The notes under the pieces were generated by a model. The model was not told where the DNA came from, did no database searches, and was given only the letters and a program-made list of their open reading frames with translations. Source: Bacillota bacterium (GTDB lineage: Bacteria > Armatimonadota > HRBIN16). From it: a stretch of DNA of 64,000 bases. The position numbers and the translations under genes were made by a program. Of this stretch, positions 1 through 64,000 are shown in pieces; position 1 is the stretch's first letter, and each line of letters begins with the position of its first letter. The stretch covers positions 13,637 through 77,636 of the forward strand of contig JAIMBJ010000011.1 in the NCBI GenBank assembly GCA_023511455.1, written 5' to 3'.

Positions 1-37
1 CGAGCAGTCACCTGCTCGCCCTTTGCAGCGGATTGCT

Positions 38-2488
38 TTATCCGTCTTTGCCCGGTGTAGGAACAGGAGCTGTTACCGCTGCTGCCTCTACCTGCTCCAC
101 GATAGAGCCTCGCTTGCTCCAGTAGACCGCGAACGCCAGCGCACCCACAGCCACTAGCACAATCGCCGCGCGTATCCAGGGAGCGATGGGCTGGATGACC
201 ACCGGTGCAATCAGGATGCCCACGAGGTTCATGACCTTAATGAGCGGGTTCAGCGCGGGACCGGCGGTATCCTTGAACGGGTCGCCAACGGTATCGCAGA
301 TGACCCCCGCCTTGTGATACTCGGTGCCTTTGCCGCCGAACAGGCCATCTTCGATCTTCTTCTTGGCGTTGTCCCACGCACCGCCAGAGTTCGCCAGCAT
401 CACCGCCATCAGCTGTCCCGTAAGGATTGCACCCGCGAGATAACCCCCCAGCGCCTGTGCGCCCTTAATCGGGTCGCTGAAGCCCATGCCAAAGCCCACC
501 AGCACCGGCAGAGCGATTGCCAGCACGCCAGGGCCGAGCAGCTCCTTCTGGGCGGCGGCGGTCACGATAGCCACGCTGCGTCCGTAGTCGGGTTTTTCGG
601 TACCCGCCATGATGCCCGGTCGCTCGCGGAACTGCCGGCGCACCTCTTCGATCAGCTCAAAGGCGGCACGTCCCACCGCTTTGATGGAGAACGCCGAGAA
701 CAGGAACGGCGCCGCGCCACCAATCAACAAGCCGATGAAGATTTCCGGCAGGTCGATGGGCAATCCCGGCAGTGTGTTTCGAGTCATCACAGGGTCATAC
801 AGGCGGGCATCTTCCACAAACGAGTGGAACAAAGCGACCGCTGCCACCACTGCGGTCGCGATGGCGAAGCCTTTGGTCAACGCTTTGGTGGTGTTGCCCA
901 CCGAGTCCAGACGGTGCACGATGCGGTCACCGCTCAACTTTCCGGGCACCACCTTCTGCTCCTTCAGCGCGCCGGACATCTCGAAGATGCCGTTGGCGTT
1001 GTCGGCGATGGGACCGAAGGTGTCCATTGCCAGAATGAAGCCCGTGGTCGCCAGCAGTCCCAAACCGGTCAGCGCGATACCGTAGAAGGACAGTATCGTG
1101 CCGCCAAACAGCGCCGGCGGGAAGATGAACAGCGGCAACAACAGCGCGATCACGATCGCGCCCACTGCCCACACGCTACTCTCCAGACCGGTGGCAAAGC
1201 CTTCGATAATCATGGTGGCGGGACCGGTCTTGGACGAGTAGGCGATTTCGGTGACGGGTTTCTTCTGGGTGGAGGTGAAGTACTCGGTGAGGCGTTCGAT
1301 GAGTAGCGCCATCACCAGACCGGCGGCGTTGGCGAGGAAGAATCGCCACCATTCCACCTGTCTGCCGCCCAGCTCTGGCTTGAGGGCGATATCGTTCATC
1401 AGGAAGTAGCTGACCACCGCGAAGCCTGCCAGCGCGACCCACCACGAGATATTGAAGCCCACGTTGATCGGGCGCATCGGGTCGAGGTCCTCGCGGTCTT
1501 CGCCACGCACGCCCAGCACGCCAATGATGGAGGCGATAACGCCTACCGCACGCACCAGCAGGGCGTAGACAATGAGCTTCAGCACAGACGGACCGGTCAG
1601 TACGCTGGCGGTCGCCGCGCCCAGGATAATCGCCGCCACGAGGGTGACCTCGTAGGACTCAAACACGTCCGCTGCCATACCTGCGCAGTCACCCACGTTG
1701 TCGCCCACGTTGTCGGCGATGGTGGCGGGGTTGCGCGGGTCGTCTTCGGGGATGCCGGCTTCTACCTTACCCACCAGGTCTGCACCCACGTCGGCGGCTT
1801 TGGTGTAGATACCACCGCCCACGCGCATGAACAGTGCGGCAAGGCTCCCCCCAAACCCGAAGCCCACCAGCACTTTCATCGCATCTTCCTTAAACAGCAG
1901 GAAGATGATAATCGCGCCCAGCAATCCCAGACCGACGGTCGCCATGCCGGAAACCGCGCCTGCACGGAAGGCGGTCTCCAGCGCGCCTTTGAAGGTGGTC
2001 AACGCCTGATTGGCGGTGCGCATGTTGCCCTTCACCGCCATGTCCATCCCCACCACGCCCGCGAAGTATGACGCGGCAACGCCCATAAAGAAGGCTATCG
2101 CCACACCGACGGCAAGGATGGGCTTGTCGGAGTAGACAGGCGTGTACAGCAGCCACAAGCCCACCGTGATGAGCAGCACGAACCAGATCATGGTCTTCGC
2201 CTGCCGCTTCAGGTAAGCATACGCACCGTCCTGAATGGCGCGTCCGACCTCCTGCATTCTCTCGTTGCCAGGGCTTTGCTTCAGCGTCCACGCGCGCAGC
2301 CACAAGCCGAAGCCAATCGCCAGCAAGGCGAACAGCAGCACTACCCACAGCACCAAACGCTCGGTTGGCCCGAAGGGGGGAAGGTCGATGGCTTCAGCGG
2401 CATGTGCTCGTGAGACGGTCAGCAACGCGAACAGCGCAGACGCAAACAGAGCAGCATTCTTGCGTCCCGCTCGTATTGTCAAATGCAT
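38..2488 (-). CDS. hppA: Membrane-bound proton-translocating pyrophosphatase (V-type H+-PPase), K+-independent subtype
   Basis: 816-aa polytopic protein carrying the PPase motifs GGIYTKAADVGADLVGKVE, DNVGDNVGD and DSVGNTTKA (a Lys in GNTTKA marks the K+-independent type). The ATG start at 2486-2488 was checked in the sequence. Confidence 0.9.
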   Translation of the reverse strand: MHLTIRAGRKNAALFASALFALLTVSRAHAAEAIDLPPFGPTERLVLWVVLLFALLAIGFGLWLRAWTLKQSPGNERMQEVGRAIQDGAYAYLKRQAKTMIWFVLLITVGLWLLYTPVYSDKPILAVGVAIAFFMGVAASYFAGVVGMDMAVKGNMRTANQALTTFKGALETAFRAGAVSGMATVGLGLLGAIIIFLLFKEDAMKVLVGFGFGGSLAALFMRVGGGIYTKAADVGADLVGKVEAGIPEDDPRNPATIADNVGDNVGDCAGMAADVFESYEVTLVAAIILGAATASVLTGPSVLKLIVYALLVRAVGVIASIIGVLGVRGEDREDLDPMRPINVGFNISWWVALAGFAVVSYFLMNDIALKPELGGRQVEWWRFFLANAAGLVMALLIERLTEYFTSTQKKPVTEIAYSSKTGPATMIIEGFATGLESSVWAVGAIVIALLLPLFIFPPALFGGTILSFYGIALTGLGLLATTGFILAMDTFGPIADNANGIFEMSGALKEQKVVPGKLSGDRIVHRLDSVGNTTKALTKGFAIATAVVAAVALFHSFVEDARLYDPVMTRNTLPGLPIDLPEIFIGLLIGGAAPFLFSAFSIKAVGRAAFELIEEVRRQFRERPGIMAGTEKPDYGRSVAIVTAAAQKELLGPGVLAIALPVLVGFGMGFSDPIKGAQALGGYLAGAILTGQLMAVMLANSGGAWDNAKKKIEDGLFGGKGTEYHKAGVICDTVGDPFKDTAGPALNPLIKVMNLVGILIAPVVIQPIAPWIRAAIVLVAVGALAFAVYWSKRGSIVEQVEAAAVTAPVPTPGKDG

Positions 2489-2654
2489 CGCTGCCTCCTA
2501 TCCTCCTGTATTCTTAACGAAGTGATACCGTGTTGGGAAGAGAGTGAGTTTGTGACTGCGGTGCCAGAGCAAACTCACCATGTTATTATATGCCCAGATT
2601 TGCCCGATGTCAAGCAGAGCATGGGGGTGGTCAATCAGCCATTCACCTTCTGGA

Positions 2655-2725
2655 GAGCGAAGCTCCCACCGAGCCGTAAACTCATCCCCGCCCGCGGGGG
2701 GTTCGGCTCACCGGAAGCTTCGCCC
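2655..2725. repeat. GC-rich REP-like palindromic element (family 2, copy X) between the pgk stop and the hppA start
   Basis: Shares the core GAGCCGTAAACTC...CCCCGCCCGC(A/G)GGG...CTCACC(A/G)GAAG(C/G)TTCGCCC with a second copy at 19870-19954. Its arms are inverted repeats (gcgaagct...agcttcgc). Confidence 0.5.
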
Positions 2726-2748
2726 TCGGGGTTTTGTGCACACGGACG

Positions 2749-3945
2749 CTACTTATCCTGCAGCGCCGCTACGCCGGGCAGAACCCTGCCCTCCAGGAAC
2801 TCCAGCGACGCACCACCGCCGGTGGAGATATGCGTCATTTTATCGGCAAAGCCCAGCTGCTCCACTGCCGCGGCGGAATCGCCGCCGCCCACAATGGTTA
2901 CCGCGCCGGAATCCGCCAGGGCCTGCGCCATCGCTCGCGTTCCGACGGCAAACTTCTCGAACTCGAAGATGCCCATCGGTCCGTTCCACACGACCGTTCC
3001 TGCCCCTTTCACCGCCTCGGCGAAGCGCTTCTGGGTCTCGGGACCGATGTCCACGCCCTGCCAGTCGGCTGGGATGGCGTCTACCGACACCACCTTCGTT
3101 TGCACGGCATCGGGTCCCTTCTCAAAGGGGTTGCCGTCGGCGACCACCACGTCCACGGGCAGCAGGATTTTATCGCCCGCCTTCGCCAGCATCTCGCGGC
3201 AGAAGTCCAGCGAGTCGGCGTCCAGCAGCGACTGCCCGATTTCTTTGCCCTGCGCCTTCAGGAAGGTGTATGCCATCCCGCCACCGATGATGAGTTTGTC
3301 CACTTTGTTCACCAGGTTCTCGATGACGGGGATTTTATCTTTCACCTTCGCGCCGCCCAGCACCGCGATGAAGGGGCGTTTGGGATTCGCCAGTGCGCCG
3401 CCCAGATATTCGATCTCTTTTTGCATCAGGTAGCCTGCGACGCCGGGCAGATATTGGGTGACCCCTTCCGTGGAGGCGTGGGCGCGGTGTGCGGTACCGA
3501 AAGCGTCGTTGACGTACACCTCTGCCAGCGAAGCCAGCTGTTTGGCAAACTCGGGGTCGTTCTTCTCTTCCTCGGGATGGAAGCGCACGTTCTCCAGCAG
3601 CAGAACATCGCCATCCTCCATCGCCTGCACCATCTTCTCTACTTCCGGTCCCACGCAATCAGGGGCGAGGGTCACGTGCTTGCCCAGCAGCTCGCTCAAT
3701 CGCTCGGCGACGGGCTTCAGGGTGAACTTCTCCCTGTCTTCAGGTTTACCTTTGGGGCGCCCCAGATGCGAGACAAGGATGACCTTCGCGCCCTGGTTCA
3801 TCAGGTACTGGATAGTGGGCAGTGCCGCGCGGATACGCCGGTCATCGGTGATTTTTCCCGTTTCATCCTGTGGCACGTTGAAATCCACGCGCACCAGCAC
3901 GCGCTTGCCTTTGACGTCGATATCTTCAATGGTCTTCTTGTTCAT
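2749..3945 (-). CDS. pgk: Phosphoglycerate kinase
   Basis: Classic PGK N-terminus ([25 protein letters not shown]) with conservation along the full length. The start was moved to the internal Met at MNKKT, upstream of which the ORF is junk. Confidence 0.93.
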
Positions 3946-4008
3946 GGTTGCACCTCCCGTGCTTGACATCAAAAAGGGCGGGTTTACCCCGCCCTGTCTG
4001 TGGGGTGG

Positions 4009-5106
<1,098 letters not shown>

Positions 5107-5137
5107 TCAGAGAAACCCCTCTTCGTCAAGGGTTCTC

Positions 5138-5167
5138 TTGACAAGAACGCCAGATTGTGGCTATAAT
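5138..5167 (+). promoter_or_regulatory. Near-consensus sigma70 promoter (TTGACA-N18-TATAAT)
   Basis: ttgacaagaacgccagattgtggctataat: the -35 box TTGACA sits at 5138-5143 and the -10 box TATAAT at 5162-5167. The predicted transcription start is near 5175. It lies in the AT-richer gap/HNH intergenic region. Confidence 0.5.
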
Positions 5168-5175
5168 ACAATTGC

Positions 5176-5372
5176 ATTACTTGGGTGAGGTAAAGTGATA
5201 CCATTTGGACGATATAATGTTAACCTTAGATTAGCCACCGGGCGATGGCATTACTGGGGGATTGCGGTGCAACAGGATAAGCACTGGCGTCATCATCGCT
5301 TCGGACACGTGATGCGTATCCGATACAGCTAATCGCGCAAGCCCGCTGCCGTGTCCGCAGCGGGTTTTTTCG
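5176..5372 (+). ncRNA. Candidate small RNA or 5' leader/attenuator of about 200 nt, bounded by a consensus promoter and an intrinsic terminator
   Basis: No ORF of 60 aa or more occurs between the promoter at 5138-5167 and the rho-independent terminator at 5338-5371. The terminator ends about 27 nt before the RBS and ATG of the HNH gene. Confidence 0.25.
5338..5371 (+). terminator. Rho-independent terminator (8-bp GC-rich stem plus a T6 tract)
   Basis: aagCCCGCTGCcgtgtccGCAGCGGGtttttt. The T-tract follows the hairpin only on the plus strand. Confidence 0.6.
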
Positions 5373-5397
5373 TTACCGTAGTAACAGGGAAACAATC

Positions 5398-5940
5398 ATG
5401 TGGGAGACGGACAGACAGGTTCTGGTACTGAACAATGACTACGAGCCGCTGAATGTGTGCAACGTGCGGCGCGCGCTGGTGCTCGTGCTGCTGGGCAAAG
5501 CAGAGGTGCTGCACGTGGATGGCGTTCGTCTGCGCACCGTGGACAGAGTGATTCAGGTGCCGTCGGTGGTGAAGCTGCGCTATCACGTCAAGCGCCCCCT
5601 GCCTGAACTCAAGCTCACGCGGCGCACCATCTTCGCCCGCGACGACTACACCTGCCAGTACTGCGGCTACCGCGGCAAAGATTTGACGGTAGACCACGTG
5701 GTGCCCAAGCGCCTGGGCGGTAGCGACGACTGGGAAAACCTGGTGACCTGTTGCCGTAAGTGCAACCTGAAAAAGGGAGATAAACCCCTGCATCAGACGG
5801 GCATGACGCTGTTGCGCCAGCCCCGCCGCCCACGCTACGTGCCCTACATCAGCCTGAGTAAGTATATCGAGGGCGCAAAGAACGAGGTGTGGCGCAACTA
5901 CCTGCCTTTCTTCAGCGACGTGACCCCTTCACAGGACTGA
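5398..5940 (+). CDS. HNH endonuclease family protein (about 180 aa)
   Basis: HNH motif DHVVPKRLGGSDDWENLVTCCRKCNLKKGDK. An RBS (agggaa) lies 6 nt upstream of the ATG. Confidence 0.8.
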   Translation: MWETDRQVLVLNNDYEPLNVCNVRRALVLVLLGKAEVLHVDGVRLRTVDRVIQVPSVVKLRYHVKRPLPELKLTRRTIFARDDYTCQYCGYRGKDLTVDHVVPKRLGGSDDWENLVTCCRKCNLKKGDKPLHQTGMTLLRQPRRPRYVPYISLSKYIEGAKNEVWRNYLPFFSDVTPSQD

Positions 5941-6118
5941 CCTCGGCAAGGGGGTCGGTCCCTCGGCACCTCTTCTGCTAAATCGTCCAGCACCAGTACG
6001 CAAACGGCATCTACTTGTTTCAACCGTACTTCGTTGGTGAGGAACGCATCGCACCGATGTGTAGCATGGTTAACGTCACCATCTGGCATCACCCGCATCC
6101 TTATACCGCATTTCCGCA

Positions 6119-6291
6119 GAGGGTGTTCGAAATGGGTGGTTAGAATGAACAGATCACCTAACCACCTTGCCCTCTTCCCTGCGAGGAAAGGGGGGAACGC
6201 CCCTCTCCTCGTAGGAGAGGGGGTGAGGTAAAGCAAGACCGCCTCTCTCCTTGCGCTGCAACCAACTTCTCAACAATTCCCGAACACTCTC
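6119..6291. mobile_element. MITE-like non-autonomous element, copy A (173 bp), with terminal inverted repeats and 9-bp target-site duplications
   Basis: Terminal inverted repeats GAGGGTGTTCG...CGAACACTCTC. It is flanked by a perfect 9-bp direct repeat ATTTCCGCA (6110-6118 and 6292-6300). Three internal palindromes are present: ggtggtta..taaccacc, cccttccctgcgagggaaggg and ccctctcctcgtaggagaggg. It is about 85% identical to the copy at 56887-57071. Confidence 0.6.
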
Positions 6292-6300
6292 ATTTCCGCA

Positions 6301-6328
6301 TGACATCCTCCTCTAAAAGCGGTACAAT
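6301..6328 (+). promoter_or_regulatory. Putative hisF promoter (TGACAT-N16-TACAAT)
   Basis: tgacatcctcctctaaaagcggtacaat lies immediately downstream of the right target-site duplication of MITE copy A. The RBS gagggg is followed by the ATG at 6357. Confidence 0.45.
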
Positions 6329-6356
6329 AGAGGTGGTATCACCTGAGGGGTCAACA

Positions 6357-7139
6357 ATGCTGGTCAAACGCATTATTCCCTGCCTGGATGTGAAAGACGG
6401 CAGGGTGGTAAAGGGTGTCAACTTTGTGAACCTGCGCGATGCGGGCGACCCGGTGGAGCTGGGTGCACTGTATGACGCGCAGGGTGCAGATGAGCTGGTT
6501 TTTCTGGACATCACCGCCAGCCACGAACAGCGCGACATCGTGGCGGAGATGGCGGCACGGGTGGCGGAACAGGTTTTCATCCCCTTTACCGTAGGAGGGG
6601 GCATTCGCACTGTAGAAGATTTTCGGCGTATCCTGAAGGCGGGCGCGGACAAAATCAGCATCAACACCGCTGCGGTGCAGAACCCTGACCTTATCCGCGA
6701 GGCATCGGAGCGGTTCGGCAGCCAGTGCGTGGTGGTCGCTATAGACCCGCGACGGGTGGGAACCAAATCAGATGGCACACCGTACTGGGAAGTATACACA
6801 CACGGCGGCCGCAAACCAACGGGACTGGACGCCATCGAGTGGGCTCAGCGGGTGGAGCAGCTGGGGGCAGGTGAAATCCTGCTGACCAGCATGGACCGCG
6901 ACGGCACGCAGATCGGCTATGACATCGAGCTGACGCGGGCGGTAGCTCAGGCGGTGAGCATTCCCGTAATCGCTTCCGGCGGGGCGGGCAAGCCCGAGCA
7001 CCTGTACGATGCGCTGACAGAGGGACTGGCGGATGCCGCGCTGGTCGCCAGCATTGTGCATGATGGGCACTATACGGTTGCGGAACTCAAAACCTACCTA
7101 CATGAGCGAGGTGTGCCGGTGAGGCTCGCGCAAATATGA
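6357..7139 (+). CDS. hisF: Imidazole glycerol phosphate synthase cyclase subunit HisF
   Basis: [36 protein letters not shown] and a full-length HisF TIM barrel. The start was set at the Met preceded by the RBS gagggg. Confidence 0.93.
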
Positions 7140-7173
7140 ACCAACCGACAGAACGAAGAAAGGAACCAGAGGC

Positions 7174-7785
7174 ATGTTCCGTGCTTTACCATCGCTGCGA
7201 TTTGTCATACCGGTTATCCTGCTGATTGCGCTGTGGTATGTCGGCAGTCACTTTTTCACGCAGTGGCAGCTGCAGCGCATTGAAGAATCCCCGCTACAGC
7301 GGTCTCGCGTGATGTTCATCGCCCTGCCCGATAATTTAACCGCCATCGTGGCGAATAAAACCGTTTACGTGTATCGCAAGGAGGATGTGCAGGCGAAGTC
7401 CTTCGCGGCAGGCGAGGAACCCGCCATCCGCCCAGGCGCTAGAGCGATTATGGTGGAGCAACTGCTCGATCGCGCCCCTATCGTGCTTACCGAAGCGCAG
7501 TTTGCACCGGGCGCGGAGCTGCGTACCTTGCCTGCTCCGCCACCTCTTACGGGCGACTACGGTATTGTCAAAGTACGTCTGACCGAAGAGGGGCGGCGCA
7601 GGCTGTGGAAGTTTTCCGCAAAGAACGTGGGGCGCACGCTGGTCATTGCCGTTGACGACCGATATGTGGCACGGGTGCAGATCGAAAGCCCGCTGAATGT
7701 GACCGAGTTCGAGATACAGCCGATATGGCATGTGGAAAGCGCGCGCCTGCTGCAGGAATCGCTCAATGCGCCGAGGGGGCAGTGA
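7174..7785 (+). CDS. Membrane-anchored hypothetical protein with a SecD/SecF-like periplasmic head domain
   Basis: N-terminal TM helix (VIPVILLIALWYV). The segment GIVKVRLTEEGRRRLWKFSAKNVGRTLVIAVDDRYVARVQIESPLN resembles the SecD P1-head motif (NxGxxLAIVLDxxVISAPxI). Confidence 0.55.
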   Translation: MFRALPSLRFVIPVILLIALWYVGSHFFTQWQLQRIEESPLQRSRVMFIALPDNLTAIVANKTVYVYRKEDVQAKSFAAGEEPAIRPGARAIMVEQLLDRAPIVLTEAQFAPGAELRTLPAPPPLTGDYGIVKVRLTEEGRRRLWKFSAKNVGRTLVIAVDDRYVARVQIESPLNVTEFEIQPIWHVESARLLQESLNAPRGQ

Positions 7786-7978
7786 TGGTGTGGCTGGCTC
7801 TGCTGGCAGCGGTCTTATGGGGCACCTCGCCCATTCTGGAGAAGCGCGTTTCCCGTATGATGCGGCTAAGCAGCCATGAGTAAGCAGACCGATAGTGTGC
7901 CGAAAAGCAGACACCGTATCGGGTGCGTATGACAGGACGCCCATGTGGAAAGCGTTGCAGTCCCCACACCTCGTCCGT

Positions 7979-8500
7979 ATGTGTGTGCAGACCATCGGTA
8001 TATCTGCTGCCACGCTCTGGTTACTCTCGGCGTGCAGCAGCGGTCATCACCGGGCGAGTCTCCCGTCAGGGGAACATCTGCTGTTCTCTTTCGAGCGCAG
8101 GACGATGTTGCCAATGGTCGGTGGCACTGCGCCACGCTCGATTGTTGCGGAATACGCCACTGAGGGAAAACATTCGCTGCGCCTGAAGCTTTCCCCACGC
8201 CACGAGACAGTCATTCTGGACACTGGCGGTTTCCCGATGGACTGGCGTGGGTGGCGGACGCTGAAGCTGGATGTGTTCCGAAAAGGCTCACCCATCGCCG
8301 TCAACCTGCGCCTTACCGATGTGCATCAAAAACGCTACTGGATATGGAACACGCGGATACCACCCGGCGCCAACACCCTGAAGTACGACCTTTCCTCCAT
8401 TAAGGGACAGATAGACCTGTCGGCGGTCACCGAGCTCATGTGGTATGCCGAACAGCCTTCGGGTGAAATCTACATGGATGCCATCCGCTTGAGCAGGTAG
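7979..8500 (+). CDS. Lipoprotein, function unknown
   Basis: Signal peptide with lipobox (MCVQTIGISAATLWLLSAC-SS). The start was set at the internal Met, because the upstream extension has no signal peptide. Confidence 0.6.
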   Translation: MCVQTIGISAATLWLLSACSSGHHRASLPSGEHLLFSFERRTMLPMVGGTAPRSIVAEYATEGKHSLRLKLSPRHETVILDTGGFPMDWRGWRTLKLDVFRKGSPIAVNLRLTDVHQKRYWIWNTRIPPGANTLKYDLSSIKGQIDLSAVTELMWYAEQPSGEIYMDAIRLSR

Positions 8501-8571
8501 CCGTCTCAGTCCCGACAAAGGAGTGGCGATTCATCTTCGCCCTGTTACAGCGGGCGGATTCGGGTGCCTGC

Positions 8572-10257
8572 CTATCCTGTTCCAGAGATTCGGTTCCAGA
8601 GGTCTTCGACTCCCGCCTCTGCAGCGCGGACTACTTCGGTGTGAACGAGCAAAGGATACCGTTTGCGCACCTCTTCCACCAGCTCCGGGCGCACCACCCA
8701 TACCATGACGCCGAACACGTCCGCAAGTAGACGATCGAGGACGGGCGCCCATCCATCGCCCTGCAACTCCAGCGGTCCCACCTCGTCCACAATCAGCAGC
8801 TGTACGTTCGCCTCCTTCGCCGATTCCAGAGCCTGTCGCCCGAAGGCGATGCCGTCGGGTTCAAAAGCGAAAGCTCCCGCTCGAATGGTGCCCACCTGTT
8901 CTGACCGCCGCGCCAGCACATGTTCCTCTCCCGACTGCAGGTCTTTGACCAGGAAGAGATCGCGTTCTCCGCTGTTGCCGTAACAGGGCGAGACGATGCC
9001 ACCCACCTTCCACCCTGCACGACGTGCGCGTTCTGCCAGAGCAAGGCAGAGGGTCGTTTTGCCCTCGCCTCTGCCTCCAGTCAGTATCAACCGTCGGCGT
9101 GCCGAGAGGCGTTCCTGCCACCTGTCGACAAGCCGAAAAAGGCGCGCCATCGTCTGTACCGGCCCCCTCAGAACATCCTTCAGATTGGGGATACTCGCGA
9201 GGAAGTCGGGCAGGGCACAGACAGCGGATTGGATGGCTGTGTGCAACACTGCCAGACGCCCCCTCGAGAGCTGGCGCAGGATGCGTGGATGCGCGACCTC
9301 CACGCCGATGGCTGTAAACAGAAGCACCATCAGCGCCGCCCGCAAAGCCATCCGTACGCCTGCCAGCAGTCCCCCTGCCGTGTCTCCACTTACCGAACCC
9401 AACACCAGCCCGGAGAGCAATGCCAGCAGTAGTATCTCCGCCCATAGACGGGGATTGTGGAGCCGTTTTGCCAGCTGGCGGTAGCGTACGAGTATGGCAA
9501 TAGCCACCACAGCGACCGCCGGCGCGCTCAGGGAAAGCGGAGCCGAGCCCACCAGCCACAAACCGGCAGGTAAAAGCATTAACCAAACAGCCAGTAACGG
9601 AAGGGAGCGGTTGAACTCCACACCGCCTTGCTGAACCATGCGCTGCCTGTTAACTGCCCGGTCAACATCCTCCGCACTGGTGGCATACGTGTCCCGAACA
9701 CGCCTGCCCACATACCAGCCGGTAAGCCCTGCCGTTATCCCCAATACGCTTTGTAGAGATACCAGCACAAGGAGTACGCCACCCGGTTGCAAACCCTGCC
9801 AGCCTGTTCGCTGAGAGGCGAACTGCACCAGCTCCGTGAACACACGCATCAGGTCGATGCCGTAGATGATGGTCAACGAAACCAGCTTCTGCAGGAGTGT
9901 GTAGCTCACCGCCAGCGCGCCTCCTGCGGCGCAACCCAGCCAACCTCGCCCCAGAAGGCGCAGAGACACCTGCAGGATAACCCCTTCGACAAAGATGCCA
10001 ATCATCGGGCTGAGCAGAACCGCGCTGGGGGATACCGACTTCATCAGTGCGCACACCAGCGCCGTGCGCCAGATAAGACCTTTGTCTGTCCACACCTGTG
10101 CAGCGGCGGTAATCAGGAAGACGCTTGCCGTCGCCATCACGGTACCCGCGAAGGGCACACGCAGATTGTGCAGGAAACTTCCCACCACAATCTCGAACGC
10201 CGCCCACAGGCTGCCCAGCGCAGCGGCGCGGTTCCACGTCTGGACTGATTGTGGCAA
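8572..10257 (-). CDS. Fusion protein: ECF-transporter-like polytopic membrane region (S-component-like plus EcfT/CbiQ-like) fused to a C-terminal THEP1/COG1618-type P-loop NTPase
   Basis: About 11 TM helices. An EcfT-like segment is present (RMALRAALMVLLFTAIGVEVAHPRILRQLSRGRLAVL). The C-terminus carries the Walker A motif ILTGGRGEGKTTLCLALAERARRAGWKVGGIVS, a Walker B motif (LLIVDEVGPLE), and is not an ABC ATPase. The ORF-track start (10506) lies upstream of the terminator of the neighbouring gene and encodes Arg-rich junk. The start was therefore reset to TTG at 10257 with an AGGAG RBS, but this is uncertain. Confidence 0.65.
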   Translation of the reverse strand: MPQSVQTWNRAAALGSLWAAFEIVVGSFLHNLRVPFAGTVMATASVFLITAAAQVWTDKGLIWRTALVCALMKSVSPSAVLLSPMIGIFVEGVILQVSLRLLGRGWLGCAAGGALAVSYTLLQKLVSLTIIYGIDLMRVFTELVQFASQRTGWQGLQPGGVLLVLVSLQSVLGITAGLTGWYVGRRVRDTYATSAEDVDRAVNRQRMVQQGGVEFNRSLPLLAVWLMLLPAGLWLVGSAPLSLSAPAVAVVAIAILVRYRQLAKRLHNPRLWAEILLLALLSGLVLGSVSGDTAGGLLAGVRMALRAALMVLLFTAIGVEVAHPRILRQLSRGRLAVLHTAIQSAVCALPDFLASIPNLKDVLRGPVQTMARLFRLVDRWQERLSARRRLILTGGRGEGKTTLCLALAERARRAGWKVGGIVSPCYGNSGERDLFLVKDLQSGEEHVLARRSEQVGTIRAGAFAFEPDGIAFGRQALESAKEANVQLLIVDEVGPLELQGDGWAPVLDRLLADVFGVMVWVVRPELVEEVRKRYPLLVHTEVVRAAEAGVEDLWNRISGTG

Positions 10258-10397
10258 GGAATGGATGCTCCTGAAGGCTTCACAGGCGGTAGTCACGGTT
10301 TGTTTTCCCCTGGCATCGGCTCTTATCGGGAGAATATTCCTTGCGAGGCTAGAGAAAACCTGCCCTGAAGGTGGACGGAAGCGATAAAAAGGCTCAT

Positions 10398-10425
10398 AGC
10401 AGAAAAGCCGCCCGATAGGGCGGCT
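10398..10425 (-). terminator. Intrinsic terminator of the 129-aa secreted-protein gene
   Basis: On the minus strand the sequence AGCCGCCCtatcGGGCGGCT is followed by ttttct, beginning 26 nt after the stop codon at 10451. Confidence 0.5.
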
Positions 10426-10450
10426 TCCTCGACGTTGTGTTAGCGACCTG

Positions 10451-10840
10451 CTACCTTCTTGCCGGATGTGCCCCGCCAATCTGTACGGTTTGTGCGTAAA
10501 GCACACTGTCTTCTACGATGCCGGATACGGTGACCGCAGCGCCAACCCACAGTTCATCTGGAGAAGCAGCACGCTTACCGCGCGTCCACTGCGTATGCTC
10601 GTCCCAGACGACGGTGACGGTCAGCCCTTTGAGGTCGCAATTACGCACGCGGCGCACCTGCATCACGAAGCTGTCCTCCCCGATGCTTACCACCTTGCCT
10701 TCCACAATCGCCACGTTCTGCGCTGCGGCGCTCCATGACCTCGCGTGTTGCGGGGCAATGGGTGCCATCAGGGAAGGCAGAATGGATAGCCCCAACAACA
10801 GTACCGTACTGAGAATCAACATCCTGACGGTTTTCATCAC
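10451..10840 (-). CDS. Small secreted hypothetical protein
   Basis: N-terminal signal peptide MMKTVRMLILSTVLLLGLSILPSLMA, and its own downstream terminator. Confidence 0.55.
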   Translation of the reverse strand: MMKTVRMLILSTVLLLGLSILPSLMAPIAPQHARSWSAAAQNVAIVEGKVVSIGEDSFVMQVRRVRNCDLKGLTVTVVWDEHTQWTRGKRAASPDELWVGAAVTVSGIVEDSVLYAQTVQIGGAHPARR

Positions 10841-10948
10841 CGAACCTCCTCCATAAAGTGTATCTATAAGATAAGAAGATGCAAAGGAAGGGAAGATTCC
10901 CGGTATTTCAGGTGGTATTGTGGAAAATGGATGAGAACTGGCGTGAGA

Positions 10949-11938
10949 CTATCTCAGGCTATCGATGACCTTCTGCAGCTCGTTCTCGGGCAGGTCACCG
11001 ACGACGATGAAGCGGATACCACCGACCTCTTTGACCAGCACGTTGCCTTCGTTGCTGGTGAAAAACTCGCAGTTACCGCGTCTGCCCATGCGCCGCCCCC
11101 ACTGGAAGCCTCGTCCGCGACCGGGCGGGCAGCGGTGTTCAAAGATGGAGATACTGTTTAAGCCATCGACATAACGGATGTGCGCCGATGGCTGTGCGTT
11201 CGGACGTACTACCAGATGAAAGCCGTCCAGCACGAAGCCCGGCGGAACGTAGCCCGGCTCGCGGATGGTGAAGCCAAGTCTACGGGAGAGGTCTTCTTTC
11301 TGCCAGTGTCGCTCCGTCTGCACCGGGGCGGCTACCTGCCGCCAGCCCTCTGGTACAGTGAACAGGCTGTCCGGTGGGGAGGCTTTCCAGTCCACCGATG
11401 AGTAGAACGAACGCGACACCAGCTTGCCGCCGGAGTTGTACTGCTCGGTGCGAAGCACCACGCCTGTCGCGCGGTCGATCCACAGCTTGCGCGTGGGACC
11501 GCTTCCCTGCCGGGGCGTGAGGGTGATCACGTCTGTTTGCCGTCCGAGCAACTGCTCCTGCCCAGCAAGCTCCGCCCGATAGTTTTTCAGCACAAGGTCT
11601 ACCGTAGCAGGCGAGCGGTGCACGGTCTCTACCGTTGCCGTACGGGTGGTGGGGTCGAGGCGTATCAGCGTATCGCCCTTATCGATAAGCACCAGTCCAC
11701 GCATTTCGGGCGAGCGATACTCGTAGCGCGTCATGCCCGCTTTTCGGTAGACGACCACCTCCGAGCTGATTTCGGTTGCCTGAACGGTACTGGTGGTACG
11801 CATGACCCCACTCAGCGTGACCCTGCTTTCTGCCTGATATGCCGCCCTCACGCGCTGTGCCGGGTCGGGCTTCTGGGCGAACGCCACGCCCATCGTTGCC
11901 GCAAAGAGAACGGCTATTTTCAGCCAGCGGTTCAGCAT
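10949..11938 (-). CDS. Periplasmic RseB/MucB- or LolA-fold protein associated with an anti-sigma factor (DUF4367-like C-terminus)
   Basis: Signal peptide MLNRWLKIAVLFAATMGVAFAQ. The start codon overlaps the stop of the anti-sigma gene at 11938. It is the third gene of the ECF sigma operon. Confidence 0.55.
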   Translation of the reverse strand: MLNRWLKIAVLFAATMGVAFAQKPDPAQRVRAAYQAESRVTLSGVMRTTSTVQATEISSEVVVYRKAGMTRYEYRSPEMRGLVLIDKGDTLIRLDPTTRTATVETVHRSPATVDLVLKNYRAELAGQEQLLGRQTDVITLTPRQGSGPTRKLWIDRATGVVLRTEQYNSGGKLVSRSFYSSVDWKASPPDSLFTVPEGWRQVAAPVQTERHWQKEDLSRRLGFTIREPGYVPPGFVLDGFHLVVRPNAQPSAHIRYVDGLNSISIFEHRCPPGRGRGFQWGRRMGRRGNCEFFTSNEGNVLVKEVGGIRFIVVGDLPENELQKVIDSLR

Positions 11939-12426
11939 CAGGGCACCTCCTGAGGCTGTGAGCGGCTGGCAAGCATCACGCCTAGAGCGGCTTTGTCACT
12001 CAGCGGGTCGCCCCAGGACATCATCTGGTGGGTGTGCATCAACTGCTCGGCGTTGTCGTGCTGGGGAGCATCTCCTTCTGGCGAGCGAGGCAGGCTGAAA
12101 TAGGCTATCGCTACCAGCACCGCTGCTGCCGCTGCGCCACCTAAAGCCAAGCGAGGCACGGAAAACCATCGTTGCCAGAAGGGTATCTGTACCCTCTGGG
12201 GTTCCGCCTCTATACGCGCCCGGATGCTGTTCCAGAGATGCGCGGGCGGTTCCTCGGGTTCCACTGTTCTCAACACCCTGTCCACCCGTTCCAGCGCGCG
12301 CAGCTCCGCAGCACAGGAGGGGCATTGCGCCAGGTGTGCCTCAACCATTTGTTTCTCTCGCTCAGCCAGCAGCCCCACCGAGTAATCGGCTAATTTCGCT
12401 TTGATTTTTGTGCACTCCATGTTCAT
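11938..12426 (-). CDS. Anti-sigma factor with a zf-HC2 (ZAS) zinc finger and a single TM helix
   Basis: H-x3-C-x2-C motif (EAHLAQCPSCAAEL). A TM segment (LALGGAAAAAVLVAIAYF) is present. It lies immediately downstream of the ECF sigma gene. Confidence 0.75.
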   Translation of the reverse strand: MNMECTKIKAKLADYSVGLLAEREKQMVEAHLAQCPSCAAELRALERVDRVLRTVEPEEPPAHLWNSIRARIEAEPQRVQIPFWQRWFSVPRLALGGAAAAAVLVAIAYFSLPRSPEGDAPQHDNAEQLMHTHQMMSWGDPLSDKAALGVMLASRSQPQEVP

Positions 12427-12430
12427 CGCC

Positions 12431-13012
12431 TCATTTCGCGTCCACCAGATAGCTCAGCTTGCGCCGTAGCGTCTCGCGCGCCCGCGCCAGTCGCGACAGC
12501 ACCGTGTTTTTCGGCACCCCCAGTACCTGTGCCACTTCAGAGATGCCCATATCTTCCAGATAGTACATGGTCACCACCTCGCGGTGATTCTCGGGCAGAG
12601 AGCGCACTGCCTGCCATACCGCCTCCTGCATCGCCTCGGAGAGGGCAATCTGCTCCGGGTTCTCCGACCAGTCAGCCGCCTCCACTGGCTCTGTCTCTCC
12701 ATCTTCATCATCGGTGAAGGTGCTCTCCAGAGAAACGGTAGTGAGCTGTTTGCGCTTTCTCCAGTCCAGCACCGCGTTGCGTGCGATGCGATGTAACCAC
12801 ACCCAGAAGGCTTCGTTCGCCTGCAGTTGCTTCAGCCCACTCCACGCGCGCAGGTAGACCTCCTGCATCAGGTCTTCGGCGTCCTCTGAGGTGGGTACCA
12901 TCTGGCGGATATACTGATAGATGCGCCGGTGGGTGTGCTGATACAGATCGCCAAAGGCGTCTACGTCACCCGCTCTGGCGCGTTCCACCAGTTGATTGTC
13001 CCGTTCGAACAT
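12431..13012 (-). CDS. ECF-type RNA polymerase sigma-70 family factor
   Basis: Region 2 (DLMQEVYLRAWSGLKQL) and region 4 HTH (MGISEVAQVLGVPKNTVLSRLARARETLRRKL). The start was set at MFERDNQLVERARAGD. The ORF-track N-terminal extension is junk. Confidence 0.85.
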   Translation of the reverse strand: MFERDNQLVERARAGDVDAFGDLYQHTHRRIYQYIRQMVPTSEDAEDLMQEVYLRAWSGLKQLQANEAFWVWLHRIARNAVLDWRKRKQLTTVSLESTFTDDEDGETEPVEAADWSENPEQIALSEAMQEAVWQAVRSLPENHREVVTMYYLEDMGISEVAQVLGVPKNTVLSRLARARETLRRKLSYLVDAK

Positions 13013-13146
13013 GGTACCCACCCATATCCCTTCTAAACGGATAAGACGAACCAGAAGGGGAGGAGATTCCCTCTCTTTCCCCCACCATGACGCCGAACGG
13101 CTCGGCGGAAACCTCACCACCAGTGAATATCGCCGAGAGAGTGCAG

Positions 13147-15612
13147 CTACTCGCCCACGCGCCACTCCAGAATGCCAGCAGAGTATCCTGCCCTGAGCTT
13201 GACCTCTAACCGCAACGCCGCAGCCACTACCGGCTCGAACTCGACGCGGTTGAAAGCGTCCTTACGTGTTTCTTCGCTGTGAGTGACCTTCACCGGATAC
13301 CACTGCTGACCGTCGGACCACAGCACGCGCCACGACTCCGGAAGACGGCACTGTCCGCCAGCCGGCTCGTCGTCAAACCAGTAGACCTCACACCACGAGA
13401 TGCGGCGCGGGCGGGCAAACACGTATTGCACCCACTCGGTGGTGCCCGTGTGGTCCCACCAGGTGAAGCGCGGGATGCTCCAATCTGCAGACGAAGAGGG
13501 CAAAAGCCCATCGTTCAGCGCGAGCACCGTGTCGGCGTGCCAGCAGTGCGAAGCCTCTGCAATGACCGTATTCGTCTCCTGCCAGACGTTGGCGTTCGGG
13601 CCCTCGCCTATCTGTGGGAAAGCCGACACACGCAATCGGGCACATCCCATGGGAATCAGGATGATGTCCTCCACAGGCTCGTCCGAGCGCACCGGTGATT
13701 CCTGTACCTCTCCAATCAGCCCGTTCGCCTCCAGACGCCACTGCGGGATGCGTTTGCCTTTCGCCCTGAGCAGGACGGGCGCGTTCTCTGGAGTGAAGGG
13801 TTGTGCGGCAACCTTGTCTGGCTTCCTGACGACCTCAAACGACATCTGCGGGTTGCTCAAGTCCACTATCAGCCCGTAGTTCCACGCGGTGGTGGGGAAA
13901 ACTTCGTACGCGGGGAAGCGGTCGGTGCCCCCGTAGCGTTCCCATCGTTCGCCTATCCGCAGGGAGAAAGCCAGCGGGCCGAGGTAAACGGAGACAGTGT
14001 TACGGTTTTTGTCCCATACTTTAACAAATAGTGGCATAGTCAGGGTTAGCCTGACACGGTCACCGTCGCGCCATTCGCGCTGCAGGAGTATCCAGCCTTT
14101 CGCCGGTGAGGGTAGTCGCTGTGACTGTCCGTTCACCTCCACGCGTGGCGTTTCGCACCAGCCGGGCACGCGCAGGGTGAGTGGGAACCGCACCGATTTT
14201 GGCGTGCGGATGGTCAACTGCACCTCCTCTCCGAAGGGGTAATCGGTCTCTTCCACGATTTCCACCGTCGTGCCATCGGCAACTTTCGCCTCCACCCGGC
14301 AGGGCGCGTAAAAGACAGCTGCCAGCCCGTTGCCCGGCGTTGCCATCCACAGGTGCTCCGCGAAGTAGGGCCATCCGAACGCCACGTTATGCTGGCAACA
14401 GCGGTAGTCGTAGGGGTTATAGGAAAGCATGTCGCCGCCGTTTTGCAGCAGTGGCGCTTTGCTCTGACGGTCGAGTTGCACCATGTTGGGCGCGGTGAGG
14501 TAGTGCAGCCCCTTCAGGTCGGGCGTCATGGCAGCGGGCAGTGAGTTGAAGGCGACTTCCTCGCACCGGTCTGCCCACTTGCCGTCACCGGTGATGCGCG
14601 TGAGCAGCTGGTGGCTGTACATCATCTCCACCATCGAACAGGTCTCCGCCGCCTGCCGGGGACCGGTGAAGCCAGGGCGAGCGTTCTCATCCGCACCGAA
14701 CATCCCGCCTGGCACCTGCCCATAGATGCCCATGACCGTATCGTACACGCGCTCGGTAGCCCGCAGGTAGCGAATATCACCGGTTTGCTGGTAGTACTGG
14801 GCGGGTTCGCGGAAGCCCTGGCAGATATTCACCCCGTGCCAGGTGGGGATGTCACCCACCCAATCCGCGGTGCGTTCATGGGTAACCCGCGCGGCGTCCA
14901 GCATCCACTTCTCCCCCGTGAGGTTGTACAGCCAGTGGATGGTGTCCAGGTTGTCGCCGCCGCGCACTTTCTGCCAGCTGCCGGGCAGGAACTTCTCCAG
15001 CGGCACGGTCATCTGCCAGCGGAAGTATTTGAGCATGAAGGGGATGACGCGCGGGTCGCCGGTGGCTTCGTAATGGGTGCGCAGCGCGTACAGCGCAATC
15101 ATGTTCGGCCAGAGGTCCATCGCGGCGCGGTTGCTTTCTGGACCGAAGTAGCCGTCTTCGCGCTGGCTGGCGAGAATGGCGTCGATCCACCGTCTTGCTT
15201 CAGTGATTATGCGCTGGTCTCCCAGCACGTAGCCCAGTGAGGTAAACCCCTTGAGCCAGTAGGGGAGCTCCTCCCAGCCATTTTCACCTTGCCCCTGCGG
15301 GTTTGCCCACGCACTGCCCTCAAACCGGCACCATGAGCTGATTTCGGTCAAATGCCCGGTGAAGCCGTCCGCCATCAGTTCCAGTTGATGACGGAGCCAG
15401 CCCTCGGGTCGGATAGAGCCGGCAGGCAGTTTGATGAGCGGGCTGGGCAGCAGCGGCGCCCGGTTGCCCGCGTAATGACGGTTCGCCGGCGAGGTTGGAA
15501 GAGTGATGGTTATCTTCATCGTTGCATTCCTCTCCGCAGAGTATTGTTGTGCATCAACTACCGTTATCACCCATAGCGTAGCGACCAGAAGGGACGCTTG
15601 TTTCATTCCCAC
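13147..15612 (-). CDS. Secreted six-hairpin glycoside hydrolase, DUF1680/GH127-like (candidate beta-L-arabinofuranosidase) with a C-terminal discoidin-like domain
   Basis: Signal peptide. An (alpha/alpha)6-type region is present. An E-T-C motif (AETCSMVEMMY) and a Cys-Cys pair (YDYRCCQHNVAFGWPYF) are reminiscent of the GH127 Zn/catalytic site. The 150-aa C-terminal beta-sandwich is F5/8-like. Confidence 0.5.
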   Translation of the reverse strand: MGMKQASLLVATLWVITVVDAQQYSAERNATMKITITLPTSPANRHYAGNRAPLLPSPLIKLPAGSIRPEGWLRHQLELMADGFTGHLTEISSWCRFEGSAWANPQGQGENGWEELPYWLKGFTSLGYVLGDQRIITEARRWIDAILASQREDGYFGPESNRAAMDLWPNMIALYALRTHYEATGDPRVIPFMLKYFRWQMTVPLEKFLPGSWQKVRGGDNLDTIHWLYNLTGEKWMLDAARVTHERTADWVGDIPTWHGVNICQGFREPAQYYQQTGDIRYLRATERVYDTVMGIYGQVPGGMFGADENARPGFTGPRQAAETCSMVEMMYSHQLLTRITGDGKWADRCEEVAFNSLPAAMTPDLKGLHYLTAPNMVQLDRQSKAPLLQNGGDMLSYNPYDYRCCQHNVAFGWPYFAEHLWMATPGNGLAAVFYAPCRVEAKVADGTTVEIVEETDYPFGEEVQLTIRTPKSVRFPLTLRVPGWCETPRVEVNGQSQRLPSPAKGWILLQREWRDGDRVRLTLTMPLFVKVWDKNRNTVSVYLGPLAFSLRIGERWERYGGTDRFPAYEVFPTTAWNYGLIVDLSNPQMSFEVVRKPDKVAAQPFTPENAPVLLRAKGKRIPQWRLEANGLIGEVQESPVRSDEPVEDIILIPMGCARLRVSAFPQIGEGPNANVWQETNTVIAEASHCWHADTVLALNDGLLPSSSADWSIPRFTWWDHTGTTEWVQYVFARPRRISWCEVYWFDDEPAGGQCRLPESWRVLWSDGQQWYPVKVTHSEETRKDAFNRVEFEPVVAAALRLEVKLRAGYSAGILEWRVGE

Positions 15613-15697
15613 CCCCTGTTTTTTGTTGGAGTGATAGGATGACAGTTTATGTTTTGTGACACTTTAAATCCCCCCAACGTCTTTTCATCTGCCTCAA

Positions 15698-16489
15698 TCA
15701 CACCAGGAATCTGCTGCGCAGCTCGTAATGCTCCACACAGTTGAAGTAAAACTCTGCCACCAGCTCCACTGAGCGAAAGTAGAACTTGCTTGATATCGTG
15801 GCAAACGGCTCATGGCTGATGCGTTGTTCGAAAAGATGGCGTCGGTTCTCATGTGCCACCAGCACCAAACGAGTTTCGAATTCCTTGAGGGCGAACATCT
15901 TGAGCATCGAGCGTTCGAAATCTGTGGTGGTTTCTACCTCAAAAACATACTTTGGAAAGGGATGCGCAGTGCGCGAAAACCAGATGACATCACACCGCCC
16001 CACGCGCTCCTTCACATCTTGATAGGTGAAATCCGGCACCTGCCGCAGCACACACAGGTCACCAAGACGTTTACCATCGAACAGCCTGTTGACGTCAGGA
16101 GTGTAGGTGTTGTAATCCAGGTAGTTACCGATTTCAATCAACATACCCTCGATGGTAGCGTGCAGGTCAGGTCTGTTCCCGATATAGTCCCGATAAGAAC
16201 GCTTATCGAGAGCGTACTGATAGGCAGAAGACGGCTCTGCTTTTTGGGCTTCTGGCAGCGCATATACTCCCAAACCCACTTTGACGAATCTGCCAGCCTT
16301 TGCTTCCCGATATAGAACACCTCGTAATGTTTTACGCCAGTCGCCGGAGGGCATCCGCTCTCGATGTAGCGGTGCGCGTTCATACAGATGCGTTAGGGAA
16401 GCTATCCCGTTATTCTCCCGCATGATTTGCTCGATGAGGTCACCCCATCTCATATCACGTATCCCAAAACCGAGTGAGTCCCTATCCAA
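15698..16489 (-). CDS. Hypothetical protein with an N-terminal wHTH-like region and a C-terminal PD-(D/E)xK-like nuclease motif; lone gene of a low-GC insertion
   Basis: About 50% GC against a 63-66% background. AT-rich flanks. Putative motifs IEGMLIEIG ... CDVIWF ... YVFEVETTTD. It abuts a truncated gene remnant. No homolog is recognised with confidence. Confidence 0.6.
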   Translation of the reverse strand: MDRDSLGFGIRDMRWGDLIEQIMRENNGIASLTHLYERAPLHRERMPSGDWRKTLRGVLYREAKAGRFVKVGLGVYALPEAQKAEPSSAYQYALDKRSYRDYIGNRPDLHATIEGMLIEIGNYLDYNTYTPDVNRLFDGKRLGDLCVLRQVPDFTYQDVKERVGRCDVIWFSRTAHPFPKYVFEVETTTDFERSMLKMFALKEFETRLVLVAHENRRHLFEQRISHEPFATISSKFYFRSVELVAEFYFNCVEHYELRSRFLV

Positions 16490-16537
16490 TGAGATTCTGT
16501 TTTCGGTGCAACAAACGTCCTTGCCTTCACGTTCATG

Positions 16538-16791
16538 TTAACCCTCCTGCCGCTTACAGAAGGGGCGGACGCCCTGCAAAGGAGCCTGTTGATAAAGGCA
16601 TTCCGTCATCAGGTTCTGCCGTTGTCCGGTGAAGTCCCCACACACCTCCAGTCGCGTGCCTCTTCCTGCGCGCGAAGGATATGACGTCCGGCAATAACCA
16701 GATGCGCGTTCGTGTGTTCCAGCAGCAGCGCCGCAATCCACCTGCCGGTGCTGCCATAGCCTCCCAAAACGCCTATCTTCGGCGCAGCCAT
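16538..16791 (-). pseudogene. 5' remnant of a saccharopine-dehydrogenase-like NAD(P)-binding oxidoreductase gene, truncated at the low-GC insertion
   Basis: MAAPKIGVLGGYGSTGRWIAALLLEHTNAHLVIAGR is a Rossmann N-terminus with its own RBS (ggag). All three frames terminate within about 250 nt, just before the low-GC gene. Confidence 0.4.
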
Positions 16792-19700
16792 TGTACGCCG
16801 CTCAGGACTCCCGAAAGAGATTGCACCTGCACGGTCAGGTTCGCCCAGTCCCCCTTGCCGAAGTCGCCCCTGCCGATGAGCAGCGCAACCCAGCCGCCGT
16901 CCAGCGCGATGGTTTCGCCCGGTTTGACTTCCTGCTTGACATCCTGCCAAAGGTCGGGATGCTGTCCGCCGCCGGGGTCTTTCCAGAAGGTGCACTTCCA
17001 CTTTTCCGACTCGAAGGGCATTGAACCGTAGAACAGCCCTGCCTGCGTATGGCTCCATGCACCCGCGTTCAGGTAATAATTGGGCACTCCGGCAGGCTGG
17101 TCATCCCTGCCGTCGCCGTGCAGCTGGCTCTGGGCATAGTGGTACACTGCCTCCACGCGCAGTGGAATTGCGCTCAGGTTCTGCAGGCGACGCATCCGCA
17201 CCAGCAGCATCGGCTGCAGCAGGTCTTCACGCACCTCCATTTCCCATTCCACGCGGTAGCTTTGCGGACGTGCCTGCTGTGCCGCAAAAACCCCCGTCTG
17301 CTGGTTCACTTCGGTAATCGCGGAGCCATCGCGGTGGGTCAGCCAGCCGCGCAGGTAGTGTCCAAACGGTGTCCCCACCAGTTGCACCCCTTCGTGGCGA
17401 TTGGGGGGTACCCATTGCATCTGCGACAGGCTCTGCTGCACCAGCACGGTGTAGCTGCCTATCCGCTGCCCCTGCCAGTAGATGGTGCGTATCGGTGCCC
17501 GCTCGTTTCCAAATAGCAGGTCAAAGTTTGGGGATTTCAGCTGGAAATCGGCAGCGATGGTGTAGTCCTGCGGACGGCGTTCCTGGCGTGCCGGCACAAA
17601 CAGCACCAGCCCACTCCACGTCCTGCCCGGTGGCACGTTCTGCACATACAGCCATAGCCGTTGCCGGAAGAGCGGCTCGATGTGGAACCGCACCGCCTTG
17701 CCGTCCATGCTCACACACCGCCACTCGCCAGATTGTTGTTGCGCCATTGGATGTTCGGGCAGGTCGATCCCTATCCAGCCAGAGAACGGCTGTCGATTCG
17801 TATTCTGCAAATCCACCTGCCACGCCAGCGTAGCTTGTGAGGGAATGTTCCACCGCCGACGCGGGAATGCTGGCTTGCTAACTGGCGGTGGTTGCGGGCT
17901 TCGCGTGCGGTATCGCACGGATTCGGTGTGCATCGCGTATACCTTTGCCTGCAATTCTGTTGCAGTTTGTACGAGAATCTTATACGGTTCGCCCTGCTCG
18001 TTCACCAGCCCGTAGTTGCTGTCTTCGGGGAAGGTGCTGCTGATGCCCAGTGCAGGCTCATCCACCCACATGAAGAAGTTAGACCCCACCATAAACGGCA
18101 GGTGAAACACGGCAGACTGGAAAATGCGGAAGCACTCCGCCCGCTGTTGCTGCGTATCCACCCGCATACCCGCGCCGTGTTTGCAGGGAAGGCCACTGTC
18201 CAGCGCGGGGAAGCTCCATTCCGTAATCATCAGGGGGCGTCTGGACTGCCGATAGTATTCGCGCAGCCGTTCTTCCCAGTCCAGCACACACCCTGCACGC
18301 AGGTCGATGCGGGGATAGGTGTTGATGCTCACCACGTCGCAGTACTTCCCTGCGATGTCCAGAATGGGTGGCGCCTCCCCTGCGAAGCGGCAGCCCAGAA
18401 CCAGATGGTTGGGGTCGTGCTTGCGGATGGCTTCCGCGCAGGTTCGGAAATAGAGCTCCGCCGCCAGACGGGTGAAGGCGATGCCGTCCTCCTCTGCCGC
18501 CTTTGTGCGGATGGTGGGTGGTTGCTCGCCGTGCGCGATGTCGTCGAAATCGCGGATGCGGGCATCCCATGCGCGGTTGAATGCCTGCACATCGCCCCGA
18601 TAGCGGTCGCGCAGCAGCTGCGCCAGAGCCACGCGAGAGTCGTGCCCCCTTGCACGTTTCAACGCCTCGATGGCGATCCCCCACGGTTTGTAATCCTTGC
18701 CGAACCACTCCAGCTCGTTGTCCAGAAAATAGCCGATAAGCCAGGGGTCGTCTCGCAGGGGAGCGCAACGCTGGTAGGCTATCCAGTCACACCATTGCTG
18801 CCATCGCGGAGAGAATACGTTGGGAAACCCCGTCCAGTGAACCTGTTTCACCAAATCGTCAATAGCGGCAAAGCCCTGTCCCATGCCCAGAATGTTATCG
18901 ATGTATGCCAGCCCCTGATGGCGGAGGTAGGACGAATGGTTCGCGGCAAGGATATTGAAGTTCCAGCTTTTCAGACGCTGCAGGGTTTCCTGTGCCCACG
19001 CCTGCTCGGAACCGTGTCGCCTCTTCATATTCTCATGGTAAGGGGCGTAACCCAGCTTCTCGCACCAGTGCACAAAGTAGCTGGTGTGGTCGGTACCGAG
19101 TGCGAAGAAGAGCCGCCCCTCGGGGTCAATGAACCACCAGACGCCGTCTATCTCCTCCACGCGGAAAAAGCCGGTAGCCTGGCGTACCTTCCTGCCCACG
19201 TGCGCCACCTTGTAGGCTGGTCGGGGCTTCTGTTCGGGACGTGGTGGCTCGGCAGGTACGGTGTTGCGCGTCTCTATTTGCGAGAAGGTGGCGTCGAAAG
19301 CGTTGCAGGTCAACCCCAGATAGCCCGCACGCACCGCCTTCGGATTATCCAGTGCCCATTCGTATGCCCAGCAGAGCGTATTTTGCGCGTCGTAGATTTC
19401 TCCGCGGATAGTTTGCGCGTTCCAAATCAGGCGCAGGCAGTACGGCTTTCCGTACTCCCAGCTCCAGTCGGGAAGGCTGAAGCTCTGCTTAACGGTGAGA
19501 CGGGTAGCGGGTTCATTGCCCGCCAGCCAGGTGCCACCGTACAGCTCGTGCAATTCGGCGGTGTGGCGATACTGCAGGTTTTCGGGAGCTTCCACCAGAT
19601 TCAGCCGCCAGTGGTGGCGGTCATCCTGCCACAGGGTGATGCCCACCGTTTTCCAGTAGGTCGGGTTAGTGACAGCGCGATGCACCACCACCGTCGCGTT

Positions 19701-19826
19701 CAGTTCGCCCGCCTGCGAGAAGCTGTCCTTCAGCAACAGCGCACCCTGGGGCATCTCCGCGCGCACCGTGCCGTCATCCTGCACCGTCCATCCAAACGGT
19801 ATTATCTGCCACCGTGTTTGAGGCAT
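16773..19826 (-). CDS. Large (1017-aa) glycoside hydrolase with a clan GH-A TIM-barrel core and extra N- and C-terminal domains
   Basis: Candidate acid/base NE motif (FLDNELEWFG) and nucleophile motif (LMITEWSF). No signal peptide. The GH family is not assignable by eye. Confidence 0.7.
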   Translation of the reverse strand: MPQTRWQIIPFGWTVQDDGTVRAEMPQGALLLKDSFSQAGELNATVVVHRAVTNPTYWKTVGITLWQDDRHHWRLNLVEAPENLQYRHTAELHELYGGTWLAGNEPATRLTVKQSFSLPDWSWEYGKPYCLRLIWNAQTIRGEIYDAQNTLCWAYEWALDNPKAVRAGYLGLTCNAFDATFSQIETRNTVPAEPPRPEQKPRPAYKVAHVGRKVRQATGFFRVEEIDGVWWFIDPEGRLFFALGTDHTSYFVHWCEKLGYAPYHENMKRRHGSEQAWAQETLQRLKSWNFNILAANHSSYLRHQGLAYIDNILGMGQGFAAIDDLVKQVHWTGFPNVFSPRWQQWCDWIAYQRCAPLRDDPWLIGYFLDNELEWFGKDYKPWGIAIEALKRARGHDSRVALAQLLRDRYRGDVQAFNRAWDARIRDFDDIAHGEQPPTIRTKAAEEDGIAFTRLAAELYFRTCAEAIRKHDPNHLVLGCRFAGEAPPILDIAGKYCDVVSINTYPRIDLRAGCVLDWEERLREYYRQSRRPLMITEWSFPALDSGLPCKHGAGMRVDTQQQRAECFRIFQSAVFHLPFMVGSNFFMWVDEPALGISSTFPEDSNYGLVNEQGEPYKILVQTATELQAKVYAMHTESVRYRTRSPQPPPVSKPAFPRRRWNIPSQATLAWQVDLQNTNRQPFSGWIGIDLPEHPMAQQQSGEWRCVSMDGKAVRFHIEPLFRQRLWLYVQNVPPGRTWSGLVLFVPARQERRPQDYTIAADFQLKSPNFDLLFGNERAPIRTIYWQGQRIGSYTVLVQQSLSQMQWVPPNRHEGVQLVGTPFGHYLRGWLTHRDGSAITEVNQQTGVFAAQQARPQSYRVEWEMEVREDLLQPMLLVRMRRLQNLSAIPLRVEAVYHYAQSQLHGDGRDDQPAGVPNYYLNAGAWSHTQAGLFYGSMPFESEKWKCTFWKDPGGGQHPDLWQDVKQEVKPGETIALDGGWVALLIGRGDFGKGDWANLTVQVQSLSGVLSGVQWLRRR

Positions 19827-19869
19827 CGCTGTGTCTCCTGTCCATGACGATGTGGTGTGACCTGATGCA

Positions 19870-19954
19870 GGGCGAGGCTCCCCTTGAGCCGTAAACTCGC
19901 CTCCCCGCCCGCAGGGAGGTAGGGTAGGGGCGCCTCACCAGAAGGTTCGCCCCC
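19870..19954. repeat. GC-rich REP-like palindromic element (family 2, copy Y) in the divergent GH/ZAS intergenic region
   Basis: Shares GAGCCGTAAACTC, CCCCGCCCGCAGGG and CTCACCAGAAGGTTCGCCC blocks with the copy at 2655-2725. Confidence 0.5.
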
Positions 19955-20156
19955 CAGCCAACGCACCAAGCACCTTTTCTGTGAGGGTGGCACATGCTCC
20001 TGCTAAGAACCTCTGCACAGAGGTTGCGATTCGCACTCCGACAATTTTTATTCTGCGCGTTGTCAGAGATGAAACATTGCAAGCGGATCAGTATCTAAAT
20101 AGGTGGGACGAGAAAAAGTGGGCACTCCATTTCACAGCAAGCCGGGGGATGGGACG

Positions 20157-21038
20157 ATGAAGGTCTGCGTAGAGTGGTGGACAGCGCTGTCGGCGTATGT
20201 GGATAATGCCCTGCCGCCAGATGAACGCGAGCAGGTGGAAGCGCATCTGGAGCAGTGCGCGGGATGTCAGGAGGCGGTGGTGCATCTGCAGTCACTGCGA
20301 CGGGTAGTAAGCCTTTTGCCTCCACAAGAGCCTCCGCCGATGCTGAAGGCACGCATTCTGTCGGCGACGGTGGACCAACCTACATGGACAGAACGACTGG
20401 CAATGGGCTGGCGACGGATGGCATGGCGTGCCGCGCTGACGACCGCCGTGGTATTGATAGCGATGTTTGTGTGGCAGTTTATCCCCCGACAGGTGCCTCA
20501 GATGGTGAGCACCCTCGCATTGCGTAACCCGCAGAGCCAGCCATCCGCCATGCCTCAGCGGTTCAGTGGTTCTCTATCTGCCCAAAAGCAAGGCGGTGTG
20601 GCTTCGTTGAATATGGGGACTCGTGCGGTGCGGCGTTCGGTAGCACAGCAACCTGCAGCTCCTGCGAAGACACCGTCGGTGAAAAACGAGGCAAAATGGT
20701 CTGCAGTGACTCGTGCGCGAATCACCCCTGCTCCTGCTCCGACCGATGCGTTGCAGGGCGAGCCGGTCATGGAAGAGGACGTGCCCCACATCGACGTCAA
20801 TAGTCCGCCTGCGGGTACGGACAATGTGATTGCCGAACAACCGGAAGAGATGGAGGACAGCAAAACCGTCGCGACGCGCTTCACTCTTCCGGCAGAAGTC
20901 GTGCCCTCTCCAACGCAGGGACTGGAGTCTTTACGGGAGCAAATCCGCATTCGGGGTGCGGAACAACTGAAAGGGCAGCTGGAGCGTAAGATCGAGCGCA
21001 AACAGGTCGAATTGGACGTTATCAAAGTTCGGTTCTGA
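20157..21038 (+). CDS. Orphan anti-sigma-factor-like membrane protein (zf-HC2 N-terminus, one TM helix, long low-complexity periplasmic tail)
   Basis: HLEQCAGCQEA zinc motif. A TM segment (AALTTAVVLIAMFVWQFI) is present. The Ala/Pro/Gln-rich tail ends in an amphipathic helix. The start is at the Met preceded by the RBS gggggatggg. No sigma gene is adjacent. The stop overlaps the next start (TGATG). Confidence 0.7.
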   Translation: MKVCVEWWTALSAYVDNALPPDEREQVEAHLEQCAGCQEAVVHLQSLRRVVSLLPPQEPPPMLKARILSATVDQPTWTERLAMGWRRMAWRAALTTAVVLIAMFVWQFIPRQVPQMVSTLALRNPQSQPSAMPQRFSGSLSAQKQGGVASLNMGTRAVRRSVAQQPAAPAKTPSVKNEAKWSAVTRARITPAPAPTDALQGEPVMEEDVPHIDVNSPPAGTDNVIAEQPEEMEDSKTVATRFTLPAEVVPSPTQGLESLREQIRIRGAEQLKGQLERKIERKQVELDVIKVRF

Positions 21039-24000
21039 TGAGGTTATCGGTTCGTTACATATTGCTGGCGGCTGCCGCCTTCGCAGTCATGGCGACCGCG
21101 TGGGGACAGGATAACACACCTCCCACCATACCCCTCGCGGAAGGGCGTATTACTGCCTCCAAATCGCCGTCGGCTGGTTCTCAGGTGGGACAGGCAAACG
21201 CCGACCTGCTGCGCGGCAATGGCACGCGAGCCGGCTACCTGCTGCGCTACGGCAATATCGTGCCCGAAAGCGAGCGTGTGATGGTAGACGCTCGTACCCT
21301 GCAGCGCAATCAGGACTATACCATTGACTATACGACAGGCACTATCTTCTTCACCGAGCCGGTGCGCACCTCGCAGACGATACGGGTGTATTACCGCTAC
21401 GTGCCCGGCTCCAGTGAACAGCGTGGATTGCTGCAGGCTCCCTCGATGAGGCTGCAGTTCGGACAGAGCCAGCTGAACATGATGTACAGCTCCAGCGCGT
21501 TCCTGCGCCGCGAGGACGGTACCACCCTGCAGACCGATACCTACGGTATGCAGACCCGCCTGAATCTGAATAGCAACAGTGCTGTGGAAGGCTTGCTGTT
21601 CTTCTCCTCGCAGCGGGCAATACAGGCGGTGGCAGACCCCACCCTGCAACCGGGTGCGCCTTCACGTCCGAATACGCAAGCCGCCGCCGGCTCCGACCGG
21701 CTCATTCTGCAGAACCTGAACTGGAGCGTGGGCGGGCTGCAGCTGCGAGGCATGTATCAGGACGTAGGGCAGCGCTTCGCGGGTTTCGCCGCTCTGCGCG
21801 AGCAAAAAGCTGCCCCCGACCAGCTGCTCGGCTGGCTGGAGAAAGAGCGGGGGATGCGCCGCATGAGCTACGGGCTGGGCTACGTGGCTGGCGGGATGAA
21901 CCTGCAGACCGATGTCAGCCGCATCACCGATGGCAAGGGGGATATCCGACAGACGCATTACAGCGTGCAGACCAAACAGATGGAGCTGCGCTTCAGCGAG
22001 ACCAAGATCGATCCCCAATTCCAGCGCTTCAATGACCTGCGTGAAGACCAGCGAGCACAGTGGGCGAAGGAGCGCGGACTAACGCGCGACACCCTCTCCG
22101 CCCTGTTTCGCCTGAGCGGCAACTCACAGCTGGGTTTTGAGCGTCAGCGCATCCTCGATTCGGGTAGTAGCATCGAGCTGACAAACTACGCGCTGCAAAC
22201 CGCCGGACTGAAGCTCACTTACAGCACACAGGACATCGATAAAGAGTTCACCCGCTTCAACGACCTTGCCGAGGGACAGCGGGCACAGTGGGCGAAGGAG
22301 CGAGGCTGGGTGCGCTCTTTCTTGAGGGCAGAGCTGCCTCCGTTCAAAGGCACGAACCTGCCCAACCTGTTTATGCAGCAAACCATCCGTACCGAGACGG
22401 GTAACCTGAACTTGCGTCAGATATCGCTGAACACCCAGACGGTGCAGGTGGACTATACCCGACTCGGCACCGACCCCAGTTTCGCGGTGGCAAACCTCAC
22501 GCCGGAAGAGATAAACCAGATGGCACTGCTGGCGCGTCAGCAGGTGGAACCCGGCGCGAACGCCGTCACCGACAAAGACAGGCAGCAGGTTCTGCGCGAG
22601 GCGGGGTTGCAGCGAGAGACCCTGCGCATGAACATGACTGCAGCCGCCAACACACAGGTCAGCGTCATGAAAACAACGGTAGAAGACGCCAGTGGTGACG
22701 TGAAGCGCATGCAGGTCGCTTACACCAGCCCCAAGTTCGAGGTAGCTTATCAGCAGCAGAGCATCAGCGAAGGTTTCAACCGACTGGGAGACCTGACCGA
22801 CCCCGAGCGCAAGCTGTACGCTGCGGAGACGGGTATCGCGCGGAGGCTCATCAGCACGCGCCTCGCACTGGACAAGAACACCGCCATCAGCGCACTGTTC
22901 GGCAATATCCGCGATTCGCAGGGTTCGATTATCAAACAGTCTTACGCCCTGCGCACGCCGCGCCTGTCGTTGTTTGCCAATATCAAGCAGGTAGACCCCA
23001 CCTTCTCGCGCATTGGCGACCTGACCGAGACCGACCGCAACGACCTGAGCGGTTTGCTGGGCTTCAAGTACTTCGACATGGCGGCGCAATGGCAGGTCAG
23101 TAAAACGCTGTGGTTTGAGGGCTTCTGGATCGACTCGCACAACGCCCAGGTGCAACAGATGCACCGACGCCAGCGCCTGTACTTCCAGTATCAACCCGCG
23201 GCGACCACACGCATTACACACCTGAACGACCGTACCAACCGCGATGGCGCAACGGAAGTACTGCATCGCCAGTGGCGTGAGACCACCGCCATCGACCACG
23301 CGCTCGGAAAAGGGCTGAAGTTCTCCGCGTATCGCGATCGGGTGGAGGAAGAGGGCGTACTGCTCGAACCCACCACCTCGTTGACCAACTTCTGGCGCGT
23401 GGAATCCGACAAGAGCCGACCGGTATGGTTTGTGGTGGAGCAGAAACACCTGCGCCGCACCGACGGCTACTACGATACCGCCGATACCGTGCAGGTGCAA
23501 ACGCCCGTCTCCAGGAGCGCTGTCATGCAGTTCACCGAGCAGAGGTTCGGGCGCAGCGATCGCCCTTCCGAGTTGATACGCACGGTATCCTCCCAGTGGC
23601 TGCTGCGCAAAGACCTGACCTTTGCCATGAGCCTGTCGCGCCGCACCACCAGCGCCGATACCGGCAGCCTGCTGAAGAGCTTTGCGCTGTCGGGTCCGGT
23701 GCTGAACTTTGCCAACGTCACAGGCAAGTACGACGAACTGCGCGTGGACCGCGTGAACACCAAAGCGCAGAGCGAGATATCCGTCTCGTCGCTGAAGCCG
23801 TTCAACGCACTGGGCTTGACCAACATCCAGTTCACCGGTGCATACGCTGCGCTGGCAGACAGGGCAACCTGGCAAAAAGAGACGCGCAGTGGGCGCATCA
23901 CCGCGAATCTGGGCAAGCACAGCCTGCTGGCGGAATACACCTCCGCCTTTATCCCGCAGGCAGCCGACCGTTTGGTGATGCGCACGTATCAGTTCACCGT

Positions 24001-24529
24001 CGCCCCCATGAGCAACTTCAAAGGGGAAATATACTACCGCATGATTGAACAGCCGAATATGGGGACATGGCACGTGCGCCGCTACGCGTTAGACTGGCAG
24101 CTGAATCCGAACACCTCGATCAGCCATCAGTTCCTGACCCTGCCTGAGCAGGGCAATAACCGCGTGCAGCCGATAGGGCTGGACGTGTGGAAAATGAGCA
24201 CGCGCCTGAACAGTCGCCAGGTGCTGAACGGGGAGTACCGAATCGAAACCGACTACGCCAAACGCCAGATTATCCGCCGTGCGCTGTTGAGCGTGGCTGG
24301 CAGGCTCTCTGCCCTCTCCAGTGGTGAGGTGGGTTACAGCCTGGACTCGGTGAACTACCAGGGCAACAAGGGAACAGCGCATTCCTTCCACCTGCGCTAC
24401 GGCTGGCAACTGGACGATGACCATTTCCTCAACTTGAGCCTGCGCCTGACCAACTACCAGCACCGCGTGCCGCACGGTCTTTCGCGCAATGAGCTGGCGG
24501 GCGCGCTCGAGTACAAGACGCCGTTCTGA
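21038..24529 (+). CDS. Large outer-membrane beta-barrel-type protein (1163 aa) with five internal repeats of about 70 aa
   Basis: Signal peptide MRLSVRYILLAAAAFAVMATAWG. The repeat motif is [beta-strand]-x-(I/V/T)-D-P-x-F-x-R-(F/I/L)-(N/G)-D-L-(R/A/T)-E-x-x-R, found at KIDPQFQRFNDLREDQR, DIDKEFTRFNDLAEGQR, GTDPSFAVANLTPEE, SISEGFNRLGDLTDPER and QVDPTFSRIGDLTETDR. The C-terminal Phe (YKTPF) is typical of OM barrels. The gene is translationally coupled to the upstream ZAS-like gene. Confidence 0.8.
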   Translation: MRLSVRYILLAAAAFAVMATAWGQDNTPPTIPLAEGRITASKSPSAGSQVGQANADLLRGNGTRAGYLLRYGNIVPESERVMVDARTLQRNQDYTIDYTTGTIFFTEPVRTSQTIRVYYRYVPGSSEQRGLLQAPSMRLQFGQSQLNMMYSSSAFLRREDGTTLQTDTYGMQTRLNLNSNSAVEGLLFFSSQRAIQAVADPTLQPGAPSRPNTQAAAGSDRLILQNLNWSVGGLQLRGMYQDVGQRFAGFAALREQKAAPDQLLGWLEKERGMRRMSYGLGYVAGGMNLQTDVSRITDGKGDIRQTHYSVQTKQMELRFSETKIDPQFQRFNDLREDQRAQWAKERGLTRDTLSALFRLSGNSQLGFERQRILDSGSSIELTNYALQTAGLKLTYSTQDIDKEFTRFNDLAEGQRAQWAKERGWVRSFLRAELPPFKGTNLPNLFMQQTIRTETGNLNLRQISLNTQTVQVDYTRLGTDPSFAVANLTPEEINQMALLARQQVEPGANAVTDKDRQQVLREAGLQRETLRMNMTAAANTQVSVMKTTVEDASGDVKRMQVAYTSPKFEVAYQQQSISEGFNRLGDLTDPERKLYAAETGIARRLISTRLALDKNTAISALFGNIRDSQGSIIKQSYALRTPRLSLFANIKQVDPTFSRIGDLTETDRNDLSGLLGFKYFDMAAQWQVSKTLWFEGFWIDSHNAQVQQMHRRQRLYFQYQPAATTRITHLNDRTNRDGATEVLHRQWRETTAIDHALGKGLKFSAYRDRVEEEGVLLEPTTSLTNFWRVESDKSRPVWFVVEQKHLRRTDGYYDTADTVQVQTPVSRSAVMQFTEQRFGRSDRPSELIRTVSSQWLLRKDLTFAMSLSRRTTSADTGSLLKSFALSGPVLNFANVTGKYDELRVDRVNTKAQSEISVSSLKPFNALGLTNIQFTGAYAALADRATWQKETRSGRITANLGKHSLLAEYTSAFIPQAADRLVMRTYQFTVAPMSNFKGEIYYRMIEQPNMGTWHVRRYALDWQLNPNTSISHQFLTLPEQGNNRVQPIGLDVWKMSTRLNSRQVLNGEYRIETDYAKRQIIRRALLSVAGRLSALSSGEVGYSLDSVNYQGNKGTAHSFHLRYGWQLDDDHFLNLSLRLTNYQHRVPHGLSRNELAGALEYKTPF

Positions 24530-24549
24530 AATCTCCCGTCCGCCCCAAT

Positions 24550-24590
24550 AACCCGTTTCCCTGTGCCGGGCACAAACGTGATATAATACA
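24550..24590 (+). promoter_or_regulatory. Putative fba promoter with an extended -10 box (TGaTATAAT)
   Basis: cgtgatataat lies about 120 nt upstream of the fba ATG. The RBS aaggaga is present. Confidence 0.4.
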
Positions 24591-24707
24591 CGTGGTAAGC
24601 AAAAGCCACAAGGCGCTGGTTGTCCTGTCCACAGGAAAAACCGCAAGCGCCGGCGAACATACCACCGGGTAGTGTAACCTGCCAGGGAGGAATAAGGAGA
24701 CCGAACG

Positions 24708-25670
24708 ATGATTGTTCCAACCCGTATTCTGTTCGAGCACGCATACGGCAAGTATGCGCTCGGCGCGTACAACATCAACAACCTCGAGCAGGCAATGGGG
24801 CTGTTCAGGGGTAACATGGAGTCGCAGGCGCCTTTCATCATTCAGATTAGCAAAGGCGCACGCTCCTACACCGATAAACGGATGCTGGAAGCGATTATCC
24901 GCACGGCGGAGCAGATATGGCCGGACGCGCTGTTCGCAGTGCATCTGGACCATGGTGATGAGCAGACATGCTACGACTGCATCGAGAGCGGGTTCTACTC
25001 GTCGGTGATGATCGACGGCTCGCACCTGCCCTTCGAGGAGAACATCGCGGTGACGAAGCGTGTCGTGGAAGCCGCACACGCCAAAGGCATCAGCGTGGAG
25101 GCGGAGCTGGGTATGCTGGGCGGTGTGGAAGAGCACATCTCCGTAGACGAGAAGGACGCCCGCCTGACCGACCCCGCTGAGGCGGAGGAGTTCGTCAAGC
25201 GCACTGGGTGCGATAGTCTGGCAGTGGCTATCGGCACCAGCCACGGCGCGTACAAGTTCAGCGGCTCCCAGCGGATCCATCTGGACCGCGTGGAGGCGAT
25301 TCAGAAGCGTCTGCCCGGCTTCCCGCTGGTGATGCACGGTTCGTCCTCGGTGCCGCAGGAGGAGGTCGAGCGTATCAACGCCGCGGGCGGCTGCCTGAAA
25401 GGCACCAAAGGCGTGGACCCCTCGCAGTATCTGCCCGCTGCCAAACTGGGTGTGTGCAAGATTAACATCGACACCGACGGACGCCTCGTCTGGTGCCGTG
25501 TGCATCGCGAGTTCTTCCGCGACCACTGCGATAAATTCGACCTGCGCGAGCCGGGTAAAATCTTCATGGCGGAATACGCCAAGTTCATCGCCAGCCGCAA
25601 CGAACTGCTCGGCTCAGCGGGACAGCTCGAGTCGGCTCGCGAATACGCGAAGAAAGCGCTGGCGAAGTAG
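24708..25670 (+). CDS. fba: Fructose-bisphosphate aldolase, class II
   Basis: YALGAYNINNLEQ ... VHLDHGDE ... GISVEAELG, and a full-length match to class II FBA/tagatose-bisphosphate aldolase. Confidence 0.9.
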   Translation: MIVPTRILFEHAYGKYALGAYNINNLEQAMGLFRGNMESQAPFIIQISKGARSYTDKRMLEAIIRTAEQIWPDALFAVHLDHGDEQTCYDCIESGFYSSVMIDGSHLPFEENIAVTKRVVEAAHAKGISVEAELGMLGGVEEHISVDEKDARLTDPAEAEEFVKRTGCDSLAVAIGTSHGAYKFSGSQRIHLDRVEAIQKRLPGFPLVMHGSSSVPQEEVERINAAGGCLKGTKGVDPSQYLPAAKLGVCKINIDTDGRLVWCRVHREFFRDHCDKFDLREPGKIFMAEYAKFIASRNELLGSAGQLESAREYAKKALAK

Positions 25671-25740
25671 CCCGCGCAGCCGCAATCTATCATCGCAGGC
25701 TTCCGTCTGCGGTGTAGAAGAGATTGCAACCTGTGCCAAA

Positions 25741-25773
25741 GGCGGCAACAAATTTGTTGTCGCCTTTTTGTTT
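25741..25773 (+). terminator. Rho-independent terminator after fba
   Basis: GGCGGCAACAAAtttGTTGTCGCC followed by tttttgttt. Confidence 0.6.
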
Positions 25774-25792
25774 ATCTCAGGAGGTGGATTAC

Positions 25793-26932
25793 ATGAGTGA
25801 GAAAACGGAAGAACAGGTAGTGCACATGGGACTGCAGGACGTTATCGCCACCGAGTCCAGCATCTGCTTCATCGATGGGCAAAAAGGCAGACTGCTCTAC
25901 CGGGGCTATGATGTGGTCGAGCTTGCCGAGAAGTCCACTTTCGAAGAGGTTGCTTACCTGCTGTGGTACGGCCGACTGCCCGGCAAAGTGGAGTTCGAGG
26001 CGTTCCTCGATAGCTTCACCGGTAGCATGGAACTGCCGATCGAAACAGTGATGATACTGCGCATGTTTCCCAAAACGGCAACCCCGATGGAGATGTTGCG
26101 CACGTCGGTATCGTCGTTGGGGCACTGGGACCCGGATAGCGGTAACACCCGCCTGGATGCTTGCCTGCGCAAGGCAATCCGCCTGACCGAACGCATCCCC
26201 CAGCTGGTGACCGCACACCAGCGACTGCGGCAGGGTATGGAACCCATTCATCCCATCCCCGGCAGGAGCATCGCTTATAACTTCCTCTATACTCTGCACG
26301 GAGAGGAACCACCTGAAGAGTGGGTACACGCCTTTGACGTGTCGCTCATCCTTCATGCGGACCATGAGCTGAATGCTTCCACATTCGCAGCACGTGTGGT
26401 TGCCGCGACGATGTCGGACATGTACTCGGCGGTAACCGGTGCTATCGGCGCATTGAAAGGACCCCTGCACGGCGGCGCCAACGAGCAGGTCATCCGGATG
26501 CTGCACGAAATCGGCGATCCGGGCAAGGCAGAAGCTTGGGTGAAGAACGCACTGGCAAACAAAGTAAAGGTACCCGGATTCGGACACCGTGTGTATCGCA
26601 CCGATGACCCTCGCGCAGGCATCTTGCGTCGCTACGCCGAGCAGCTCACGCGAGGTACCCAGCACGAGTGGCTCTACCAGACCTGCGTCGAGGTAGAGCG
26701 TACCATGCGCGAGAACAGCAAGGTCTACCCGAACGTAGACCTCTATTCGGGTATCTGCTATCAAGCGATGAACATTCCGTCCGAGCTGTTCACGCCCATC
26801 TTCGCTGTCAGTCGGGTCGTTGGGTGGACCGCGCACATTCTGGAACAGTGGGCGAGCAACCGGTTGATACGCCCCCGCGCCAGGTATGTCGGACCCGATG
26901 GGCTGCACTACGTGCCCATCGATGAGCGTTAA
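25793..26932 (+). CDS. gltA: Citrate synthase (short dimeric type)
   Basis: Full-length citrate synthase with the catalytic His/Asp context (GFGHRVYRTDDPRA). The RBS aggagg precedes the start at MSEKTEEQ. Confidence 0.9.
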   Translation: MSEKTEEQVVHMGLQDVIATESSICFIDGQKGRLLYRGYDVVELAEKSTFEEVAYLLWYGRLPGKVEFEAFLDSFTGSMELPIETVMILRMFPKTATPMEMLRTSVSSLGHWDPDSGNTRLDACLRKAIRLTERIPQLVTAHQRLRQGMEPIHPIPGRSIAYNFLYTLHGEEPPEEWVHAFDVSLILHADHELNASTFAARVVAATMSDMYSAVTGAIGALKGPLHGGANEQVIRMLHEIGDPGKAEAWVKNALANKVKVPGFGHRVYRTDDPRAGILRRYAEQLTRGTQHEWLYQTCVEVERTMRENSKVYPNVDLYSGICYQAMNIPSELFTPIFAVSRVVGWTAHILEQWASNRLIRPRARYVGPDGLHYVPIDER

Positions 26933-27127
26933 CCATTATCCGTTGCTTCGGGGTTAGCTGATAACACGCCTGATGTTGCCCGATACGCTGGCACGGACAT
27001 CATCTGGAGGGCGATGCTCCTGCCGGGCCGGTTGGTATGTTGTGTCGGCTCACGCGCAGGTTTGCCCTCCCAATAACACCCCGGTTTCTGGTACAATATC
27101 CATGAAGCAACGACGGAGGAACGCACG

Positions 27128-27418
27128 ATGACGATGCCTATATCAGGCAGGCTGTTGTGTCCAAAGTGTCAGGAGATACTGGTTCCTGTGGATAGAGACG
27201 GGGTGGAATTGGATTACTGCCCGCACTGCCGCGGCGTGTGGCTGGACCGGGGGGAGCTGGACAAGATTCTGGCGCGAGCAGGCGGACGCGAAATCCGAGT
27301 ACCTCCCTCTCCCCAGCACCCGCCATACGAGTATGACGATGACTCCTATGAGGGCAAACCACGCCGGAAGCGCAAGCGGCTGAAATCCTTTCTGGAAGAC
27401 CTTTTCGATTTCGATTGA
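27128..27418 (+). CDS. zf-TFIIB-type zinc-ribbon protein with an acidic/basic C-terminal tail
   Basis: CPKC-x17-CPHCRGVWLDRGELDKIL motif. The promoter-like TGGTACAAT and the RBS ggagga lie upstream. Confidence 0.7.
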   Translation: MTMPISGRLLCPKCQEILVPVDRDGVELDYCPHCRGVWLDRGELDKILARAGGREIRVPPSPQHPPYEYDDDSYEGKPRRKRKRLKSFLEDLFDFD

Positions 27419-27588
27419 CCGGCGCATCCCATGCAAACACCCGCGCCAAAGGTGCTGTCCTTCCTGGTGGCGAATCTGTCGCTCAGCGGAGCAATGCAGG
27501 ATAACGCGGGGTCTTCAAGGTTCCTGGTCCGCTCAAAATGACCAGCTACCTTACGTGCTTATCTCAAAAGGCTATTTTTCCGGTTTAC

Positions 27589-29412
27589 ATGCGGCGCATA
27601 AGGCTTGTCCTGTTCTGCCTGGGTTTGACAGGCTGGTTGTTTTGTGTGCTGCCAGCGGGAGCACAGCGGGTCGCGGTGGTTTGCCTGCGGTCGACTGAAG
27701 TGCCCTTGCTGATTCGTCACACTGCGACAATGCCAGGCGCGCAGGCGTTGTTGCTCAGTCGCGTGGCTTCCTCGCCGTGGCGACCATCTTCCCTCCTGTC
27801 TCGTGAGCAATGGGAGCGCAGCGCATACCTCACCCTCAATGCGGGCACGCGCGCTCGGGTAACCGAAAGCCTCTCACCAAACGGAATGGAACGGCTGCGG
27901 CAGCTGGAGCAGATAAACTGTTGCTGGGGATATCCCGTGGTCGTGGGACTGCTTCCGGAGGAACTGAAGGCAAGGGGAGTACGGTTGCACTACCTGACTA
28001 CCCGTCGCGACTCACCGATGCTGCTGGCAGGTGCGCCCTTTCCCGAGGTGGATGCCCGCGTCGTTATGGATTCAGCAACCCTGTTTGCCGTGGCGCAATT
28101 CGTCTTGCGCGGGCACTCGCGGTTGATGCTATGGATAGATGCGGACACGGTGGAGCCTGCTCAGCTGGAGCCGCTGGTGCGGCGTTTGCAAACCGTCCTC
28201 ACCCAACCCACCGACGTGCTCTATCTGCTGATGCCGATTCCATCCCCTTCCGAGGCGGCGAGAGGCTCCCAGCTGGGGTGGGTGCTGCGACTGGGCAGAG
28301 ACGGTGAGGGCTTGCTGGTCTCAGGTTCGTCTCGTCTGCCGGGCTACATCACCCTGCCTGACCTTACCGCAACGTGGCTGTCGCACTTTGGCTGTACAAA
28401 GATGCCTGCCGGGGCGGTGGGGTTGCCCGCTCGCGTGTCGCCCGACGACAGCCCTGCTCAGACGATGCAACGCCTGTATGACTCGCTGGTGCGGCAGGCG
28501 TGGTGGAACCATACGATAGGCGCGTTGCCGACGGTGCAGCTGGTCGCGCTGGTAGTGGCATGGTTGTGGTGGTGGCGGCGGCGAGTGGTGCGTTCGTTGT
28601 GGTTGTTTCCCTGCGTAGTGCCTGTGCTGGGGATATCGCTGGTACCGGTGCTCATCTGCCTGCCTCTGGGGGGCATCTCGTGGCAGGCGCGAGTGGCAAT
28701 CTGGCTTATCAGCGCGGGAGGGTTGCTCATTGCGCTGTCGCGCTTGCCGTTGAGTCAGAGCCTGCGTGGTCTGGGCACGGTTCTCCTGGTGTTTGCAGGG
28801 GTAGACCTGCTGCACGGCGGGAATCTGCTGCGCTGGAGCGGCTACGGCTATGTGCTGCAGGAAGGGGCGCGTTTCTACGGTGTGGGCAATGAGATGGCGG
28901 GTAGCCTGTTCGGGGCGCAGAGCGGGTTTCTGCTCGCGGAGAGCGGGACCTGGAGCCTGTTGCGCTGGACGCTGACCGCCGTGGCAATGGGCGCGCCGTT
29001 CTGGGGTGCGAATACGGGAGCAATGTTGTCGGCATTTGGTGTGGCGATGCTCCACGCCCTGCGCCGATGGCGCTGGTGGGGAGCAGGGATGCTATTGTGC
29101 GCACTGGCGGTTGTGGTGCTCTGGGAGTTCCTCTCGCCCAATCCGTCGCATCTGGGCAGGTTCCTGCAAGACCCGTCGCTGTGGTTACCCACGATAGCAC
29201 GCAAAGCGCAGATGAATCTGAGCCTCCTGCTGAGCAGTGCATGGACGCCGCTCCTGTTGTTTGGATTGTGTGGTTTGAGGGGCGCGCCCGCGCCGGTTTG
29301 GGCAGGGGCGATTTTGCTGCTGGTGTTGAACGACTCCGGCGTGGTGGCTGCGGCGTCGATGCTGACGTGGTGGTGGGCATGGCGTGTGGCGCAGCGGGAA
29401 GCGGAGTCATAG
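27589..29412 (+). CDS. Membrane protein: periplasmic alkaline-phosphatase-superfamily-like domain fused to a C-terminal polytopic domain (paralog 1)
   Basis: Signal peptide MRRIRLVLFCLGLTGWLFCVLPAGAQ. The C-terminal multi-TM region carries an FYGVGNEMAG motif shared with the paralog at 30152-31954. Confidence 0.7.
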   Translation: MRRIRLVLFCLGLTGWLFCVLPAGAQRVAVVCLRSTEVPLLIRHTATMPGAQALLLSRVASSPWRPSSLLSREQWERSAYLTLNAGTRARVTESLSPNGMERLRQLEQINCCWGYPVVVGLLPEELKARGVRLHYLTTRRDSPMLLAGAPFPEVDARVVMDSATLFAVAQFVLRGHSRLMLWIDADTVEPAQLEPLVRRLQTVLTQPTDVLYLLMPIPSPSEAARGSQLGWVLRLGRDGEGLLVSGSSRLPGYITLPDLTATWLSHFGCTKMPAGAVGLPARVSPDDSPAQTMQRLYDSLVRQAWWNHTIGALPTVQLVALVVAWLWWWRRRVVRSLWLFPCVVPVLGISLVPVLICLPLGGISWQARVAIWLISAGGLLIALSRLPLSQSLRGLGTVLLVFAGVDLLHGGNLLRWSGYGYVLQEGARFYGVGNEMAGSLFGAQSGFLLAESGTWSLLRWTLTAVAMGAPFWGANTGAMLSAFGVAMLHALRRWRWWGAGMLLCALAVVVLWEFLSPNPSHLGRFLQDPSLWLPTIARKAQMNLSLLLSSAWTPLLLFGLCGLRGAPAPVWAGAILLLVLNDSGVVAAASMLTWWWAWRVAQREAES

Positions 29413-30168
29413 ACCGGTCGGGTGGTCAAAGAAGCGATGTTCCAGACCGAACATCCGCTGCAGATGTTCGCCCAGCGCGCGCACGCCCAGTGTCTCGGTG
29501 GCGTAGTGCCCGGCGTATAGCAGGTTGATGCCCAGCTCTTCAGCATCCAGATAGGTATGGTGCGCGCCTTCGCCCGTGATGAGCGTGTCGATACCCGTCC
29601 GATGCGCCTCGATCAGGGTGCGCGTCTGCCCTGCGCTGCCGGTGATGACGCCCACCCGCCGTGCCACTGCATTGCCGAAACAGAGGGCTTTCACCTGTGT
29701 GTGCAGGCTTGCTTCCAGACGGGACACCAGTTCCTGAAGCGGAAGCTCGGTTTCGCAAAGCACCCCAATCGGCGTGCCCTGATAATCCCCGAACCGTTCC
29801 ACAGGGGATAGCCCCAGCGTGCGCGCCAGCTGCACGTTGTTGCCCACTTCGGGATGCACGTCCAGCGGCAGATGTGCCGAGTATAAACTGATGCCCTCGC
29901 ACAATAGCGGCTGCAATCGCCGCCGATAGCGTCCCACCACCGGCTGTAAACCGCCCCAGAACAGTCCGTGATGCACGACAAGCAAATCGGCACCCCACGC
30001 TGCCGCCTCCTCCACGGACGCTACCGAAACGTCCACTGCCGTCATCACGCGGTGAATCGCCTCCTTGCCCTCTACCTGCAAACCGTTGAAGGCGTTGGGA
30101 TAGTCGGGGATGTCCCGGATGGCGAGATAATCATCCAGATAGCCCACCAGGTCAGGCAGACGAACCAT
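29407..30168 (-). CDS. Nif3-family dinuclear metal-centre protein (YqfO/YbgI-like)
   Basis: NAFNGLQVEG ... LLVVHHGLFW ... GHYATE, characteristic of Nif3. The start is at MVRLPDLVGYL with an AGGAGG RBS. Confidence 0.85.
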   Translation of the reverse strand: MVRLPDLVGYLDDYLAIRDIPDYPNAFNGLQVEGKEAIHRVMTAVDVSVASVEEAAAWGADLLVVHHGLFWGGLQPVVGRYRRRLQPLLCEGISLYSAHLPLDVHPEVGNNVQLARTLGLSPVERFGDYQGTPIGVLCETELPLQELVSRLEASLHTQVKALCFGNAVARRVGVITGSAGQTRTLIEAHRTGIDTLITGEGAHHTYLDAEELGINLLYAGHYATETLGVRALGEHLQRMFGLEHRFFDHPTGL

Positions 30169-31954
30169 GTTGCACCTCCTGCAGTCTCCGCGTGAGCAAT
30201 GCGCCCACACCCACGCCCAGAATGGCTGCCGCGGGCACAAAGCCGGAGTCGTTGAACACGAACGCGGCTCCCATGCACACCAGCCACGGTAGATACTCTC
30301 CGCGCCAGCCGTTGCGCCAGGCGGTCAGTGTACCCGAACGCCCCATCGCCCATAACGCCACGCCGATAACCAGCAACACTCCCCATGCAAACGGACTGAG
30401 TAACACACGGCTCATCAGTGCCAGCTTGGAGAGCAGGGTGTCCACGATGGCGGTGAAGCCTTCCGCCTGCCAGCGTAGCCATGTTTCCCCGATGTGTGAG
30501 GGGGATGCACTGAGGCTATCTACCCACATCATCCCGAAAGCCGCCAGCATACCCATCAGCAGCCACTGCGCACATCGCTGCGGGCGGGGCATCCTGCGCT
30601 TCCGACTCCATTCCCATGTGCAGCCCAACCCTGTCGCCGCGGTGAGCAGACCGCCCAGATTCGCTCCCCACACAGGCGTTGCCAGCACCAGTGCCGAGAT
30701 GAACCAGACCACTGCCCGCCATGTCGCCTTCAGACCGAATAGCCCCCAGGCCAGCGCGCAACCCACCAGCACTCCCATCATCTCGTTGCCGATGCCGTAG
30801 AAGCGGATACCAGACAGGGCATAGGCACTATATACGGATGACTGAACCCCGTGCTGCCCGCTCACGGCATCTACCACAACCACCAGCACGCTCAGCGCGC
30901 AGGCGCGCACATAGGCGCGAAACGGCTCGTGCCATGCTCCCCAATGCGCCAGCAGGGAAAGCCCCCATGCCGACAGCAGCACATGCGCCGCATATTGTGC
31001 GAAGCGACCGGCGGGCAGGTAAGGGGCAATCACTGTGCCCGCAGGCAGCGACAGCAGGGTTCCTATCGCCACGGACAGCACTAAACTGGCGCGTTGGGGG
31101 ACACGTCTTTGCCGAATCAACTGCAGTGCCGCCAGCACCGCCAGCAGCCCGCCCCCAACCTGCAGAGCGCCGAGCGGAATCAGCCCCTGCGCGTTCCAGC
31201 GGCTCAGGCGGGCGAGATGCTTGACCGTGACCAACGGCTCTTGAGCCACCACACGCATCGGGTGTTCGCCCACGTGCGGGCCAAGCCCGTGCCAGCGCAG
31301 AAGGGTCGGGGCGATGTCCACATCCGAGACCAGCCCTTCGGTTCGCGTGGTTTGGGAAGTCAGCACGCCGGTTCGCAATTCGCCACCTGCCGCGATGACA
31401 GGCGCCAATCGCTCGCCAGCAGGAGGTAGTCCGATGATGAGCAGGCGGTCGCGTTCGGGGTTGAGTGGGCTGATAGCGCGCTCCAGAGCGCGGCTGATGG
31501 TAGCCGGTTCCCCCGCTATCCACCATATCTGCAGCTGCGCAGAAGGAGATGGAGGCGAAAAGGACGGAGCCAGCAGCGCACGCACCTGCTGTTGCGATGT
31601 CTCCAGATGCAGTGTTACCGTCACACCCGCGCGCGCCAGTTCATCCGTCAGCCAGCGTACCTTCGGATAGCGCCGACGCACTGCCTCGACAGTGCCTTCG
31701 CGCGGCAGGACAAGCCGTCTTCCCGTCTGCAGGGTGAGGGCAAATCGGCTGGCGGCGTCGTTACCGGACGCACCAATGCTCATCAGCCCTGTCGCACCGT
31801 ATTGCGATAGCACATACAGCCCGCCAATCTCTCCACGCTCCACCTGCTGCCACGTCAGTCCCTCTACGATGACCAGAGCTGTGGTCGGCGGTTGGGCGAG
31901 AGCCGCGGCGGTCAGGCTGAGCAGGATGGCTATGGCAAGCGGAAACCGTCTCAC
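30152..31954 (-). CDS. Membrane protein: AP-superfamily-like periplasmic domain plus a polytopic C-terminal domain (paralog 2)
   Basis: Signal peptide MRRFPLAIAILLSLTAAALAQ. LVSDVDIAPTLL is AP-superfamily-like. FYGIGNEMMG is shared with paralog 1. The GTG start overlaps the argB stop (GTGA). Confidence 0.7.
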   Translation of the reverse strand: MRRFPLAIAILLSLTAAALAQPPTTALVIVEGLTWQQVERGEIGGLYVLSQYGATGLMSIGASGNDAASRFALTLQTGRRLVLPREGTVEAVRRRYPKVRWLTDELARAGVTVTLHLETSQQQVRALLAPSFSPPSPSAQLQIWWIAGEPATISRALERAISPLNPERDRLLIIGLPPAGERLAPVIAAGGELRTGVLTSQTTRTEGLVSDVDIAPTLLRWHGLGPHVGEHPMRVVAQEPLVTVKHLARLSRWNAQGLIPLGALQVGGGLLAVLAALQLIRQRRVPQRASLVLSVAIGTLLSLPAGTVIAPYLPAGRFAQYAAHVLLSAWGLSLLAHWGAWHEPFRAYVRACALSVLVVVVDAVSGQHGVQSSVYSAYALSGIRFYGIGNEMMGVLVGCALAWGLFGLKATWRAVVWFISALVLATPVWGANLGGLLTAATGLGCTWEWSRKRRMPRPQRCAQWLLMGMLAAFGMMWVDSLSASPSHIGETWLRWQAEGFTAIVDTLLSKLALMSRVLLSPFAWGVLLVIGVALWAMGRSGTLTAWRNGWRGEYLPWLVCMGAAFVFNDSGFVPAAAILGVGVGALLTRRLQEVQHGSSA

Positions 31955-32811
31955 GGCTTAATCATCGTGCCCACGCCGTGGTCGGTGAACACTTCCATGA
32001 GAATAGCATGGGGCTGCCGTCCGTCGATGATGTGTGCCCGTTGCACACCGCTGCGCAGCGCGGTGATACAAGCTTCCAGCTTGGGCGCCATACCGCTCTC
32101 CGCCTTGCCGTTGCGCAGCAGTTCCTCCGCCTGCCCGACACTCATCTCCGAAATCAGCGAGGTCGGGTCGTTCAGGTTTGCCAGCACGCCGGGCACGTCT
32201 GTCAGCACAATCAGCTTCTCCGCACATAGCGCGGCCGCGATGGCTCCGGCAGCGTGGTCGGCGTTGACGTTGTAGCTCTTGCCATCCTCGCCGATGGCAA
32301 CGGAGGAGATGACGGGAATGTATCCGGCGGCGGCAAGCACCTCGATGACCTCCGCGTTCACCTGCGTTACCTCGCCCACGTAACCGATGTCGTTGCCGCC
32401 CGGGGTCAGCTTGCGTGCTACTAACAGGTTGCCATCCTTGCCGCTCAGCCCCACCGCTTTACCGCCCGCACGGTGGATGAGCGACACGATGCCCTTGTTG
32501 GTGGTACCCGCCAGCACCATCTCCACAATCTCCATCGTCTGGGCGTCGGTCACACGCAGCCCGCCTGCAAAGCGCGGCTGCAAGCCCATGCGCTGCATCA
32601 CCTCGCTGACCTCTTTGCCACCACCGTGCACCAGCACCGGTTTGATACCCACCGTGCGCAGCAGCACGATGTCCTGCATCACCTGCGCCTTGAGACGTTC
32701 ATCCACCATCGCCGCGCCGCCGTACTTCACCACAAAGGTCCTGCCACTGTAGCGTTGCATGTACGGCAGCGCCTGAACAAGCACGTTCGCCTGATTCACT
32801 GCGTCCTGCAC
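31951..32811 (-). CDS. argB: Acetylglutamate kinase
   Basis: FVVKYGGAAM ... VLVHGGGKEVSEVM ... full ArgB fold. The start was set at GTG (VQDAVNQANVLVQALPYMQRY) with a GGAGG RBS, so the N-terminus is uncertain. Confidence 0.88.
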   Translation of the reverse strand: MQDAVNQANVLVQALPYMQRYSGRTFVVKYGGAAMVDERLKAQVMQDIVLLRTVGIKPVLVHGGGKEVSEVMQRMGLQPRFAGGLRVTDAQTMEIVEMVLAGTTNKGIVSLIHRAGGKAVGLSGKDGNLLVARKLTPGGNDIGYVGEVTQVNAEVIEVLAAAGYIPVISSVAIGEDGKSYNVNADHAAGAIAAALCAEKLIVLTDVPGVLANLNDPTSLISEMSVGQAEELLRNGKAESGMAPKLEACITALRSGVQRAHIIDGRQPHAILMEVFTDHGVGTMIKP

Positions 32812-32946
32812 TGTACCACCTCCATGACGCCTTTTATTGTACAGACAGGAACCGTGCTGGTGCAACCCAGAAGCGCACTGCGCTGGAAGAGGGTATCTTG
32901 CTATAACCGCTGAAGTGCAGCAGCGGTTCATGAAAGCATTCGAAGA

Positions 32947-34610
32947 CTACCTCTCCACCCCCGCTCCCCAGCCGACCGCTTCTTTGAACCCTGCTCCCTG
33001 CGGCGCAGCGATGCGGTTGTCCTGCAGGCGCACGTTTCGGCTGCTCATCACGTAGATGGCGTATCTGCCAGTGTCCTCGGTGGGACGGTCGCAGGCACGC
33101 TCGATGCGGTTGTTGCGCAGGGTGATGCCGTCCACGCCAGCCACGAAGATAGCGGAGTTATCGGTCTGCCGGATGGTATTCTCTTCAAAGGTCACGTTAC
33201 GGTGGATGCCGGGTTTGGGCGGGTAGGTAAAGTCTTTCATCCACGCCATCGCGCACAGCGCGCCGGGCACTATCGCCGCGCCGTAGTTCACCCCCTCAAA
33301 CAGGCAATTGCGCACCGTCACATCGCGCGTGCCGATGGACTCGAAAAAGTGCGCCACTTCCGTTAGAACGATGATGCCAGCGCTCGAGCAGCCGCGGAAA
33401 CGACAGTTTTCGATCACCACGTCGCGCGTCTGAATCAGCATTCCCCGCGCACGGTTATTGCGCACTTCGCAGTCACTGATTCGCACTTTGGGAACGCGAG
33501 TGGCATTGCCGAACACATCGCCCGTGCGCAGCCCGGCGGGCAGGGCAGACTCGAAGACCACGCGCACCACACTGTCCTCCAGCACCTGCACCCGCTTGAC
33601 GGTGGCTTTGGCGTAGGGTAACAGGTCGTCTACATGCGAAATCTCCATCACGTCGCCCGGGTCGGGGGTATCCATCATGCGCAGATTGTGCCTTGCCTCA
33701 ATGGTATTCGCATTGAGCCGGCGCAATAGCGTCAGATACAGTCCGGACTTGATGTTTACCCCGTCGTCGCCCATCGCCTCGAACAGGCAGTCGCTCAGGC
33801 GAATCGTTCCCTTGCAGCCGCCGAAGTGCGTGGCATCGGCAGTGGTGGACATGATGCGCCCGGAACCCGGCTTTGGGACGACGCGCATCCGCTCGACCGT
33901 GAGTTGGTGCAGACAGTCGCCACCAGCCCCATGCCCGGTATCGTGTGGATGGTGACATCCTGCACCCGCACGTCGGTGCAACGGTCGCACACGAAGGCGT
34001 TGTAGCTGTACACCTGATGGCGCAGCACCACCAGCACGCCCGGCTTGACGCGAGCAGGTTGCCTCAGGTGAACGCGCAGCACCTGTGGACGAATCAACTC
34101 CGTGCGCTCTACGGTGCCGTACTCGTCCAGCCCGTGGCGCAGCGGCAGGCGCGTCTGGGGGTCATAGTCCATATATGCGCCGACCGGCTCACCGCCCTTG
34201 ACGGGATACTCCGCCGGTATCTCCACGTCGAATCGGTTGCCGTCCACCGCGATGACCTTTCCCTGCGAGAAGGCGGGGCGGGCGCAATCCACCGTCAGGT
34301 TCCTCAGCGTCAGGTCATCGCACTTTTCGAACCAGAACAGTCCCGTGATGCCGTGAACCATTAATGTGGAGCCTTTGCCGTCCACCGTCAGCCCGTTGAT
34401 GCCGCTCACGGGGAACAGCACCCACTGGTTGCGCCGATTACTGCCTGCGTGTACGTCATACCGTCCTTTGGGGAAAACGAGTACACAGGGGGCGCGCCGC
34501 TTGCACTCTTCCAGTGCGGCGAGGATTGCCTGCGTATCGTCCTTACCGTCGTCAGGAACGGCACCGAAGTCGGTAACCCGAACCTCCCTCAGTCGCTCTT
34601 GCATGTTCAT
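32947..34610 (-). pseudogene. Pectate-lyase-superfamily / right-handed parallel beta-helix glycosidase gene split by a frameshift near 33880-33905
   Basis: The 5' ORF (34610-33795) encodes DFGAVPDDGKDDTQAILAALEEC, a Pectate_lyase_3-like N-terminus. The 3' ORF (33990-32947) encodes beta-helix repeats (NCRFRGCSSAGIIV, NNRIE). The two reading frames overlap by about 200 nt with junk tails. There is no homopolymer at the junction. Confidence 0.5.
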
Positions 34611-34792
34611 CTCCTTCCGGGGTCTTGTTCAGGGAGCATTTCCCACTTTCGCATGATATCCAGTAAGCCTGGTTCTGGCTGTTGCCACAGCCACTCTACT
34701 TTCAGCCACAACCCTTCCAGCACACTGCTGTGGTAAATCCCTTCAGAACCTGACAGCACCGTTCTGCCTGCATTATAGCACGTACAGTCGCG

Positions 34793-35767
34793 CTAGGGAA
34801 GCAGGTGCGATGGTATCTCGATGCTGTCCAGCCGTGCGCCGAGCTTGGTGACCACCTGCGCCGCCGTGTATGCCGCCAGCCTGCCTGCGACGTCCAGCGC
34901 CCAGCCCTGGCACAACCCATACAGCAGTCCCGCTGCGTACATGTCGCCCGCGCCGGTAGCGTCTACCGCCTGCACGCGGAACGCCGGGATCTCATCCGCC
35001 GTGCTTCCCTGTCGAATCAGTGCGCCGCGGCTATCCATCGTGACCACGGCGACGTCGCAATATTGTGCCAGTCGACGCGCGGCGTCGTGTGGGTTGTCGG
35101 TGTCGCTCAGCTCCTGCGCCTCTGCGGCGTTGCCAATCAGCACGTCCACGTGTTGCTCCAGCAGGTGCTGAAAGTCGGCTTTGTGCCGGCGCACGCAGAA
35201 GATGTCCGACAGGCTGAATACCACGCGCACCCCCGCGCGGTTGGCTTCGTGCATGGCGTGCAGCACCGATTGCTTCTGGGTTTCCGTGTCCCACATGTAA
35301 CCCGTGATGTACAGATAACGGCTCTGGCGCAGGTCGTCGATGTTCACCTCTTCGGGACGCAGCAGCTGACTGGCTCCCAGATAGGTACACATGGTGCGCT
35401 GAGCATCGGGTGTCAGCAGGATGAAGGATACGCCTGTGCTACCCGCACCGACGGCAAGATTGGGCTTGACCCCCTTGTTGCTGAGACTGCGTCGGTAAAT
35501 CGCGCCATACTCATCATCGGCGACCTTACTGGTGTAGCATGCCGTGCCGCCCAGCAGCGCGACCCCTATCATCGTGTTCGCGCCGGAACCGCCCGCTTCC
35601 GAATGGATGACCCGACCCGATAGGCGTTGCAGCAGTTCCTGACGTTGCATCTCGTCAATCAGGAACATGCCTCCTTTCTCCAGTGCCAGCTGCGCCAGCA
35701 ACGCCTCATCCGCCTGCGCCTGCAGGTCTACCAGTGCATTGCACATACCGAAAACGTCGAAACCCAT
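34793..35767 (-). CDS. PfkB-family carbohydrate/nucleoside kinase (adenosine-kinase-like)
   Basis: GGSGANTMIGVALLGG ... DATGAGDMYAAGLLYG (the PfkB anion hole). RBS gaggtg. Confidence 0.85.
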   Translation of the reverse strand: MGFDVFGMCNALVDLQAQADEALLAQLALEKGGMFLIDEMQRQELLQRLSGRVIHSEAGGSGANTMIGVALLGGTACYTSKVADDEYGAIYRRSLSNKGVKPNLAVGAGSTGVSFILLTPDAQRTMCTYLGASQLLRPEEVNIDDLRQSRYLYITGYMWDTETQKQSVLHAMHEANRAGVRVVFSLSDIFCVRRHKADFQHLLEQHVDVLIGNAAEAQELSDTDNPHDAARRLAQYCDVAVVTMDSRGALIRQGSTADEIPAFRVQAVDATGAGDMYAAGLLYGLCQGWALDVAGRLAAYTAAQVVTKLGARLDSIEIPSHLLP

Positions 35768-35861
35768 CAGTCACCTCGCAACTTTTTTTAATAGGAGTTA
35801 CGCAGTTGCGGTGGACACGTAGCAGGTCATGCTTTTTCACCAACTGCAAAGACAACTTCCT

Positions 35862-35928
35862 GTCATGCTGAGCGTCAACGAAGCATCTCAGAGCCTCAAA
35901 AGAGATTCTTCGCTTTGCTCAGAATGAC
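35862..35928. repeat. Long imperfect palindrome (about 67 bp) in an AT-rich intergenic region
   Basis: gtcatgctgagcg...cgaagcatctc..gagattcttcg..ctttgctcagaatgac forms nested inverted repeats, each arm with one mismatch. Confidence 0.25.
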
Positions 35929-36078
35929 ACATTACGATGCTTTATACCGCAAGCTTCTGAACAGTCTTTCAACGGCGCAACTCCTACCTTATTCAAGCCT
36001 CCCATTGCCCGGTGAAATATCGGCTTCACTGCGACGTTATGTTATACCCCCTGTGAGGCATAAAAGGTCGGCACCGCC

Positions 36079-36816
36079 TCACCCCTGCAACCGCGCGAAG
36101 ACCGCCTTCGCTAACCGTTTGAGGGCTGAGGGAACAGGAACATAGCTCAAACGGTCATACACGGTGTGCAACAGCAGCAGGTAGCGGTTGCGCCAGCGGT
36201 CGGCGGGGGCGTTCCGCGTCACCTTCTGCCCGAAAGTGATGGAATGGACAAAGCCCACGTGTCGGAAGCTCTCCGACCGGTAGATCGACTCCCGTGCCAC
36301 CCGGCGGGGGCCTGCCCACCGGATGGTATCGTGCATCAACAGGTAGCCGCGCTCCATCAGTTTGGGGAACCACAGGTCGAAATCCTGACGCACCATCTCG
36401 TAGCGGTGGTCGCCATCGATGAAGAGCAGTTCCACCGGCTGGTCGAAGTATGCCGCCGCTTCGGCCGAGGTAGCCACGATGGGTTCTACCACCGCTTCCA
36501 CCCCCGCCCGACGCAGATTAGCCAGAAATTCGTCATACGTCCACACCGGCGCGCCGCCGTGCCGGTGTTCCGTCGAGCCGGTGTGCGGGTCGATAGCCAC
36601 CACTCGGGTTCGTGCCCCTGCCAGCGACCCCTTTGCCAGCCAGATGGTGGACTTGCCCTTGAAGGAGCCTATTTCCACAATCACTCCTTCGCCGGTGCAA
36701 GCCCGCGCCAGTCGGTACAGCAGTTCGCCCTCTTCAGCGGTCAACCACCCCTCTACGCCGGAGGTGATGTCCAGCAGCTCCTGCCGAACGTCTGACGATA
36801 TCGGCGGAAGGTTCAC
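36079..36816 (-). CDS. Class I SAM-dependent O-methyltransferase, TylF/MycF (Methyltransf_24)-like
   Basis: VIVEIGSFKGKSTIWLA ... LLFIDGDHRYEMVRQDFDLW. A candidate GTG start overlaps the esterase stop (GTGA), so the start is uncertain. Confidence 0.7.
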   Translation of the reverse strand: MNLPPISSDVRQELLDITSGVEGWLTAEEGELLYRLARACTGEGVIVEIGSFKGKSTIWLAKGSLAGARTRVVAIDPHTGSTEHRHGGAPVWTYDEFLANLRRAGVEAVVEPIVATSAEAAAYFDQPVELLFIDGDHRYEMVRQDFDLWFPKLMERGYLLMHDTIRWAGPRRVARESIYRSESFRHVGFVHSITFGQKVTRNAPADRWRNRYLLLLHTVYDRLSYVPVPSALKRLAKAVFARLQG

Positions 36817-37550
36817 TGTCCCATCGCTTCCATCACGAACTGTAACACCTGCTGAATATGTTCGTCCCAGTAGTCCCACGTGTGCGCGCCCGGAAACTCG
36901 TGGTAGACATGCGGGATGCCCAGTGACTCCAGATGTGCATGGAAGGCGCGATTGTCCTCAATCAGAAAGTCTTCTACCCCGCAGTCCAGCCACAGTTTGG
37001 GCAGCTGTGACCTGTCCACCTTCTCTATTAGCGCAAAAAGGTCTTTGTCGGAGCCCTGCGGGTTCTCTCCGAAGATGCGCTTGAAGTCTGGCGGCATCTC
37101 ATCGGTGATGGGCTTGTGTCCAACGGCGACTGCTCCCGAGAGACTGGCAGCCGCGACGAAACTCTCGGGGTGATGCAGGGCAAGGCTCATCGCGCCATAG
37201 CCACCCATCGATAGCCCCGCGATGGCGCGGTGCTGGCGGTCTCGGGCGGCAGGGAAAAGCCGCTCCGTTTGTCCCACCACGTCCTTCATGATATGGTCCT
37301 CGCAGGAATCACCGTTCACCGCGTTGGTGTACCAGCCTCTCCCCCCGTCGGGCATCACCACAATCAATGGCAAGTCGCGCACATACCACTCAATCCGACT
37401 GCGACGAAGCCAGATAGAAGCATCGTCGGATAACCCGTGCAACAGGTAAAGCACTGGAAAAGGTCCTTCGCCGCTGTCCGGCAGTACGACCACCATCTCC
37501 GATGCTTTCCCCAGCGACTGGCTGAAAAAGCGCAGTTGACACAGTGCCAT
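36813..37550 (-). CDS. Esterase-family protein (esterase D / S-formylglutathione hydrolase-like)
   Basis: LYLLHGLSDD ... GLSMGGYGA (GxSxG nucleophile elbow). Confidence 0.8.
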   Translation of the reverse strand: MALCQLRFFSQSLGKASEMVVVLPDSGEGPFPVLYLLHGLSDDASIWLRRSRIEWYVRDLPLIVVMPDGGRGWYTNAVNGDSCEDHIMKDVVGQTERLFPAARDRQHRAIAGLSMGGYGAMSLALHHPESFVAAASLSGAVAVGHKPITDEMPPDFKRIFGENPQGSDKDLFALIEKVDRSQLPKLWLDCGVEDFLIEDNRAFHAHLESLGIPHVYHEFPGAHTWDYWDEHIQQVLQFVMEAMGQ

Positions 37551-37675
37551 GTTCTGTAACCTCCTCGACATTACTTTCTCTCATAGAGCCGGCAATGTCC
37601 TGCCCGTCGCCATTTGACGCCTCGTGCTTCAGCGGTTATAATGTGCCCGTAGCGATTTGCAGGGAGGCGATAGAG

Positions 37676-38713
37676 ATGCCAGAGGAACCGGTGACTTACC
37701 GCCAGGCAGGTGTGGATATCGACGCCGCACATGCTGCACTGCTGCGCATGAAGGAACTGATTCGCGCCACCCAAACGCCGCAGGTGCTGGCAGATGTAGG
37801 CGCATTTGGTGGGATGTTTCAGCTGGACATCAGCCGCTACCGCCAACCGGTACTGGTTTCCAGCGTGGATGGCGTGGGCACCAAGCTGAAGGTGGCGTTC
37901 ATGATGGGACGTCATGACACCGTCGGGCATGACCTGGTGAACCATTGTGTGAACGATATCCTCGTGCAGGGGGCGCAACCGCTTTTCTTTCTGGACTACT
38001 TCGCTACCGGCAAACTGCAGCCGGAGGTGCTGGTGGAGGTCGCGAAGGGGTTGTCCGAGGCGTGTCAGGAAGCAGGCTGTGCCCTGCTGGGCGGTGAGAC
38101 CGCCGAGATGCCCGGCATGTATGCGGACGGGGAGTACGACCTCGCCGGAACGATTGTGGGTATTGTCGAACGGGATGCCATTATCGACGGTAGCCGCGTG
38201 CAGCCCGGCGATGCCGTGATTGGACTGGCTTCGAACGGCTTGCACACCAACGGCTACTCGCTGGCACGGTATGTGCTGTTCGAACTGGCGGGTATGCGCG
38301 TGGATAGTTATGTGCCCGAGCTGGGAACCTCGCTGGGTGAGGAGCTGTTACGCCCGCACCGATGCTACCTGCGCCCCATCACGGCGGCGTTGCAACAGTT
38401 TGACATCCACGCGATGGCACACATCACCGGCGGCGGTTTCTATGATAATATCCCGCGCGTGCTTCCCAGCGACTGCCGGGTGATTATCGACCGCCGTTCG
38501 TGGGAGGTGCCGTTCATCTTCCGACTGATTCAGGAGAAGGGCAACGTGCCCGACCCCGAGATGTTCCGCACGTTCAACATGGGCATCGGCATGGTGGTGA
38601 TTGTGCCGCGCGAGCAGAGCCTCGCGCTGGTGGAGTTCCTGCAGGTGCAGGGCGAGGAGGCGGCGTTAATCGGTGAAGTGCAGCGCGGCAGTCACGACGT
38701 GCAAATCATGTAG
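37676..38713 (+). CDS. purM: Phosphoribosylformylglycinamidine cyclo-ligase (AIR synthetase)
   Basis: YRQAGVDIDAAHA ... VDGVGTKLKVA ... HDLVNHCVNDILVQGAQPLFFLDYFATGKL. Confidence 0.92.
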   Translation: MPEEPVTYRQAGVDIDAAHAALLRMKELIRATQTPQVLADVGAFGGMFQLDISRYRQPVLVSSVDGVGTKLKVAFMMGRHDTVGHDLVNHCVNDILVQGAQPLFFLDYFATGKLQPEVLVEVAKGLSEACQEAGCALLGGETAEMPGMYADGEYDLAGTIVGIVERDAIIDGSRVQPGDAVIGLASNGLHTNGYSLARYVLFELAGMRVDSYVPELGTSLGEELLRPHRCYLRPITAALQQFDIHAMAHITGGGFYDNIPRVLPSDCRVIIDRRSWEVPFIFRLIQEKGNVPDPEMFRTFNMGIGMVVIVPREQSLALVEFLQVQGEEAALIGEVQRGSHDVQIM

Positions 38714-38732
38714 TTTCGGCAACGGAAGACGG

Positions 38733-39656
38733 TTACTCTCCTTCTTCCTGCTTGCCCAAATCCTCCGGCGGGGTGGAACGACCAACCAGTCCCGCTAAAG
38801 CGATGATGGTGAGCAGGTAGGGCAGGGAGAGCAGCACTTCCGAAGGGACGCGCACCCCGAACAGCGTTTCGCCCTGCAATCGCTGTTGCAGTGCATCCAG
38901 AAAGCCGAAGCCCAGCGCGGCAGCGGTAGCACCCAGCGGAGTCCATCTACCGAAGATGACCGCTGCCAGTGCAATGAAGCCTTTACCTGCGCTCATGCCT
39001 TCGGTGAAGACGTTCAGCTGGCTCAAAGAGAGGTAAGTGCCCGCCAGCGCCGCCAGCGCACCGCTCCACATCACGCAACGGTATCGGATGGCGGCGACAT
39101 CGATGCCTGCCAGTCGGCTCTTGCGTGCGCTTTCGCCCGCCGCTCGCACGCGCAGTCCCCACATGGTGTGGTAGAGCAAACCGTGTAACACGAACGGCAG
39201 GACGAGCATCAGCACCACAAACGGGCTTTGACGGGATAGCAAGCCGCCCAGCAGTGGTATCGGCTGGAGCCATTGCAGACTCCATTCGGGCACACCACTT
39301 GCGCCCGGAGGCATGGCGAAGAAGCGGCGCAACAGAAACACGGTCAACCCCGCTGCAAGGAGATTCACCGCCATACCGCCCACCACGTGGTTGGCGCGGA
39401 ACCTCTGGGTGAGCAGGGCGTGCAAAAAGCCCAGTAGCGCACCAGCCAGCATACCGCACAGCACGCCCAGCCAGCCGTTACCCAGTGCAACCGCTGCTGC
39501 CCAGCCCACGAACGCGCCCATCAACATCTGCCCCTCGAGGCCGATGTTGACCACGCCGCTGCGTTCGGACAGGATGCCACCCATCGCTGCCAGCGCAAGC
39601 GGGGTTGCCAGCCGAAGCGCACTGCGAAACAGTTCGATATCGAACACCTCGCCCAT
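38733..39656 (-). CDS. ABC transporter permease (BMP/CUT2 family)
   Basis: Polytopic permease, third gene of the ATPase-permease-permease operon. Confidence 0.85.
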   Translation of the reverse strand: MGEVFDIELFRSALRLATPLALAAMGGILSERSGVVNIGLEGQMLMGAFVGWAAAVALGNGWLGVLCGMLAGALLGFLHALLTQRFRANHVVGGMAVNLLAAGLTVFLLRRFFAMPPGASGVPEWSLQWLQPIPLLGGLLSRQSPFVVLMLVLPFVLHGLLYHTMWGLRVRAAGESARKSRLAGIDVAAIRYRCVMWSGALAALAGTYLSLSQLNVFTEGMSAGKGFIALAAVIFGRWTPLGATAAALGFGFLDALQQRLQGETLFGVRVPSEVLLSLPYLLTIIALAGLVGRSTPPEDLGKQEEGE

Positions 39657-40675
39657 CAGCTACTCCTCTGCCGGAAGCGCATCGCCGCCAGAAAGAAGAT
39701 AATTACCGCCTGCACCACGGTGGTAATCTCTCGGGGCACGGCGGGAACGGTTACCGACTGCATATACACCGCGCCGTTCTTCATCGCGCCAAAGACAAAA
39801 GCAGCAAGCACCGCACCCAGCGGATGGTTATTGCCCAGCAGGGCGACCGCAATCCCGTCGAAGCCGTAGCCGGGCGAGAACTGGTCGTAATAGCGATGGT
39901 GCACGCCCAGCACCTCGACCGCTCCCGCTAGACCGCCTATCGCCCCGCTGATTGCCATGCTTGTCCATATCACGCGCGAGACCTGGATGCCAGCCGCTCG
40001 CGCCGCCTCGGGGTTTGCCCCCACCGCCCGCAGTTCATAGCCCCACACCGTACGCTTCAGCAAATACCACAGTATCAGCGCGGTCGCCAGCGCTATCAGC
40101 AGTCCAACACTGAGCCGGGTGCCTTCTACCAGGGTGGGCAGCCACGCCGAGGGCAACACTTCAGGTGTCTGCGGCGACATGGAATTGGGGTCTTTCCAGA
40201 CCCTGGTGACCAGATACTGCGTGAGATAAATCGCAATGTAGTTCATCATGATGGTGGTGATGACTTCGTGCGCGCCTCGCCACGCCTTCAGGATGCCCGG
40301 TATCCAGCCCCAGATTGCGCCCGCCAGCGCGCCAGCCAGCAACGCCAGCACCACATGCAAAGGCGCAGGCAGACCCGATATCGCAAACCCCACCCATGCC
40401 GACGCCAGCGCGCCTACCAGCAGTTGCCCCTCGACGCCGATGTTGAACTGTCCCGCCAGCAGTCCGACCGCCACCGCCAGACCGGTAAACAGTAGTGGAG
40501 TGGTGTTCAGCAGGCTTTCGGGCAGAGCGCCCGGGGCAGACACCGCGCCTTCCCACCATGCGGCCAGCGCGGGTAGGGGAGGACTGCCTGACAGCGCGAT
40601 GACCACCGCCGCGACGATGACCGCTACCACAAACACAACGGCGGGGAGCACAACGGCGCGCCACGCGGTTCTCAT
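39656..40675 (-). CDS. ABC transporter permease (BMP/CUT2 family)
   Basis: Polytopic permease. Its start overlaps the ATPase stop. Confidence 0.85.
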   Translation of the reverse strand: MRTAWRAVVLPAVVFVVAVIVAAVVIALSGSPPLPALAAWWEGAVSAPGALPESLLNTTPLLFTGLAVAVGLLAGQFNIGVEGQLLVGALASAWVGFAISGLPAPLHVVLALLAGALAGAIWGWIPGILKAWRGAHEVITTIMMNYIAIYLTQYLVTRVWKDPNSMSPQTPEVLPSAWLPTLVEGTRLSVGLLIALATALILWYLLKRTVWGYELRAVGANPEAARAAGIQVSRVIWTSMAISGAIGGLAGAVEVLGVHHRYYDQFSPGYGFDGIAVALLGNNHPLGAVLAAFVFGAMKNGAVYMQSVTVPAVPREITTVVQAVIIFFLAAMRFRQRSS

Positions 40676-42234
40676 GCGCCCCCTCCTTTGACCGCGCCGA
40701 CCATCAACGCGCCAATCTCCTCGCGCCGTTTGCGCTCGCCTTCCACCACGTCCACCATGCGCCCATCAAAAAGCACGCCCACGCGGTCACACAGGGTAAG
40801 CAGTTCGTCCAGGTCAAACGACACCACCAGTGCGCAGGCTCCCTGTCCACAGGCGTCGCGGATGGCATGGTGAACGGCTCGCGTGCTGGCGGCATCCAGT
40901 CCCCGCGTCGGTTGTCCCGCGATGAGCAGGGCAGGGGGTTCCATCAGCGCACGTCCGACCACCACCTTCTGCTGGTTGCCTCCGGACAGGGCGGAGAACG
41001 GCGCATCGGCGGCAGGCGCGCGCACCGCGAACCTGTGGATAATCTTCTGAGCGAACTCTTTCATGCGCGCAAACGACAGGGAAAACCTCGAACCGAACCT
41101 GCCCTCTCGCTGAAGACCCAGCGCCGCGTTCTCTGCGACCGACCATTCCAGAATCGCCCCGCGCAGATGGCGGTCCTCGGCGATGTAGCGTACGCCTTTG
41201 TGCAGGCGCACGGCAGGAGGCGCGTGTGTGATGTCTTCACCGTCCAGCCAGATGCGCCCCTGTGTTGGGGATACCAGCCCCATCAGGGCATCGATGAGTT
41301 CAGCCTGACCGCTACCATCTACGCCAGCGATACCGAACACCTCGCCCGGGTAGACCTGCAAAGAGACACCTTTCAGCCCTGCCCGACTGCGCACGGGAGG
41401 CACGGTTAGCCCCTCTACCCGCAAGCGAGGCTGGTCGCTCAGCCTTTTGCCCTGCAGCATCTCTTCCTCGGGCAACACCCCCTCCTCGCCGACGATGAGC
41501 CTTGCCAGCGTGCGGGCGTCGACCTGCGGCGGCGCACCCGGCTTTTCACGCACCGTCATGGTGGCAACTACCTCGCCAGCCCGCAATACGGTCACCTCGT
41601 CCGCATGTTCCAGAACCTCCTGCAGCTTGTGCGTGACCAGCAGCACCGTGCGTCCCTCCTCGGCGAAACGGTGCAACAGCGCGAAGAACGCCTCAGCGTC
41701 GGCAGGAGGCAAAACAGCGGTTGGCTCATCGAAGACAAGCACGCGCGCGTCGCGCAACAGCAGCTTCAGTATCTCCACCTTCTGCTGCTGCGATACCGAT
41801 AGTGAGCCTGCGGGAGCATCCCAGTCCGCCTGCAGCCCAATGACCTCAGCCAGCTCCTTCGCCCGCGCCCGCACCTGTGAGCGAGGCAGGCGAGAAAACA
41901 AGGCTCCTTCGCCGCTGAGCATCAGGTTCTCCAGCACACTCAGTCGGGGGATGAGCGCATAGTGCTGGCTGACCATGCCCACGCCTGCCTGCAATGCCTC
42001 CGCAGGCGAACGGAAGCGCACAGGTTGTGCATACAGGTACACCGTGCCGCTATCCGGTGGGAAGACGCCGTACAGGATGTTCATCAGGGTGGTTTTGCCC
42101 GCGCCGTTTTCGCCCACAATCGCATGGATAGTGCCCTGTCGGACGGAGACGGTGATGTGGTTGTTCGCCTGCACCGCTCCAAACCGCTTGCAGATATTTT
42201 CCATGTGCACGACAACAGGCGTATCGTTGCTCAT
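40672..42234 (-). CDS. ABC transporter ATP-binding protein with duplicated nucleotide-binding domains (nucleoside/sugar type)
   Basis: Two Walker A motifs (GENGAGKTTL and GVDGSGQAEL) and two signature motifs (LSGGNQQKV in the second half). No substrate-binding-protein gene is adjacent. Confidence 0.9.
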   Translation of the reverse strand: MSNDTPVVVHMENICKRFGAVQANNHITVSVRQGTIHAIVGENGAGKTTLMNILYGVFPPDSGTVYLYAQPVRFRSPAEALQAGVGMVSQHYALIPRLSVLENLMLSGEGALFSRLPRSQVRARAKELAEVIGLQADWDAPAGSLSVSQQQKVEILKLLLRDARVLVFDEPTAVLPPADAEAFFALLHRFAEEGRTVLLVTHKLQEVLEHADEVTVLRAGEVVATMTVREKPGAPPQVDARTLARLIVGEEGVLPEEEMLQGKRLSDQPRLRVEGLTVPPVRSRAGLKGVSLQVYPGEVFGIAGVDGSGQAELIDALMGLVSPTQGRIWLDGEDITHAPPAVRLHKGVRYIAEDRHLRGAILEWSVAENAALGLQREGRFGSRFSLSFARMKEFAQKIIHRFAVRAPAADAPFSALSGGNQQKVVVGRALMEPPALLIAGQPTRGLDAASTRAVHHAIRDACGQGACALVVSFDLDELLTLCDRVGVLFDGRMVDVVEGERKRREEIGALMVGAVKGGGA

Positions 42235-43406
42235 TCCTGCACGCTTTGCTCCAGGCAGACGGCTCTGGCGATATTGGGGTCGGTGCGGCGTATCTCTTGC
42301 GCCACCGGCTTCGCCTGCGAGGCGGAGCGCAGCTCGGCAAGGAGTGAGTCGTATTCCTCGCCATCTAGAGGCAGGGACACCGGCTTCTCTCTCTTTGCGG
42401 AGAGAATGATAGCGTTTGCCAGCTCAAGGCTCCGCAAAGCCTCCTCTCCCGGGGCGATCAGACGATGTTCTGTTCCCGTCAGCACCCGCGCGAAGTTGCG
42501 GATGACCGCTTCGTGCCCGGTAACCGCTTCCGGCAACTCGGTAGCGACAGGTTGCGCTGCGGGGAGCTCCCACATATCCTGTGCCTCATGCATATATTGC
42601 GGGATGGGAGGAACAATGCGCGTGACCGTCACCTGCTCGCCGTCGATCACCACCTTGCCTGCCTCACCGACGATTTCAAAGTAGCGGGTAGGGGGTACCT
42701 CGTTCACATTCACGTAGAGGTAGCCATGCGCTCCGTTCGGGTACTCCAGCAGGGCGAATGCCTCATCTTCCACCTCTATCTGGTGGTAACGGGTGCGTAT
42801 CTGTGCGTTCACCCGGCACGGCATTCCCGCCAGCCAGCAGAAGATATCCAGATGGTGCGGTGCTTGATTCATCAGCACCCCTCCGCCTTCCCCTGCCCAC
42901 GTGCCCCGCCATGCAGCTGAGCGGTAATATGCCTCATTGCGGCACCAGGTGGCGATGGTGTGCGCTCGCAACAGGTTGCCCACGATACCCTCTTCCACCG
43001 CTTGCCTCGCGATGCGATAGTGCCTTTCGGTGCGCATCTGCAGCATGGCACCGAGCAGGCATCCGCGCTGACGCGCCGACTCCACCATACGGCGACCTTC
43101 GGAAGTACTGACCGCCAGTGGTTTTTCGCAGAGCACATGCACGCCGTGTTCGAAGGCGCACTCGGCGATTTCCGCGTGCAACGGGTGCGGTGTGGCGATA
43201 AGCACCGCGTCTACCAGCCCACTGCCCAGCAGTTGCCGATAGTCGGTAAAGCCGGGTACGCCAAACTGTTGTGCCACCTGCCGGGTGCGTTCTGCCGAAG
43301 CGGAGCAGACCGCGGTGAGCTCGGTCTCTTCGATACGCTGGACAAGGGTGGCATGCGCCACACCCATACCACCCACCCCAATGACGCCAAAGCGCACCCG
43401 TTGCAT
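42231..43406 (-). CDS. Gfo/Idh/MocA-family oxidoreductase
   Basis: VRFGVIGVGGMG ... EKP Rossmann N-terminus. A tandem paralog lies upstream. Confidence 0.85.
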   Translation of the reverse strand: MQRVRFGVIGVGGMGVAHATLVQRIEETELTAVCSASAERTRQVAQQFGVPGFTDYRQLLGSGLVDAVLIATPHPLHAEIAECAFEHGVHVLCEKPLAVSTSEGRRMVESARQRGCLLGAMLQMRTERHYRIARQAVEEGIVGNLLRAHTIATWCRNEAYYRSAAWRGTWAGEGGGVLMNQAPHHLDIFCWLAGMPCRVNAQIRTRYHQIEVEDEAFALLEYPNGAHGYLYVNVNEVPPTRYFEIVGEAGKVVIDGEQVTVTRIVPPIPQYMHEAQDMWELPAAQPVATELPEAVTGHEAVIRNFARVLTGTEHRLIAPGEEALRSLELANAIILSAKREKPVSLPLDGEEYDSLLAELRSASQAKPVAQEIRRTDPNIARAVCLEQSVQE

Positions 43407-43414
43407 GAAGACCA

Positions 43415-44557
43415 CTACCTGACGATGTTCGGGTCGGATACCCGTTGACCAAGCACTCTGCTCTTGGGTTTGGAGCTGGCTTTCAGCTCCCGGAGCAGGG
43501 CATCGTACTCGGCACGGTCTACCGGCAGAGTGACCGTCTTACCCCGCTTGCTGGAAAGGATGATGGCGCTGGCAAGCTCCACACACCAGATACCTTCCTC
43601 TCCGGGCGCGATCAGCGGTTCACCATAGAGGATAGCCCGTGCGAAGTTGCGAGTAATCTGCGCATGACCGGCGGGCATCTCTTCTACCTGCACCTCTACC
43701 GGCTCTACCTGCGGTCCCGACCACATATCGGTCGCGGTGAAGGTAAACTCGCGGATGGGCGGCACGACTCGCCGGATGGTAACCTGTCCGTCCTGATACA
43801 CCACCTTGCCCTTGTCGCCAGCGATTTCAAAGCGCGTGGTGCCCGGAGCCTCGTTGGTGGTGGTATACAGGTAACCGTGCGCGCCGTTGGCGTACTCCAG
43901 CACGGCGAATGCCTCATCTTCTACCTCGATCTCATGCAGGCGCGTGCGCGTGGACGCCGTGACCTTCGCTGGTAGCCCTGCCAGCCAGCAGAACATGTCC
44001 AGTGCATGAGGCGCCTGGTTCACCAGCACACCACCACCCTCGCCGACCCATGTCGCTCGCCACTCCGCCGAGTCGTAGTACGCCTGATTGCGGTAGTAAG
44101 CGGCGACCATTTCGGTGCGCATGAGGTCTCCAATCACACCGTCCTGTATCGCCTTGCGGGCGACGCGATAGGCTTGTTCGGTGCGCATCTGGAACATGAT
44201 GGCGAACACTTTGCCCGCACGTCTGGCAGCTTCTAGCATACGGTCGGCTTCTACCGGATTAATCGCCATCGGCTTCTCGGTCAACACGTGCAACCCCTTG
44301 CTGAAAGCGTATTCCGCCACTTCAGGATGCACCGGATGCGGCGTAGCCACAAGCACCGCCTCTACCAGCCCGCTGTCAATGCACTGCCGGTAATCGGTAA
44401 AGAAAGGCACGTTGTACTGCTCGCCGACATTCTTCGCGACGTCCGGGTCCACATCGGCAACCGCCGTCAACTGCACCTCTTCCACTTCCTGTACCATCTT
44501 CGCGTGGGCGGAACCCATGCCTCCCACCCCAATAATGCCCAAACGTACCTTATCCAT
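43415..44557 (-). CDS. Gfo/Idh/MocA-family oxidoreductase (paralog)
   Basis: VRLGIIGVGGMG ... EKP. About 55% identical to the downstream paralog. Confidence 0.85.
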   Translation of the reverse strand: MDKVRLGIIGVGGMGSAHAKMVQEVEEVQLTAVADVDPDVAKNVGEQYNVPFFTDYRQCIDSGLVEAVLVATPHPVHPEVAEYAFSKGLHVLTEKPMAINPVEADRMLEAARRAGKVFAIMFQMRTEQAYRVARKAIQDGVIGDLMRTEMVAAYYRNQAYYDSAEWRATWVGEGGGVLVNQAPHALDMFCWLAGLPAKVTASTRTRLHEIEVEDEAFAVLEYANGAHGYLYTTTNEAPGTTRFEIAGDKGKVVYQDGQVTIRRVVPPIREFTFTATDMWSGPQVEPVEVQVEEMPAGHAQITRNFARAILYGEPLIAPGEEGIWCVELASAIILSSKRGKTVTLPVDRAEYDALLRELKASSKPKSRVLGQRVSDPNIVR

Positions 44558-44700
44558 GCTCCAAACCTCCCTGATTGCACGCCTTCGTGTGCCATATTCG
44601 CTCCGGAGCGTTTTTCTCCCTGCCCATGATTCGGGCGAATGTGGTAGAACAGGGATGCAGGAGGTGAGTTACAGGGTGAACTTCAGGACGCTTCACTCGT

Positions 44701-45933
44701 TTATGTTTGTTTTCGCAGAGGACGAGGTTCTGGCTCCTTCGTGACCCGCAGTCCGGCACGCTGCAGTCCTCGCTGTATTTCCGCGCGACGCAGAAACATC
44801 TTCCACACACTACCGGTACGGTAGTTCTCTATCGCCAGCAACGCCATTCCCAGGTCGATACCGATGACATCCTTGTCCCACCAGTCCCTGTCCACGTTGA
44901 AGGCGTTGCTAAATCCGTAGCGTCCCCAGATTCTGGAGCGATATCTGTCGTACATCGCCTGCATTGCGTGCAAAGATTCTTTATGGGTGAAGATGATAGA
45001 ACCGATGGGAGCGGTAGGAGCCACCGTGCCGTCTGTGGGGTCTCCCATACCGAAAGGCGCGTAGCCGCGATAGCCGTCCGGTCCATCCGAAGCGGTGATG
45101 CCCCAGATATCCTCACTGAAGGTGCGGAACCGGTGCTGTTGGTCGATACAATACTGCCGGTTCGCCAGCGTGGCATGAACCGAGCTCACCCAGTAATCCC
45201 AGCCCAGTGCGTCGCGCCGGTCGCGCAGGTCGATGTAGTGATGTGACATTTGATGCACGAACAGCGGTCCGCCAAGCAGGTGGGGAAACCGTTGCCGGTA
45301 CTTCATCACGGGTCGTTCCCACGCTTTCCAGATTGCCTCGGGTAGTTTCTGGTGCGGCGCTCCCAGCGCCAGAACATACAGGATGATGTGCTCGCAGTAG
45401 TAGTCCCAGCGGTTTTTCAAGAAGCCCTCTTCGGGGCGCCAGCCGTGTGTAAAGCGCATCTCATCGGGTTTGCTGCCGCCGTCGGTGCGCATCGCTTCGA
45501 AATCGAGCCTCCGGTAGAATCTGTCCACCAGTCTGGCAACTTCTCCCTTGAAGAACTCTGCTGCCACCAACGCCCCTGCCAGAAACAGCGCAGTGTCGAT
45601 AGTGGAAACCTCACAGTTCCACACGCGCTTGCCGTCGCGCCAGTCCACGAAGTGATACAGCCAGCCGTGGAAGTGGAACATGTCGTTCAGCACAAAGCGC
45701 AGTGTGGTCAGGGTGCGTTGTTCCGCCCGCTTGCGTTCCAGCCAGCCGCGCTGCACCGCCACCACATATGCTGCCAGCGCGTAGCCGGTGCTGGCGATGC
45801 TGGAGACGGTGTAATCGTCTTGGGAGAAGTTGTTCGCGCGGTCTTTGGTCAAACCGGTGTCCGGATGGGACTCATTCCAGAAGAATCGCCATGCGCGCTG
45901 CTGTACCTCGTTCAGTAACTGCTGTGTGTTCAC
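44701..45933 (-). CDS. Glucoamylase-like (alpha/alpha)6 protein, possibly a GH144-family endo-beta-1,2-glucanase
   Basis: 410 aa, Trp/aromatic-rich toroid-type sequence with no signal peptide. The family call is tentative. Confidence 0.5.
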   Translation of the reverse strand: MNTQQLLNEVQQRAWRFFWNESHPDTGLTKDRANNFSQDDYTVSSIASTGYALAAYVVAVQRGWLERKRAEQRTLTTLRFVLNDMFHFHGWLYHFVDWRDGKRVWNCEVSTIDTALFLAGALVAAEFFKGEVARLVDRFYRRLDFEAMRTDGGSKPDEMRFTHGWRPEEGFLKNRWDYYCEHIILYVLALGAPHQKLPEAIWKAWERPVMKYRQRFPHLLGGPLFVHQMSHHYIDLRDRRDALGWDYWVSSVHATLANRQYCIDQQHRFRTFSEDIWGITASDGPDGYRGYAPFGMGDPTDGTVAPTAPIGSIIFTHKESLHAMQAMYDRYRSRIWGRYGFSNAFNVDRDWWDKDVIGIDLGMALLAIENYRTGSVWKMFLRRAEIQRGLQRAGLRVTKEPEPRPLRKQT

Positions 45934-45996
45934 CGCTCAGCTCCTTCAGAGAGAGGAAAAGGGGCGGAGGTCGATGCCTCCGCCCGAGGAGGGTGC

Positions 45997-46836
45997 TTAG
46001 CGCACCTGTCCGTTAGCAACCGCCTGACGGAAAGTGCTGCACATGGTATCCAGCCACGTCAGGTCCATATTGCCGATAATCACACGCCCGTTGGCATCCT
46101 TGGCGTAGCCCCACTTATTGGTGCCGTCGGGGTTGTCGTGCGTGCAGACGGCATCCCAGGTGGTCCACTTGGCGTGACCGTCCAGGTAGGTCAGGTTGAT
46201 GGCCCGGTCGCTGCCTCGGTGCCTTGCGCCGAAGTTCGAGCCGGCGGCGCCCCAGTTGGGGTCAAACGCCATCCAGGGACCGTAGTCGGGCCACACGTCC
46301 TTATGCTCGCCTACGATGAGCGTGTTGGCTGGATAGGGGAAGTTGACCTCTGCGTAGTTAAAGCCCGCCCACCAGTCACCGGAGCCTACGGGAGAACCCG
46401 ACTTGAAGAAGGCGTGGTACAGGAAGTAGCTGCGGAAGGTCTTCTGAACGGTAGGAGGATAGACCTCGCAGTCCACGGTGCCGTTGCCGTCCAGGTCACC
46501 GCTGGTGTCGTCCAGTGTGTTCTTCAATGGGTTGGTGGGGCACTTGAACAGGTCCCAGTTCTTCACGTAGGGGTGGAGCATGTGCTTCCAGTTGGCGTCA
46601 CAGCCCTGAGCACACCAGTTGCCCGGGCAGGTGCGGCGCATGGGAAGCACTTCATCGTAGTCCTGCGTGTACATACGGATGGCGAGACCAATCTGCTTCA
46701 TATTGGACAGACAGGACGAGACCCTTGCTCCTTCTCGCGCCTGCGAGAACACGGGGAACAGGATGGCTGCCAGTATCGCGATAATCGCGATAACCACCAG
46801 CAGCTCGATGAGCGTAAAAGCCCGGTTGTGTTTCAT
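45997..46836 (-). CDS. Prepilin-type N-terminal cleavage/methylation-domain protein (DUF1559)
   Basis: [30 protein letters not shown] is a type IV pilin-like leader plus DUF1559 body. RBS aaggagg. Confidence 0.8.
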
Positions 46837-46874
46837 GTGTGTTCGACCTCCTTTGTGATGATATGATGCCCTTT

Positions 46875-47096
46875 TTACCGTCCCTGCCCGCCCGGTGTGA
46901 TGGGGGCAACGGGAGCGTTATTCTGACCGGGAATCACTCCCGGGTACATGGGCGGGCCTGCGCCCGCTTCCTGCGCCGTTTTGATGCCGCGGCTGAAACC
47001 GCCGGTCATCGCCACGTAGCCCACGATGAGCGCGATGACCACGACGACGATGACCGCAATCGCCACGGGCGGACTGATTTCCTTTTTCATGTTCAT
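46875..47096 (-). CDS. Small membrane protein (73 aa)
   Basis: A TM helix ([20 protein letters not shown]) and an RBS-like gggggag. It lies upstream of the DUF1559 gene. Confidence 0.35.
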
Positions 47097-47166
47097 GGCT
47101 CTCCCCCTTGTGATGCATTAACCGTTTCAGCGTATTTTTAAAAGCTACCGTTCCCGTTGCAGCATT

Positions 47167-48204
47167 TTACAGGGAAACAGCACCACAGGAACGGCGGATA
47201 TCCAGCACAGGTTCAAAGATGCGCGCGAAACGGTGCGGGCGCTCGCCCTCTATCAGGCGCACCAGCGTTTTCACCCCTTCGCGTGCCATCTCATAGATGG
47301 GCTGGCGCACGCTGGTCAGCGGTGGGTCGGTGTGATTACAGACCTCGGTGGAGTCGTAGCCGACGACCGCCACGTCTTCAGGGATGCGCAGCTCCAGTTC
47401 GCGTAGCACCTGCATGGCGCGTATCGCCACGTCGTCACTCCATGCGAAGATAGCGGTGGGTCTGCCGCGAGAGCGCATCAGTTCTAACAGCGGTCTGGCA
47501 TCCGACATCGGACCGGGCATTTCGATGACCCATTGCTCTTCAGGTTCGATGCCTGCCTCACGCATTGCCCGCACGTAGCCGTGCCAGCGGTCCAGCGCAG
47601 GAGCCGAACGTGAGCTGCCGCGCAGGTGCACGATAGCCCGGTGCCCCAGCTCCAGCAGATGCTTGGTGGCAATATACCCGCCCTGGACGTTATCACAGTC
47701 CACGTAGTACACATCGGGACGGCGGGCACGGGTGAAGATGAGCACATGCGGGAAGCCACTGTCTGCCAGAATATCGGATAGCGGGTCATCGATATCACGC
47801 AGGAGCAGTGCGCCGTCGATGCGACCATCCATCACCGCGTTTGCTTCGTGCTCGGCGTCGTCGCCATGTGCGCCGGTATACATCATCAGGTCATACTGTT
47901 TTTCGATGGCTTCGTGCGACGCGCCATGCAGAAGCTCCAGAATGAAACCGGACCATCCGCCGAAGATGGCGGCGTACTGCATCACCACGCCGATAGTGTG
48001 GGTACGCCTCTGCGTCAACGCCCGAGCAACCGCATTGGGGCGATAGCCCAGGTCGCGTATGGCTTCCCAAATGCGCCGGCGTGTCTCGTCACTGATGCGC
48101 ACTTTGCCCTCGCGTCCGTTAATCACGTACGAGACCGTGACTTTGGACACGCCCGCCCTTCTCGCCACGTCGGCTATGGTGACTCGCTCGCGCTTCATCT
48201 TCAT
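47167..48204 (-). CDS. LacI-family transcriptional regulator
   Basis: N-terminal HTH (VTIADVARRAGVSKVTVSYVING) plus a periplasmic-binding-fold sugar domain. Confidence 0.88.
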   Translation of the reverse strand: MKMKRERVTIADVARRAGVSKVTVSYVINGREGKVRISDETRRRIWEAIRDLGYRPNAVARALTQRRTHTIGVVMQYAAIFGGWSGFILELLHGASHEAIEKQYDLMMYTGAHGDDAEHEANAVMDGRIDGALLLRDIDDPLSDILADSGFPHVLIFTRARRPDVYYVDCDNVQGGYIATKHLLELGHRAIVHLRGSSRSAPALDRWHGYVRAMREAGIEPEEQWVIEMPGPMSDARPLLELMRSRGRPTAIFAWSDDVAIRAMQVLRELELRIPEDVAVVGYDSTEVCNHTDPPLTSVRQPIYEMAREGVKTLVRLIEGERPHRFARIFEPVLDIRRSCGAVSL

Positions 48205-48290
48205 ATACCGTTAATCGGTTAATGCATCTCCATTATAACCTGTTCTGCATGGTTTGTCAATAGATGAAACCAGCAAATTGCCTGTTTTTT

Positions 48291-49421
48291 TCACCGAATT
48301 CGATACAGATGCACTTCGTAGGGCTTGAACGAGTCCTCGAACCGACCGCGACGCACCGCGATACGCCTGCTCTCGCCCAGCACTTCGGCAGTGGCGCGCT
48401 CGGCAAGCGACTGCACCGTGAACTCGGCGGTGGTGGAGGCGTTGCGCATGCCTGCGGCAAACAGGTAGGTGGCTCCCTGGTAGCGTTTCACCATGCAGTG
48501 CACCGGAACATTCGGTGAGGAAGAGCGCACTGCGGCGCCTCCGTGGATGGTGGGGCTGTTGAGCACCGGCGCGAGCTCGCGAATCTGCCGGTTGATGGCG
48601 GTAACCGCCTCCAGCATCTCGCGATCCTCGAGCAGGGCAGCCTCCACGAAGTTCGGCTCAAACTGGTGCACAAAGTAGATGATACCCTGTGAGCCGTGAA
48701 TCAGCGACATCCACACCTCCGCCCGCACGTGGTGGGGCGTGGGCTTGCGCTCGAGGTTGCTGATGCGGGTGCACTCCAGCGCGTTCCAGACAATCTTCTT
48801 GCCATCGGTCGATTCATTCCAGCGTATCCACAGGTGCAGGCGTTCCAGCCCCTTCGCCACATACCAGAGCAGGTCCTCCGAGTTCAGCCCAGCGACGGGG
48901 TATACATCGTATGAGATGATGTCCGCTGCTTTCACGTAGGTGAAGTAATCGTCAGGATGCGCGCCGGTGCCGCGTCCTACCCAGCTATCGTTGGCAACGC
49001 CCTGCCCGAGGTTCAGCAACACCGGACGGTCGGGGTCGCGGCTCTTCAACTGGCGATACCACTCCACCACCTTTTCGGGTGGCACTGGACCACCCCATCC
49101 CTTACGTCCGGTAGCGGGGTCGGTCACGGGCTGAGCGTTATCGGGTTCATCCTGGTGCATCCAGCCGACGATGATGGGGTCTTCGCGATGCTTCAAGCCC
49201 ACGGCATTCTGCTCACAGATGACGGGCATTTTTGCATCGCGCAGGGTGGAGAGCTGCTCTTCAGTAGGTCCCTGCCACAGCCCCACATAGAGATTGAAAC
49301 CTGCCTGCTTGAAGCGGGGCGCGTTGCGTGGTTGCTGCAGCCAAACGGCGATAGGGAAGAATGAAGCATCCTTTGGCAGACCGAATTTCCAGCGCGAATA
49401 GACGTTGACAGAGAGCATCAT
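48291..49421 (-). CDS. Hypothetical protein, possibly a TIM-barrel glycosidase-like enzyme
   Basis: 376 aa with no signal peptide. The WMHQDEPDN motif is of unknown family. Confidence 0.45.
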   Translation of the reverse strand: MMLSVNVYSRWKFGLPKDASFFPIAVWLQQPRNAPRFKQAGFNLYVGLWQGPTEEQLSTLRDAKMPVICEQNAVGLKHREDPIIVGWMHQDEPDNAQPVTDPATGRKGWGGPVPPEKVVEWYRQLKSRDPDRPVLLNLGQGVANDSWVGRGTGAHPDDYFTYVKAADIISYDVYPVAGLNSEDLLWYVAKGLERLHLWIRWNESTDGKKIVWNALECTRISNLERKPTPHHVRAEVWMSLIHGSQGIIYFVHQFEPNFVEAALLEDREMLEAVTAINRQIRELAPVLNSPTIHGGAAVRSSSPNVPVHCMVKRYQGATYLFAAGMRNASTTAEFTVQSLAERATAEVLGESRRIAVRRGRFEDSFKPYEVHLYRIR

Positions 49422-49451
49422 GTTCAGTCTCCTCCTTTGCCAAATCCGGCT

Positions 49452-50855
49452 CTAGCCGTTCTCACCCGGTCGGGGAAATATCTTGTCGGGGTTGCACAGA
49501 CCCTGTGGGTCAAAGGCGTCGTGCACCAGCTGCATCGCTTTCAGGTCGGTGTCGCTGTAGAGCAGGCGCATATAGTGTGCCTTTTCCACGCCCACGCCAT
49601 GCTCGCCCGTGATGCTGCCGCCCATCTGCACGCACAACCGAACGATGGCGTCGTTCGCGGCACGCACACGGCTCACTTCTTCGGCGTCCCGTTCGTCAAA
49701 AAGCACGATGGGATGCAGGCTGCCGTCCCCCGCGTGGAACACGTTGGCGATGCGCACGCCATATTCCTGTCCGATTTCCAGAATGCGACGTAAGACCTGC
49801 GGCAGCTTGCTGCGCGGAACCACCGCGTCCTGCGTGACGTTGCTGGGAGCCAGCCTTCCCAGCGACCCTACGGCTTTCTTGCGTGCTGCCCACAGGCGGG
49901 TGCGCTCGTCCTCGTCACGCGCCAAACGTATCTCCTCGGCATGATTCGCGTTACAGATGTCCACCACGCGCTGCAGCTGCCTGTCCAGCCCCGCCTCCAG
50001 TCCATCTAACTCGATGACCAGCACTGCATCGGCGTCCTGGGGAAAGCCGAAGCGGAACGCCGCTTCTACCGCCTGCAACGTAGTGCGATCGATCATCTCC
50101 ATCGCGGCAGGCACCATCCCCGCCGCAATGATGTCGGAAACGGTCTGGCAGGCGTCCTCCAATCGGGGATACACTGCCAGCAGGGTGCGCCAGCCCTGAG
50201 GCAATGGGGTTAGCTTCGCAATCACGGTCGTCAGGATGCCCAGAGTGCCTTCGCTACCGGTGAATACCCCCACCAGGTCATAGCCGAGCGGTTCCTCGTA
50301 CTTACCCCCCAGCCAGACCACCTCGCCGTCGGGCAGCACCACCTCTAAGCCGGTGATATGGTTGACCGTCACCCCGTACTTCAGCGTGTGCGGACCGCCG
50401 GCGTTCTCCGCCACGTTACCGCCGATGGTGCTGACGCCCTGACTGGACGGGTCGGGCGCATAGTGGTAGCCGTACGACTTCACCGCCTTCGTCAGGTCCA
50501 GGTTGATAACGCCTGCCTGTGCGGTGATGCGCCGGTTGGGGATGTCTACTTCCAGAATGCGAGTCATGCGGCTGGTGCAGATAACGACCCCACCCTTTAC
50601 CGCCAGCGCGCCGCCGGAGAGTCCCGTGCCAGCCCCGCGCGGCACAAAGGGAATACCCAGCCGGTTACAGAGTTGCACCACCTGCTGCACCTGCGCGGTC
50701 TCGGTAGGGAAGACCACCGCCTGCGGCAGGGCTTTCTCCATCGTGTAGGCGTCGCACTCGTAGACTAGCAGGTCAAACGGGTCGTGCAGTACCGCCTCCG
50801 CGCCCACGATGCGCTGCAGGTCTCGAATCAGACTGGAAGCCGTTTGTGTGAACAT
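49452..50855 (-). CDS. FAD-binding oxidoreductase (glycolate oxidase GlcD / D-lactate dehydrogenase family)
   Basis: FAD PCMH-type domain (PRGAGTGLSGGA) and a C-terminal FAD-oxidase domain. Confidence 0.85.
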   Translation of the reverse strand: MFTQTASSLIRDLQRIVGAEAVLHDPFDLLVYECDAYTMEKALPQAVVFPTETAQVQQVVQLCNRLGIPFVPRGAGTGLSGGALAVKGGVVICTSRMTRILEVDIPNRRITAQAGVINLDLTKAVKSYGYHYAPDPSSQGVSTIGGNVAENAGGPHTLKYGVTVNHITGLEVVLPDGEVVWLGGKYEEPLGYDLVGVFTGSEGTLGILTTVIAKLTPLPQGWRTLLAVYPRLEDACQTVSDIIAAGMVPAAMEMIDRTTLQAVEAAFRFGFPQDADAVLVIELDGLEAGLDRQLQRVVDICNANHAEEIRLARDEDERTRLWAARKKAVGSLGRLAPSNVTQDAVVPRSKLPQVLRRILEIGQEYGVRIANVFHAGDGSLHPIVLFDERDAEEVSRVRAANDAIVRLCVQMGGSITGEHGVGVEKAHYMRLLYSDTDLKAMQLVHDAFDPQGLCNPDKIFPRPGENG

Positions 50856-50868
50856 AGCAACACCTCAC

Positions 50869-51387
50869 TCATGGTTCCAGCTGTTTCAGTGCTTCGATCG
50901 CGCGATCCAACACCCTCTCCGAGACCCATAGTGAGGATTCTCTGGAGAGTCTAACAACCACTTCATGAGCTTCCTCTGGCTGAATAAAACCGAGTGAAGC
51001 ACATGCAATGACCACTCCAAGCGAGCCATGCACTTCTATGCCAAGTGTTTCAGCAAACAGCCGCGCTTTGGTGTCATCGGTAAGGAACCATGTACACTGC
51101 AGCTGTCTTGCCAAAGCAATCGCCATCGCTTCGCCGAGATGCAAATAACGTGCTGCTACCCATTTTTCGGCTTGTTTCGCATAATGACCCTCGGCTCGAA
51201 GCGTATCCACAGATATACCGATAGATGTTTCATCTGTTAATAAGCTGAACTCGTCAGCCACTTCTACAGGAATGCATATCCTGCCAAGGTAGTTGAGGAG
51301 GTGCTGCCTGCGTATCTGCCAGAGATGCAGTAACGGTCCGGTATTACAGACGATTAGCCTCGTTGCGTTTTGAGGTTCACTGCCCAT
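50869..51387 (-). CDS. DUF3368 / PIN-like domain protein (putative toxin)
   Basis: About 170 aa. Pairs with the upstream UPF0175-like gene. The locus GC content is about 50%. Confidence 0.65.
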   Translation of the reverse strand: MGSEPQNATRLIVCNTGPLLHLWQIRRQHLLNYLGRICIPVEVADEFSLLTDETSIGISVDTLRAEGHYAKQAEKWVAARYLHLGEAMAIALARQLQCTWFLTDDTKARLFAETLGIEVHGSLGVVIACASLGFIQPEEAHEVVVRLSRESSLWVSERVLDRAIEALKQLEP

Positions 51388-51563
51388 TCAATATCCTCGA
51401 GAAGGAACTGTTCCGCCAGCTGCCACAGTCTGCTGGACACGAACTCGCGAAGCGCTTCGCGAATAGCTTCCTCTTCACTAACGAACCAGCCCTCGTGAAC
51501 CATCTGCTCCAACGCATGGGCCAAGCTCTCGGGGAGCTGTACCTGTACCGTTTTCCCAGCCAT
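51354..51563 (-). CDS. UPF0175-family putative antitoxin
   Basis: MAGKTVQVQLPESLAHALEQMVHEGWFVSEEEAIREALREF. The start was set at the internal Met. The gene overlaps the downstream DUF3368 gene. Confidence 0.55.
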   Translation of the reverse strand: MAGKTVQVQLPESLAHALEQMVHEGWFVSEEEAIREALREFVSSRLWQLAEQFLLEDIEWAVNLKTQRG

Positions 51564-51713
51564 CGCTCTTAACCTCTCTTGCCGTCTTTCAGCATGATTG
51601 TACTCCGCTACAGCTTTGATATTCGGTGTGTGTCGAGCGCGTTCGGTAAACCGCCTCGTCGCGTGCCGCAAGGACTGAAACCCCAGCATAGCAAGACAGC
51701 TTCATTGTACCCT

Positions 51714-53183
51714 CTACTCCACCCGCACTTCCGTGTTGCCAAAGCGCAAGACGTCGCCCACCCGTATCAACTGCTGTTGCACAGGCTGCCCGTTAACGAA
51801 ACTGCCGTTGCGCGAGCCTTCGTCGATGAGAACCCACTGCGTGCCCTGCCTCTCCAGCCGCGCGTGCCGGCGGCTGACGGTGGGGTCGAAGTCGATCTGC
51901 AGGTCGCGCCCCGGCTCTCTGCCGATGGTCACCACGTTACCCTGCAGGGGCAACGCCATGCCCGCCTTTACACCATTCACTACCACCAGTCGGGTGGGAA
52001 CCGTTCCCATGGTGGGCTGCGCTGCGGTAGCCGTTAATGGTGGCGACGCCGTGGATGGCGACCCCGAAGGAGCCGCCGCCGGTGCCGATGCGCCCGGCAA
52101 CACGCTACACGCACATTGCCCTGTGACCGGGTCCTTGCGCTCACCGCAGTATGGGCACAGGTAGTCAGGCAGGGGCGGGCGCGAGGAGGGTTTCTCCACC
52201 CTCTCCATCGCCTCTCGCACCAGCGAGCGTGTGGCTTTTTCGAAAAACTGCAGGCGCATGGAGGCTATCTGGATGGTATCCCCATCCTTCAGCCATGCCT
52301 GCTGTACCGGCTGTCCGTTCAGCAGCGTACCCGCCGGCGAGCCGAGGTCTTCTATCAGGTGGCGGTTCTGTTGCTTGATGATGCGGGCGTGCTGCGGCGC
52401 GATTTGAGGGTCGCCAAAAAGGGGAATATCGGCGTACTCATCCCGTCCGATAATGCACACGGGTTTGTCCACCGGATACTCTCTGCCCTCGTTACGACCC
52501 ACCACCACGCGCACCCACGCCGCTTTCAACGCCTCCTGAACCAGCGCAATGAAGAACCCAATGCTCGCCCCCAGCACGGGGAAACCCACCGCCCGACCCG
52601 GCGCACCGACCTCTACCCGTTCACCACCCGACATCGCCAGATAGAGCGGGGCGAATATCAGCGTGAATATCTCGAACGCGATACCGCCCAACGCGCCTCC
52701 GATAGCGCCGCCTATCGTGCTGTGCCACCATCGCTTTGCGGAGCCGGTAGTCACCCCGACGGCTGCGCCGATTCCTGCGCCAAACAACATCCAGCCGACA
52801 GTACGGGGCACAATGTCGGTGATGAAGCCGAGGGGGGTGGGAGATGCGCCCATACCAGCGGGGTTCCCCAGAAGGTTACTCAAAGAGCCGTAAACGAGGT
52901 TGCCGATGAACAGGGCAATCGTCGTGCCGGGCAGACCGACGAACGCGGTAAGCAGCCCTTTGCGCACTGCCTGACCCGGCAGCCCGCGCGTGAGGCTGTC
53001 CACCATCCCCAGCGCGAAGCCGTAGCACCCGCCCAAGATGACCGCCAGCCAGATGGTCTCTCGCGCGGCTGCAACCGGGTTGAGCATCACCGCCTGATGG
53101 TCGATGAGCGGTTCCTGTATCGAGAACCCCACGACCCCGCCTGCGCCTCCCAGCAATAACCCCAGCAGCAGCCTGCCAATCAT
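51714..53183 (-). CDS. Polytopic membrane protein with two cytoplasmic FHA domains and a zinc ribbon
   Basis: Glycine-zipper TM helices, then FHA 1 (VCIIGRDEYADIPL...HARII), then CPYCGERKDPVTGQCACS, then FHA 2 (VVTIGREPGRDLQIDFDPTVSRRHARLE). Confidence 0.8.
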   Translation of the reverse strand: MIGRLLLGLLLGGAGGVVGFSIQEPLIDHQAVMLNPVAAARETIWLAVILGGCYGFALGMVDSLTRGLPGQAVRKGLLTAFVGLPGTTIALFIGNLVYGSLSNLLGNPAGMGASPTPLGFITDIVPRTVGWMLFGAGIGAAVGVTTGSAKRWWHSTIGGAIGGALGGIAFEIFTLIFAPLYLAMSGGERVEVGAPGRAVGFPVLGASIGFFIALVQEALKAAWVRVVVGRNEGREYPVDKPVCIIGRDEYADIPLFGDPQIAPQHARIIKQQNRHLIEDLGSPAGTLLNGQPVQQAWLKDGDTIQIASMRLQFFEKATRSLVREAMERVEKPSSRPPLPDYLCPYCGERKDPVTGQCACSVLPGASAPAAAPSGSPSTASPPLTATAAQPTMGTVPTRLVVVNGVKAGMALPLQGNVVTIGREPGRDLQIDFDPTVSRRHARLERQGTQWVLIDEGSRNGSFVNGQPVQQQLIRVGDVLRFGNTEVRVE

Positions 53184-53186
53184 CGC

Positions 53187-54479
53187 TTACACTTCCCATC
53201 GGAAGAAGGTTGCGCCAATCTGTATCTCGTCGCCCGGGCGCAGGGGTTGCTCGGTCACACGCACGCCGTTGACCCACGTGCCGTTGGAGGAGCCTTCGTC
53301 GCGAATCACCCAGCCATCGCCCTGCTTGAGAATACGTGCGTGTCGTCGGCTGACGGTGTTGTCCGTGCCCAGGTGGATGGTGTTGCCCACCTCGCGCCCA
53401 ATAGTGGCTTCCGCGCCGCTAATCTCGAAGATGTGCCCCCCGTACGCGCCTCGCGCACCCACCAGGCGCGGCACTCCGGTCGCCACCGTGGTCGCAGTGG
53501 GAGCGACAACACCCGCTGCCGCAGGCGCTACCGAACATGCACACGCTCCCGTCACCGGGTCCACCGGCTGACCGCAGAAGGGGCAATGACCTTCGGGAAC
53601 CTGCACCGCCGGTTTCTGGACAGGTTGGGCAGGCTGAGGAGCGGCGGCTTCCTGCGCCACGTCGATGCCGAGCTTCTTCAAGGCATCGGGGAGGGTGAGT
53701 TGCTTCCGCTTCCAGATGCGGTAACCGCTGTAAACCAACCCCGCCAGCACCAGCAAGCCAAGCAGTGTGTTCCACACCGGAAAAGCGCGGGGTGCCCTTG
53801 TCGGAGAGGGTGCCGCAGGTTGCGCCTGCGAGGTCGGCTGAGGCGTGGTGGGTGCGGTATCCAGCACCGGTGCGCCGCTGGAGATGACCATCGTCAGGGT
53901 TACCACCGGGTCGGCACGTTCGGCTTGGATCTCCGCCTCCTGCGAAGCGGTGAGGTTGTTGCCGTAGTTCACCAGCACGCTTACCTTGCCCAGTTTCACC
54001 CGCTCCAGCGAGACGATTCCGTTTTGAGACGGTTCCAGCAGGGCAGTGTGGATGGTGTTGCTGGCATCGGTAAGCATCACGAAGGCGGCGGCGATGGGCT
54101 TATCCTCCGGCGTTTGCAAACGCACCTGCACGCGCATCGCGTACTGGAACTGGTCAGGGGTGACGGTGACGGTGGTGTCGTTGGGCTTCAGGGTAACCAG
54201 AGCGAGGTTGCCGTACTTCATGTCGTACACGCCGACGCGCGCACCTTCCAGTGTCTTGTCCGCGGTATCGGCGAACCGCTTTTTCAGCGAGGCAATGTCC
54301 AGCTCCACCTTACCGCCAGTGCTCTCATTCGGTGGCAGGAACACCGTCTGACCGTTCGCCGATTCCAACCACACCAGATACTTGCCCTCGCTGGGCACGT
54401 TCACCGTCACCTTATCGGGCAGCGCGTAGACCGCCGTTGCCATGAATGCCAAACATGTCAGCCATGCAATACGCAGCAT
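53187..54479 (-). CDS. Bitopic FHA-domain protein: secreted beta-sandwich domain, Pro/Thr-rich linker, TM helix, zinc ribbon and FHA
   Basis: Signal peptide MLRIAWLTCLAFMATAVYA. CPFCGQPVDPVTGACACS zinc ribbon. The FHA domain is ATIGREVGNTIHLGTDNTVSRRHARIL. There is a 3-nt gap to the downstream FHA gene. Confidence 0.8.
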   Translation of the reverse strand: MLRIAWLTCLAFMATAVYALPDKVTVNVPSEGKYLVWLESANGQTVFLPPNESTGGKVELDIASLKKRFADTADKTLEGARVGVYDMKYGNLALVTLKPNDTTVTVTPDQFQYAMRVQVRLQTPEDKPIAAAFVMLTDASNTIHTALLEPSQNGIVSLERVKLGKVSVLVNYGNNLTASQEAEIQAERADPVVTLTMVISSGAPVLDTAPTTPQPTSQAQPAAPSPTRAPRAFPVWNTLLGLLVLAGLVYSGYRIWKRKQLTLPDALKKLGIDVAQEAAAPQPAQPVQKPAVQVPEGHCPFCGQPVDPVTGACACSVAPAAAGVVAPTATTVATGVPRLVGARGAYGGHIFEISGAEATIGREVGNTIHLGTDNTVSRRHARILKQGDGWVIRDEGSSNGTWVNGVRVTEQPLRPGDEIQIGATFFRWEV

Positions 54480-54483
54480 CTTC

Positions 54484-56043
54484 TCACCCTCCAGACTGCT
54501 CGATATGCATTATCGCCTCCGGCAGGCAGCGGATAATATCTCCTGCTATCAAGCCTGCCGCTCCCTCCTTCTGCGCGGCAAGGTCGCCTGCCAGTCCGTG
54601 TATATATACGCCTGCGGTTGCACCGTGCTCCGCATCCAGCCCCTGCGCCAGCAACCCTGCTATCGCTCCGGTCAACACGTCGCCACTGCCGCCCGTTGCC
54701 ATGCCTGCATTGCCGGTGGGGTTCACCCAGATTCTGCCTTCGGGCGTGGCAATGACAGTGCGCGCTCCCTTCAGCACGACAACCGCCCCAAAACGGTGTG
54801 CCGCCTCCTGTGCTATCGCCAGACGGTTCGCCAGCACGGTCGCCGTATCGGTGTTCATCAGCCTCGCCATCTCGCCCGGGTGCGGCGTGAACACCAGTGG
54901 CGGGGGCGACTCGGGCAGGATGTCTGGCTCTTGCGCGATACAGTTCAGGGCATCGGCGTCGATGACGCAGGGAGCCTCGGCGATGCTCAGCAGCTTGCGC
55001 AACGCCTGGCGAGCAGGGAGATATGTGCCCCAGCCCGGCCCGATGGCAAGCACGTTTGCCCGCTCCAGCAGAGGCGATATCGCGTCGATGGATTCTGCGC
55101 TCAAACAGCCTTCCGGAGCATTCGGCAGGGGACGAACCATCGCCTCGCGCAGAGTACCCGCCGCGGCTGCGTACATGCTCTGGGGAACCGCCACCGAACA
55201 TAACCCCGCGCCCACGCGCAGTGCGGCTTCCGCCGCCATCATCGGCGCACCTGCCAGCCCTACCGAACCTCCTACCACCAGCACATGCCCGAACCGTCCT
55301 TTGTGCGCGTCGGCGGGACGAACCGGCAGCCACCGGTGCACCTGCTCCCGCGTTATCAGACGGCGGGTAATGTCCGCCTGTTCCACCACTGCCGCTGGGA
55401 TGCCGATGTCAGCTACCACCACTTCGCCAGCGAACTCTGCGCCCGGGTATACTGCCACCCCCACCTTCATCGCGCCGAAAGTGACCGTGAGCGTGGCGCG
55501 CATGGCGCAACCGCGTACCGCTCCCGTGTCGGCGTCGATGCCCGAAGGCACGTCCACTGCCACCACCGGCACAGAGCACTCGCCGAAAAAGCGTATCGTC
55601 TCACCGACGAGACCCCGTACCTCGCCGGTGACGCCGATACCGAGCAGGGCATCCACCACGATGTCCCATCGGTTTGCCCAGATGGAGTGCAGGTGCTCCA
55701 CAGAGCGCAGAACATGCAGGGGCAAACCCAGCTTTTGCACGATTTGCAGGTTGGTAAGGGCATCACCCGTCACTTTCGCAGGGTCAGCGACCAGCACCAC
55801 CTGAACCTCTGCGCCTCGCTGTGCGACCTGGCGGGCGACCACCATACCGTCGCCGCCGTTGTTGCCGCCGCCGCACAGCACCAGCACGCGCTTGCCCCGC
55901 CAGCTGCCCAACCGCCTCTCCGTATGTGTGACCACCTGCAGTCCCGCGTTCTCCATCAACAGCAAGCCAGGGATGCCGAACTCCTCGATGGTGCGTCGGT
56001 CCATCTGGCGCATCTCTTCCGCGGTCACCAGCACAGGCAACAT
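54484..56043 (-). CDS. nnr: Bifunctional NAD(P)H-hydrate repair enzyme Nnr (YjeF N- and C-terminal domains)
   Basis: GGGNNGGDG in the YjeF-N domain and GGSGDVLTG in the carbohydrate-kinase-like YjeF-C domain. Confidence 0.88.
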   Translation of the reverse strand: MLPVLVTAEEMRQMDRRTIEEFGIPGLLLMENAGLQVVTHTERRLGSWRGKRVLVLCGGGNNGGDGMVVARQVAQRGAEVQVVLVADPAKVTGDALTNLQIVQKLGLPLHVLRSVEHLHSIWANRWDIVVDALLGIGVTGEVRGLVGETIRFFGECSVPVVAVDVPSGIDADTGAVRGCAMRATLTVTFGAMKVGVAVYPGAEFAGEVVVADIGIPAAVVEQADITRRLITREQVHRWLPVRPADAHKGRFGHVLVVGGSVGLAGAPMMAAEAALRVGAGLCSVAVPQSMYAAAAGTLREAMVRPLPNAPEGCLSAESIDAISPLLERANVLAIGPGWGTYLPARQALRKLLSIAEAPCVIDADALNCIAQEPDILPESPPPLVFTPHPGEMARLMNTDTATVLANRLAIAQEAAHRFGAVVVLKGARTVIATPEGRIWVNPTGNAGMATGGSGDVLTGAIAGLLAQGLDAEHGATAGVYIHGLAGDLAAQKEGAAGLIAGDIIRCLPEAIMHIEQSGG

Positions 56044-56046
56044 CGG

Positions 56047-56781
56047 CTATCCCCCCTGACGTTGCGCGATGATGGTGCGCACCCTGTTCAGGTCTTCCTC
56101 GGTGTCGACGCCAATGGAGGTCTGCTCGACGCGCACCATGCGGATACGGTAGCCGTTTTCCAGCACGCGCAGCTGCTCCAGCATCTCCGTCTGCTCCAGC
56201 GGGGTCGGCTCCATCGCGGCGTACTGAAGCAGGAAATCACGTCGGTAAGCGTAGATGCCCAGATGCTTGTAGACGATAGCGGGGGCGGCAGGGTCGCGCG
56301 GATAGGGAATGCGTGAGCGCGAAAAGTACAGCGCGTTGCCCCTGCAGTCGACCACCACTTTCACCACCGTCGGTTTGTCCTTCTCTTCCTCGGTGGCGGG
56401 GCACATCAGACTGCTCATCGGCAGGGTAGGGTCTTCCACTAGAGGGCGCGCTACCGCGTCGATGTTCTCCGGCGGCATCAGCGGTTCGTCCCCTTGGATG
56501 TTAACGATGATATCTGCAGAGAGGTTTTGAGCCGCCTCCGCCAATCGCTCGGTACCGGAGCGATGTTTGGGCGAGGTCATTACCGCGATGCCGCCGAAGC
56601 CCCGCACGACCTCGGCGATTTGTTCATCAGGCGTGGCAACCATCACCTCACTCAGCGTTTTCGCCTGTTTGGCGTTGTGCCACACCCACCATATCATGGG
56701 CTTGCCCGCGATGTCCAGCAAGGGCTTGTTCGGCAGGCGCACCGCTGCCAGCCTCGCAGGAATGATGCCTACCACTTCCAT
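56047..56781 (-). CDS. kdsB: 3-deoxy-manno-octulosonate cytidylyltransferase (CMP-Kdo synthetase)
   Basis: IIPARLAAVRLPNKPL ... IVNIQGDEP. Implies LPS biosynthesis and therefore a diderm envelope. Confidence 0.9.
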   Translation of the reverse strand: MEVVGIIPARLAAVRLPNKPLLDIAGKPMIWWVWHNAKQAKTLSEVMVATPDEQIAEVVRGFGGIAVMTSPKHRSGTERLAEAAQNLSADIIVNIQGDEPLMPPENIDAVARPLVEDPTLPMSSLMCPATEEEKDKPTVVKVVVDCRGNALYFSRSRIPYPRDPAAPAIVYKHLGIYAYRRDFLLQYAAMEPTPLEQTEMLEQLRVLENGYRIRMVRVEQTSIGVDTEEDLNRVRTIIAQRQGG

Positions 56782-56886
56782 CGTGTTTGTCTTCCTCCTC
56801 TCTCTTTACAATTTATCACCATTCGCCAGTCCCACAGGCGATTCCCCTGTGCGAATCCCCCGCCGAGTGCCAGCCCCGCCTCTCCT

Positions 56887-57071
56887 GAGGGTGTTCCACA
56901 TTGGTGGTTGAATGGAGGATCACCTAATCCCCTTGCCCCCTTCCCTGCGAGGGAAGGGGGAACGCCCCTCTCCTCGTAGGAGAGGGGACGGGGTGAGGTA
57001 AGACAAGGGGTAGCAAGACCGCCTCTCTCCTTGCGCTACAACCAACTTCTCCACAATTCCCGAACACCCTC
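56887..57071. mobile_element. MITE-like element, copy B (185 bp), with a perfect 10-bp terminal inverted repeat and a 9-bp target-site duplication
   Basis: Terminal inverted repeat GAGGGTGTTC...GAACACCCTC. Flanking 9-mers are GCCTCTCCT and GCTTCTCCT (8 of 9 match). It carries the same internal palindromes as copy A and ends 9 bp before the tRNA-Leu -35 box. Confidence 0.6.
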
Positions 57072-57079
57072 GCTTCTCC

Positions 57080-57108
57080 TTGACATTTTGGGGGAGGCTG
57101 GTTATACT
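57080..57108 (+). promoter_or_regulatory. tRNA-Leu promoter (TTGACA-N17-TATACT)
   Basis: ttgacattttgggggaggctggttatact places the transcription start about 9 nt upstream of the mature tRNA 5' end. Confidence 0.55.
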
Positions 57109-57124
57109 CTATCTGGTGCTACAC

Positions 57125-57209
57125 GCCGGAGTGGCGGAATGGTAGACGCGCCCGCCTCAAAAGCGGGTGCCGAACAGGCGTGGGGGTTCGAGTCCCCCCT
57201 CCGGCACCA
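57125..57209 (+). tRNA. tRNA-Leu (anticodon CAA), type II with a long variable arm and encoded CCA
   Basis: Acceptor stem gccggag/ctccggc. Anticodon stem cccgc/gcggg with loop ctCAAaa. Variable arm tgccgaacaggcgt. T-arm gggggTTCGAgtccccc. The 3' end is ACCA. Confidence 0.9.
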
Positions 57210-57253
57210 TAGGTTGACCGTCCGATTCCGGAATATTTTGGGATACTGAAGAT

Positions 57254-57280
57254 GCCCCGCGCTAACGGGGCAATTTTCTT
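57254..57280 (+). terminator. Weak intrinsic terminator after tRNA-Leu
   Basis: GCCCCgcgctaacGGGGC followed by aattttctt. Confidence 0.4.
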
Positions 57281-57291
57281 GAGGTGAAACC

Positions 57292-58212
57292 TTGATTGAC
57301 GCCGCGCTGCTGTTTTTTATCAACGTGCTGTGGGCGGCGGCGTACCCGATGGCGAAGTTTGCTATCAGCGGAGGCGTTCCATCGGTGACCCTGGCATGGG
57401 CGCGGTGGGCTATCGCCATGTTGCTGTTGCCCCTGTTTGCTCGCGCTGTGCTGCGAGTATCACTGAGATTGCCTCGTTCCGACCTGTTTCGTGCGCTTGG
57501 GTTGGGCGCACTGGCTCTGGGGCTGGTGCATATTCTGGTATTCGTCGGGCTGAAGTATACCACCGCAGTGGACGCCACATTGCTGCTGGCTGCAGAACCG
57601 CTGGTGATGGCGGTGATGTCGGTGCTGTTGCTGCGCGAAGGCATGTCCAGGCGGGCGGTGTGGGGGATGGTGCTGGGCTTTGCGGGTGCCTATCTGCTTA
57701 TCAATCGTGGGTTGATACCTCCCCTGAACGACAGAGGTACCCTGATAGGCAACTTGCTGGTGGCATTGTCGGTACTGGTGGAAGGCACGGGAACGGTGCT
57801 ATCGCGAGGCTTAACGCGCCGGTACAGCGGTATCGTGGTGTTGTTCTGGGAAAGCGTGGGTGCAACGCTAGCTCTGGCGATACCGGCTTACCTGTTCTGG
57901 GCGGCTTCGCCTGCCGTTCCATCTTCTGCCGCGCTGGGAGCGGTGTTCTATCTGGGCATGGTGAACAGCGCGTTTTGCTATGCGGTGTGGTTTGTGCTGA
58001 TGGAGCGCCATCATGTGGGCAATATGGGCGTGTTCATCTTCGTGCAACCGGTGTTTGGCGCGTTGATGGGTGTGTTGTGGCTGAAGGAGCCGTTCGGTGT
58101 GTATACCGCTATTGGCTCCGCGATGGTGCTGAGCGGGGTGTGGCTGACAACGCGCCCCACCGTGGAAGAAAGAGCGCAAAGATGCGCAACCGATACCCTT
58201 GCGCGTCGTTAA
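57292..58212 (+). CDS. DMT-superfamily (EamA-type) transporter
   Basis: Ten TM helices forming two EamA halves. Probable TTG start with the RBS gaggtg. Confidence 0.85.
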   Translation: MIDAALLFFINVLWAAAYPMAKFAISGGVPSVTLAWARWAIAMLLLPLFARAVLRVSLRLPRSDLFRALGLGALALGLVHILVFVGLKYTTAVDATLLLAAEPLVMAVMSVLLLREGMSRRAVWGMVLGFAGAYLLINRGLIPPLNDRGTLIGNLLVALSVLVEGTGTVLSRGLTRRYSGIVVLFWESVGATLALAIPAYLFWAASPAVPSSAALGAVFYLGMVNSAFCYAVWFVLMERHHVGNMGVFIFVQPVFGALMGVLWLKEPFGVYTAIGSAMVLSGVWLTTRPTVEERAQRCATDTLARR

Positions 58213-58399
58213 GTGCTCGGCGACCACAAACAAAACGAACGACTCAGAGCGTGCGGGGTGACGCGGGCTTGGAGTGCGGGGGTTTCCTCCACATCTCCAG
58301 CAGCCATTTGCATTCGTCGTCAAGCGGTGCTATACTGAGGCACATGGAACTTTTGGACTGCCTGTTGCGTCTGGATACTCAGAAGGATGGTGAGGAACG

Positions 58400-59143
58400 A
58401 TGAATCGCAAGGCAGCTCTCATCGGTGCGGGAGTGCTGGTGATACTGGTCGTCGGTATCCTGCTGGGACGTCACCTTTTCCCGATTACCCACCGCCAGGC
58501 GAGTGCGCCGCCCGGTGGCAACGTGCTGTTGGCGCCCGCTCCCCAGCTGCCCGATACGAACCTGCTTCGGGCGGAAGGCGAGGCACAGCCGCCTCCGCAG
58601 GAACCCCAAAAGCGTCCACCGGATGATATTATCGACTACTTGAAACATTTGCAGAGGATAGAGGCGCAGCGTCAGGCGATGCAGCGTGACCTGACCCCGG
58701 CGTTCAACGCCTTCGTGAACGCGATGGCGATGCGGGCAACCATTGACGAGCAGGAAATGCAGCAACGCATGAGCGCGGTACAGCAGGCTCCTCAGGACTA
58801 CTCGCAGAGGTGGGCGCAGCTCAGCCAGATGTTCGAGTCGAAACAGCCACCGCCCGCCTGTCAGCCCCTGCATGAGGCGTACCGGAAGATGCTGGCATCC
58901 ACCGTCGCCTACATGACCAAAGTATATTTGGCTCTGCAACAGGCGCAGACCGACCCCAACGCCGCGCTGCAGGTGCTGTCGCAGATGCAGGGCACTGCTT
59001 CTACCGATGTGGACACCCAGATCCTGCAGGCGAACTATGAGCTTCAGCAGATTCTGGACAAATACGACCTGCGCCGCTACTTCCCCGGCTTCGTGATTAG
59101 CGGAGACGGCGGGCTGAATCTGCGCAGTATCTTTGGGGGATAG
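58400..59143 (+). CDS. Membrane-anchored hypothetical protein (Gln-rich, coiled-coil-like)
   Basis: N-terminal TM helix (AALIGAGVLVILVVGILLG). No recognisable domain. Confidence 0.5.
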   Translation: MNRKAALIGAGVLVILVVGILLGRHLFPITHRQASAPPGGNVLLAPAPQLPDTNLLRAEGEAQPPPQEPQKRPPDDIIDYLKHLQRIEAQRQAMQRDLTPAFNAFVNAMAMRATIDEQEMQQRMSAVQQAPQDYSQRWAQLSQMFESKQPPPACQPLHEAYRKMLASTVAYMTKVYLALQQAQTDPNAALQVLSQMQGTASTDVDTQILQANYELQQILDKYDLRRYFPGFVISGDGGLNLRSIFGG

Positions 59144-59152
59144 CCAGCCATT

Positions 59153-60229
59153 ATGTGGACACCAGAGCAGCTTCGAGCCATCCCGCAGCTTCTGCTGGAA
59201 TGGTATAAGGTGAACGCGCGCCCCATGCCCTGGCAGGAAAATCCCGAACCCTATCACCTGCTGGTAGCCGCCACCATGTTGCAGCAGACACAGGTAGAAA
59301 CCGTCTTGCCGTATCTGGAAAGGTTCCTGCAGAGGTTTCCCACCGTTGCCGACCTGGCGCGAGCCGGTGAGGAAGAGGTGCTGCGCTACTGGTCGGGGCT
59401 GGGCTACTACAACCGCGCTCGCAGCCTGCGCCGTGCGGCACAACAGCTGTGCCGGCGGCATAACGGTACCGTTCCCTGTAGAGTGGATGCCCTGTTGCAG
59501 CTACCCGGCATCGGCGAGTACACCGCGGGAGCGGTGGTCAGCATCGCCTGCGGCAAACCGGAACCCGCGCTGGACGCCAACGGCTACCGTATCCTCGCCC
59601 GCCTGCTTGCTTTCGACCAGGACATCACGCGCATCCCCAGCCGCCGGCATCTGACAGAAGCCTGTCGGCAAATCCTTCCTGAGCACGCACCCGGCGAGTT
59701 CAATCAGGCTTTGATGGACCTGGGCGCGCTGGTATGTACCGCTCGTGAGCCGCGCTGTTTGATATGTCCACTCGCCGGGGTATGCCGCGCCTTTCAGGAA
59801 GGGCGTCAGGCAAGCATTCCGATAAAGCCGACCCGTCGCCATCCCGTCAAGGTGCAGGATGTGTGTGTGGTGATAGAGCAGGGCGTGCGATGGCTGATGG
59901 TCAAGCACACGGACGGGCGTTTATGGCATGGGCTGTGGGGATTTCCCAGAGTGCGTGTGCAGGACGGAGAAACTCTGGAGCAAGCCGCTCGGCGGGCGGC
60001 GGAAACCATCGGGTTGCAGTTGGGGCACTGCGAGCCTGTCCTGGTGATCCGGCATGGGGTGATGCATTACTCGGTCACTCTGCATGTGATGCGCTGTACT
60101 CTGCGTGAAGAAGCGGTGACAGATGATGAGGCGACACGCTGGGTTCTACCGAAGGAAGCGAGGCTTCTACCTGTTCCCTCGCCGGTGCGCCGTATCATAG
60201 AAAGGCTGTTGCGGGCGCAGAATGGATAA
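59153..60229 (+). CDS. mutY: A/G-specific adenine DNA glycosylase
   Basis: HhH-GPD core (YHLLVAATMLQQTQVETVLPYLERF), a 4Fe-4S cluster loop (C-x6-C-x2-C-x5-C: CLICPLAGVC) and a C-terminal NUDIX-like domain. Confidence 0.88.
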   Translation: MWTPEQLRAIPQLLLEWYKVNARPMPWQENPEPYHLLVAATMLQQTQVETVLPYLERFLQRFPTVADLARAGEEEVLRYWSGLGYYNRARSLRRAAQQLCRRHNGTVPCRVDALLQLPGIGEYTAGAVVSIACGKPEPALDANGYRILARLLAFDQDITRIPSRRHLTEACRQILPEHAPGEFNQALMDLGALVCTAREPRCLICPLAGVCRAFQEGRQASIPIKPTRRHPVKVQDVCVVIEQGVRWLMVKHTDGRLWHGLWGFPRVRVQDGETLEQAARRAAETIGLQLGHCEPVLVIRHGVMHYSVTLHVMRCTLREEAVTDDEATRWVLPKEARLLPVPSPVRRIIERLLRAQNG

Positions 60230-60268
60230 CAGAAACCGCCGCGGGATGCTTCCCGCGGCGGTAGTGCG

Positions 60269-60913
60269 TCACTCCTCTTCGCGTGCGAGCAGGATGCTAA
60301 CCTTCCTCTTCACGCGCTGTAGAGCGTTGTCGATGGATTTGGGGCGGCAGCCCAGCACCTTCGACATCTCGCGATAGGACATCCCCTCCAGATAGCATTC
60401 GAGCACCCGCGCTTCCAGGTTACTCAGGTGCCCATCCAGCATCTCCAGAAGGTTGCGAGGCTGGCGCTGGTCCACCACGACGGCAGCCGGGTCGGCCACA
60501 CTCTCATCCGGAATGATTTCCAGCAGAGTGGAGTCGTTATCGTCATCGTTCAGGGGGCGGTTCAGGGAGATGTACGCATTAAGCGGGGCATGCTTCTGAC
60601 GGGTCGCCATCTTGACGGCGGTGATAATCTGACGGGTGACGCACAGTTCAGCGAACGGTCGGAACTTGGTCAACTTATCCTCACGGAAGTCGCGGATGGC
60701 TTTGAACAGCCCAATCATGCCCTCCTGCACCACATCTTCGTGGTCGGCTCCCATGAGGAAATAGGAGCGTGCTTTGCTTTCCACCATACCGCGGTACTTC
60801 GCAAGCAGATGCTCTGTCGCTTGCTGGCTACCGCATTTCGCGTAGACGACGACCTCCTCGTCCTGCATGTTCTGGAAGCGCAGACTTCCGTCGTCATAGC
60901 GGGATGAAATCAT
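60269..60913 (-). CDS. SigH (Spo0H)-like RNA polymerase sigma-70 family factor
   Basis: Matches Bacillus SigH in many motif blocks: KARSYFLMGADHEDVVQEGMIGLFKAIRDFREDKLTKFRPFAELCVTRQIITAVKMATRQKH and KSIDNALQRVKRKV. Confidence 0.8.
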   Translation of the reverse strand: MISSRYDDGSLRFQNMQDEEVVVYAKCGSQQATEHLLAKYRGMVESKARSYFLMGADHEDVVQEGMIGLFKAIRDFREDKLTKFRPFAELCVTRQIITAVKMATRQKHAPLNAYISLNRPLNDDDNDSTLLEIIPDESVADPAAVVVDQRQPRNLLEMLDGHLSNLEARVLECYLEGMSYREMSKVLGCRPKSIDNALQRVKRKVSILLAREEE

Positions 60914-61265
60914 CCTGCTTGCCTCCCGACAGTTCTGGTTTGCTTTGACCGATTTGTATCTGGTTCAAGGTGAAGGGCATCATCTGCAAGGTATTGTACT
61001 GTGCCACCTGCGATGCCCCCCGTAACCTTGCTTATATTCACTATAAACTAACTGTTCGCGCGTGTCAACAGGTTTTCGAACTTTTTTCGATTTTTTTCTC
61101 TCAGGATGAAGCGAATCGTTGCTTCGAACGCGATATTGTGCCCGAAAAAGGTGCATCTTCCCGGATTGAACCCGCAACCACTGCCGTGCGTCATGAAAGA
61201 TGGTTGGCTTGCAGGCACGGGCTATCCCACAGCCTATTGTAGAGGAAAATAGTGGAGAGCGGGTT

Positions 61266-63080
61266 ATGGCAGATTCGGGGGCACAGGGTATACAGGATTG
61301 CGTATCTACCGGCACCTCTTCCCAACGAGCGCCTTTCCAGTACGCGGACGGTGCAGAGGCGATTCTGTACGACATCTTCCAGCGTGAGCACTTCGACGAG
61401 CAACACGCCTGGGTGGAGTACAACTGGTGGCCGTTGTCTTATCATCTTTCTCCTGCCCGCGCCAACATTATCAACTGGCTACCGACGGTCAGGAGTGGGA
61501 TAAACGTGCTGGAGGTGGGAGCTGGCTGTGGTGCTATCACCTCTTACCTCTGTCGTGTGCCAGCGGTGCGTCGCATTGTGGCGGTGGAGGGTGCGCCTCA
61601 ACGCGCCGAGTTAATCCGCCTGCGGTGCCGACATGCTTCACACCTCGAGGTGGTCACTGCAAATATCGAGGACTATGAGCCTGCCGAGCCGTTCGACGTC
61701 ATCCTGCTGATAGGCGTGCTGGAGTACGCGGGCAGGTATATCGCTCGCCCGGATGCGGCATCTCACCTGATCCGACTGCTGTGTCACTGGCTGAAGCCCG
61801 ATGGCAGGCTGGTGATTGCCATCGAAAACCCCATCGGGCACAAGTATCTGGCGGGCTACCGCGAAGACCACTACGGCGTGCCTTACGAAAGCGTTTCGGG
61901 CTACCCGGATTACAACGGTATCCGCACCTTCGACAAAGGTTTGCTGCAGAGCAAGCTGCAGGATGCGGGCTTGCACTATCAGCTCTGGTTCTACCCCTTC
62001 CCGGATTACAAAATGCCTGAGGTGATTCTGTCCGAGAGAAGCTTCAGTGAACCCGGCTTCGACTGGCTGACGCTGCTGAATCTGCCCACCGTGGACTACT
62101 CTTTGCGCCAACGACCTCTATTCAACGAGCGCGAGTTCCTGCGTATGGTCGCCAGAAACGCTCCTCCATCCGCCTTCATGAACTCCTTTCTGGTGATTGC
62201 TTCGCGCCAGCCCATGCCCGACATATGGGAGTCCATCCTGGCGGTAAAAGTGCGCAGTCAGTGTGCGCCTTCCTTCCGCCAGACCAAGTTCTTCCTCAAG
62301 GAGAACGACGGTATCCATGTGGAGACAGTACGAGGCGACTGGTTAAACCGCCCTGCACCGGTGCATTCACACAGCGATACCAGCGAGCCATACTATCAGC
62401 GTCTGAAGAATATCGAGCATCTGTTTATCGACAGCCTGTGGCACAAACGCTATGCGGAGGCGGCTTCTGCCCTGCTGAGGTGGTACGCCACCCTTCTCTC
62501 GCATGTCGCATCGGAAGGTTACTACCACTACAGTGAACAGTTCACCGCTTTTTGCACGCGGAGGATGGGGCACGTGGTGTACACACCCGGCAACCAGTGG
62601 TTGCCTCCAGACAGTCTGGACCTCACCCCGCGAAACTGCTTGCTTAACGAAGCCACTGGTGAGGTGACGCTGATTGACCTCGAATGGAACATTGGCGTTC
62701 CCCTGCCGCTGGACATGGTGGTGGATCGGGGAATGCTGTACCTGATGCAAAAGGTAAGCGACTTTTTCGGTACCGACCTGCTCAACCGCCGGGGCGAGTG
62801 GAATTTGCCCCGTGTGCTTCTGAATCGCCTGCCCGCGCAGTTGCGGAAGGGTAAGGTCGCGGACATTCATCTTTTCGAGTACTGGTTCCAGCTGGCGATA
62901 CTGCACGGTGACTTCGACTATTGCCTATCGGAACAGGACCGTCGTGCTGCTGCCATCAGCGCAGGCTTGAGCCGTCGCAGCTGGTTCGCCCGTTTACTGC
63001 GTCGCCTCGGAGATGCGTCACGTTCGCCGGGTCTGTTTGGAGCCACTCTGCGTCGCCTGCGCAGGATAACAGGCGTGTAA
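61266..63080 (+). CDS. Fusion of an N-terminal class I SAM-dependent methyltransferase with a C-terminal kinase-like (APH/CotS-like) domain
   Basis: SAM motif I VLEVGAGCGAITSY and the post-I motif DVILLIGVLEY. The C-terminus has the IDLEWNIG (IDxE[WY]) motif typical of small-molecule kinases, but HGDxxxxN is degenerate (NCLLN). The start is at MADSG with the RBS ggagag. Confidence 0.65.
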   Translation: MADSGAQGIQDCVSTGTSSQRAPFQYADGAEAILYDIFQREHFDEQHAWVEYNWWPLSYHLSPARANIINWLPTVRSGINVLEVGAGCGAITSYLCRVPAVRRIVAVEGAPQRAELIRLRCRHASHLEVVTANIEDYEPAEPFDVILLIGVLEYAGRYIARPDAASHLIRLLCHWLKPDGRLVIAIENPIGHKYLAGYREDHYGVPYESVSGYPDYNGIRTFDKGLLQSKLQDAGLHYQLWFYPFPDYKMPEVILSERSFSEPGFDWLTLLNLPTVDYSLRQRPLFNEREFLRMVARNAPPSAFMNSFLVIASRQPMPDIWESILAVKVRSQCAPSFRQTKFFLKENDGIHVETVRGDWLNRPAPVHSHSDTSEPYYQRLKNIEHLFIDSLWHKRYAEAASALLRWYATLLSHVASEGYYHYSEQFTAFCTRRMGHVVYTPGNQWLPPDSLDLTPRNCLLNEATGEVTLIDLEWNIGVPLPLDMVVDRGMLYLMQKVSDFFGTDLLNRRGEWNLPRVLLNRLPAQLRKGKVADIHLFEYWFQLAILHGDFDYCLSEQDRRAAAISAGLSRRSWFARLLRRLGDASRSPGLFGATLRRLRRITGV

Positions 63081-63137
63081 AGGAACCCTCCTGCGCGAGG
63101 CGAATATATCTCCATTACAGACACAGGAGACCTTCCT

Positions 63138-63917
63138 ATGGAGGACATCATCATCGCCTGCAACGTATACAGCTACGGCAAATACCGTCAGCGGGCGTTT
63201 GAACACATGAAAGCCACTGGTATCCGTTACGCCGAGGTGAGTATCGGCAAGCCGGGGGACGCCGACGAGTGGCTCAGACAGATAGAGCCGTACGACCTGC
63301 GCATTTCCAGTGTGATATGCCCCTGTGATGTCTCTTCGGATGAGGGCGCAGAGGGCTTTGCCGGCATCGCAGAAGCGGTGCGAAGAATGGGAGCGCATAT
63401 CGCCTTTGTGAGTGTGCACGCAGGGGAAATACCGCTGACCGATGTATACCGCCGCGTTCGCCGGATGGGCGACATCGCCGCGCAACTGGGCGTGAAAGTG
63501 GCAATGGAGACGCACCCCGACCTTATCACCAACGGCGATGTGGCATCGCAGACTATGCGGGCGATTGCCCATCCGAACGTGGGTATCAACTTCGACACTG
63601 CCAATATCTACTACTACAACGAAGGCACGGACTCGGTGACCGAGCTCCGCAAGGTGCTTGACCATGTATTCAGCGTGCATCTGAAAGACACCAACGGTAA
63701 GCCACGCACGTGGTACTTTCCCACGCTGGGGCAGGGTGCGGTGGACTTTCCCGAAATCTTCCGCCTGCTGCTGGACAGAGGCTTTTGTGGCCCGTTCACG
63801 ATGGAGCTGGAAGGAATCGAGGGCGAAAACCTGACCGAAGAGCAACAGCTGCAGCGCGTGGCGCAATCCTTTGACTACGCGCGCGGTATTGTGGAACGGT
63901 GGAAGGCAAACCGTTGA
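63138..63917 (+). CDS. Sugar phosphate isomerase/epimerase (xylose-isomerase-like TIM barrel)
   Basis: VSIGKPGDADEW ... KVAMETHP ... GINFDTANIYY. Confidence 0.85.
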   Translation: MEDIIIACNVYSYGKYRQRAFEHMKATGIRYAEVSIGKPGDADEWLRQIEPYDLRISSVICPCDVSSDEGAEGFAGIAEAVRRMGAHIAFVSVHAGEIPLTDVYRRVRRMGDIAAQLGVKVAMETHPDLITNGDVASQTMRAIAHPNVGINFDTANIYYYNEGTDSVTELRKVLDHVFSVHLKDTNGKPRTWYFPTLGQGAVDFPEIFRLLLDRGFCGPFTMELEGIEGENLTEEQQLQRVAQSFDYARGIVERWKANR

Positions 63918-64000
63918 TACAGTATCTGAGCTTCGATCGGGTTGCTGACGACTACGACGCCACCCGCTTCTTGCCGGAGACCGTACTCGAGGCGGTGGTG
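63914..64000 (+). CDS. Partial CDS (5' end only): probable SAM-dependent methyltransferase
   Basis: A TTG start overlaps the upstream stop (TTGA). The N-terminus LIQYLSFDRVADDYDATRFLPE resembles the FD(R/A)VAxxYD motif of UbiE-type methyltransferases. It is truncated by the window edge. Confidence 0.3.
   Translation, partial: MIQYLSFDRVADDYDATRFLPETVLEAVV

Follow-up and report, generated by a model that had tools for sequence, protein, structure and literature searches.

Does the short transcription unit that directly precedes a small HNH nuclease gene of an Armatimonadota bacterium act as an RNA, or does it code for a product of its own? A preliminary description of the window (the whole 64,000-nt stretch of DNA analyzed here) had noted a near-perfect sigma70 promoter firing toward a strong intrinsic terminator, with no ORF of 60 aa or more in between, and had offered two models for the roughly 200 nt so delimited: an independent small RNA (sRNA), or a cis-acting leader that controls the HNH gene. 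The landmarks of that description are real. The promoter at 5138–5167 matches the sigma-70 consensus at 12 of 12 positions and recurs in relatives; the terminator, which had been placed at 5338–5371, has an 11-bp stem and a T6 run that are conserved in relatives; and the T-run does end close to the HNH gene, 26 nt before its ATG at 5398 (Table 1). The statement about ORFs is literally true as well, but the unit holds a shorter one. To judge from its codon pattern, this ORF makes the unit a conserved, translated-looking mini-gene of 45 codons that is under purifying selection at the protein level.

Table 1. Features of the leader unit and adjoining genes (window coordinates).
Feature	Position	Strand	Details
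gap gene	4009–5022	-	divergently transcribed; on the other side of the leader unit from the HNH gene
Sigma-70-type promoter	5138–5167	+	TTGACA 5138–5143, 18-nt spacer, TATAAT 5162–5167
Short 5' UTR	5174–5194	+	Shine-Dalgarno TGAGGT 5186–5191, 4 nt 5' of the start codon
Leader micro-ORF	5195–5332	+	45 codons, MIPFGRYNVNLRLATGRWHYWGIAVQQDKHWRHHRFGHVMRIRYS; GTG start 5195, TAA stop 5330–5332
Conserved C-terminal peptide block, G22–R43	5258–5323	+	core QQD(K/R)HWRHHRFGHVMR
Intrinsic terminator, proposed attenuator	5339–5371	+	stem 5339–5349 / 5357–5367, loop CGUGUCC, T6 5366–5371
Spacer, terminator to HNH gene	5372–5397	+	26 nt; HNH ribosome-binding site AGGGA
HNH nuclease gene, PLMP-like N-terminus (IshB-like)	5398–5940	+	180 aa; PF01844, PF14279

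The signals that bound the unit are shared with its relatives. TTGACA-N18-(T/C)ATAAT followed by ACAATTGC is present in all 14 relatives with upstream DNA available, and transcription in the window probably starts near 5173–5176. Every relative also carries TGAGG(T/G), with GTG (ATG in a few) 4–7 nt further on. A 13-nt repeat of the leader Shine-Dalgarno region at 6221 is part of a GGAGAGGGGGTGAGG-type intergenic repeat. At the other end of the unit, the terminator stem begins 6 nt past the leader stop codon and forms 11 pairs around a 7-nt loop (-19.2 kcal/mol; z = -3.9 versus shuffles). Stem, loop (CGUGUCC) and tail (UUUUUCGUUAC; CGUUAC) are near-invariant across ~20 sequences of the clade to which the window belongs, and one pair at the base of the stem covaries among relatives as G-C, G-U or A-U. 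GUGU-type loops are also found in the terminators of other clades.

Comparison of orthologous loci separates the history of the unit from that of its surroundings. Orthologues at 91–97% identity all have a gene-free stretch of ~370–640 nt 5' of the HNH gene, and the flanking genes differ among them: gap/pgk in some, and an unknown gene, a peptidase or BioY in others. When the upstream regions are aligned, the promoter, ACAATTGC, a ~70-nt block and the whole terminator with its tail are near-invariant, and a central ~70 nt cannot be aligned. Third codon positions of the HNH gene differ by 28–44% between the same genomes; the near-invariant promoter, ACAATTGC, ~70-nt block and terminator are therefore under selection. 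The promoter and terminator are conserved in ~20 related Armatimonadota sequences despite differing neighbors. The neighbors change while the unit stays, and thus the unit travels with the HNH gene and not with its neighbors. In every locus found, the peptide gene adjoins the HNH gene.

Several features of the ORF point to selection on its product. First, the same frame is open for 43–47 codons in ~20 relatives. Second, variable sites within the conserved block fall 6, 6 and 17 times on codon positions 1, 2 and 3 among relatives, and pairwise codon differences in the ORF frame number 130 synonymous to 120 non-synonymous, compared with 37/212 and 21/225 in the other two frames. Third, the C-terminal block QQDRHWRHHRFGHVMR has invariant amino acids and varying third codon positions; the invariant QQD(R/K)HWRHHRFGHVMR is followed by 3–4 free residues to the end of the peptide. 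Fourth, the N-terminal ~20 residues differ almost completely between lineages, yet lack a stop codon in 10 (joint chance 7e-5). A free N-terminal segment joined to a conserved C-terminal one is the pattern expected of a ribosome arrest peptide, and it is present here.

The peptide itself is very basic (7 Arg, 1 Lys and 5 His), with its 5 His in the last 16 codons and a single HH pair. Searches of Pfam, NCBIfam and PADLOC with it returned no meaningful match, and AlphaFold2 predicts a single generic helix at low confidence (pLDDT 67). A search with the peptide profile finds three public 'hypothetical protein' clusters of 45–51 aa. On the contigs of two of these called proteins (P0121 and P0123), the peptide gene lies 64 nt 5' of an HNH gene in new contexts. 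Likewise, the codon-degenerate DNA pattern for W-x-H-H-R-F-G-H/Y-V-M-R identifies 10 loci in metagenomes, all of them arranged as ORF, terminator and HNH gene. The leader ORF thus represents a family of conserved leader peptides or microproteins that is nearly always overlooked in gene calling, with 3 called clusters among 5.8 billion. It is also a caution for sRNA prediction, as a promoter-to-terminator unit with no long ORF may still code.

The RNA itself gives a different picture. A search of the leader unit against Rfam, a check proposed in the preliminary description, matched no family even at E = 10, HEARO included, and there was no match above E = 0.5 in 4900–5600; in the whole 64-kb window the only gathering-score match is a tRNA. 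RNAalifold, applied to 7 and then to 14 relatives, supports the terminator as the sole helix, and among 32 predicted pairs two-sided changes occur only at the terminator base pair and in a weak 5-bp stem that is broken in 3 of the 14 sequences. Folds of single sequences yield z = -1.34 for the plus strand and -2.13 for the other strand, and neither clearly beats shuffles. In folds of relatives, no antiterminator pairing that would compete with the terminator 5' arm is stable or conserved; folds computed without the 3' arm give z = +0.43, -0.28 and +1.92 versus shuffles, and their structure differs between relatives. No tandem repeats were found in the leader unit. A 6S-RNA-like rod was considered and rejected, the minimum free energy structure being multibranched and devoid of a closing stem.

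These results bear on both of the models offered at the outset. The suggested comparison of ortholog upstream regions does find conserved sequence, namely the promoter, the ORF block and the terminator, but hardly any covariation beyond the terminator. The conserved ORF with its synonymous excess, the missing Rfam match and the near lack of covariation all speak against an independent non-coding sRNA. The cis-acting leader survives in outline, as there is too little space for the HNH gene to have its own promoter, but not in its riboswitch-like part, for which neither a conserved aptamer nor an antiterminator is found. An RNA structure that senses a ligand or acts in trans, with the ORF incidental, would fit the discrete promoter-to-terminator layout and the modestly stable plus-strand fold (z = -1.34). 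It is scarcely credible in view of the codon periodicity, the synonymous excess, the conserved Shine-Dalgarno sequence and start codon, the lack of an Rfam match at E up to 10, the confinement of compensatory changes to the terminator and one weak 5-bp stem, the absence of an alternative pairing with the terminator, and a central 70 nt that cannot be aligned even between close relatives. The sRNA and riboswitch models are essentially excluded.

A wider comparison indicates what is general about the locus. Most other Armatimonadota lineages have a consensus-like promoter, then 150–250 nt, a strong terminator and the HNH gene; the HNH orthologues of Chloroflexota and Acidobacteriota lack the promoter-leader-terminator unit. 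The HNH protein is 55–70% identical across the phylum. An hmmsearch with the peptide HMM against three-frame translations of other Armatimonadota leaders found nothing significant beyond the HR16-like clade, and homology of the leader peptides between clades could not be shown from their sequences. What the clades share is the geometry of the ORF stop relative to the terminator, not the sequence of the peptide. With stem positions curated, 9 of 17 lineages have an ORF (at least 25 codons) whose stop falls within -3 to +1 nt of the G+C core of the terminator 5' arm, where the null expectation is 5.4% (binomial P = 6e-8); examples of the stop-core junction are TAA-GCCCGC, TAG-CCCGC and TGA-CCCGC. 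The ORF stops inside the hairpin in 4 further lineages of the 17, and 6–10 nt 5' of the extended stem in the clade of the window.

The peptides that end in this way are diverse. Those of several other clades are His-rich (...LQHRHAVHHAH..., VHLHYLHHVHHHHDV), with HHHH or up to 9–11 His. Two groups of Fimbriimonadales show synonymous wobble in leader frames of their own, MLTHGLNGFDCERWSTGSWFGTRGRYRCR and ...WRDTIIR..., and the selected frame of Fimbriimonadales leaders contains no His run. In many Fimbriimonadales the frame continues across the hairpin to a stop at or overlapping the HNH start codon; the succession of a GC-rich segment and an AT-richer ribosome-binding region could yield part of these endings by chance. 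Patches of the form W-[RH]-[RH], a Trp followed by His or Arg, recur by eye in otherwise unrelated leader peptides and are reported here only as a lead.

The translated leader ORF and the intrinsic terminator together may well form a ribosome-coupled attenuator of the pyrE/pyrBI type, a reading that we consider moderately probable. The strong promoter would produce a ~200-nt transcript that encodes a 45-residue peptide rich in His, Arg and Trp and ends at the strong terminator, and the IshB-like HNH protein would be made only from transcripts that read through. Expression of the HNH gene by read-through is likely because the stretch from the terminator to the ATG is too short for a promoter; no promoter-like site was found in the 26-nt spacer at 5372–5397. 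Read-through would depend on a ribosome translating the leader, with the ribosome itself serving as the antiterminator. A ribosome located at the end of the ORF while RNA polymerase is at the terminator would cover or unwind the 5' arm and suppress termination. If the ribosome were absent, late, or held on the conserved C-terminal peptide or its His, Arg and Trp codons, the hairpin would form and transcription would stop. The peptide would act in cis. Its conserved C-terminus may pace or arrest the ribosome, and it is a matter of speculation that the His, Arg and Trp codons may tie this pacing to supply.

The peptide sequence is not conserved between clades while the HNH protein is 55–70% identical, and a regulatory leader thus fits better than an obligate protein partner. 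Several points tell against the attenuator. In the clade of the window the stop lies 6–10 nt 5' of the stem, so that a ribosome terminating there would shield no more than the hairpin base. A stop codon next to a terminator would also be found in any ordinary small gene that carries its own terminator. The 20 invariant residues at the C-terminus exceed the needs of a simple coupling device and could mark a working microprotein. Nor does the translated-leader model account for the near-invariance of the terminator loop and tail. A separate idea, that the His-rich leader and the downstream hisF constitute a histidine regulon, was rejected because synteny with hisF is absent in relatives and hisF has a promoter-like site of its own.

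Comparison with characterized systems places the unit among attenuators but sets it apart from each of them. In pyrE/pyrBI attenuation the ribosome itself blocks the hairpin, no RNA antiterminator is involved, and the downstream gene is expressed by read-through only. Similar to these operons, the leader or upstream ORF ends just before or within the terminator hairpin; in E. coli rph-pyrE, how far the stop codon lies from the attenuator loop determines the extent of read-through (PMC2784333). However, unlike pyrE/pyrBI, the C-terminus of the peptide in the leader unit is conserved at the amino-acid level, the regulated gene codes for a nuclease where the pyr genes code for biosynthetic enzymes, the unit has no identified nucleotide signal or U-rich pause region for the polymerase, and the stop in the clade of the window does not abut the stem but lies 6–10 nt 5' of it. 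The hisL and trpL leaders likewise have a short ORF, led by a Shine-Dalgarno sequence just 3' of the promoter and enriched in particular codons (here 5 His in the last 16), and a terminator before the structural gene. The leader unit differs from them in lacking the 1:2, 2:3 and 3:4 alternative hairpins, in His codons that do not form one long run and are accompanied by conserved non-regulatory residues, and in a downstream HNH gene that is unrelated to histidine, the nearby hisF not being syntenic. The logic would also be inverted, as stalling would favor termination.

Arrest peptides provide a third comparison. As in TnaC, SecM and MifM, the N-terminus is free. A conserved segment of ~20 residues, among them an invariant Trp and several basic ones, closes a few codons short of the stop and is located 5' of the gene that it would control. 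TnaC works through Rho, and SecM and MifM through the unfolding of mRNA for translation, whereas the leader unit uses an intrinsic terminator. The peptide bears no similarity to known arrest motifs and is at most a candidate for arrest.

The conserved peptide could instead be a product in its own right. In such a case the 45-aa basic peptide would be an independent microprotein, serving as a cofactor, nucleic-acid-binding subunit or inhibitor of the nuclease; the terminator would set a high peptide-to-nuclease ratio, and translation would not be regulatory. Conservation of the C-terminal block at the amino-acid level with synonymous variation is consistent with this, as are the strict adjacency to the HNH gene in every locus found, the very basic composition (7 Arg, 1 Lys, 5 His) and the annotation of the ORF as a protein in three MAGs. 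A consensus promoter and a strong terminator also predict an abundant small product and a scarce nuclease. However, the family is undetectable beyond one clade, although the HNH protein is 55–70% identical across the phylum, and no such partner accompanies the HNH orthologues of Chloroflexota and Acidobacteriota. The N-terminal half is almost free to change, and AlphaFold2 offers only one low-confidence helix (pLDDT 67). Stops at or inside the terminator recur with unrelated peptides, for which an independent microprotein has no need. On balance, a microprotein is possible but doubtful.

A further alternative depends on the nature of the nuclease. IshB proteins combine a PLMP domain with an HNH domain in ~180 aa (PMC10734217, PMC11610941, PMC13284715). 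The HNH protein of the window matches this size and, with a PLMP-like N-terminus, this architecture, with an HNH domain of the IscB/Cas9 type and no RuvC domain; Pfam recognizes only the HNH domain. IshB was reportedly defined in a 2021 paper by Altae-Tran. The best NCBIfam match is guided_IscB (RNA-guided endonuclease IscB), in two stretches at E = 8e-21 and below the family cut-off, and the best PDB matches are the HNH domains of IscB and compact Cas9. N-terminal residues 8–42 alone match positions 1–35 of guided_IscB, the PLMP position, at a weak E = 0.089; this is their sole match, and it is collinear with the HNH match. The motif there reads PLNV, not PLMP. An hhalign comparison with the PLMP sequence of DtIsrB has the PL motif in register and is not significant, and Foldseek aligns IsrB (8dmb, itself devoid of an HNH domain) across 61 columns with a probability of 0.98 but an rmsd of 7.4. 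The gene is accordingly best called IshB-like, a designation in which the PLMP assignment is weak and the association with an insertion element is missing. As to the latter, housekeeping neighbors that vary between genomes speak against residence in an IS200/IS605-type element, and no inverted or direct repeats flank the unit.

The distribution of the gene is that of a chromosomal resident. The closest relatives of the HNH protein are found in Armatimonadota MAGs, and among genomes 'Bacterium HR16' matches best, at 97% identity (L056). The family occurs once per locus, in housekeeping contexts, across Armatimonadota, Chloroflexota and Acidobacteriota. Judged from these genomes, the HNH gene is a vertically inherited, stable chromosomal gene across the phylum. 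PADLOC returns only generic HNH hits at the locus. The succession of promoter, short unit, terminator and nuclease gene, with the terminator setting the product ratio, also resembles type III toxin-antitoxin systems such as ToxIN. Unlike ToxIN, the upstream unit encodes a peptide and the gene is a conserved chromosomal one, not part of a mobile defense island. A type III system was rejected, there being no tandem repeats 5' of the HNH gene.

The leader transcript, or its 3' hairpin and tail, could be bound by the PLMP domain of the IshB-like protein as a proto- or vestigial omega-RNA-like partner. Such a dual-function transcript would serve autoregulation or form an RNP. The PLMP domain of IsrB grips its omega RNA at the terminal hairpins, beside the Shine-Dalgarno sequence of the IsrB gene (PMC9581776). 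The present unit roughly matches an omega RNA in length and position, with ~200 nt directly 5' of the gene for a small, putatively PLMP-containing, Cas9-related nuclease and an end hairpin near the ribosome-binding site. Moreover, the stem, the loop (CGUGUCC) and the tail (UUUUUCGUUAC) are invariant 26 nt 5' of the start of a PLMP-like protein, while third positions of the HNH gene differ by 28–44%, and RNA binding is the sole idea that accounts for the invariant loop and tail. Nevertheless, an RNA partner is highly improbable. Unlike omega RNA and HEARO, the leader unit is protein-coding, has no multi-helix covarying scaffold (or any beyond the terminator) and no guide segment, and matches no Rfam family, HEARO included. 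Variation along the transcript body follows a codon pattern, and hairpin sequences differ freely in other clades. The locus appears to lie outside an IS200/605 element, in which it also departs from omega RNA systems, and carries a single-copy gene that is vertically inherited within the phylum. The PLMP assignment on which the idea depends is weak (E = 0.089; hhalign not significant).

The building blocks of the leader unit are already known. The literature searched describes no leader peptide, microprotein or attenuator for IshB-type or other small HNH genes, nor any in Armatimonadota, and to that extent the earlier remark stands that no leader RNA is known for this HNH family. If the translated-leader attenuator is correct, ribosome-coupled intrinsic attenuation, so far described mainly for pyr genes of enterobacteria, would reach into a distant phylum and apply to a nuclease gene as well. 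Among relatives of IscB and Cas9, IshB-type proteins are the least understood; the literature consulted gives their architecture and predicted or hypothesized roles, and reports neither activity nor regulation. The leader unit offers a testable handle on when an IshB-like nuclease is produced.

Finally, the two functions could be combined. By analogy with IsrB, the hairpin, loop and tail would be gripped by the PLMP-like domain, while the conserved nascent peptide would time the contact by stalling the ribosome. Such a hybrid of leader peptide and omega-RNA-like partner is quite unlikely. If true, the locus would be a vertically inherited relative of OMEGA systems that has been domesticated and retains RNA binding for autoregulation or RNP assembly, and it would provide the first functional clue for IshB.

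Across about 20 relatives, the intrinsic terminator downstream of the leader ORF hardly varies, even in its 7-nt loop (CGUGUCC) and its tail (UUUUUCGUUAC); the same element is present at HNH loci L001-L011, L056 and L097-L108. In the same relatives, the adjacent HNH gene differs by 28-44 % at third codon positions. Changes in the loop should be tolerated in a plain terminator, whereas here the loop is nearly invariant; it is therefore likely that the terminator is under additional constraint, perhaps from binding of a protein or peptide.

In Fimbriimonadales and Chthonomonas (loci L030-L033, L035-L037, L039-L043 and L047), the region some 60-200 nt before HNH is arranged differently. Here the selected leader frame (e.g. 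...PPxMWRDTIIR...) continues through a terminator-like hairpin, and many of these hairpins have GUGUG in the loop. The frame often stops right at the HNH start codon or overlaps with it (ATGA, TGATG, or an overlap of 2-11 nt), which suggests that the leader frame and HNH are translationally coupled at these loci. By eye, Trp followed by His or Arg recurs in the otherwise unrelated leader peptides of the window, L018, L022, L024, L030, L036 and L046 (instances HWRHH, MWHHH, HWHPR, RWRTG, RWSTG, MWRDT and LWHRQ), and W-x4-5-F-G-x3-R-x-R is common to leader peptides of two clades. These similarities, seen only by eye, could reflect a functional motif in common or remote homology.

Elsewhere in the window, a membrane protein gene whose sequence is, by eye, H+-pyrophosphatase-like is preceded at a distance of about 95 nt by a second promoter matching the consensus at 12/12 positions; this example shows that promoters of perfect consensus also serve ordinary genes of this genome. 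The interval of about 360-410 nt from the HNH stop to hisF contains no convincing plus-strand gene. Because a promoter-like site overlaps the start of the longest hisF ORF, the true hisF start is probably a downstream ATG. An intergenic repeat of the type GGAGAGGGG(N)GGGGTGAGGT is present in copies at two places. One copy has 13 nt (GGGTGAGGTAAAG) in common with the stretch around the leader ORF's Shine-Dalgarno sequence, an overlap that is probably coincidental.

Window coordinates of the promoter, terminator, repeat and hisF features
Feature	Position	Strand	Sequence
Second consensus promoter	2585-2613	minus	TTGACA-17-TATAAT
Membrane protein gene, start	2487	minus	
Leader Shine-Dalgarno region, shared 13 nt	5183-5195		
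Terminator and tail	5339-5378		
HNH-hisF interval	5941-6353		
Intergenic repeat	6170-6240		
10-bp hairpin of repeat	about 6201-6223		CCCCTCTCCT-CGT-AGGAGAGGGG
Promoter-like site	6300-6328		ATGACA-17-TACAAT
Probable hisF start	about 6358		ATG
Intergenic repeat, copy	56979-56999		

Outside Armatimonadota, the Chloroflexota orthologues L051-L053 and L057 carry a different conserved leader, located some 20-45 nt before the HNH start. In it, a conserved hairpin, CCAGCCGAGUCCCGGCUGG, comes after a -10-like TACGAT and lies just upstream of an AGGGAG ribosome-binding site. This leader, with neither ORF nor terminator, may represent an alternative mode of regulating the same HNH gene family. In Acidobacteriota (L070, L075, L086, L089, L094 and L096), the gene immediately before the HNH orthologue ends in a phosphoribosyltransferase-type motif (...VDDV.TTGAT...) and, judged by eye, looks ComF-like. 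At the Eremiobacterota/Vulcanimicrobiaceae loci L079 and L088, the orthologue lies downstream of a putative tRNA gene cluster, again a by-eye resemblance.

Follow-up and report, generated by a model that had tools for sequence, protein, structure and literature searches.

A MITE/IS family of Armatimonadota that probably inserts immediately upstream of −35 promoter hexamers

The 64,000 nucleotides of DNA analysed in this work (the window) harbour two copies of a short element which, very probably, is the non-autonomous MITE of a ~1.0-kb IS family of the Armatimonadota, found mostly in hot-spring metagenomes and inserting just upstream of −35 hexamers. A predicted sigma-70-type promoter lies downstream of both copies in the same register; it was overlooked in the original prediction and is the defining property of the IS/MITE family. 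The element itself is an ordinary MITE/IS pair, but its choice of target is not ordinary. Bacterial IS are commonly viewed as near-random mutagens or as carriers of outward-facing promoters. A bacterial DDE transposon that integrates with base-pair precision on the upstream border of the general −35 box would represent a novel way of choosing targets. This would account for the survival of the elements in compact genomes, including positions just before rpoB, tRNA genes and CRISPR arrays, and the family would mark promoters, without experiment, in a poorly studied phylum.

Results and Discussion

Structure of the two copies

Copy A (173 nt, positions 6119–6291, + strand; nhmmer E = 1e-54) was flanked by a perfect 9-bp direct repeat, ATTTCCGCA, read directly at 6110–6118 and 6292–6300; a −35 hexamer starts at position 6300. 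Its left terminal inverted repeat (TIR), GAGGGTGTTCG, occupies 6119–6129 (+ strand, read directly), and its right TIR, CGAACACTCTC, occupies 6281–6291 (+ strand). Copy B (185 nt, near full length, positions 56887–57071, + strand; nhmmer E = 1e-62) starts with GAGGGTGTTC and ends with GAACACCCTC. It was flanked by GCCTCTCCT (56878–56886) and GCTTCTCCT (57072–57080), which match at eight of nine positions, and TTGACA begins with the last T of the right duplication (57080). Reading the sequence thus bore out the two copies with TIRs and 9-bp duplications that had been predicted (9/9 in copy A, 8/9 in copy B). By chance, an inverted-repeat pair would be bracketed by a perfect 9-mer at such fixed positions with a probability of ~4e-6 per site.

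The TIRs, GAGGGTGTTC(G) at one end and (C)GAACACYCTC at the other, were present in both copies and in all the full-length family members. The original prediction had both copies sharing these repeats; this is exact for copy B, where the 10-bp inverted repeats are perfect, but in copy A the right repeat differs from the left one at one position (GAACACTCTC). The predicted identity of about 85% was close to the measured value (84% over 188 alignment columns). By contrast, the two copies do not differ by a single 12-bp indel as had been proposed: compared to the 185–188-nt family consensus, copy A has an internal deletion of 15–16 nt plus three indels of 1–2 nt, and 12 is the net difference between copies A and B. 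With full-length copies from other Armatimonadota MAGs, copy B shared 87–92% identity.

Both copies are well within the limit of ~500 bp used for MITEs, and the only ORFs across them are spurious and run through the element. A search of the 64-kb window with the nhmmer family profile revealed no third copy, and tblastn revealed no transposase gene in the window.

Further copies and an empty site

Seven loci matched a 19-nt probe taken from inside the element: six belong to the Armatimonadota MAG KM4338-44 and the seventh to MAG RSWS16. One more MITE copy was present in GCA_026003175.1 (L035). Overall, there were at least eight additional copies at unrelated loci in three Armatimonadota MAGs, with at least seven loci counted in KM4338-44; the probe loci comprised full-length (186–188 nt) and truncated copies in unrelated places. 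The probe loci lay mostly at contig ends, as expected of a repeat that breaks assemblies. Duplications were found at L016 (8/9), at L019 (9/9, beside a G-run) and around copy X (9/9), which was reconstructed across two contig ends and has a perfect AGGGGTTTG on both sides; L020 and the L035 MITE had no matching duplication. The additional copies that the original prediction proposed to look for therefore exist at unrelated loci, several of them with 9-bp duplications.

KM4338-44 is a different species whose hisF region shows ~87% nucleotide identity to the window. Copy A, which lies in front of hisF, has an orthologue there (L017, positions 30–217), indicating that this insertion predates the split between the window and KM4338-44. 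At least the hisF copy is therefore old, and its mobility may be lost by now. Positions 357–554 of L019 were considered as a region orthologous to the window and rejected; they contain a second, unrelated MITE flanked by TA.

The hisF site was empty in L038/L039, which encode a 94% identical HisF in the same PGK-GAPDH-HNH-hisF order. Their HNH-hisF spacer measures 195 nt (vs. 416 nt in the window) and lacks the element, and the hisF promoter is conserved (CCGCATGACAT...GGTACAATAGAGGTG). These sequences read CCTACCGCA followed directly by TGACAT, and the window reads ATTTCCGCA, the element, ATTTCCGCA again and then TGACAT. In the case of copy B, L029/L030 (KdsB 90% identical) keep the tRNA-Leu and its promoter with no element upstream. 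Since the rest of that spacer is unalignable, L029/L030 are best read, on the alignment, as showing the absence of copy B and not a clean empty site. Other KdsB relatives were tried as empty sites for copy B and discarded, most of them having a different gene order or contig breaks at the spacer. No family copy was found in ~100 kb from relatives with 86–90% identical KdsB. Complete or near-complete Armatimonadota assemblies with the family include BPGT01/BPGU01, JGI Ga0599197_00002 (3.0 Mb) and Ga0669692_00001 (3.25 Mb).

The parent insertion sequence and its transposase

Full-length IS with the same TIRs were present at L021 (1024 bp), L022 (1032 bp), L023 (1060 bp), L033 (1059 bp) and L035 (1012 bp). 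The duplications matched at nine of nine positions in L021, L022, L023 and L033, with homopolymer ambiguity in L023 and L033, and the L035 IS had no matching duplication. In L035, a MITE copy of the window family lies 9 nt from the full-length IS. L007 and L009 contain an element of 164 nt that shares these ends and differs in its interior; 9 nt away lies an 873-bp element, also with these ends, whose transposase gene is broken. Neither matching duplications nor an adjacent TTGACA were found at these elements. The absence of matching duplications at L020, at both L035 elements and at the L007/L009 elements suggests later rearrangement or assembly error. Including L009, the search for a full-length IS with the ends of the MITE, also called for in the original prediction, was thus successful at L009, L021, L022, L023, L033 and L035.

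The terminal repeats of IS and MITE extend over 11–17 bp, GAGGGTGTTCGAAATT at one end and GAGGGTGTTCGAGAATT at the other. The ends of the L009 IS differ from each other past the first 11 nt, and the MITE carries both: its left end equals one of them over 16 nt and its right end equals the other over 17 nt. In copy A, the left TIR plus the next 5 nt equals the transposase-proximal end (GAGGGTGTTCGAAATT). As the MITE combines both IS ends with an unrelated hairpin interior and no gene, it would have to be mobilised in trans.

No stop codon ends the transposase ORF within the element. Searching proteins with the repaired transposase gave 73 matches only; the full-length ones have ~320–365 aa and harbour PF01609, and the few homologues with a named source came from Armatimonadota or Fimbriimonadales MAGs. 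PF01609 (DDE_Tnp_1) was detected above its cut-off of 23 bits in P0022 (47.2), P0032 (30.9), P0005 (29.7) and P0002 (27.6). Residues D123 (VDGTG), D202 (VGDKLYG) and E260 (RYRIEQVFGSVK) were at least 90% conserved in 15 sequences. The R-x3-E-x6-K part of the Y-x2-R-x3-E-x6-K signature was present around E260, and its leading Y was absent. The NCBIfam model NF033579 (transpos_IS5_2) was the best one for three of four proteins, at 35–40 bits against a cut-off of 140, and NF033592 (transpos_IS4_1) scored 18–40 bits against a cut-off of 115. The transposase passes PF01609 and stays far under the curated IS5 and IS4 cut-offs, indicating a divergent, weakly placed member of the IS4/IS5 superfamily. 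The AlphaFold model of the transposase was poor (mean pLDDT 55), and with it Foldseek gave nothing below E = 0.01 against the PDB, the weak matches being RNase-H-like. The element and the IS are a MITE/IS pair of the IS4/IS5 superfamily, and it seems that none had been described in this phylum before.

Internal hairpins

The original prediction listed three internal hairpins; two of them are strong, and the third, close to the left end of the element, is weaker. Hairpin 1 is a perfect 11-bp stem in copy B (56936–56960, + strand), and in copy A (6170–6195, + strand) it is degenerate, with a C·A mismatch and without compensatory changes. Hairpin 2 was detected by folding at 6200–6222 in copy A (CCCCTCTCCT CGT AGGAGAGGGG) and at 56965–56987 in copy B, both on the + strand and both with the sequence CCCCTCTCCTCGTAGGAGAGGGG. 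The folding check that had been suggested gave a clear outcome: as single strands, both copies were much more stable than shuffled controls (z = −5.2 each).

This strong predicted folding (z about −5) raises the question of whether the element acts in the first place as a structured RNA or a REP-like hairpin repeat (a terminator, a stabiliser or a small RNA), its inverted ends being incidental. The interior hairpin module also occurs without TIR ends (L014, L016), and a plasmid search with the MITE gave weak matches only, to the interior hairpins, in Calothrix, a likeness to repeats on cyanobacterial plasmids that would fit the same idea. We nevertheless consider it improbable and rejected it. 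Covariation was absent from the hairpins (a double change in 1/55 pairs, with an unfavourable covariation term), copies A and B have no T-tract terminator, and the Rfam covariance models matched only the tRNA-Leu at gathering score in the whole window, leaving the MITE copies without a match. Moreover, it is the ends and not the interior that are common to the IS and to other MITE types (164 nt in L007, 175 nt in L033). The hairpins look like captured filler rather than functional RNA, as they show no compensatory changes and occur without the ends.

Register of the insertions with the −35 hexamer

Downstream of copy A lies the predicted hisF promoter (6300–6328, + strand), with the −35 hexamer ATGACA (6300–6305), a 17-bp spacer and the −10 hexamer TACAAT (6323–6328). 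It matches the consensus at 10 of 12 positions, ends 28 nt upstream of the hisF start (6357) and is conserved in L017 and L038/L039. Downstream of copy B lies the predicted promoter of the tRNA-Leu(CAA) gene (57125–57209, + strand). This promoter (57080–57108, + strand; 11 of 12 consensus positions) has the −35 hexamer TTGACA (57080–57085), a 17-bp spacer and the −10 hexamer TATACT (57103–57108), and it is conserved in L029/L030, which lack the element.

The same register was observed in 13/13 independent insertions, all from MAG or metagenome contigs that may be chimeric at repeats: the base at the edge of the duplication is the first base of a −35-like hexamer (T/TGACA, the slash marking the edge). 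The set comprises eight MITEs (A, B, L015, L016, L019, L020, X and L035) and five IS (L021, L022, L023, L033 and L035); boundaries are ambiguous by 1–2 nt in the homopolymer runs of L019 and L023, and copy X rests on two contig ends. The hexamer was a perfect TTGACA in nine insertions and had one mismatch in the other four. A −10 box (≤2 mismatches) was present at 16–18 bp in all of the 12 insertions with enough flank. Hexamers within one mismatch of TTGACA have a background rate of 0.0032 per position in these genomes, and with both ends tested the chance is 0.006 per element and 2.5e-29 for 13/13. The register was noticed on seven copies and then held prospectively in 6/6 newly fetched insertions. 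The orientation relative to the promoter was balanced (7 vs. 6), and the opposite side of the duplication showed no TGTCA half-site. Among others, these predicted promoters lie in front of hisF, tRNA-Leu, rpoB, aroA and two genes for lacI-like regulators, and one belongs to the leader of a CRISPR array with 17 repeats. In L033, the IS and a different MITE (175 nt) are arranged in tandem, and one 9-mer, present in three copies, separates them; two successive insertions on one promoter would give this arrangement.

An element in identical register at two promoters could also be immobile and serve the hisF and tRNA-Leu promoters as a conserved regulatory module, for instance as an insulator or an upstream activator site. 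The hisF copy is kept in a second species, and every targeted promoter carries the same terminal 11–17 nt at about −44 to −60, as this explanation would have it. However, syntenic relatives have these promoters without the element, 9-bp duplications flank it, unrelated genes carry copies, its ends are common to transposase-bearing IS, and its hairpins have neither compensatory changes nor an Rfam match. A regulatory module is therefore extremely improbable as the origin of the element; the element may secondarily affect promoter strength. The original prediction had named conserved syntenic presence without flanking repeats as the observation that would favour such a module; in L038/L039 and L029/L030 the element was absent. 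The multiple loci, the empty hisF site in L038/L039 and the IS with the same ends all argue for a MITE.

A further explanation is that insertion is essentially random and that the association with promoters reflects survivorship, only the copies that spare genes and core promoters having persisted. Intergenic DNA makes up ~7% of these genomes, so surviving copies must be intergenic, where promoters are common. Selection, however, cannot yield a register of one base pair in 13/13 insertions (chance 0.006 per element, 2.5e-29 overall), and L033 received two insertions on the same 9 bp. We regard survivorship as the whole explanation as very improbable.

Proposed insertion mechanism

In the mechanism we propose, an IS4/IS5-superfamily DDE transposase would bind the 11–17-bp TIRs and move the element by cut-and-paste chemistry. 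A 9-bp staggered cut would be made in the target with one edge between the first and the second base of TTGACA, the element would be joined in either orientation, and repair would duplicate the 9 bp. The duplicated 9 bp would be those immediately upstream of the −35, giving the target nnnnnn(C)(C)T/TGACA. The −35, the spacer, the −10 and the 9 bp upstream would survive, and the DNA upstream of about −44 would be displaced by the length of the element. With the core promoter intact, insertion would be tolerated even at essential genes. Every targeted promoter gains the same 11–17 nt at about −44 to −60, and the family could consequently rewire the upstream regulation of many genes together.

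As to how the target is recognised, our preferred explanation is that the transposition complex reads TTGACA directly and that insertions disrupting genes are lost afterwards, because the hexamers used are so close to the consensus. Alternatively, the transposition complex might not read TTGACA itself and be recruited by promoter-bound RNA polymerase holoenzyme (sigma region 4 or the alpha subunits). This model stays alive due to the asymmetric target combined with random orientation (7 vs. 6), which is unusual for read-out by a two-fold symmetric DDE complex. The lack of a TGTCA half-site beyond the far side of the duplication points the same way, as does the frequency of near-consensus −10 boxes at 16–18 bp (12/12 testable sites vs. 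10/44 intergenic −35-like hexamers in relatives). On the other hand, among the intergenic hexamers with a perfect TTGACA, 5/6 already have a −10 box, so the association with −10 boxes needs no polymerase. Perfect hexamers at 9/13 insertions are a tighter match than expected from mere polymerase occupancy, and no sigma-like or polymerase-binding domain was detected in the transposase, with PF01609 as the only Pfam match and a structure model too poor to judge by. Recruitment by polymerase is thus unlikely, albeit a serious candidate. We are equally tentative about its broader form, in which the complex docks on the sigma-70 holoenzyme, or on a DNA architecture made at the −35, and integrates at the upstream edge of occupied promoters. 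If docking on polymerase were true, the family would be a bacterial equivalent of the 'safe-haven' targeting of Ty3/TFIIIB and would offer a natural means of inserting DNA close to promoters with base-pair precision. The weaker version, a DDE transposase with its own evolved read-out of TTGACA, would still be new.

Comparison with known elements

IS of the IS903 group of the IS5 family are ~1.05 kb long and have one ORF and 9-bp duplications. Compared by description and not by sequence, the Armatimonadota IS resemble this group in their length (1012–1060 bp), single ORF, PF01609 domain, short TIRs and 9-bp duplications. To our knowledge, no IS5 or IS903 member has been reported to select −35 hexamers. 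The nearest annotated relative, found in the plasmid search, was ISAae1 of Aquifex (PGAP 'IS5-like element ISAae1 family', 33% identity). It was considered as a described relative with the same behaviour and ruled out, since its inverted repeats are unrelated (TTGTAAACCAAGG...) and no TTGACA adjoins them. The open-access literature text contained nothing relevant on −35-targeting IS, Armatimonadota MITEs or ISAae1.

Correia elements duplicate TA, not 9 bp. Bacterial MITEs such as the Correia elements of Neisseria, MITEAba12 and the QMITEs affect expression via their own promoters or IHF sites (PMC10969869). The family described here resembles these three in being small and non-coding, with TIRs, duplications and internal hairpins, and mostly intergenic, in many cases directly upstream of genes; they are mobilised in trans by related IS, as would be the case here. 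Unlike them, the Armatimonadota family takes a constant register beside a promoter that is already there and stays intact.

Site-selective insertion into short recurrent non-coding motifs, which limits host damage, is also found in other IS. IS186 targets GGGG(N6-7)CCCC in the lon promoter, IS1397 and ISKpn1 target REP palindromes, and the IS1111 group targets transposon ends. REP palindromes are likewise the target of ISPpu9 (PMC12288879). The REP-targeting IS belong to other transposase families than the one studied here. In the Armatimonadota family the target motif is the general sigma-70 −35 hexamer, so that a genome would offer hundreds of potential 'safe' sites, every one linked to a transcription unit.

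Among eukaryotic retroelements, TFIIIB or TFIIIC tethers Ty3 and the Dictyostelium TRE, whose integration sites keep a constant distance to Pol III promoters or tRNA genes. The likeness lies in base-pair-precise integration upstream of a transcription unit with the gene spared, and copy B precedes a tRNA gene. The Armatimonadota family differs in being a bacterial DDE transposon, for which tethering to the transcription machinery is a hypothesis only.

Occurrence in metagenome contigs

A scan with a TIR-plus-gap pattern gave eight loci in metagenome contigs and no match in viral contigs. L010 was copy A itself, and L007 and L009 were informative, as described above. L006 has similar ends with no duplication and is of uncertain status; L008 and L011–L013 were dismissed as chance matches or unrelated palindromes. 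The 314-kb ENA contig k141_34787, which contains the window, is one of the contigs from several metagenomes on which the proteins of the window were also observed unchanged.

Possible insertion history at the hisF promoter

A third, diverged 9-mer was found to the left of copy A, the MITE at the hisF promoter (window 6101-6118), where the order is TATACCGCA, ATTTCCGCA, the MITE, ATTTCCGCA and TGACAT. The hisF promoter of L038, a relative with the same gene order and an empty site, carries just CCTACCGCA followed by TGACAT (about 3925-3945). The extra 8-9 nt left of copy A could be the footprint of a former insertion, subsequently lost, at the same promoter.

The hisF copy of the MAG KM4338-44 has a left flank (L017 1-29) that belongs to another copy: its 9-mer AGGGGTTTG recurs to the right of the partial copy with which contig L014 begins (1-133). 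This points to inter-copy recombination or else to a chimeric assembly.

Tandem arrangement and interior of the MITEs

Elements of the main family, which comprises the MITE and its parent IS, often occur in tandem with a spacing of 8-11 nt. Such arrays were observed in L009 (164-nt MITE, IS and a third element; 110-1451), L007 (1-682), L033 (IS and 175-nt MITE; 2459-3700) and L035 (MITE and IS; 2263-3469). The same ends are common to at least three MITE types that differ in their interior.

The hairpin module of the MITE interior (CCCCCTTCCCT...AGGGAAGGGGG, CCCCTCTCC...GGAGAGGGG and GGGGTGAGG) was also found without transposon ends (L014 about 2180-2320; L016 7798-7938), and cyanobacterial plasmid repeats (Calothrix AP025022.1 and AP018209.1) weakly resemble it. 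The interior therefore seems to have been captured from a separate hairpin-repeat family.

A 57-nt dispersed repeat (family D7), containing GGAGAGCGAAGCTCCC...GAGCCGTAAACTC, is present in the window as two copies that are 72% identical (2645-2701 and 19860-19916). A hairpin repeat similar to D7 fills the kdsB/tRNA-Leu spacer of L029, a relative lacking the MITE (about 9700-9800).

Transposase stop codon and CRISPR leader insertion

The IS itself contains no stop codon for the transposase, whose reading frame runs on through the right inverted repeat (L035 3455-3484; proteins P0005, P0008 and P0032). This repeat, TTTTCGAACACCCTC, is translated as FSNTL. When the element is inserted in the canonical geometry, the TGA within the -35 box TTGACA serves as the stop codon; L035 is an example, with FSNTL-RGY-stop. 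In other settings the transposase ends in a variable tail.

In the IS-bearing locus L022, one full-length IS lies at the leader promoter of a 17-repeat CRISPR array (Rfam RF01315; coordinates 1749-2833 and 2958-3989). The array keeps its -35 and -10 boxes intact.

A second MITE-like element

The window harbours another MITE-like element of 191 nt (35794-35984), unrelated to copies A and B. Its inverted ends are GGAGTTACGCAGTTG and GGAGTTGCGCCGTTG. A TA dinucleotide borders the element on both sides (35792-35793 and 35985-35986), as in IS630/Tc1-type elements. A copy with 78% identity is located upstream of argG in the MAG RSWS16 (L019 357-554).

Follow-up and report, generated by a model that had tools for sequence, protein, structure and literature searches.

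A membrane protein family with a THEP1/NTPCR-type NTPase domain and a possible role in molybdenum or tungsten acquisition

FeoB combines a metal-uptake permease and a small non-ABC P-loop NTPase in one polypeptide, and whether its NTPase acts as a motor or as a gate is debated. To our knowledge, uptake of molybdenum and tungsten is thought to proceed almost entirely through the ABC systems ModABC, Tup, and Wtp. These systems (ModABC, TupABC, and WtpABC) consist of a binding protein, a permease, and an ABC ATPase; ECF transporters take up micronutrients without a periplasmic binding protein and carry two ABC domains. The P-loop NTPases of the THEP1/NTPCR family (HCR-NTPase; PF03266, COG1618) are conserved from Aquifex to humans without a known function. 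In two reports, the described members are small, soluble, stand-alone proteins, and THEP1 and its human homolog are presented as enzymes of unknown function (PMC1079890, PMC2700126), the human homolog hydrolyzing NTPs slowly in vitro (PMC2700126).

In this study, we analyzed a protein encoded in a 64-kb stretch of DNA (the window, meaning the whole stretch that was analyzed) in which a domain of this family follows a polytopic membrane domain. It resembles THEP1/NTPCR proteins in its whole-domain alignment to structures 2i3b and 1ye8 and in the common Walker A (GxxGxGKT(T)) and Walker B (hhhhDE.G) patterns and differs from the described members in that the NTPase is fused to, or in some relatives encoded beside, a membrane protein of 400 aa. 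FeoB is the closest analogy in logic. However, the FeoB NTPase is an N-terminal TRAFAC GTPase with an NKxD motif, whereas the one described here is C-terminal and of the THEP1 type, and the FeoB Pfam families gave no match on either part of the protein. The window protein also lacks every one of the domains that make up ModABC, TupABC, and WtpABC. A membrane-coupled THEP1 subfamily with a coherent genomic context would give a family without known function a concrete and testable role.

The gene and its NTPase domain

The gene is real: the minus strand carries a single long open reading frame that ends in a stop at 8572, and a 561-aa database protein (P0001) is 100% identical to its product. 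The coding sequence spans 8572..10296 on the minus strand (574 aa plus stop) if translation begins at GTG 10296, and an alternative minus-strand start at TTG 10257 yields the 561-aa NCBI protein MCL6475013.1. The maximal reading frame begins at GTG 10506, where it overlaps the upstream DUF5666 gene (10451-10840). Between GTG 10506 and GTG 10296 lies an intrinsic-terminator-like hairpin, GAAGCCGCCC-UAUC-GGGCGGCUUUUCU (10400..10429, minus strand), with an 11-bp GC stem and a U-run, which is found alike in the minimum free energy and centroid structures and which Rfam matched only partially, at a terminator-like 3' end. This terminator-like element probably closes the upstream sigma/anti-sigma/RseB-like/DUF5666 operon. 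Since GTG 10506 lies upstream of the hairpin, the real start must be downstream of it, and the suspicion raised in the preliminary description that the listed start was wrong is borne out. Both remaining candidates are plausible starts: GTG 10296 has AGGGGA 9 nt upstream and occupies an alignment column in which several homologs also start, and TTG 10257 has AGGAG 10 nt upstream and is the NCBI start call. A promoter scan gave no convincing sigma-70 promoter upstream of the gene, and no riboswitch was found between 8000 and 11000 of the window at E<=1. Placed between the terminator and a convergent gene, the gene appears to be monocistronic.

The C-terminal domain (aa 400-574; 8575..9099, minus strand) is assigned as a THEP1/NTPCR-type P-loop NTPase and not an ABC domain by Pfam, NCBIfam, PDB, and Foldseek comparisons and by its invariant residues. 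Its ~175 aa match PF03266 (NTPase_1/THEP1) with E=3e-19 and 69.9 bits (cut-off, 23.9) over profile positions 1-147 of 168. The second-best Pfam match, DUF2478 (PF10649; E=2.8e-8, 33.9 bits, cut-off 22.3), covers the same residues at a lower score and comprises stand-alone P-loop proteins with no described function. A PDB profile search retrieved human NTPCR (2i3b; 5e-14) and Aquifex THEP1 (1ye8; 8e-12), and Foldseek with the full-length model also matched 2i3b, with a TM-score of 0.69 on the target; its second match for the soluble domain was the KdpD N-terminal domain (2r8r). The NCBIfam equivalog for the stand-alone enzyme, PRK13695, matched with E=3.8e-18 and 65.8 bits, below its cut-off of 156. 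We read this shortfall as the mark of a divergent, membrane-associated subfamily whose NTPase is not an ortholog of the stand-alone enzyme. The Walker A motif GGRGEGKT (9055-9078, minus strand) and the Walker B/DExG motif LLIVDEVGPLE (8767-8799, minus strand), both of which the preliminary description had quoted in placing the domain in THEP1/COG1618, are present, and G407, G412, K413, D504, E505, G507, E510, and R536 are invariant in an alignment of 40 homologs, which also shows a family-specific NTPase motif, GPLEL.G.GW. ABC_tran (PF00005) gave no match at E<=1, and the reading frame has no LSGGQ-like motif, so that the earlier claim of a non-ABC domain stands as well.

Membrane domain, family architecture, and comparison with ECF transporters

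AF2 modeling and hydropathy place about 10 TM helices in aa 21-334, arranged as 6 + 4 and followed by cytosolic helices that lead into the NTPase, with both termini modeled in the cytoplasm. The preliminary description was right that the N-terminal 380 aa are multi-pass, and its count of about 11 TM helices gives way to 10 plus cytosolic amphipathic helices. Membrane module A (aa 21-200, TM1-TM6; 9697..10236, minus strand) is delineated by AF2 helices with pLDDT mostly 80-98, hydropathy, and K/R distribution, and across 40-50 homologs it houses the most strongly conserved motifs of the protein, W..A..GSLWA..EI..GS.LHN...P..G in TM1 and GLIWR...C.LMKS.SPSA...PM.GI..E in the TM3-loop-TM4 hairpin. 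It has no Pfam, NCBIfam, or PDB relative. A cytoplasmic linker (aa 201-231; 9604..9696, minus strand), variable and of low confidence (pLDDT <50 for 207-226), is gapped and poorly conserved in the alignment and follows a conserved basic stretch. Module B (aa 232-334, TM7-TM10; 9295..9603, minus strand), drawn from AF2 helices, invariant columns, and inferred topology, is marked by W285, by a conserved cytoplasmic loop (Y272/R-rich), and, in TM10, by the motif G...G..M.LRA.....F.....E. TM10 is joined to the NTPase by amphipathic helices in the cytosol (aa 335-399; 9100..9294, minus strand), which are recognized by AF2 secondary structure, low hydrophobicity, and conservation and contain a basic loop (R345/R347), a conserved AF.ALP.F, and P379. 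We suggest that this segment is a coupling element; where the protein is split into two genes, the membrane gene stops just past it. By hhalign, no internal repeat was found between TM1-3 and TM4-6, TM7-8 and TM9-10, or modules A and B, and in Foldseek comparisons against the PDB the modeled membrane domain resembles no known transporter fold.

As the preliminary description reported, a multi-pass membrane module and a THEP1/COG1618 NTPase are covalently fused in one protein. This fusion had been called unusual; homolog searches show that it is instead the norm in a large family, which spans at least 572 species and 1663 cluster representatives and is carried mostly by uncultured Bacteroidales, Acidobacteriota, Ignavibacteriota, and Desulfobacterota. 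Full-length fused homologs measure 560-600 aa, and membrane-only proteins of ~385-410 aa make up roughly one in four of the top 150 representatives. Among five membrane-only loci with readable DNA, four have a separate THEP1 gene beside the membrane gene, often overlapping it: the NTPase gene follows the membrane gene in L088 and L091, precedes it in L093/L094, and lies two genes upstream of it in L092. In the fifth, L089, no NTPase gene was found in the DNA read there. Because the fused form is standard and the split genes are adjacent, the membrane and NTPase modules are read as functionally coupled. Family members are annotated only as "nucleoside-triphosphatase," which ignores two-thirds of the protein, and the membrane domain has no Pfam or NCBIfam model. 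The family is widespread and unstudied: our searches of the literature on membrane-fused THEP1, DUF2478, and combined molybdenum and TonB systems returned nothing on it, nor any experimental report for a member.

The membrane part had been interpreted as an ECF-type module, with an S-component-like six-TM segment and an EcfT/CbiQ-like segment, in which the fused THEP1 NTPase replaces the EcfA/EcfA' ABC ATPases to import a vitamin or nickel or cobalt. We consider this highly improbable. The layout of 6 TM helices, 4 TM helices, and then cytosolic helices to the NTPase is loosely reminiscent of ECF transporters, in which, likewise, a six-TM module precedes a second module and cytosolic helices of the membrane part contact a P-loop NTPase, and the uptake system proposed below would share with them the independence from a periplasmic binding protein. 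By eye, TM10 and the next helix (G..G..M.LRA....F......E..P ... AF.ALP.F) also resemble the EcfT stretch G.I.....F.RF.....ST....T..P ... ALRFVP in 5d3m_D. However, an hhalign comparison with an EcfT alignment gave a probability of 0.6% and left that stretch unaligned; the EcfT profile was narrow, since the alignment, seeded on 5d3m_D and 4hzu_T, gathered only Lactobacillus homologs with identity >=62%. The CbiQ, BioY, and ECF families were absent from Pfam searches of the full protein and, at E<=10, of 22 membrane-only members, and from the precomputed Pfam matches of homologs, even those labeled "faint." A membrane-only profile retrieved nothing from all PDB sequences, which include the EcfT chains 5d3m_D, 4hzu_T, and 4huq_T. 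Foldseek with a membrane-only AF2 model (pLDDT 84) found no PDB match with E<0.02, and its top 50 contained no ECF S or T chain, the matches being MFS-like noise (TM~0.15) in a database that holds many ECF complexes, and the full-length model was likewise negative for ECF homology. The (A/S)RG coupling-helix motifs cited in the preliminary description reduce to one SRG at aa 344-346, in which R345 is conserved in 40 of 50 homologs, S344 in 13, and G346 in 20; a three-residue motif of this type is no more than expected by chance. The family further differs from ECF transporters in its single THEP1 domain and in its neighbors, which in relatives are molybdenum related rather than vitamin or nickel/cobalt genes, and no vitamin riboswitch was found upstream in the window or in nine related loci. 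With every tool applied, the membrane part showed no relationship to EcfT/CbiQ, an outcome that the preliminary description had itself named as a refutation, and its claim of a CbiQ/EcfT-like segment is not supported. The absence of EcfA genes, which would also fit the ECF interpretation, does hold: no ECF A, T, or S genes lie nearby, no ABC gene is found within 28 kb of the window gene, and ABC genes are rare operon partners among relatives (3 of 121 neighbors). The window encodes a single ABC ATPase (40672-42234), which by tblastn and Pfam belongs to an unrelated sugar-type system with BPD_transp_2 permeases; its signature is a variant that escapes an LSGGQ regular expression.

Gene neighborhoods of relatives and of the window copy

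Neighbors were counted across 77 species-level loci of relatives. In 19 loci, the family gene is overlapped by a DUF364/DUF4213 ("metal chelation") gene directly upstream; 14-15 loci have a same-strand TonB-dependent receptor gene next to it, and 7 have a MobA-like gene within 200 nt. These associations decay with distance: in bins of 0-1, 1-3, 3-5, and 5-8 kb, the counts are 19/0/0/0 for DUF364, 13/1/0/1 for the TonB-dependent receptor, and 4/0/0/0 for MobA. DUF364 and a TonB-dependent receptor occur together in only three loci. Overall, 39 of the 77 loci have a molybdenum-linked gene or a TonB-dependent receptor, and an unambiguous molybdenum gene is present in 15. Other partners include molybdopterin oxidoreductases and ModE-type regulators, the small HTH neighbors matching the ModE repressor domain TIGR00637 with E values of 1e-15 to 1e-23, and DMSO-reductase-family enzymes are enriched within 5 kb. 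In other relatives, a SAM-dependent methyltransferase-like gene takes the upstream position or is fused (L005, P0074), or there is a QueA-like gene.

In L073, one co-directional cluster comprises genes for a NapA-like enzyme, NapD, two Fer4 proteins, a ModE-domain regulator, a TonB-dependent receptor, the family member, a MoCF_biosynth (MoeA/MogA-like) protein, ModC(TOBE), ModA, and ModB. The order in L092 is NTPase, MobA, membrane protein, and Psr-like molybdoenzyme; in L007, the family gene adjoins genes for a xanthine-dehydrogenase-type enzyme, XdhC, a MocA-like protein, and a TOBE protein; and in L093/L094, TatC is directly downstream. The L020 family member carries an in-frame MobA-like domain at its N-terminus, in agreement with a cytoplasmic N-terminus. 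Judged by these neighborhoods, molybdenum/tungsten regulators, cofactor genes, and molybdoenzymes are conserved beside family members, a statement that holds for the family and not for the window copy. The family thus shares with ModABC, TupABC, and WtpABC the company of ModE-type regulators, MobA/MoeA genes, molybdoenzymes, and DUF364, and it differs from them in pairing with TonB-dependent receptors and in coexisting with modCAB in L073.

Genomic context has linked DUF364 to transporters, usually of the ABC type, for molybdate, tungstate, vanadium, and iron (PMC2954201), and in Methanococcus maripaludis it lies within the modABC operon and is cofit with nifH (bioRxiv 10.1101/2024.03.05.583561). 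In the DUF364 loci of relatives, the membrane-NTPase protein appears to sit where the ABC transporter would be. The sole characterized DUF364 enzyme forms an azetidine amino acid by cyclizing a derivative of SAM (PMC12930334).

The 64-kb window itself has no DUF364, TonB-dependent receptor, MobA, ModE, molybdoenzyme, or mod gene. The window does contain hisF (6300-7139), and in L003, L004, and L010 the homolog has a his operon downstream; this link to histidine genes was seen in two lineages only, and we regard it as a coincidence.

Candidate functions

We tentatively propose that this inner-membrane protein serves uptake of molybdenum or tungsten (or of a metal chelate), with the NTPase driving or gating transport. 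Drawn from relatives, this reading seems to us quite possible, if somewhat short of probable. It is favored because DUF364, TonB-dependent receptor, and MobA neighbors recur with a sharp distance decay, because of the L073, L092, and L007 clusters and the ModE-domain neighbors, and because MobA-like adjacency, the DUF364 literature, and the invariant NTPase motifs point the same way. Of the options offered in the preliminary description, a differently energized metal uptake system is the one toward which the comparative evidence leans.

The substrate would be molybdenum or tungsten, either as an oxyanion or in complex with a small chelator derived from SAM, and in diderm relatives, the TonB-dependent receptor would carry it over the outer membrane. 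The 10-TM domain would then move it across the inner membrane, presumably inward, without a periplasmic binding protein. The invariant polar residues H43, N44, K86, S89, and S91 cluster near the outer face, in TM1 and the TM3-TM4 hairpin, and may be part of the binding or translocation site, with E35, E104, R319, and E333, deeper in the membrane, as candidates for the rest of it. NTP binding and hydrolysis (K413, D504-E505) would be relayed via aa 335-399 to power or gate the membrane domain. The metal would finally pass to cofactor enzymes (MoeA/MogA-like, MobA/MocA), which many relatives encode next door. In its boldest form, the proposal would make this the first primary active transporter with a single THEP1-type (RecA-variant) NTPase motor and a 10-TM domain of undescribed fold, serving as the inner-membrane step of a binding-protein-independent molybdenum/tungsten route that is fed by TonB-dependent receptors and controlled by ModE; we regard this form as doubtful. 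If it were true, a THEP1-driven transporter would be the first physiological role for the THEP1/NTPCR family, and a second widespread molybdenum/tungsten route, involving TonB-dependent receptors and DUF364, would change the annotation and modeling of molybdenum/tungsten acquisition in anoxic sediments, guts, and soils.

Several observations speak against molybdenum/tungsten uptake. The window copy has none of the partners, and roughly half of the related loci are no more informative. L073 already has modABC in the same cluster, where a redundant molybdate importer is not obviously needed. The membrane domain has no known transporter fold, and THEP1 is of unknown function with a slow human enzyme. 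The TonB-dependent receptors give weak, generic B12/heme/siderophore-type matches, and no Moco or cobalamin riboswitch reached the gathering score in nine receptor-containing loci, which argues against control by such riboswitches.

A role in cofactor assembly could instead explain the adjacency of MobA and the MobA domain fused in frame. In that case, the protein would be a membrane-anchored molybdenum-cofactor maturation factor, its THEP1 domain a MobB-like adaptor for MobA/MocA, and its membrane domain a tether that keeps late steps of cofactor synthesis, or cofactor insertion, close to the Tat export site or to membrane-bound molybdoenzymes. MobB is indeed a small P-loop NTP-binding protein encoded beside MobA, as the NTPase is in L092; the MobA/MocA-like genes adjacent in seven loci, TatC in L093/L094, and the DMSO-reductase-family enrichment fit as well, and the neighboring transferase suits the enzyme type, MocA-like with the xanthine-dehydrogenase-type enzyme of L007 and MobA-like with the Psr-like enzyme of L092. 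We nevertheless think this unlikely. MobB (PF03205) gave no Pfam match at E<=1, and the NTPase of this family is tied to a polytopic membrane protein, either in one chain or as the product of a neighboring gene. An anchor would not need 10 TM helices with invariant charged and polar residues inside the membrane, and the most frequent partners, the TonB-dependent receptor and DUF364 (elsewhere a companion of metal importers), point to uptake. Those same two partners are also compatible with a role in which the product of the upstream enzyme, a small metal chelator derived from SAM, is exported or is imported in its metal-loaded form; the substrate would then not be a free oxyanion, and the metal need not be molybdenum or tungsten. 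The overlapping DUF364 gene in 19 loci, the azetidine-forming chemistry (PMC12930334), the methyltransferase-like and QueA-like genes, the receptor pairing typical of metallophore systems, and the iron and vanadium contexts of DUF364 (PMC2954201) are in line with such a role, which is improbable all the same: no complete metallophore biosynthetic cluster recurs beside the gene, DUF364 and the receptor seldom co-occur, and the explicit regulators and enzymes nearby (ModE domain, MobA/MocA, MoeA/MogA-like, modCAB) are molybdenum specific.

A further alternative concerns the NTPase, which in L089 may be dispensable for the core activity. The membrane domain could be a self-sufficient channel or secondary carrier, with the NTPase as a nucleotide-dependent switch or sensor, comparable to the FeoB G-domain or the KdpD N-terminal domain, rather than an energy source. 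The membrane-only gene of L089, the slow in vitro hydrolysis described for the human homolog (PMC2700126), and the Foldseek match to 2r8r agree with this idea. However, neither the Walker A lysine nor the D-E pair of Walker B varies in 40 homologs, as expected if hydrolysis matters, and an NTPase gene accompanies the membrane gene in the other four membrane-only loci with readable DNA; we find a pure switch rather doubtful. The distinction is one of mechanism only, and a switch would be compatible with a molybdenum/tungsten role.

The fused gene and its two parts

The membrane-NTPase gene lies on the minus strand and, in the ORF list, extends in its maximal form from GTG 10506 to the stop at 8572 (644 aa). 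That start overlaps the preceding DUF5666 gene and also lies upstream of a strong terminator, an 11-bp GC-rich hairpin with a U-run at ~10400-10429. The terminator closes the four-gene operon directly upstream (10451-13165, minus strand), which encodes an ECF-type sigma-70 factor (12431-13165), a zf-HC2 anti-sigma factor (11938-12426), a MucB/RseB-like protein (10949-11938) and a small DUF5666 protein (10451-10840). Two in-frame start candidates are found downstream of the hairpin: GTG 10296 (574 aa), which has AGGGGA 9 nt upstream and falls in an alignment column that opens several homologs, and TTG 10257 (561 aa), which has AGGAG 10 nt upstream and is the NCBI call MCL6475013.1 (100% identical). 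Because the conserved core begins only at W21, either could be the real start; residue numbering throughout is that of the 574-aa form. The gene looks monocistronic, since its downstream neighbor (7895-8500, plus strand) is convergent. In the 5' leader (10318-10388, minus strand), a long-range inverted repeat, UUUUAUCG ... CGAUAAGA, is paired in the MFE structure; the leader's folding energy as a whole is ordinary (z=-0.58), no Rfam family matches it, and no riboswitch was found upstream of the gene.

Sequence matches place the C-terminal domain in the THEP1/NTPCR family, as a divergent member. Pfam assigns residues 400-574 to NTPase_1/THEP1 (E=3e-19; score 69.9 bits, cut-off 23.9) and, more weakly, to DUF2478, with no ABC_tran match; the NCBIfam equivalog for stand-alone THEP1 matches below its cut-off. 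The family profile matches human NTPCR (PDB 2i3b, 5e-14) and Aquifex THEP1 (1ye8, 8e-12), and Foldseek with the full-protein AF2 model also leads to 2i3b. Across 40 homologs, the key residues of Walker A (GGRGEGKT) and Walker B (LLIVDEVGPLE) never vary. The preliminary description had located both motifs correctly, and its assignment of the domain to the non-ABC THEP1/COG1618 type is borne out.

The AF2 models are confident: the full protein (40-sequence alignment) reached pLDDT 80.8 and pTM 0.72, and the membrane part alone (50-sequence alignment) 84.3 and 0.79. Predicted helices, family-averaged hydropathy and K/R distribution together give ten TM helices and a cytoplasmic N-terminus. The first six TM helices lie within aa 21-200 and the last four within aa 232-334, on either side of a basic, disordered linker in the cytoplasm (aa 201-231); amphipathic cytosolic helices (aa 335-399) then continue into the NTPase. 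Conservation clusters at few sites, namely TM1 (W..A..GSLWA..EI..GS.LHN...P..G), the TM3-loop-TM4 hairpin (GLIWR...C.LMKS.SPSA...PM.GI..E), TM10 (G...G..M.LRA.....F.....E) and a cytosolic motif (AF.ALP.F). No internal repeat was detected by hhalign.

The membrane part had been described as related to EcfT/CbiQ, with (A/S)RG-type coupling-helix motifs. Only one such motif is present, SRG at aa 344-346, and its arginine alone is conserved. Pfam and NCBIfam gave no match to the membrane part, and 22 diverse membrane-only sequences searched against Pfam at E<=10 revealed no recurrent family, with CbiQ, BioY and ECF families absent. A membrane-only profile run against all PDB sequences produced a single chance match, to flagellin (E=0.36). 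Foldseek with the membrane-only model found nothing in the PDB better than E=0.02; its top matches were MFS-like (TM~0.15), and ECF chains were absent from the top 50. We also built an EcfT alignment from a checked seed (identical to 5d3m_D and recovering 4hzu_T); against this narrow set of Lactobacillus sequences at >=62% identity, hhalign gave a probability of 0.6% over an irrelevant 17-column stretch. EcfA genes are likewise absent near the target, the sole ABC ATPase in the window belonging to a sugar-type system 30 kb away. No relationship of the membrane part to EcfT/CbiQ was thus detected, the very outcome that the preliminary description had given as refuting its proposal. The membrane domain belongs to no described family, and a cryptic ECF relationship is the least likely of the explanations considered. 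The sugar-type importer (38733-44557, minus strand) comprises a pair of BPD_transp_2 permeases and a double ABC ATPase of 520 aa; this ATPase has no canonical LSGGQ and is overlooked by a simple motif search. Two GFO/IDH/MocA oxidoreductases come next.

Fusion and fission across the family

Covalent fusion to a non-ABC NTPase, called unusual in the preliminary description, proved to be the normal architecture of a large family. A first homolog search returned 262 matches at E<=1e-3, the best 120 of which are almost all 560-600 aa; these come from Armatimonadota, Bryobacterales, Bacteroidales and others and are annotated merely as "nucleoside-triphosphatase (THEP1)". When one genome per species was scanned with a degenerate pattern, the family appeared in at least 572 species, nearly all represented by MAGs. 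A profile of just the membrane part, searched exhaustively, yielded 1663 cluster representatives at E<=1e-3 (400 at E<=1e-30); roughly one in four of the top 150 is 385-410 aa long, ending exactly where the membrane part ends.

Six membrane-only representatives were looked up, and DNA for five of them gave five distinct loci. At L088 and L091, a separate NTPase gene directly follows the membrane gene; it lies directly upstream at L093/L094 and two genes upstream at L092; at L089, no NTPase gene lies within the stretch of DNA read. For the membrane-only protein P0288, no NTPase match was recorded among the neighbors, short downstream genes at contig ends excluded. Because the modules occur both fused and split, in both gene orders, there is strong evidence that they act jointly. 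Two members carry an extra C-terminal domain, a SAM-dependent methyltransferase in P0074 (884 aa) and PF11756 in P0081 (726 aa).

Genomic company and a possible role in molybdenum or tungsten uptake

The neighbors of the window copy are uninformative and include none of the partners that recur in relatives. The context analysis covers 77 species-level loci in which ORFs were called and neighbors clustered and annotated, with counts by distance (0-1/1-3/3-5/5-8 kb) as an internal control. DUF364/DUF4213, annotated as "putative heavy-metal chelation", occurs at 19 loci and in each of them overlaps the family gene from immediately upstream (19/0/0/0). TonB-dependent receptors are adjacent on the same strand at 14-15 loci (13/1/0/1), and a MobA-like nucleotidyltransferase lies within 200 nt at 7; in the count by distance, MobA gives 4/0/0/0. 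Within 6 kb are DMSO-reductase-family molybdopterin oxidoreductases (8 loci), Fer4_11 subunits (6), and ModE-domain regulators (TIGR00637 at 1e-15 to 1e-23), NifX-like proteins and DUF134 (4 each). A molybdenum-linked gene or TonB-dependent receptor is present at 39 of the 77 loci, and an unambiguous molybdenum gene at 15. Published work associates DUF364 with transporters for molybdate, tungstate, vanadium and iron, which are normally of the ABC type (PMC2954201), and in Methanococcus maripaludis it lies within a modABC operon and is cofit with nifH (bioRxiv 10.1101/2024.03.05.583561); the sole characterized DUF364 enzyme cyclizes a SAM derivative (PMC12930334). At L005, a methyltransferase gene (7100-7888) directly upstream of the homolog takes DUF364's usual position.

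Individual loci illustrate this company. In L073 (Desulfuromonadaceae), the order is cytochrome c7, a NapA-like enzyme, NapD, two Fe-S proteins, a ModE-domain regulator, a TonB-dependent receptor, the target homolog, a MoeA/MogA-like protein, ModC, ModA and ModB. L092 runs NTPase, MobA, membrane protein and a Psr-like molybdoenzyme with Fer4_11 and NrfD subunits, and at L007 the homolog adjoins a xanthine-dehydrogenase-type enzyme, XdhC, a MocA-like transferase and TOBE. The L034 family member has, at a distance of ~2 kb, a tRNA-Sec gene (6897-6985, minus strand) beside a formate-dehydrogenase-like molybdopterin oxidoreductase of 898 aa; the TonB-dependent receptor adjacent there is weakly similar to NCBIfam "CU/PCPU motif-type" receptor models. 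In one Ignavibacteriota MAG (L020, 6897-9704, plus strand), a 935-aa ORF carries a MobA-like domain in frame, with no intervening stop, N-terminal to the membrane-NTPase protein; this looks like a triple fusion, unless the contig is misassembled, and is consistent with the predicted cytoplasmic N-terminus.

The family gene occupies the usual ABC-importer place beside DUF364, in diderms it lies downstream of a TonB-dependent receptor, and it often appears to be under a ModE-type regulator and beside cofactor-finishing enzymes. The best-supported reading of this gene context, which we advance tentatively, is that the family may work in the inner membrane as part of molybdenum or tungsten acquisition, with an oxyanion or small chelate as substrate. 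Our caution reflects the lack of all partners around the window copy, the roughly half of loci that are uninformative, and the presence of modABC as well in L073. The substrate would bind an invariant polar cluster (H43, N44, K86, S89 and S91) near the outer ends of TM1 and the TM3-TM4 hairpin, with E35, E104, R319 and E333 deeper in the membrane. The NTPase would act upon the membrane domain via helices 335-399, and hydrolysis may power transport or merely gate it. A purely regulatory NTPase is one of the main rivals to this proposal, as are export or import of a metallophore and a membrane-tethered role in cofactor maturation. The last of these draws on the MobA and TatC contexts: tatC lies directly downstream of the split systems L093 (4246-8095) and L094 (159-4008), suggestive, in this one lineage, of a link to Tat-exported molybdoenzymes. 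A QueA-like gene (Queuosine_synth) lies upstream of the same systems.

Three known systems come closest by analogy to a molybdenum or tungsten uptake system of this kind: FeoB, in which a metal permease is fused to a non-ABC NTPase; ECF transporters, in which micronutrient uptake is independent of a binding protein and coupling helices are cytosolic; and ModABC, which keeps the same genomic company. The target system is a member of none of these classes, and we found no paper on membrane-linked THEP1 proteins. We regard the family as a candidate form of NTPase-coupled metal uptake; with a smaller but real probability, it represents an entirely new category of transporter and gives THEP1-type NTPases a physiological role for the first time.

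Other features of the window

The hisF gene (6300-7139, plus strand) lies ~1.4 kb from the 3' end of the target, and in a Solibacter/Bryobacteraceae relative (L003/L004/L010, 9970-16857) a complete his operon begins 180 nt downstream of the homolog; seen in just two lineages, this proximity is probably coincidence. Between a GAPDH gene and hisF, a stand-alone 180-aa HNH endonuclease ORF (5398-5940, plus strand; PF01844, E=3e-16) may be a mobile or defense-related remnant. Two very large ORFs, 16773-19826 (minus strand, 1017 aa) and 21038-24529 (plus strand, 1163 aa), are without a Pfam match at E<=1e-5, and the latter is directly preceded by a gene for a 311-aa zf-HC2 anti-sigma-like protein (20103-21038, plus strand).

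What the first reader, a model, noticed from the sequence alone, without database searches (positions are those of the whole stretch)
15613..16537. Low-GC single-gene insertion encoding a wHTH plus PD-(D/E)xK-like protein between two glycosidase genes, abutting a truncated oxidoreductase gene
The gene at 15698-16489 and its flanks have about 50% GC, against a 63-66% background, with AT-rich borders. The 263-aa product has a basic N-terminal region and a C-terminal IEGMLIEIG...CDVIWF...YVFEVETTTD pattern compatible with a restriction-endonuclease-like fold. It has no methyltransferase partner. Immediately next to it is the 5' remnant of a saccharopine-dehydrogenase-like gene, suggesting the insertion destroyed that gene. 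Solitary nuclease-like genes in such islands are candidates for new single-gene defence or addiction functions.
Basis: partly seen in the sequence, partly recalled or inferred. Interest (0 to 1): 0.65.

Follow-up and report, generated by a model that had tools for sequence, protein, structure and literature searches.

The report
Lone winged-helix nuclease gene, old insertion
A single low-GC gene was wedged long ago between two tightly linked sugar-metabolism genes of a hot-spring Armatimonadota bacterium; it encodes a strongly conserved but untested DNA-binding nuclease of the restriction-enzyme type with no methyltransferase partner, most likely a stand-alone defence nuclease.

Summary
Window 15613-16537 is the lowest-GC 925-bp stretch of the 64 kb (0.499 vs 0.604, z = -4.0). 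It carries one real gene, 15698-16453 on the minus strand (251 aa; the true start is the ATG at 16453, not the TTG at 16489).

The product has an N-terminal winged helix (HARE-HTH-like, sub-threshold) and a C-terminal Pfam PF27126 NmeDI_C domain. That domain has restriction-endonuclease-like topology and conserved E107, D155, E172-x-E174.

Related genomes show an empty site, with the Sdh stop 6 nt before the GH127 start. They also show the same gene in the same slot in either orientation.

The claim that the insertion destroyed the oxidoreductase gene is wrong. A relative (L048) has the same co-directional insertion next to an intact gene. In the window, both ends of the decayed gene lie on one side of the insert.

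The gene is old, vertically inherited and under stronger purifying selection (dN/dS about 0.05) than its neighbours. The 64 kb holds no methyltransferase.

In distant relatives the gene sits in a cassette of methyltransferase, this gene, a small acidic ORF and a second nuclease-like gene. There the methyltransferase is usually truncated.

Best reading: a stand-alone, self-sparing (probably modification-dependent) restriction nuclease. Function is untested.

The parts
15698..16453 (-). Gene X: 251-aa protein plus stop codon (15698-15700); start ATG at 16451-16453
   Evidence: ORF. 58 homologues of about 250 aa align from this Met. The exact protein is on record as MCL6475019.1, 'hypothetical protein'. 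dN/dS is 0.045-0.073 within the clade.
16454..16489 (-). 12-codon extension to an upstream TTG in the mechanical ORF call; probably not translated
   Evidence: No homologue has it. In relatives the alignment upstream of the ATG is spacer.
16256..16453 (-). Residues 1-66: winged-helix DNA-binding domain (invariant D38 W39 K41 T42 R44; G60 G62 V63)
   Evidence: AF2 model with pLDDT 93.5, H-E-H-H-E-E. Foldseek matches to the Z-alpha domain 1j75 (prob 0.99, TMt 0.83) and other winged helices. Relatives P0065 and P0059 match Pfam HARE-HTH below threshold (E = 8e-4 and 7e-3) over the full model.
16178..16255 (-). Residues 67-92: short helical linker
   Evidence: AF2 secondary structure H67-71, H77-82, H87-92.
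15701..16177 (-). Residues 93-251: NmeDI_C domain, predicted restriction-endonuclease-like (PD-(D/E)xK) nuclease. Codons: E107 at 16133-16135, D155 at 15989-15991, E172 at 15938-15940, E174 at 15932-15934
   Evidence: Precomputed PF27126 NmeDI_C on the cluster representative P0001 and 55 other homologues. Domain model has pLDDT 89.9 with alpha-beta-beta-beta-alpha-beta order. D155 and E172 are at least 90% conserved over 150 diverse representatives. BFVD top hits are enriched in restriction, MmcB, RecB, VRR-NUC and ERCC4 nucleases.
16454..16537 (-). 84-bp spacer between the Sdh pseudogene stop and the X start
   Evidence: No sigma-70-like promoter found. No similarity to the upstream spacers of other X copies.
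15607..15697 (-). 91-bp AT-rich spacer between the X stop and the likely GH127 start (ATG 15606, signal peptide)
   Evidence: No terminator-like site.
16538..16792 (-). Decayed Sdh-like gene. 5' end (aa 1-47) at 16651-16792; weakly matching internal piece (about aa 294-321) at 16580-16666; weakly matching 3' end (aa 374-384 plus stop) at 16538-16585
   Evidence: tblastn against the intact HR16 Sdh: E = 4e-16 for the 5' end, E = 0.095 and 0.04 for the other two pieces. DNA alignment with L048, whose Sdh is intact. L001, L045 and L047 carry a larger deletion.

Best explanation
Gene X encodes a two-domain, stand-alone restriction-type endonuclease. The N-terminal winged helix (HARE-HTH-like) finds the DNA target. 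The C-terminal NmeDI_C domain, a PD-(D/E)xK-type fold with E107, D155 and E172-x-E174, cuts nearby. This parallels R.NmeDI, after which the Pfam domain is named and which cuts 12/7 nt to either side of its site. X has persisted without any linked methyltransferase, under strong purifying selection, in many lineages. It must therefore spare unmodified host DNA. The most likely way is that it attacks only modified or otherwise foreign-marked DNA, which is Type IV-like behaviour. The gene arrived by horizontal transfer as a 0.9-kb promoter-poor cassette. It landed in the 6-nt gap between the Sdh and GH127 genes of a P1017-Sdh-GH127 operon, and the lineage has kept it by vertical descent since. 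Shown here: the insertion, its age, the selection on it, the domain architecture, the absence of a methyltransferase, and the family's context elsewhere. Inferred: nuclease activity, the nature of the target, and a defence role.
For: Architecture and fold:
- AF2 models have pLDDT 93.5 and 89.9.
- Winged-helix matches; sub-threshold HARE-HTH in relatives.
- PF27126 NmeDI_C on 56 of 58 homologues.
- Conserved acidic residues on helix 1, strand 2 and strand 3.
- Nuclease-rich structural hit lists.
- In 150 diverse relatives the same C-domain is fused to HARE-HTH (26), OGG-like (8) and EVE (5) domains. This is the combinatorial pattern of restriction enzymes that read DNA marks.
- PGAP calls a 427-aa NmeDI_C protein on Listeria plasmids 'type II restriction endonuclease'.

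Stand-alone state:
- No methyltransferase in the 64 kb.
- None next to X in the group I contexts examined, where X lies among housekeeping genes. L042 is the one exception.

Selection and descent:
- dN/dS is 0.045-0.06, lower than GH127 (0.09-0.13) and the 1017-aa gene (0.15-0.16).
- X dS is at or above flank dS, which indicates vertical descent.

Horizontal origin:
- Empty site in L018 and L019.
- A Dehalococcoidia copy is as close to the Armatimonadota copies as those are to each other.

Precedent: winged-helix nuclease fusions without neighbouring methyltransferases proved to be Type IV enzymes, and adjacent methyltransferases were frameshifted (PMC11037411, sections 15 and 17). Here the methyltransferase upstream of X is truncated in more than 10 lineages.
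Against: - No activity data exist for any member with this architecture.
- The third catalytic position is Glu rather than Lys.
- The window protein itself does not hit HARE-HTH, nor any PADLOC, NCBIfam or PHROG model.
- An apparently intact methyltransferase lies 5 bp upstream of X in L090 and nearby in L042. That fits a classical Type II partner at least there.
- R.NmeDI itself is a classical Type II enzyme with a cognate methyltransferase (PMC2095814).
- The window neighbourhood is carbohydrate metabolism, not a defence island.
Confidence: 0.45

Rival explanations
1. X is a homing-like selfish nuclease cassette. It is a mobile, promoter-poor gene that inserts between tightly linked genes of an operon. 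In other lineages it spreads by recombination into methyltransferase/nuclease (M-R') operons and inactivates them. The window copy would be such an element, fixed and possibly domesticated.
For: - The same 6-nt gap was hit at least three times in related genomes: X in two orientations and an M-R' cassette.
- X alleles in the two orientations are 66-70% identical, while host genes are 76-85% identical.
- In group II loci, X dS is several-fold below that of both flanks (0.035 against 0.25 and 0.53; 0.14 against 0.65), while the truncated M fragment shows dN/dS of 0.03-0.16.
- The type of M is discordant with the X phylogeny.
- The L071-type M fragment is an M22::M90 chimera.
- M is eroded from its X-proximal end, and so is R'.
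- No promoter-like site lies upstream of X.
Against: - In the window clade X has co-diverged with its flanks (dS of 0.3-1.0, at or above flank dS). It is under stronger constraint than they are, contrary to the expected decay of a fixed homing gene.
- Both orientations occur, which homing by flank homology does not produce.
- There are no terminal repeats or target duplications.
- No copy was found on phage or viral contigs.
- Nothing shows that X cuts the empty sites.
Confidence: 0.17
2. X is an orphan classical Type II restriction endonuclease. Its protecting methyltransferase is encoded elsewhere in the genome, or its recognition site has been purged from the host chromosome.
For: - The domain is named after a true Type II enzyme.
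- L090 has an M-then-X operon with a 5-bp gap.
- Separated R-M systems and full-length restriction genes next to dead methyltransferase genes are documented (PMC3488263).
- Only 64 kb of this genome could be searched.
Against: - This would require an unlinked methyltransferase, or site avoidance, independently in the different group I contexts across two phyla.
- SKYG40 (L021) and NZ741 (L042) have 98% identical X and 99% identical flanks, yet only one carries the M cassette.
- In L022 and L042 the M gene pairs with a different small nuclease-like gene (R', 10-bp gap), not with X.
Confidence: 0.15
3. X is a domesticated host protein with a non-defence role. It could be a DNA repair or recombination nuclease, or a winged-helix regulator that uses the nuclease-like domain for dimerisation.
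For: Constraint is very strong and descent is vertical. X sits among housekeeping genes in most contexts, for example next to gyrA in L103 and next to UvrD and the CCA-adding enzyme in L108. No defence neighbours lie near it in the window.
Against: Distribution is patchy, with empty sites in close relatives. There is inter-phylum transfer. X lies in a restriction-modification type cassette in group II. The invariant acidic residues argue for catalysis.
Confidence: 0.15

Closest known systems
R.NmeDI of Neisseria meningitidis (Type II restriction endonuclease, 351 aa; PMC2095814), namesake of Pfam PF27126 NmeDI_C
   Same: Shares the C-terminal domain family, by precomputed Pfam assignment. The enzyme cuts at a distance from its site (12/7 on both sides). 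That fits a separate recognition module plus a cleavage module.
   Different: NmeDI has a different, longer N-terminal region, a cognate overlapping methyltransferase gene, and a known site (RCCGGY). X is 251 aa, has a winged helix instead, and has no methyltransferase. The NmeDI sequence itself was not aligned here.
Winged-helix fusion endonucleases characterised as Type IV, N6-methyladenine-dependent enzymes (DpnI, FcyTI, HhiV4I and others; PMC11037411)
   Same: A winged-helix reader joined to a nuclease domain. They are stand-alone genes with few neighbouring methyltransferases, and adjacent methyltransferases are found inactivated.
   Different: Domain order and families differ. Those enzymes are PD-(D/E)XK-wH, wH-HNH, wH-GIY-YIG or PLD-wH with DpnI-type winged helices. 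X is wH-NmeDI_C with a HARE-HTH-like helix. No modification dependence has been tested for X.
Solitary restriction endonuclease genes, including full-length restriction genes next to truncated methyltransferase genes (Ershova et al. 2012, PMC3488263)
   Same: A restriction-type gene without a functional linked methyltransferase. It is orthologous to copies that sit behind a methyltransferase gene in other genomes.
   Different: That survey suspected many such genes to be unexpressed or decaying. X is under strong purifying selection across a clade.
Free-standing homing endonuclease genes of phages (established knowledge; seg and mob genes of T4)
   Same: A single nuclease gene wedged between conserved genes, presence/absence polymorphism at one site, and in group II a lower dS than the flanks.
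   Different: X is chromosomal and absent from viral collections, occurs in both orientations, and has been maintained by selection long after fixation.

Membership tests
Pfam PF27126 NmeDI_C | Significant match to the family profile | tested here: met
   The model is absent from the local Pfam copy (no hit). The precomputed assignment is carried by P0001, the representative of the 90% cluster that contains the exact window protein, and by 55 other homologues.
PD-(D/E)xK restriction-endonuclease-like fold | Alpha-beta-beta-beta-alpha-beta core, with an acidic residue at the start of strand 2 and (D/E)xK on strand 3 | tested here: inconclusive
   Predicted element order fits: H97-111 (E107), E115-117, E156-159 (D155), E167-173 (E172-V-E174), H179-187 (K185), E195-200. 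The third position is Glu, not Lys. K168 and K185 are conserved nearby.
PD-(D/E)xK restriction-endonuclease-like fold | Significant structural similarity to a solved member | tested here: inconclusive
Type II restriction-modification system (NmeDI-like) | Cognate DNA methyltransferase gene linked to the endonuclease gene | tested here: not met
   No MTase model hit, no N4/N6 or C5 motif ORF, and no M22 or M90 homologue in the 64-kb window. The rest of the genome could not be searched.
Type II restriction-modification system (NmeDI-like) | Sequence-specific cleavage of unmethylated DNA | not testable with these tools
   Needs enzyme assays.
Type IV (modification-dependent) winged-helix fusion endonucleases | Stand-alone gene: DNA-reader domain fused to a nuclease, with no protecting methyltransferase | tested here: met
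   Architecture. Solitary in the group I contexts examined.
Type IV (modification-dependent) winged-helix fusion endonucleases | Cleavage depends on a DNA modification | not testable with these tools
   Indirect only: truncated methyltransferases next to X, and EVE and HARE-HTH fusions of the C-domain.
Pfam PF05066 HARE-HTH | Match above the gathering score (25.9 bits) | tested here: not met
   No hit for the window protein at E <= 1. Relatives P0065 score 20.2 bits and P0059 17.2 bits, full-length but below cut-off. The domain therefore resembles HARE-HTH but is not filed as a member.
Known anti-phage defence systems (PADLOC-DB 2.0) | Match to a system protein model | tested here: not met
   0 families at E <= 10.
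Free-standing homing endonuclease gene | Presence/absence at one site among relatives, with more recent ancestry than the flanks and decay after fixation | tested here: not met
   Presence/absence: yes. In the window clade X dS is at or above flank dS, and dN/dS is 0.05. In group II loci the dS contrast is present.

The most novel reading that the evidence does not exclude
The X block (X, with its small acidic partner ORF in group II) is a homing-like element that specifically invades restriction-modification operons at the methyltransferase/nuclease junction. It truncates the methyltransferase and spreads by recombination between diverged R-M loci. It would be an 'anti-R-M' selfish nuclease, and the window holds a copy that escaped to an unrelated operon and was domesticated.
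Probability: 0.12. Interest if true: 0.8.

Novelty: new variant of a known kind. Interest (0 to 1): 0.5.

Why it matters
Solitary restriction-type nucleases should be toxic, yet this one is among the most tightly constrained genes at its locus and has no methyltransferase. Showing what it recognises would add a new reader/cleavage combination (HARE-HTH-like winged helix plus NmeDI_C) to the stand-alone restriction enzymes. It would also give a first function to a family of at least 775 clusters at 50% identity, currently annotated only as hypothetical. The family-wide pattern is an intact X beside eroded methyltransferase genes, with signs that the X block moved between R-M operons. This makes conflict between nucleases and methyltransferases directly testable. 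The enzymes come from thermophiles and cut at a distance, which could make them useful reagents.

Tried and rejected
- Local Pfam, PADLOC, NCBIfam and PHROGs scans of the protein gave nothing.
- Sequence search of PDB with the protein and with the family profile gave only chance hits.
- Foldseek against PDB gave nothing significant, with either the whole model or the C-domain model.
- Terminal inverted or direct repeats and target duplications around the cassette were sought in five loci; only chance-level short repeats appeared.
- Simple in-situ inversion of the HR16-type arrangement is rejected. The two X alleles are too divergent (66-70%) for such close hosts, and their upstream spacers share no similarity.
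- 'Insertion split the Sdh gene' is rejected.
- A split methyltransferase with its C-terminal half elsewhere in the group II loci was sought and not found.
- Phage origin: no relatives in IMG/VR or INPHARED.
- No promoter- or terminator-like sites and no Rfam match in 14500-17500.
- The 125-aa ORF upstream of X in L108 is not a methyltransferase remnant.

Full report
**1. What is in the window**

The stretch 15613-16537 has GC 0.499, against 0.604 for the window. It is the lowest 925-bp stretch of the 64 kb (z = -4.0).

It holds one credible gene on the minus strand. The mechanical ORF runs 15698-16489 from a TTG. All 58 database homologues are about 250 aa and align from the Met at 16453. I therefore take 15698-16453 (251 aa) as the gene and call it X.

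X has GC3 of 0.58, against 0.74-0.76 in both neighbours.

- Downstream neighbour: a GH127 beta-L-arabinofuranosidase-like gene. Comparison with relatives puts its start at the ATG at 15606, with a signal peptide.
- Upstream neighbour: a 1017-aa protein with weak GH42/GH2 similarity, 16773-19826.
- Between that gene and X lie the remains of a saccharopine-dehydrogenase-like gene (Sdh).

The exact protein is on record as MCL6475019.1, 'hypothetical protein'. No Rfam family, promoter-like site or terminator-like site was found around it.

**2. The protein**

Local Pfam, PADLOC, NCBIfam and PHROGs scans give nothing. The large protein database carries a precomputed Pfam assignment, PF27126 'NmeDI_C'. 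It is present on 56 of 58 homologues, including the representative of the cluster that contains the window protein.

An AlphaFold model built on 54 homologues is confident (pLDDT 93.5, pTM 0.92). It shows three parts:

- Residues 1-66 form a winged helix. Foldseek matches Z-alpha 1j75 (prob 0.99) and other winged helices.
- Residues 67-92 form a short helical linker.
- Residues 93-251 form a C-terminal alpha/beta domain.

Two relatives match Pfam HARE-HTH over its full length but below threshold (E = 8e-4 and 7e-3). I describe the winged helix as HARE-HTH-like, not as a member.

The C-domain has the element order of the restriction-endonuclease-like fold. Conserved residues sit where catalytic residues are expected:

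- E107 on the first helix;
- D155 at the start of the second core strand;
- E172-V-E174 on the third strand;
- K168 and K185 nearby.

D155 and E172 stay at least 90% conserved over 150 representatives that are 20-45% identical to X.

Structure searches are only suggestive.

- Nothing is significant in PDB: BsaWI E = 0.02, and Nt.BspD6I, Mus81 and Can2 lower down.
- In BFVD the top of the list (best E = 1.8e-3) is dominated by restriction, MmcB-like, RecB-family, VRR-NUC and ERCC4 nucleases.

The nuclease fold is therefore well supported by topology and conservation but not proven.

**3. The wider family**

A profile search of 1.84 billion representatives finds 775 clusters (336 below 1e-10). 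There are two architectures:

- proteins of about 250 aa like X;
- proteins of 300-420 aa in which only the C-domain matches, at the C-terminus.

In those longer proteins the N-terminal parts are HARE-HTH (26 of 150), OGG-like (8) or EVE (5) domains. Combining one cleavage domain with interchangeable DNA or DNA-mark readers is typical of restriction enzymes that cut away from their site.

R.NmeDI, after which the Pfam domain is named, is such an enzyme. It cuts 12/7 nt on both sides of RCCGGY, acts as a tetramer, and has an overlapping methyltransferase gene (PMC2095814).

A 427-aa NmeDI_C protein on Listeria and Enterococcus plasmids is annotated 'type II restriction endonuclease'. No relatives were found in viral or phage collections.

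**4. Is it an insertion, and did it destroy Sdh?**

I fetched loci encoding relatives of the 1017-aa protein from one genome per species and mapped the four genes.

| Group | Loci | 1017-aa identity to window | Arrangement |
|---|---|---|---|
| Empty site | L018, L019 (Chthonomonadia) | 72% | 1017-aa gene, Sdh, GH127; Sdh stop only 6 nt before the GH127 start |
| Convergent X | HR16, SKYG40, L043 | 76-79% | X lies in that gap, convergent with an intact 385-aa Sdh |
| Window clade | window, L001, L015, L045-L048 | 84-97% | X lies in the same gap, co-directional with the operon |

Within the window clade, L048 has an intact Sdh followed after 82 bp by X (91% identical to the window copy). The co-directional insertion therefore coexisted with a working Sdh.

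In the window, Sdh is reduced to three pieces, all upstream of X:

- aa 1-47 (strong match, E = 4e-16);
- a piece around aa 294-321 (weak match, E = 0.095);
- the last 11 codons plus the stop (weak match, E = 0.04).

L001, L045 and L047 have a single larger deletion. Sdh was lost by later internal deletions, not by the insertion. The cassette has no flanking repeats.

**5. Two acquisitions, long residence, strong constraint**

X of the window clade and X of the HR16 clade are 66-70% identical. The hosts' GH127 is 85% identical and the 1017-aa protein 76-79%. Within the HR16 clade, X is 81-84% identical at comparable host divergence.

A Dehalococcoidia copy (L008) is as close to either clade (65-71%) as the two are to each other. 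The opposite orientation and unrelated upstream spacers add to this. Together they point to two separate arrivals, or a cassette replacement, at the same gap, and to transfer between phyla.

The same gap holds a methyltransferase plus small nuclease-like gene (M-R') in L022. In L042 it holds both M-R' and X. The gap is a hotspot.

Within the window clade X has co-diverged with its flanks.

| Comparison | X dS | GH127 dS | 1017-aa gene dS |
|---|---|---|---|
| window vs L001 | 0.31 | 0.20 | 0.09 |
| window vs L048 | 1.0 | 0.68 | 0.62 |

dN/dS is 0.045-0.06 for X, 0.09-0.13 for GH127 and 0.15-0.16 for the 1017-aa gene. X is thus an old, vertically inherited and strongly constrained gene.

Its low GC is a family trait. 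X is 4-15 points below the flanks in all 20 loci checked, in hosts from 31% to 66% GC.

**6. Methyltransferase partner**

None is detectable in the 64 kb, by PADLOC models, motif scan or tblastn with the family-associated methyltransferases. None lies next to X in the different 'group I' contexts, which are thermophilic Armatimonadota and Chloroflexota. L042 is the exception.

**7. What the more distant relatives show**

In 'group II' (46-57% identical to X, mostly sediment metagenomes) the commonest neighbour is a DNA methyltransferase. The cassette has four parts:

- an alpha-class N4/N6 methyltransferase with an SPPY motif, of two types about 23% identical to each other (M22 and M90);
- X;
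- a 63-aa acidic ORF (p63) 14 bp downstream of X;
- a protein of 160-174 aa (R') with an E...D...QxK pattern.

Only L090 has an apparently full M. Elsewhere M is cut from its X-proximal end at aa 85, 120, 133, 150, 181-193, 306 or 330, or it carries an internal deletion with a degenerate SPPY. R' is sometimes cut from its X-proximal end or carries a stop.

In L022, M and R' are adjacent (10-bp gap) without X. M and R' therefore look like the original pair, with X-p63 as a later insert.

Four observations suggest that the X block has moved between such operons:

- The M type is discordant with the X tree.
- The L071-type M fragment is a chimera of M22 (aa 56-163) and M90 (about aa 284-312).
- X dS is several-fold lower than that of both flanks: 0.035 against 0.25 and 0.53, and 0.14 against 0.65.
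- The M fragment shows dN/dS of 0.03-0.16, as if it evolved as part of an intact gene until recently.

These numbers rest on few loci and short sequences. I report them as an unexplained pattern, not a conclusion.

**8. Interpretation**

The best-supported reading (confidence about 0.45) is that X is a stand-alone restriction-type nuclease that spares unmodified host DNA. It is most likely modification-dependent.

The closest characterised analogues are the winged-helix fusion endonucleases shown to be Type IV enzymes. For these, the rarity of neighbouring methyltransferases and the inactivation of adjacent ones were noted (PMC11037411). Full-length restriction genes beside dead methyltransferase genes are also on record (PMC3488263).

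The rivals are as follows.

- **Homing-like selfish cassette (0.17).** Attractive for group II, but contradicted in the window clade by long-term constraint.
- **Orphan Type II enzyme with a distant methyltransferase or site avoidance (0.15).**
- **Domesticated non-defence role (0.15).**

**9. Verdict**

- Right: a single-gene insertion, a winged helix plus a nuclease-like domain, no methyltransferase, and no known defence model.
- Wrong: that the insertion destroyed Sdh, and, by implication, that the low GC marks a recent arrival.

X is a new variant of a known kind: a stand-alone reader-nuclease fusion, or solitary restriction gene. The window gene itself is of moderate interest. The family-level association with eroded methyltransferases is the part most worth following up.

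Noticed in passing
window 16538-16792: The Sdh-like gene is a pseudogene with two internal deletions. Close relatives show a decay series: intact in L048, two deletions in the window, one larger deletion in L001, L045 and L047.
   Followed up: yes
L022 5195-7115; L042 3701-5713: The same gap after the Sdh stop holds a 461-aa N4/N6 methyltransferase plus a 174-aa nuclease-like gene (R'). In L022 there is no X; in L042 X is convergent. L020 has glycosyltransferase genes there instead, so the gap is a hotspot for restriction-type cassettes.
   Followed up: partly
L065-L101 (metagenome loci), e.g. L071 5574-7403, L090 213-2898: Group II relatives carry a four-part cassette: methyltransferase, X, 63-aa acidic ORF, R'. 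The methyltransferase is truncated from its X-proximal end at many different points. One form is an M22::M90 chimera. X dS is several-fold lower than the dS of the flanks.
   Followed up: partly
L014 8765-8956; L103-L107 about 5765-5960: A conserved ORF of about 63 aa, acidic, lies 14 bp downstream of X in group II. It is kept even where the methyltransferase and R' are absent. It may be an inhibitor or partner of X. It is absent from the window clade.
   Followed up: partly
window 50818-51742: This is the second-lowest GC stretch of the window (0.519). It has two small overlapping minus-strand ORFs (172 and 111 aa) that look like a toxin-antitoxin pair by eye.
   Followed up: no
window 5398-5937 (+) and unidentified ORFs: A 180-aa ORF resembles an HNH nuclease. 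PADLOC scans of all window ORFs gave single hits to mad3 (1e-37), mad2, mad8, PDC-S70, PtuB and REase_II models. I did not establish which ORFs carry these hits.
   Followed up: no
window 15520-15612: The GH127 gene most likely starts at the ATG at 15606 with a signal peptide (MKQASLLVATLWV...). The peptide is conserved in HR16 and in the empty-site genomes. The start is neither the GTG at 15612 nor the internal ATG at 15519.
   Followed up: partly
L048 about 2085-2100; L042 about 5770-5790: A 12-nt identity (GCGGTAGGATTC) links the Sdh-stop junction of L048 with a site 20 nt after the Sdh stop of L042. It may be a footprint of cassette exchange, or chance.
   Followed up: no
record MCL6475019.1 vs L015-L022: The exact window protein is deposited under a 'Firmicutes bacterium' MAG. 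All syntenic relatives of the locus are Armatimonadota or Chthonomonadia, so the bin is probably mislabelled.
   Followed up: no
L103 911-6628: In one genome X sits directly after gyrA. A Dam-like methyltransferase plus a SacI-like endonuclease are inserted between gyrB and gyrA, and a PemK toxin pair lies downstream of X.
   Followed up: no
L021 14876-15040: A perfect 78-nt duplicate around a run of N lies inside the 5' end of X. It is a scaffolding artefact, not a biological repeat.
   Followed up: no
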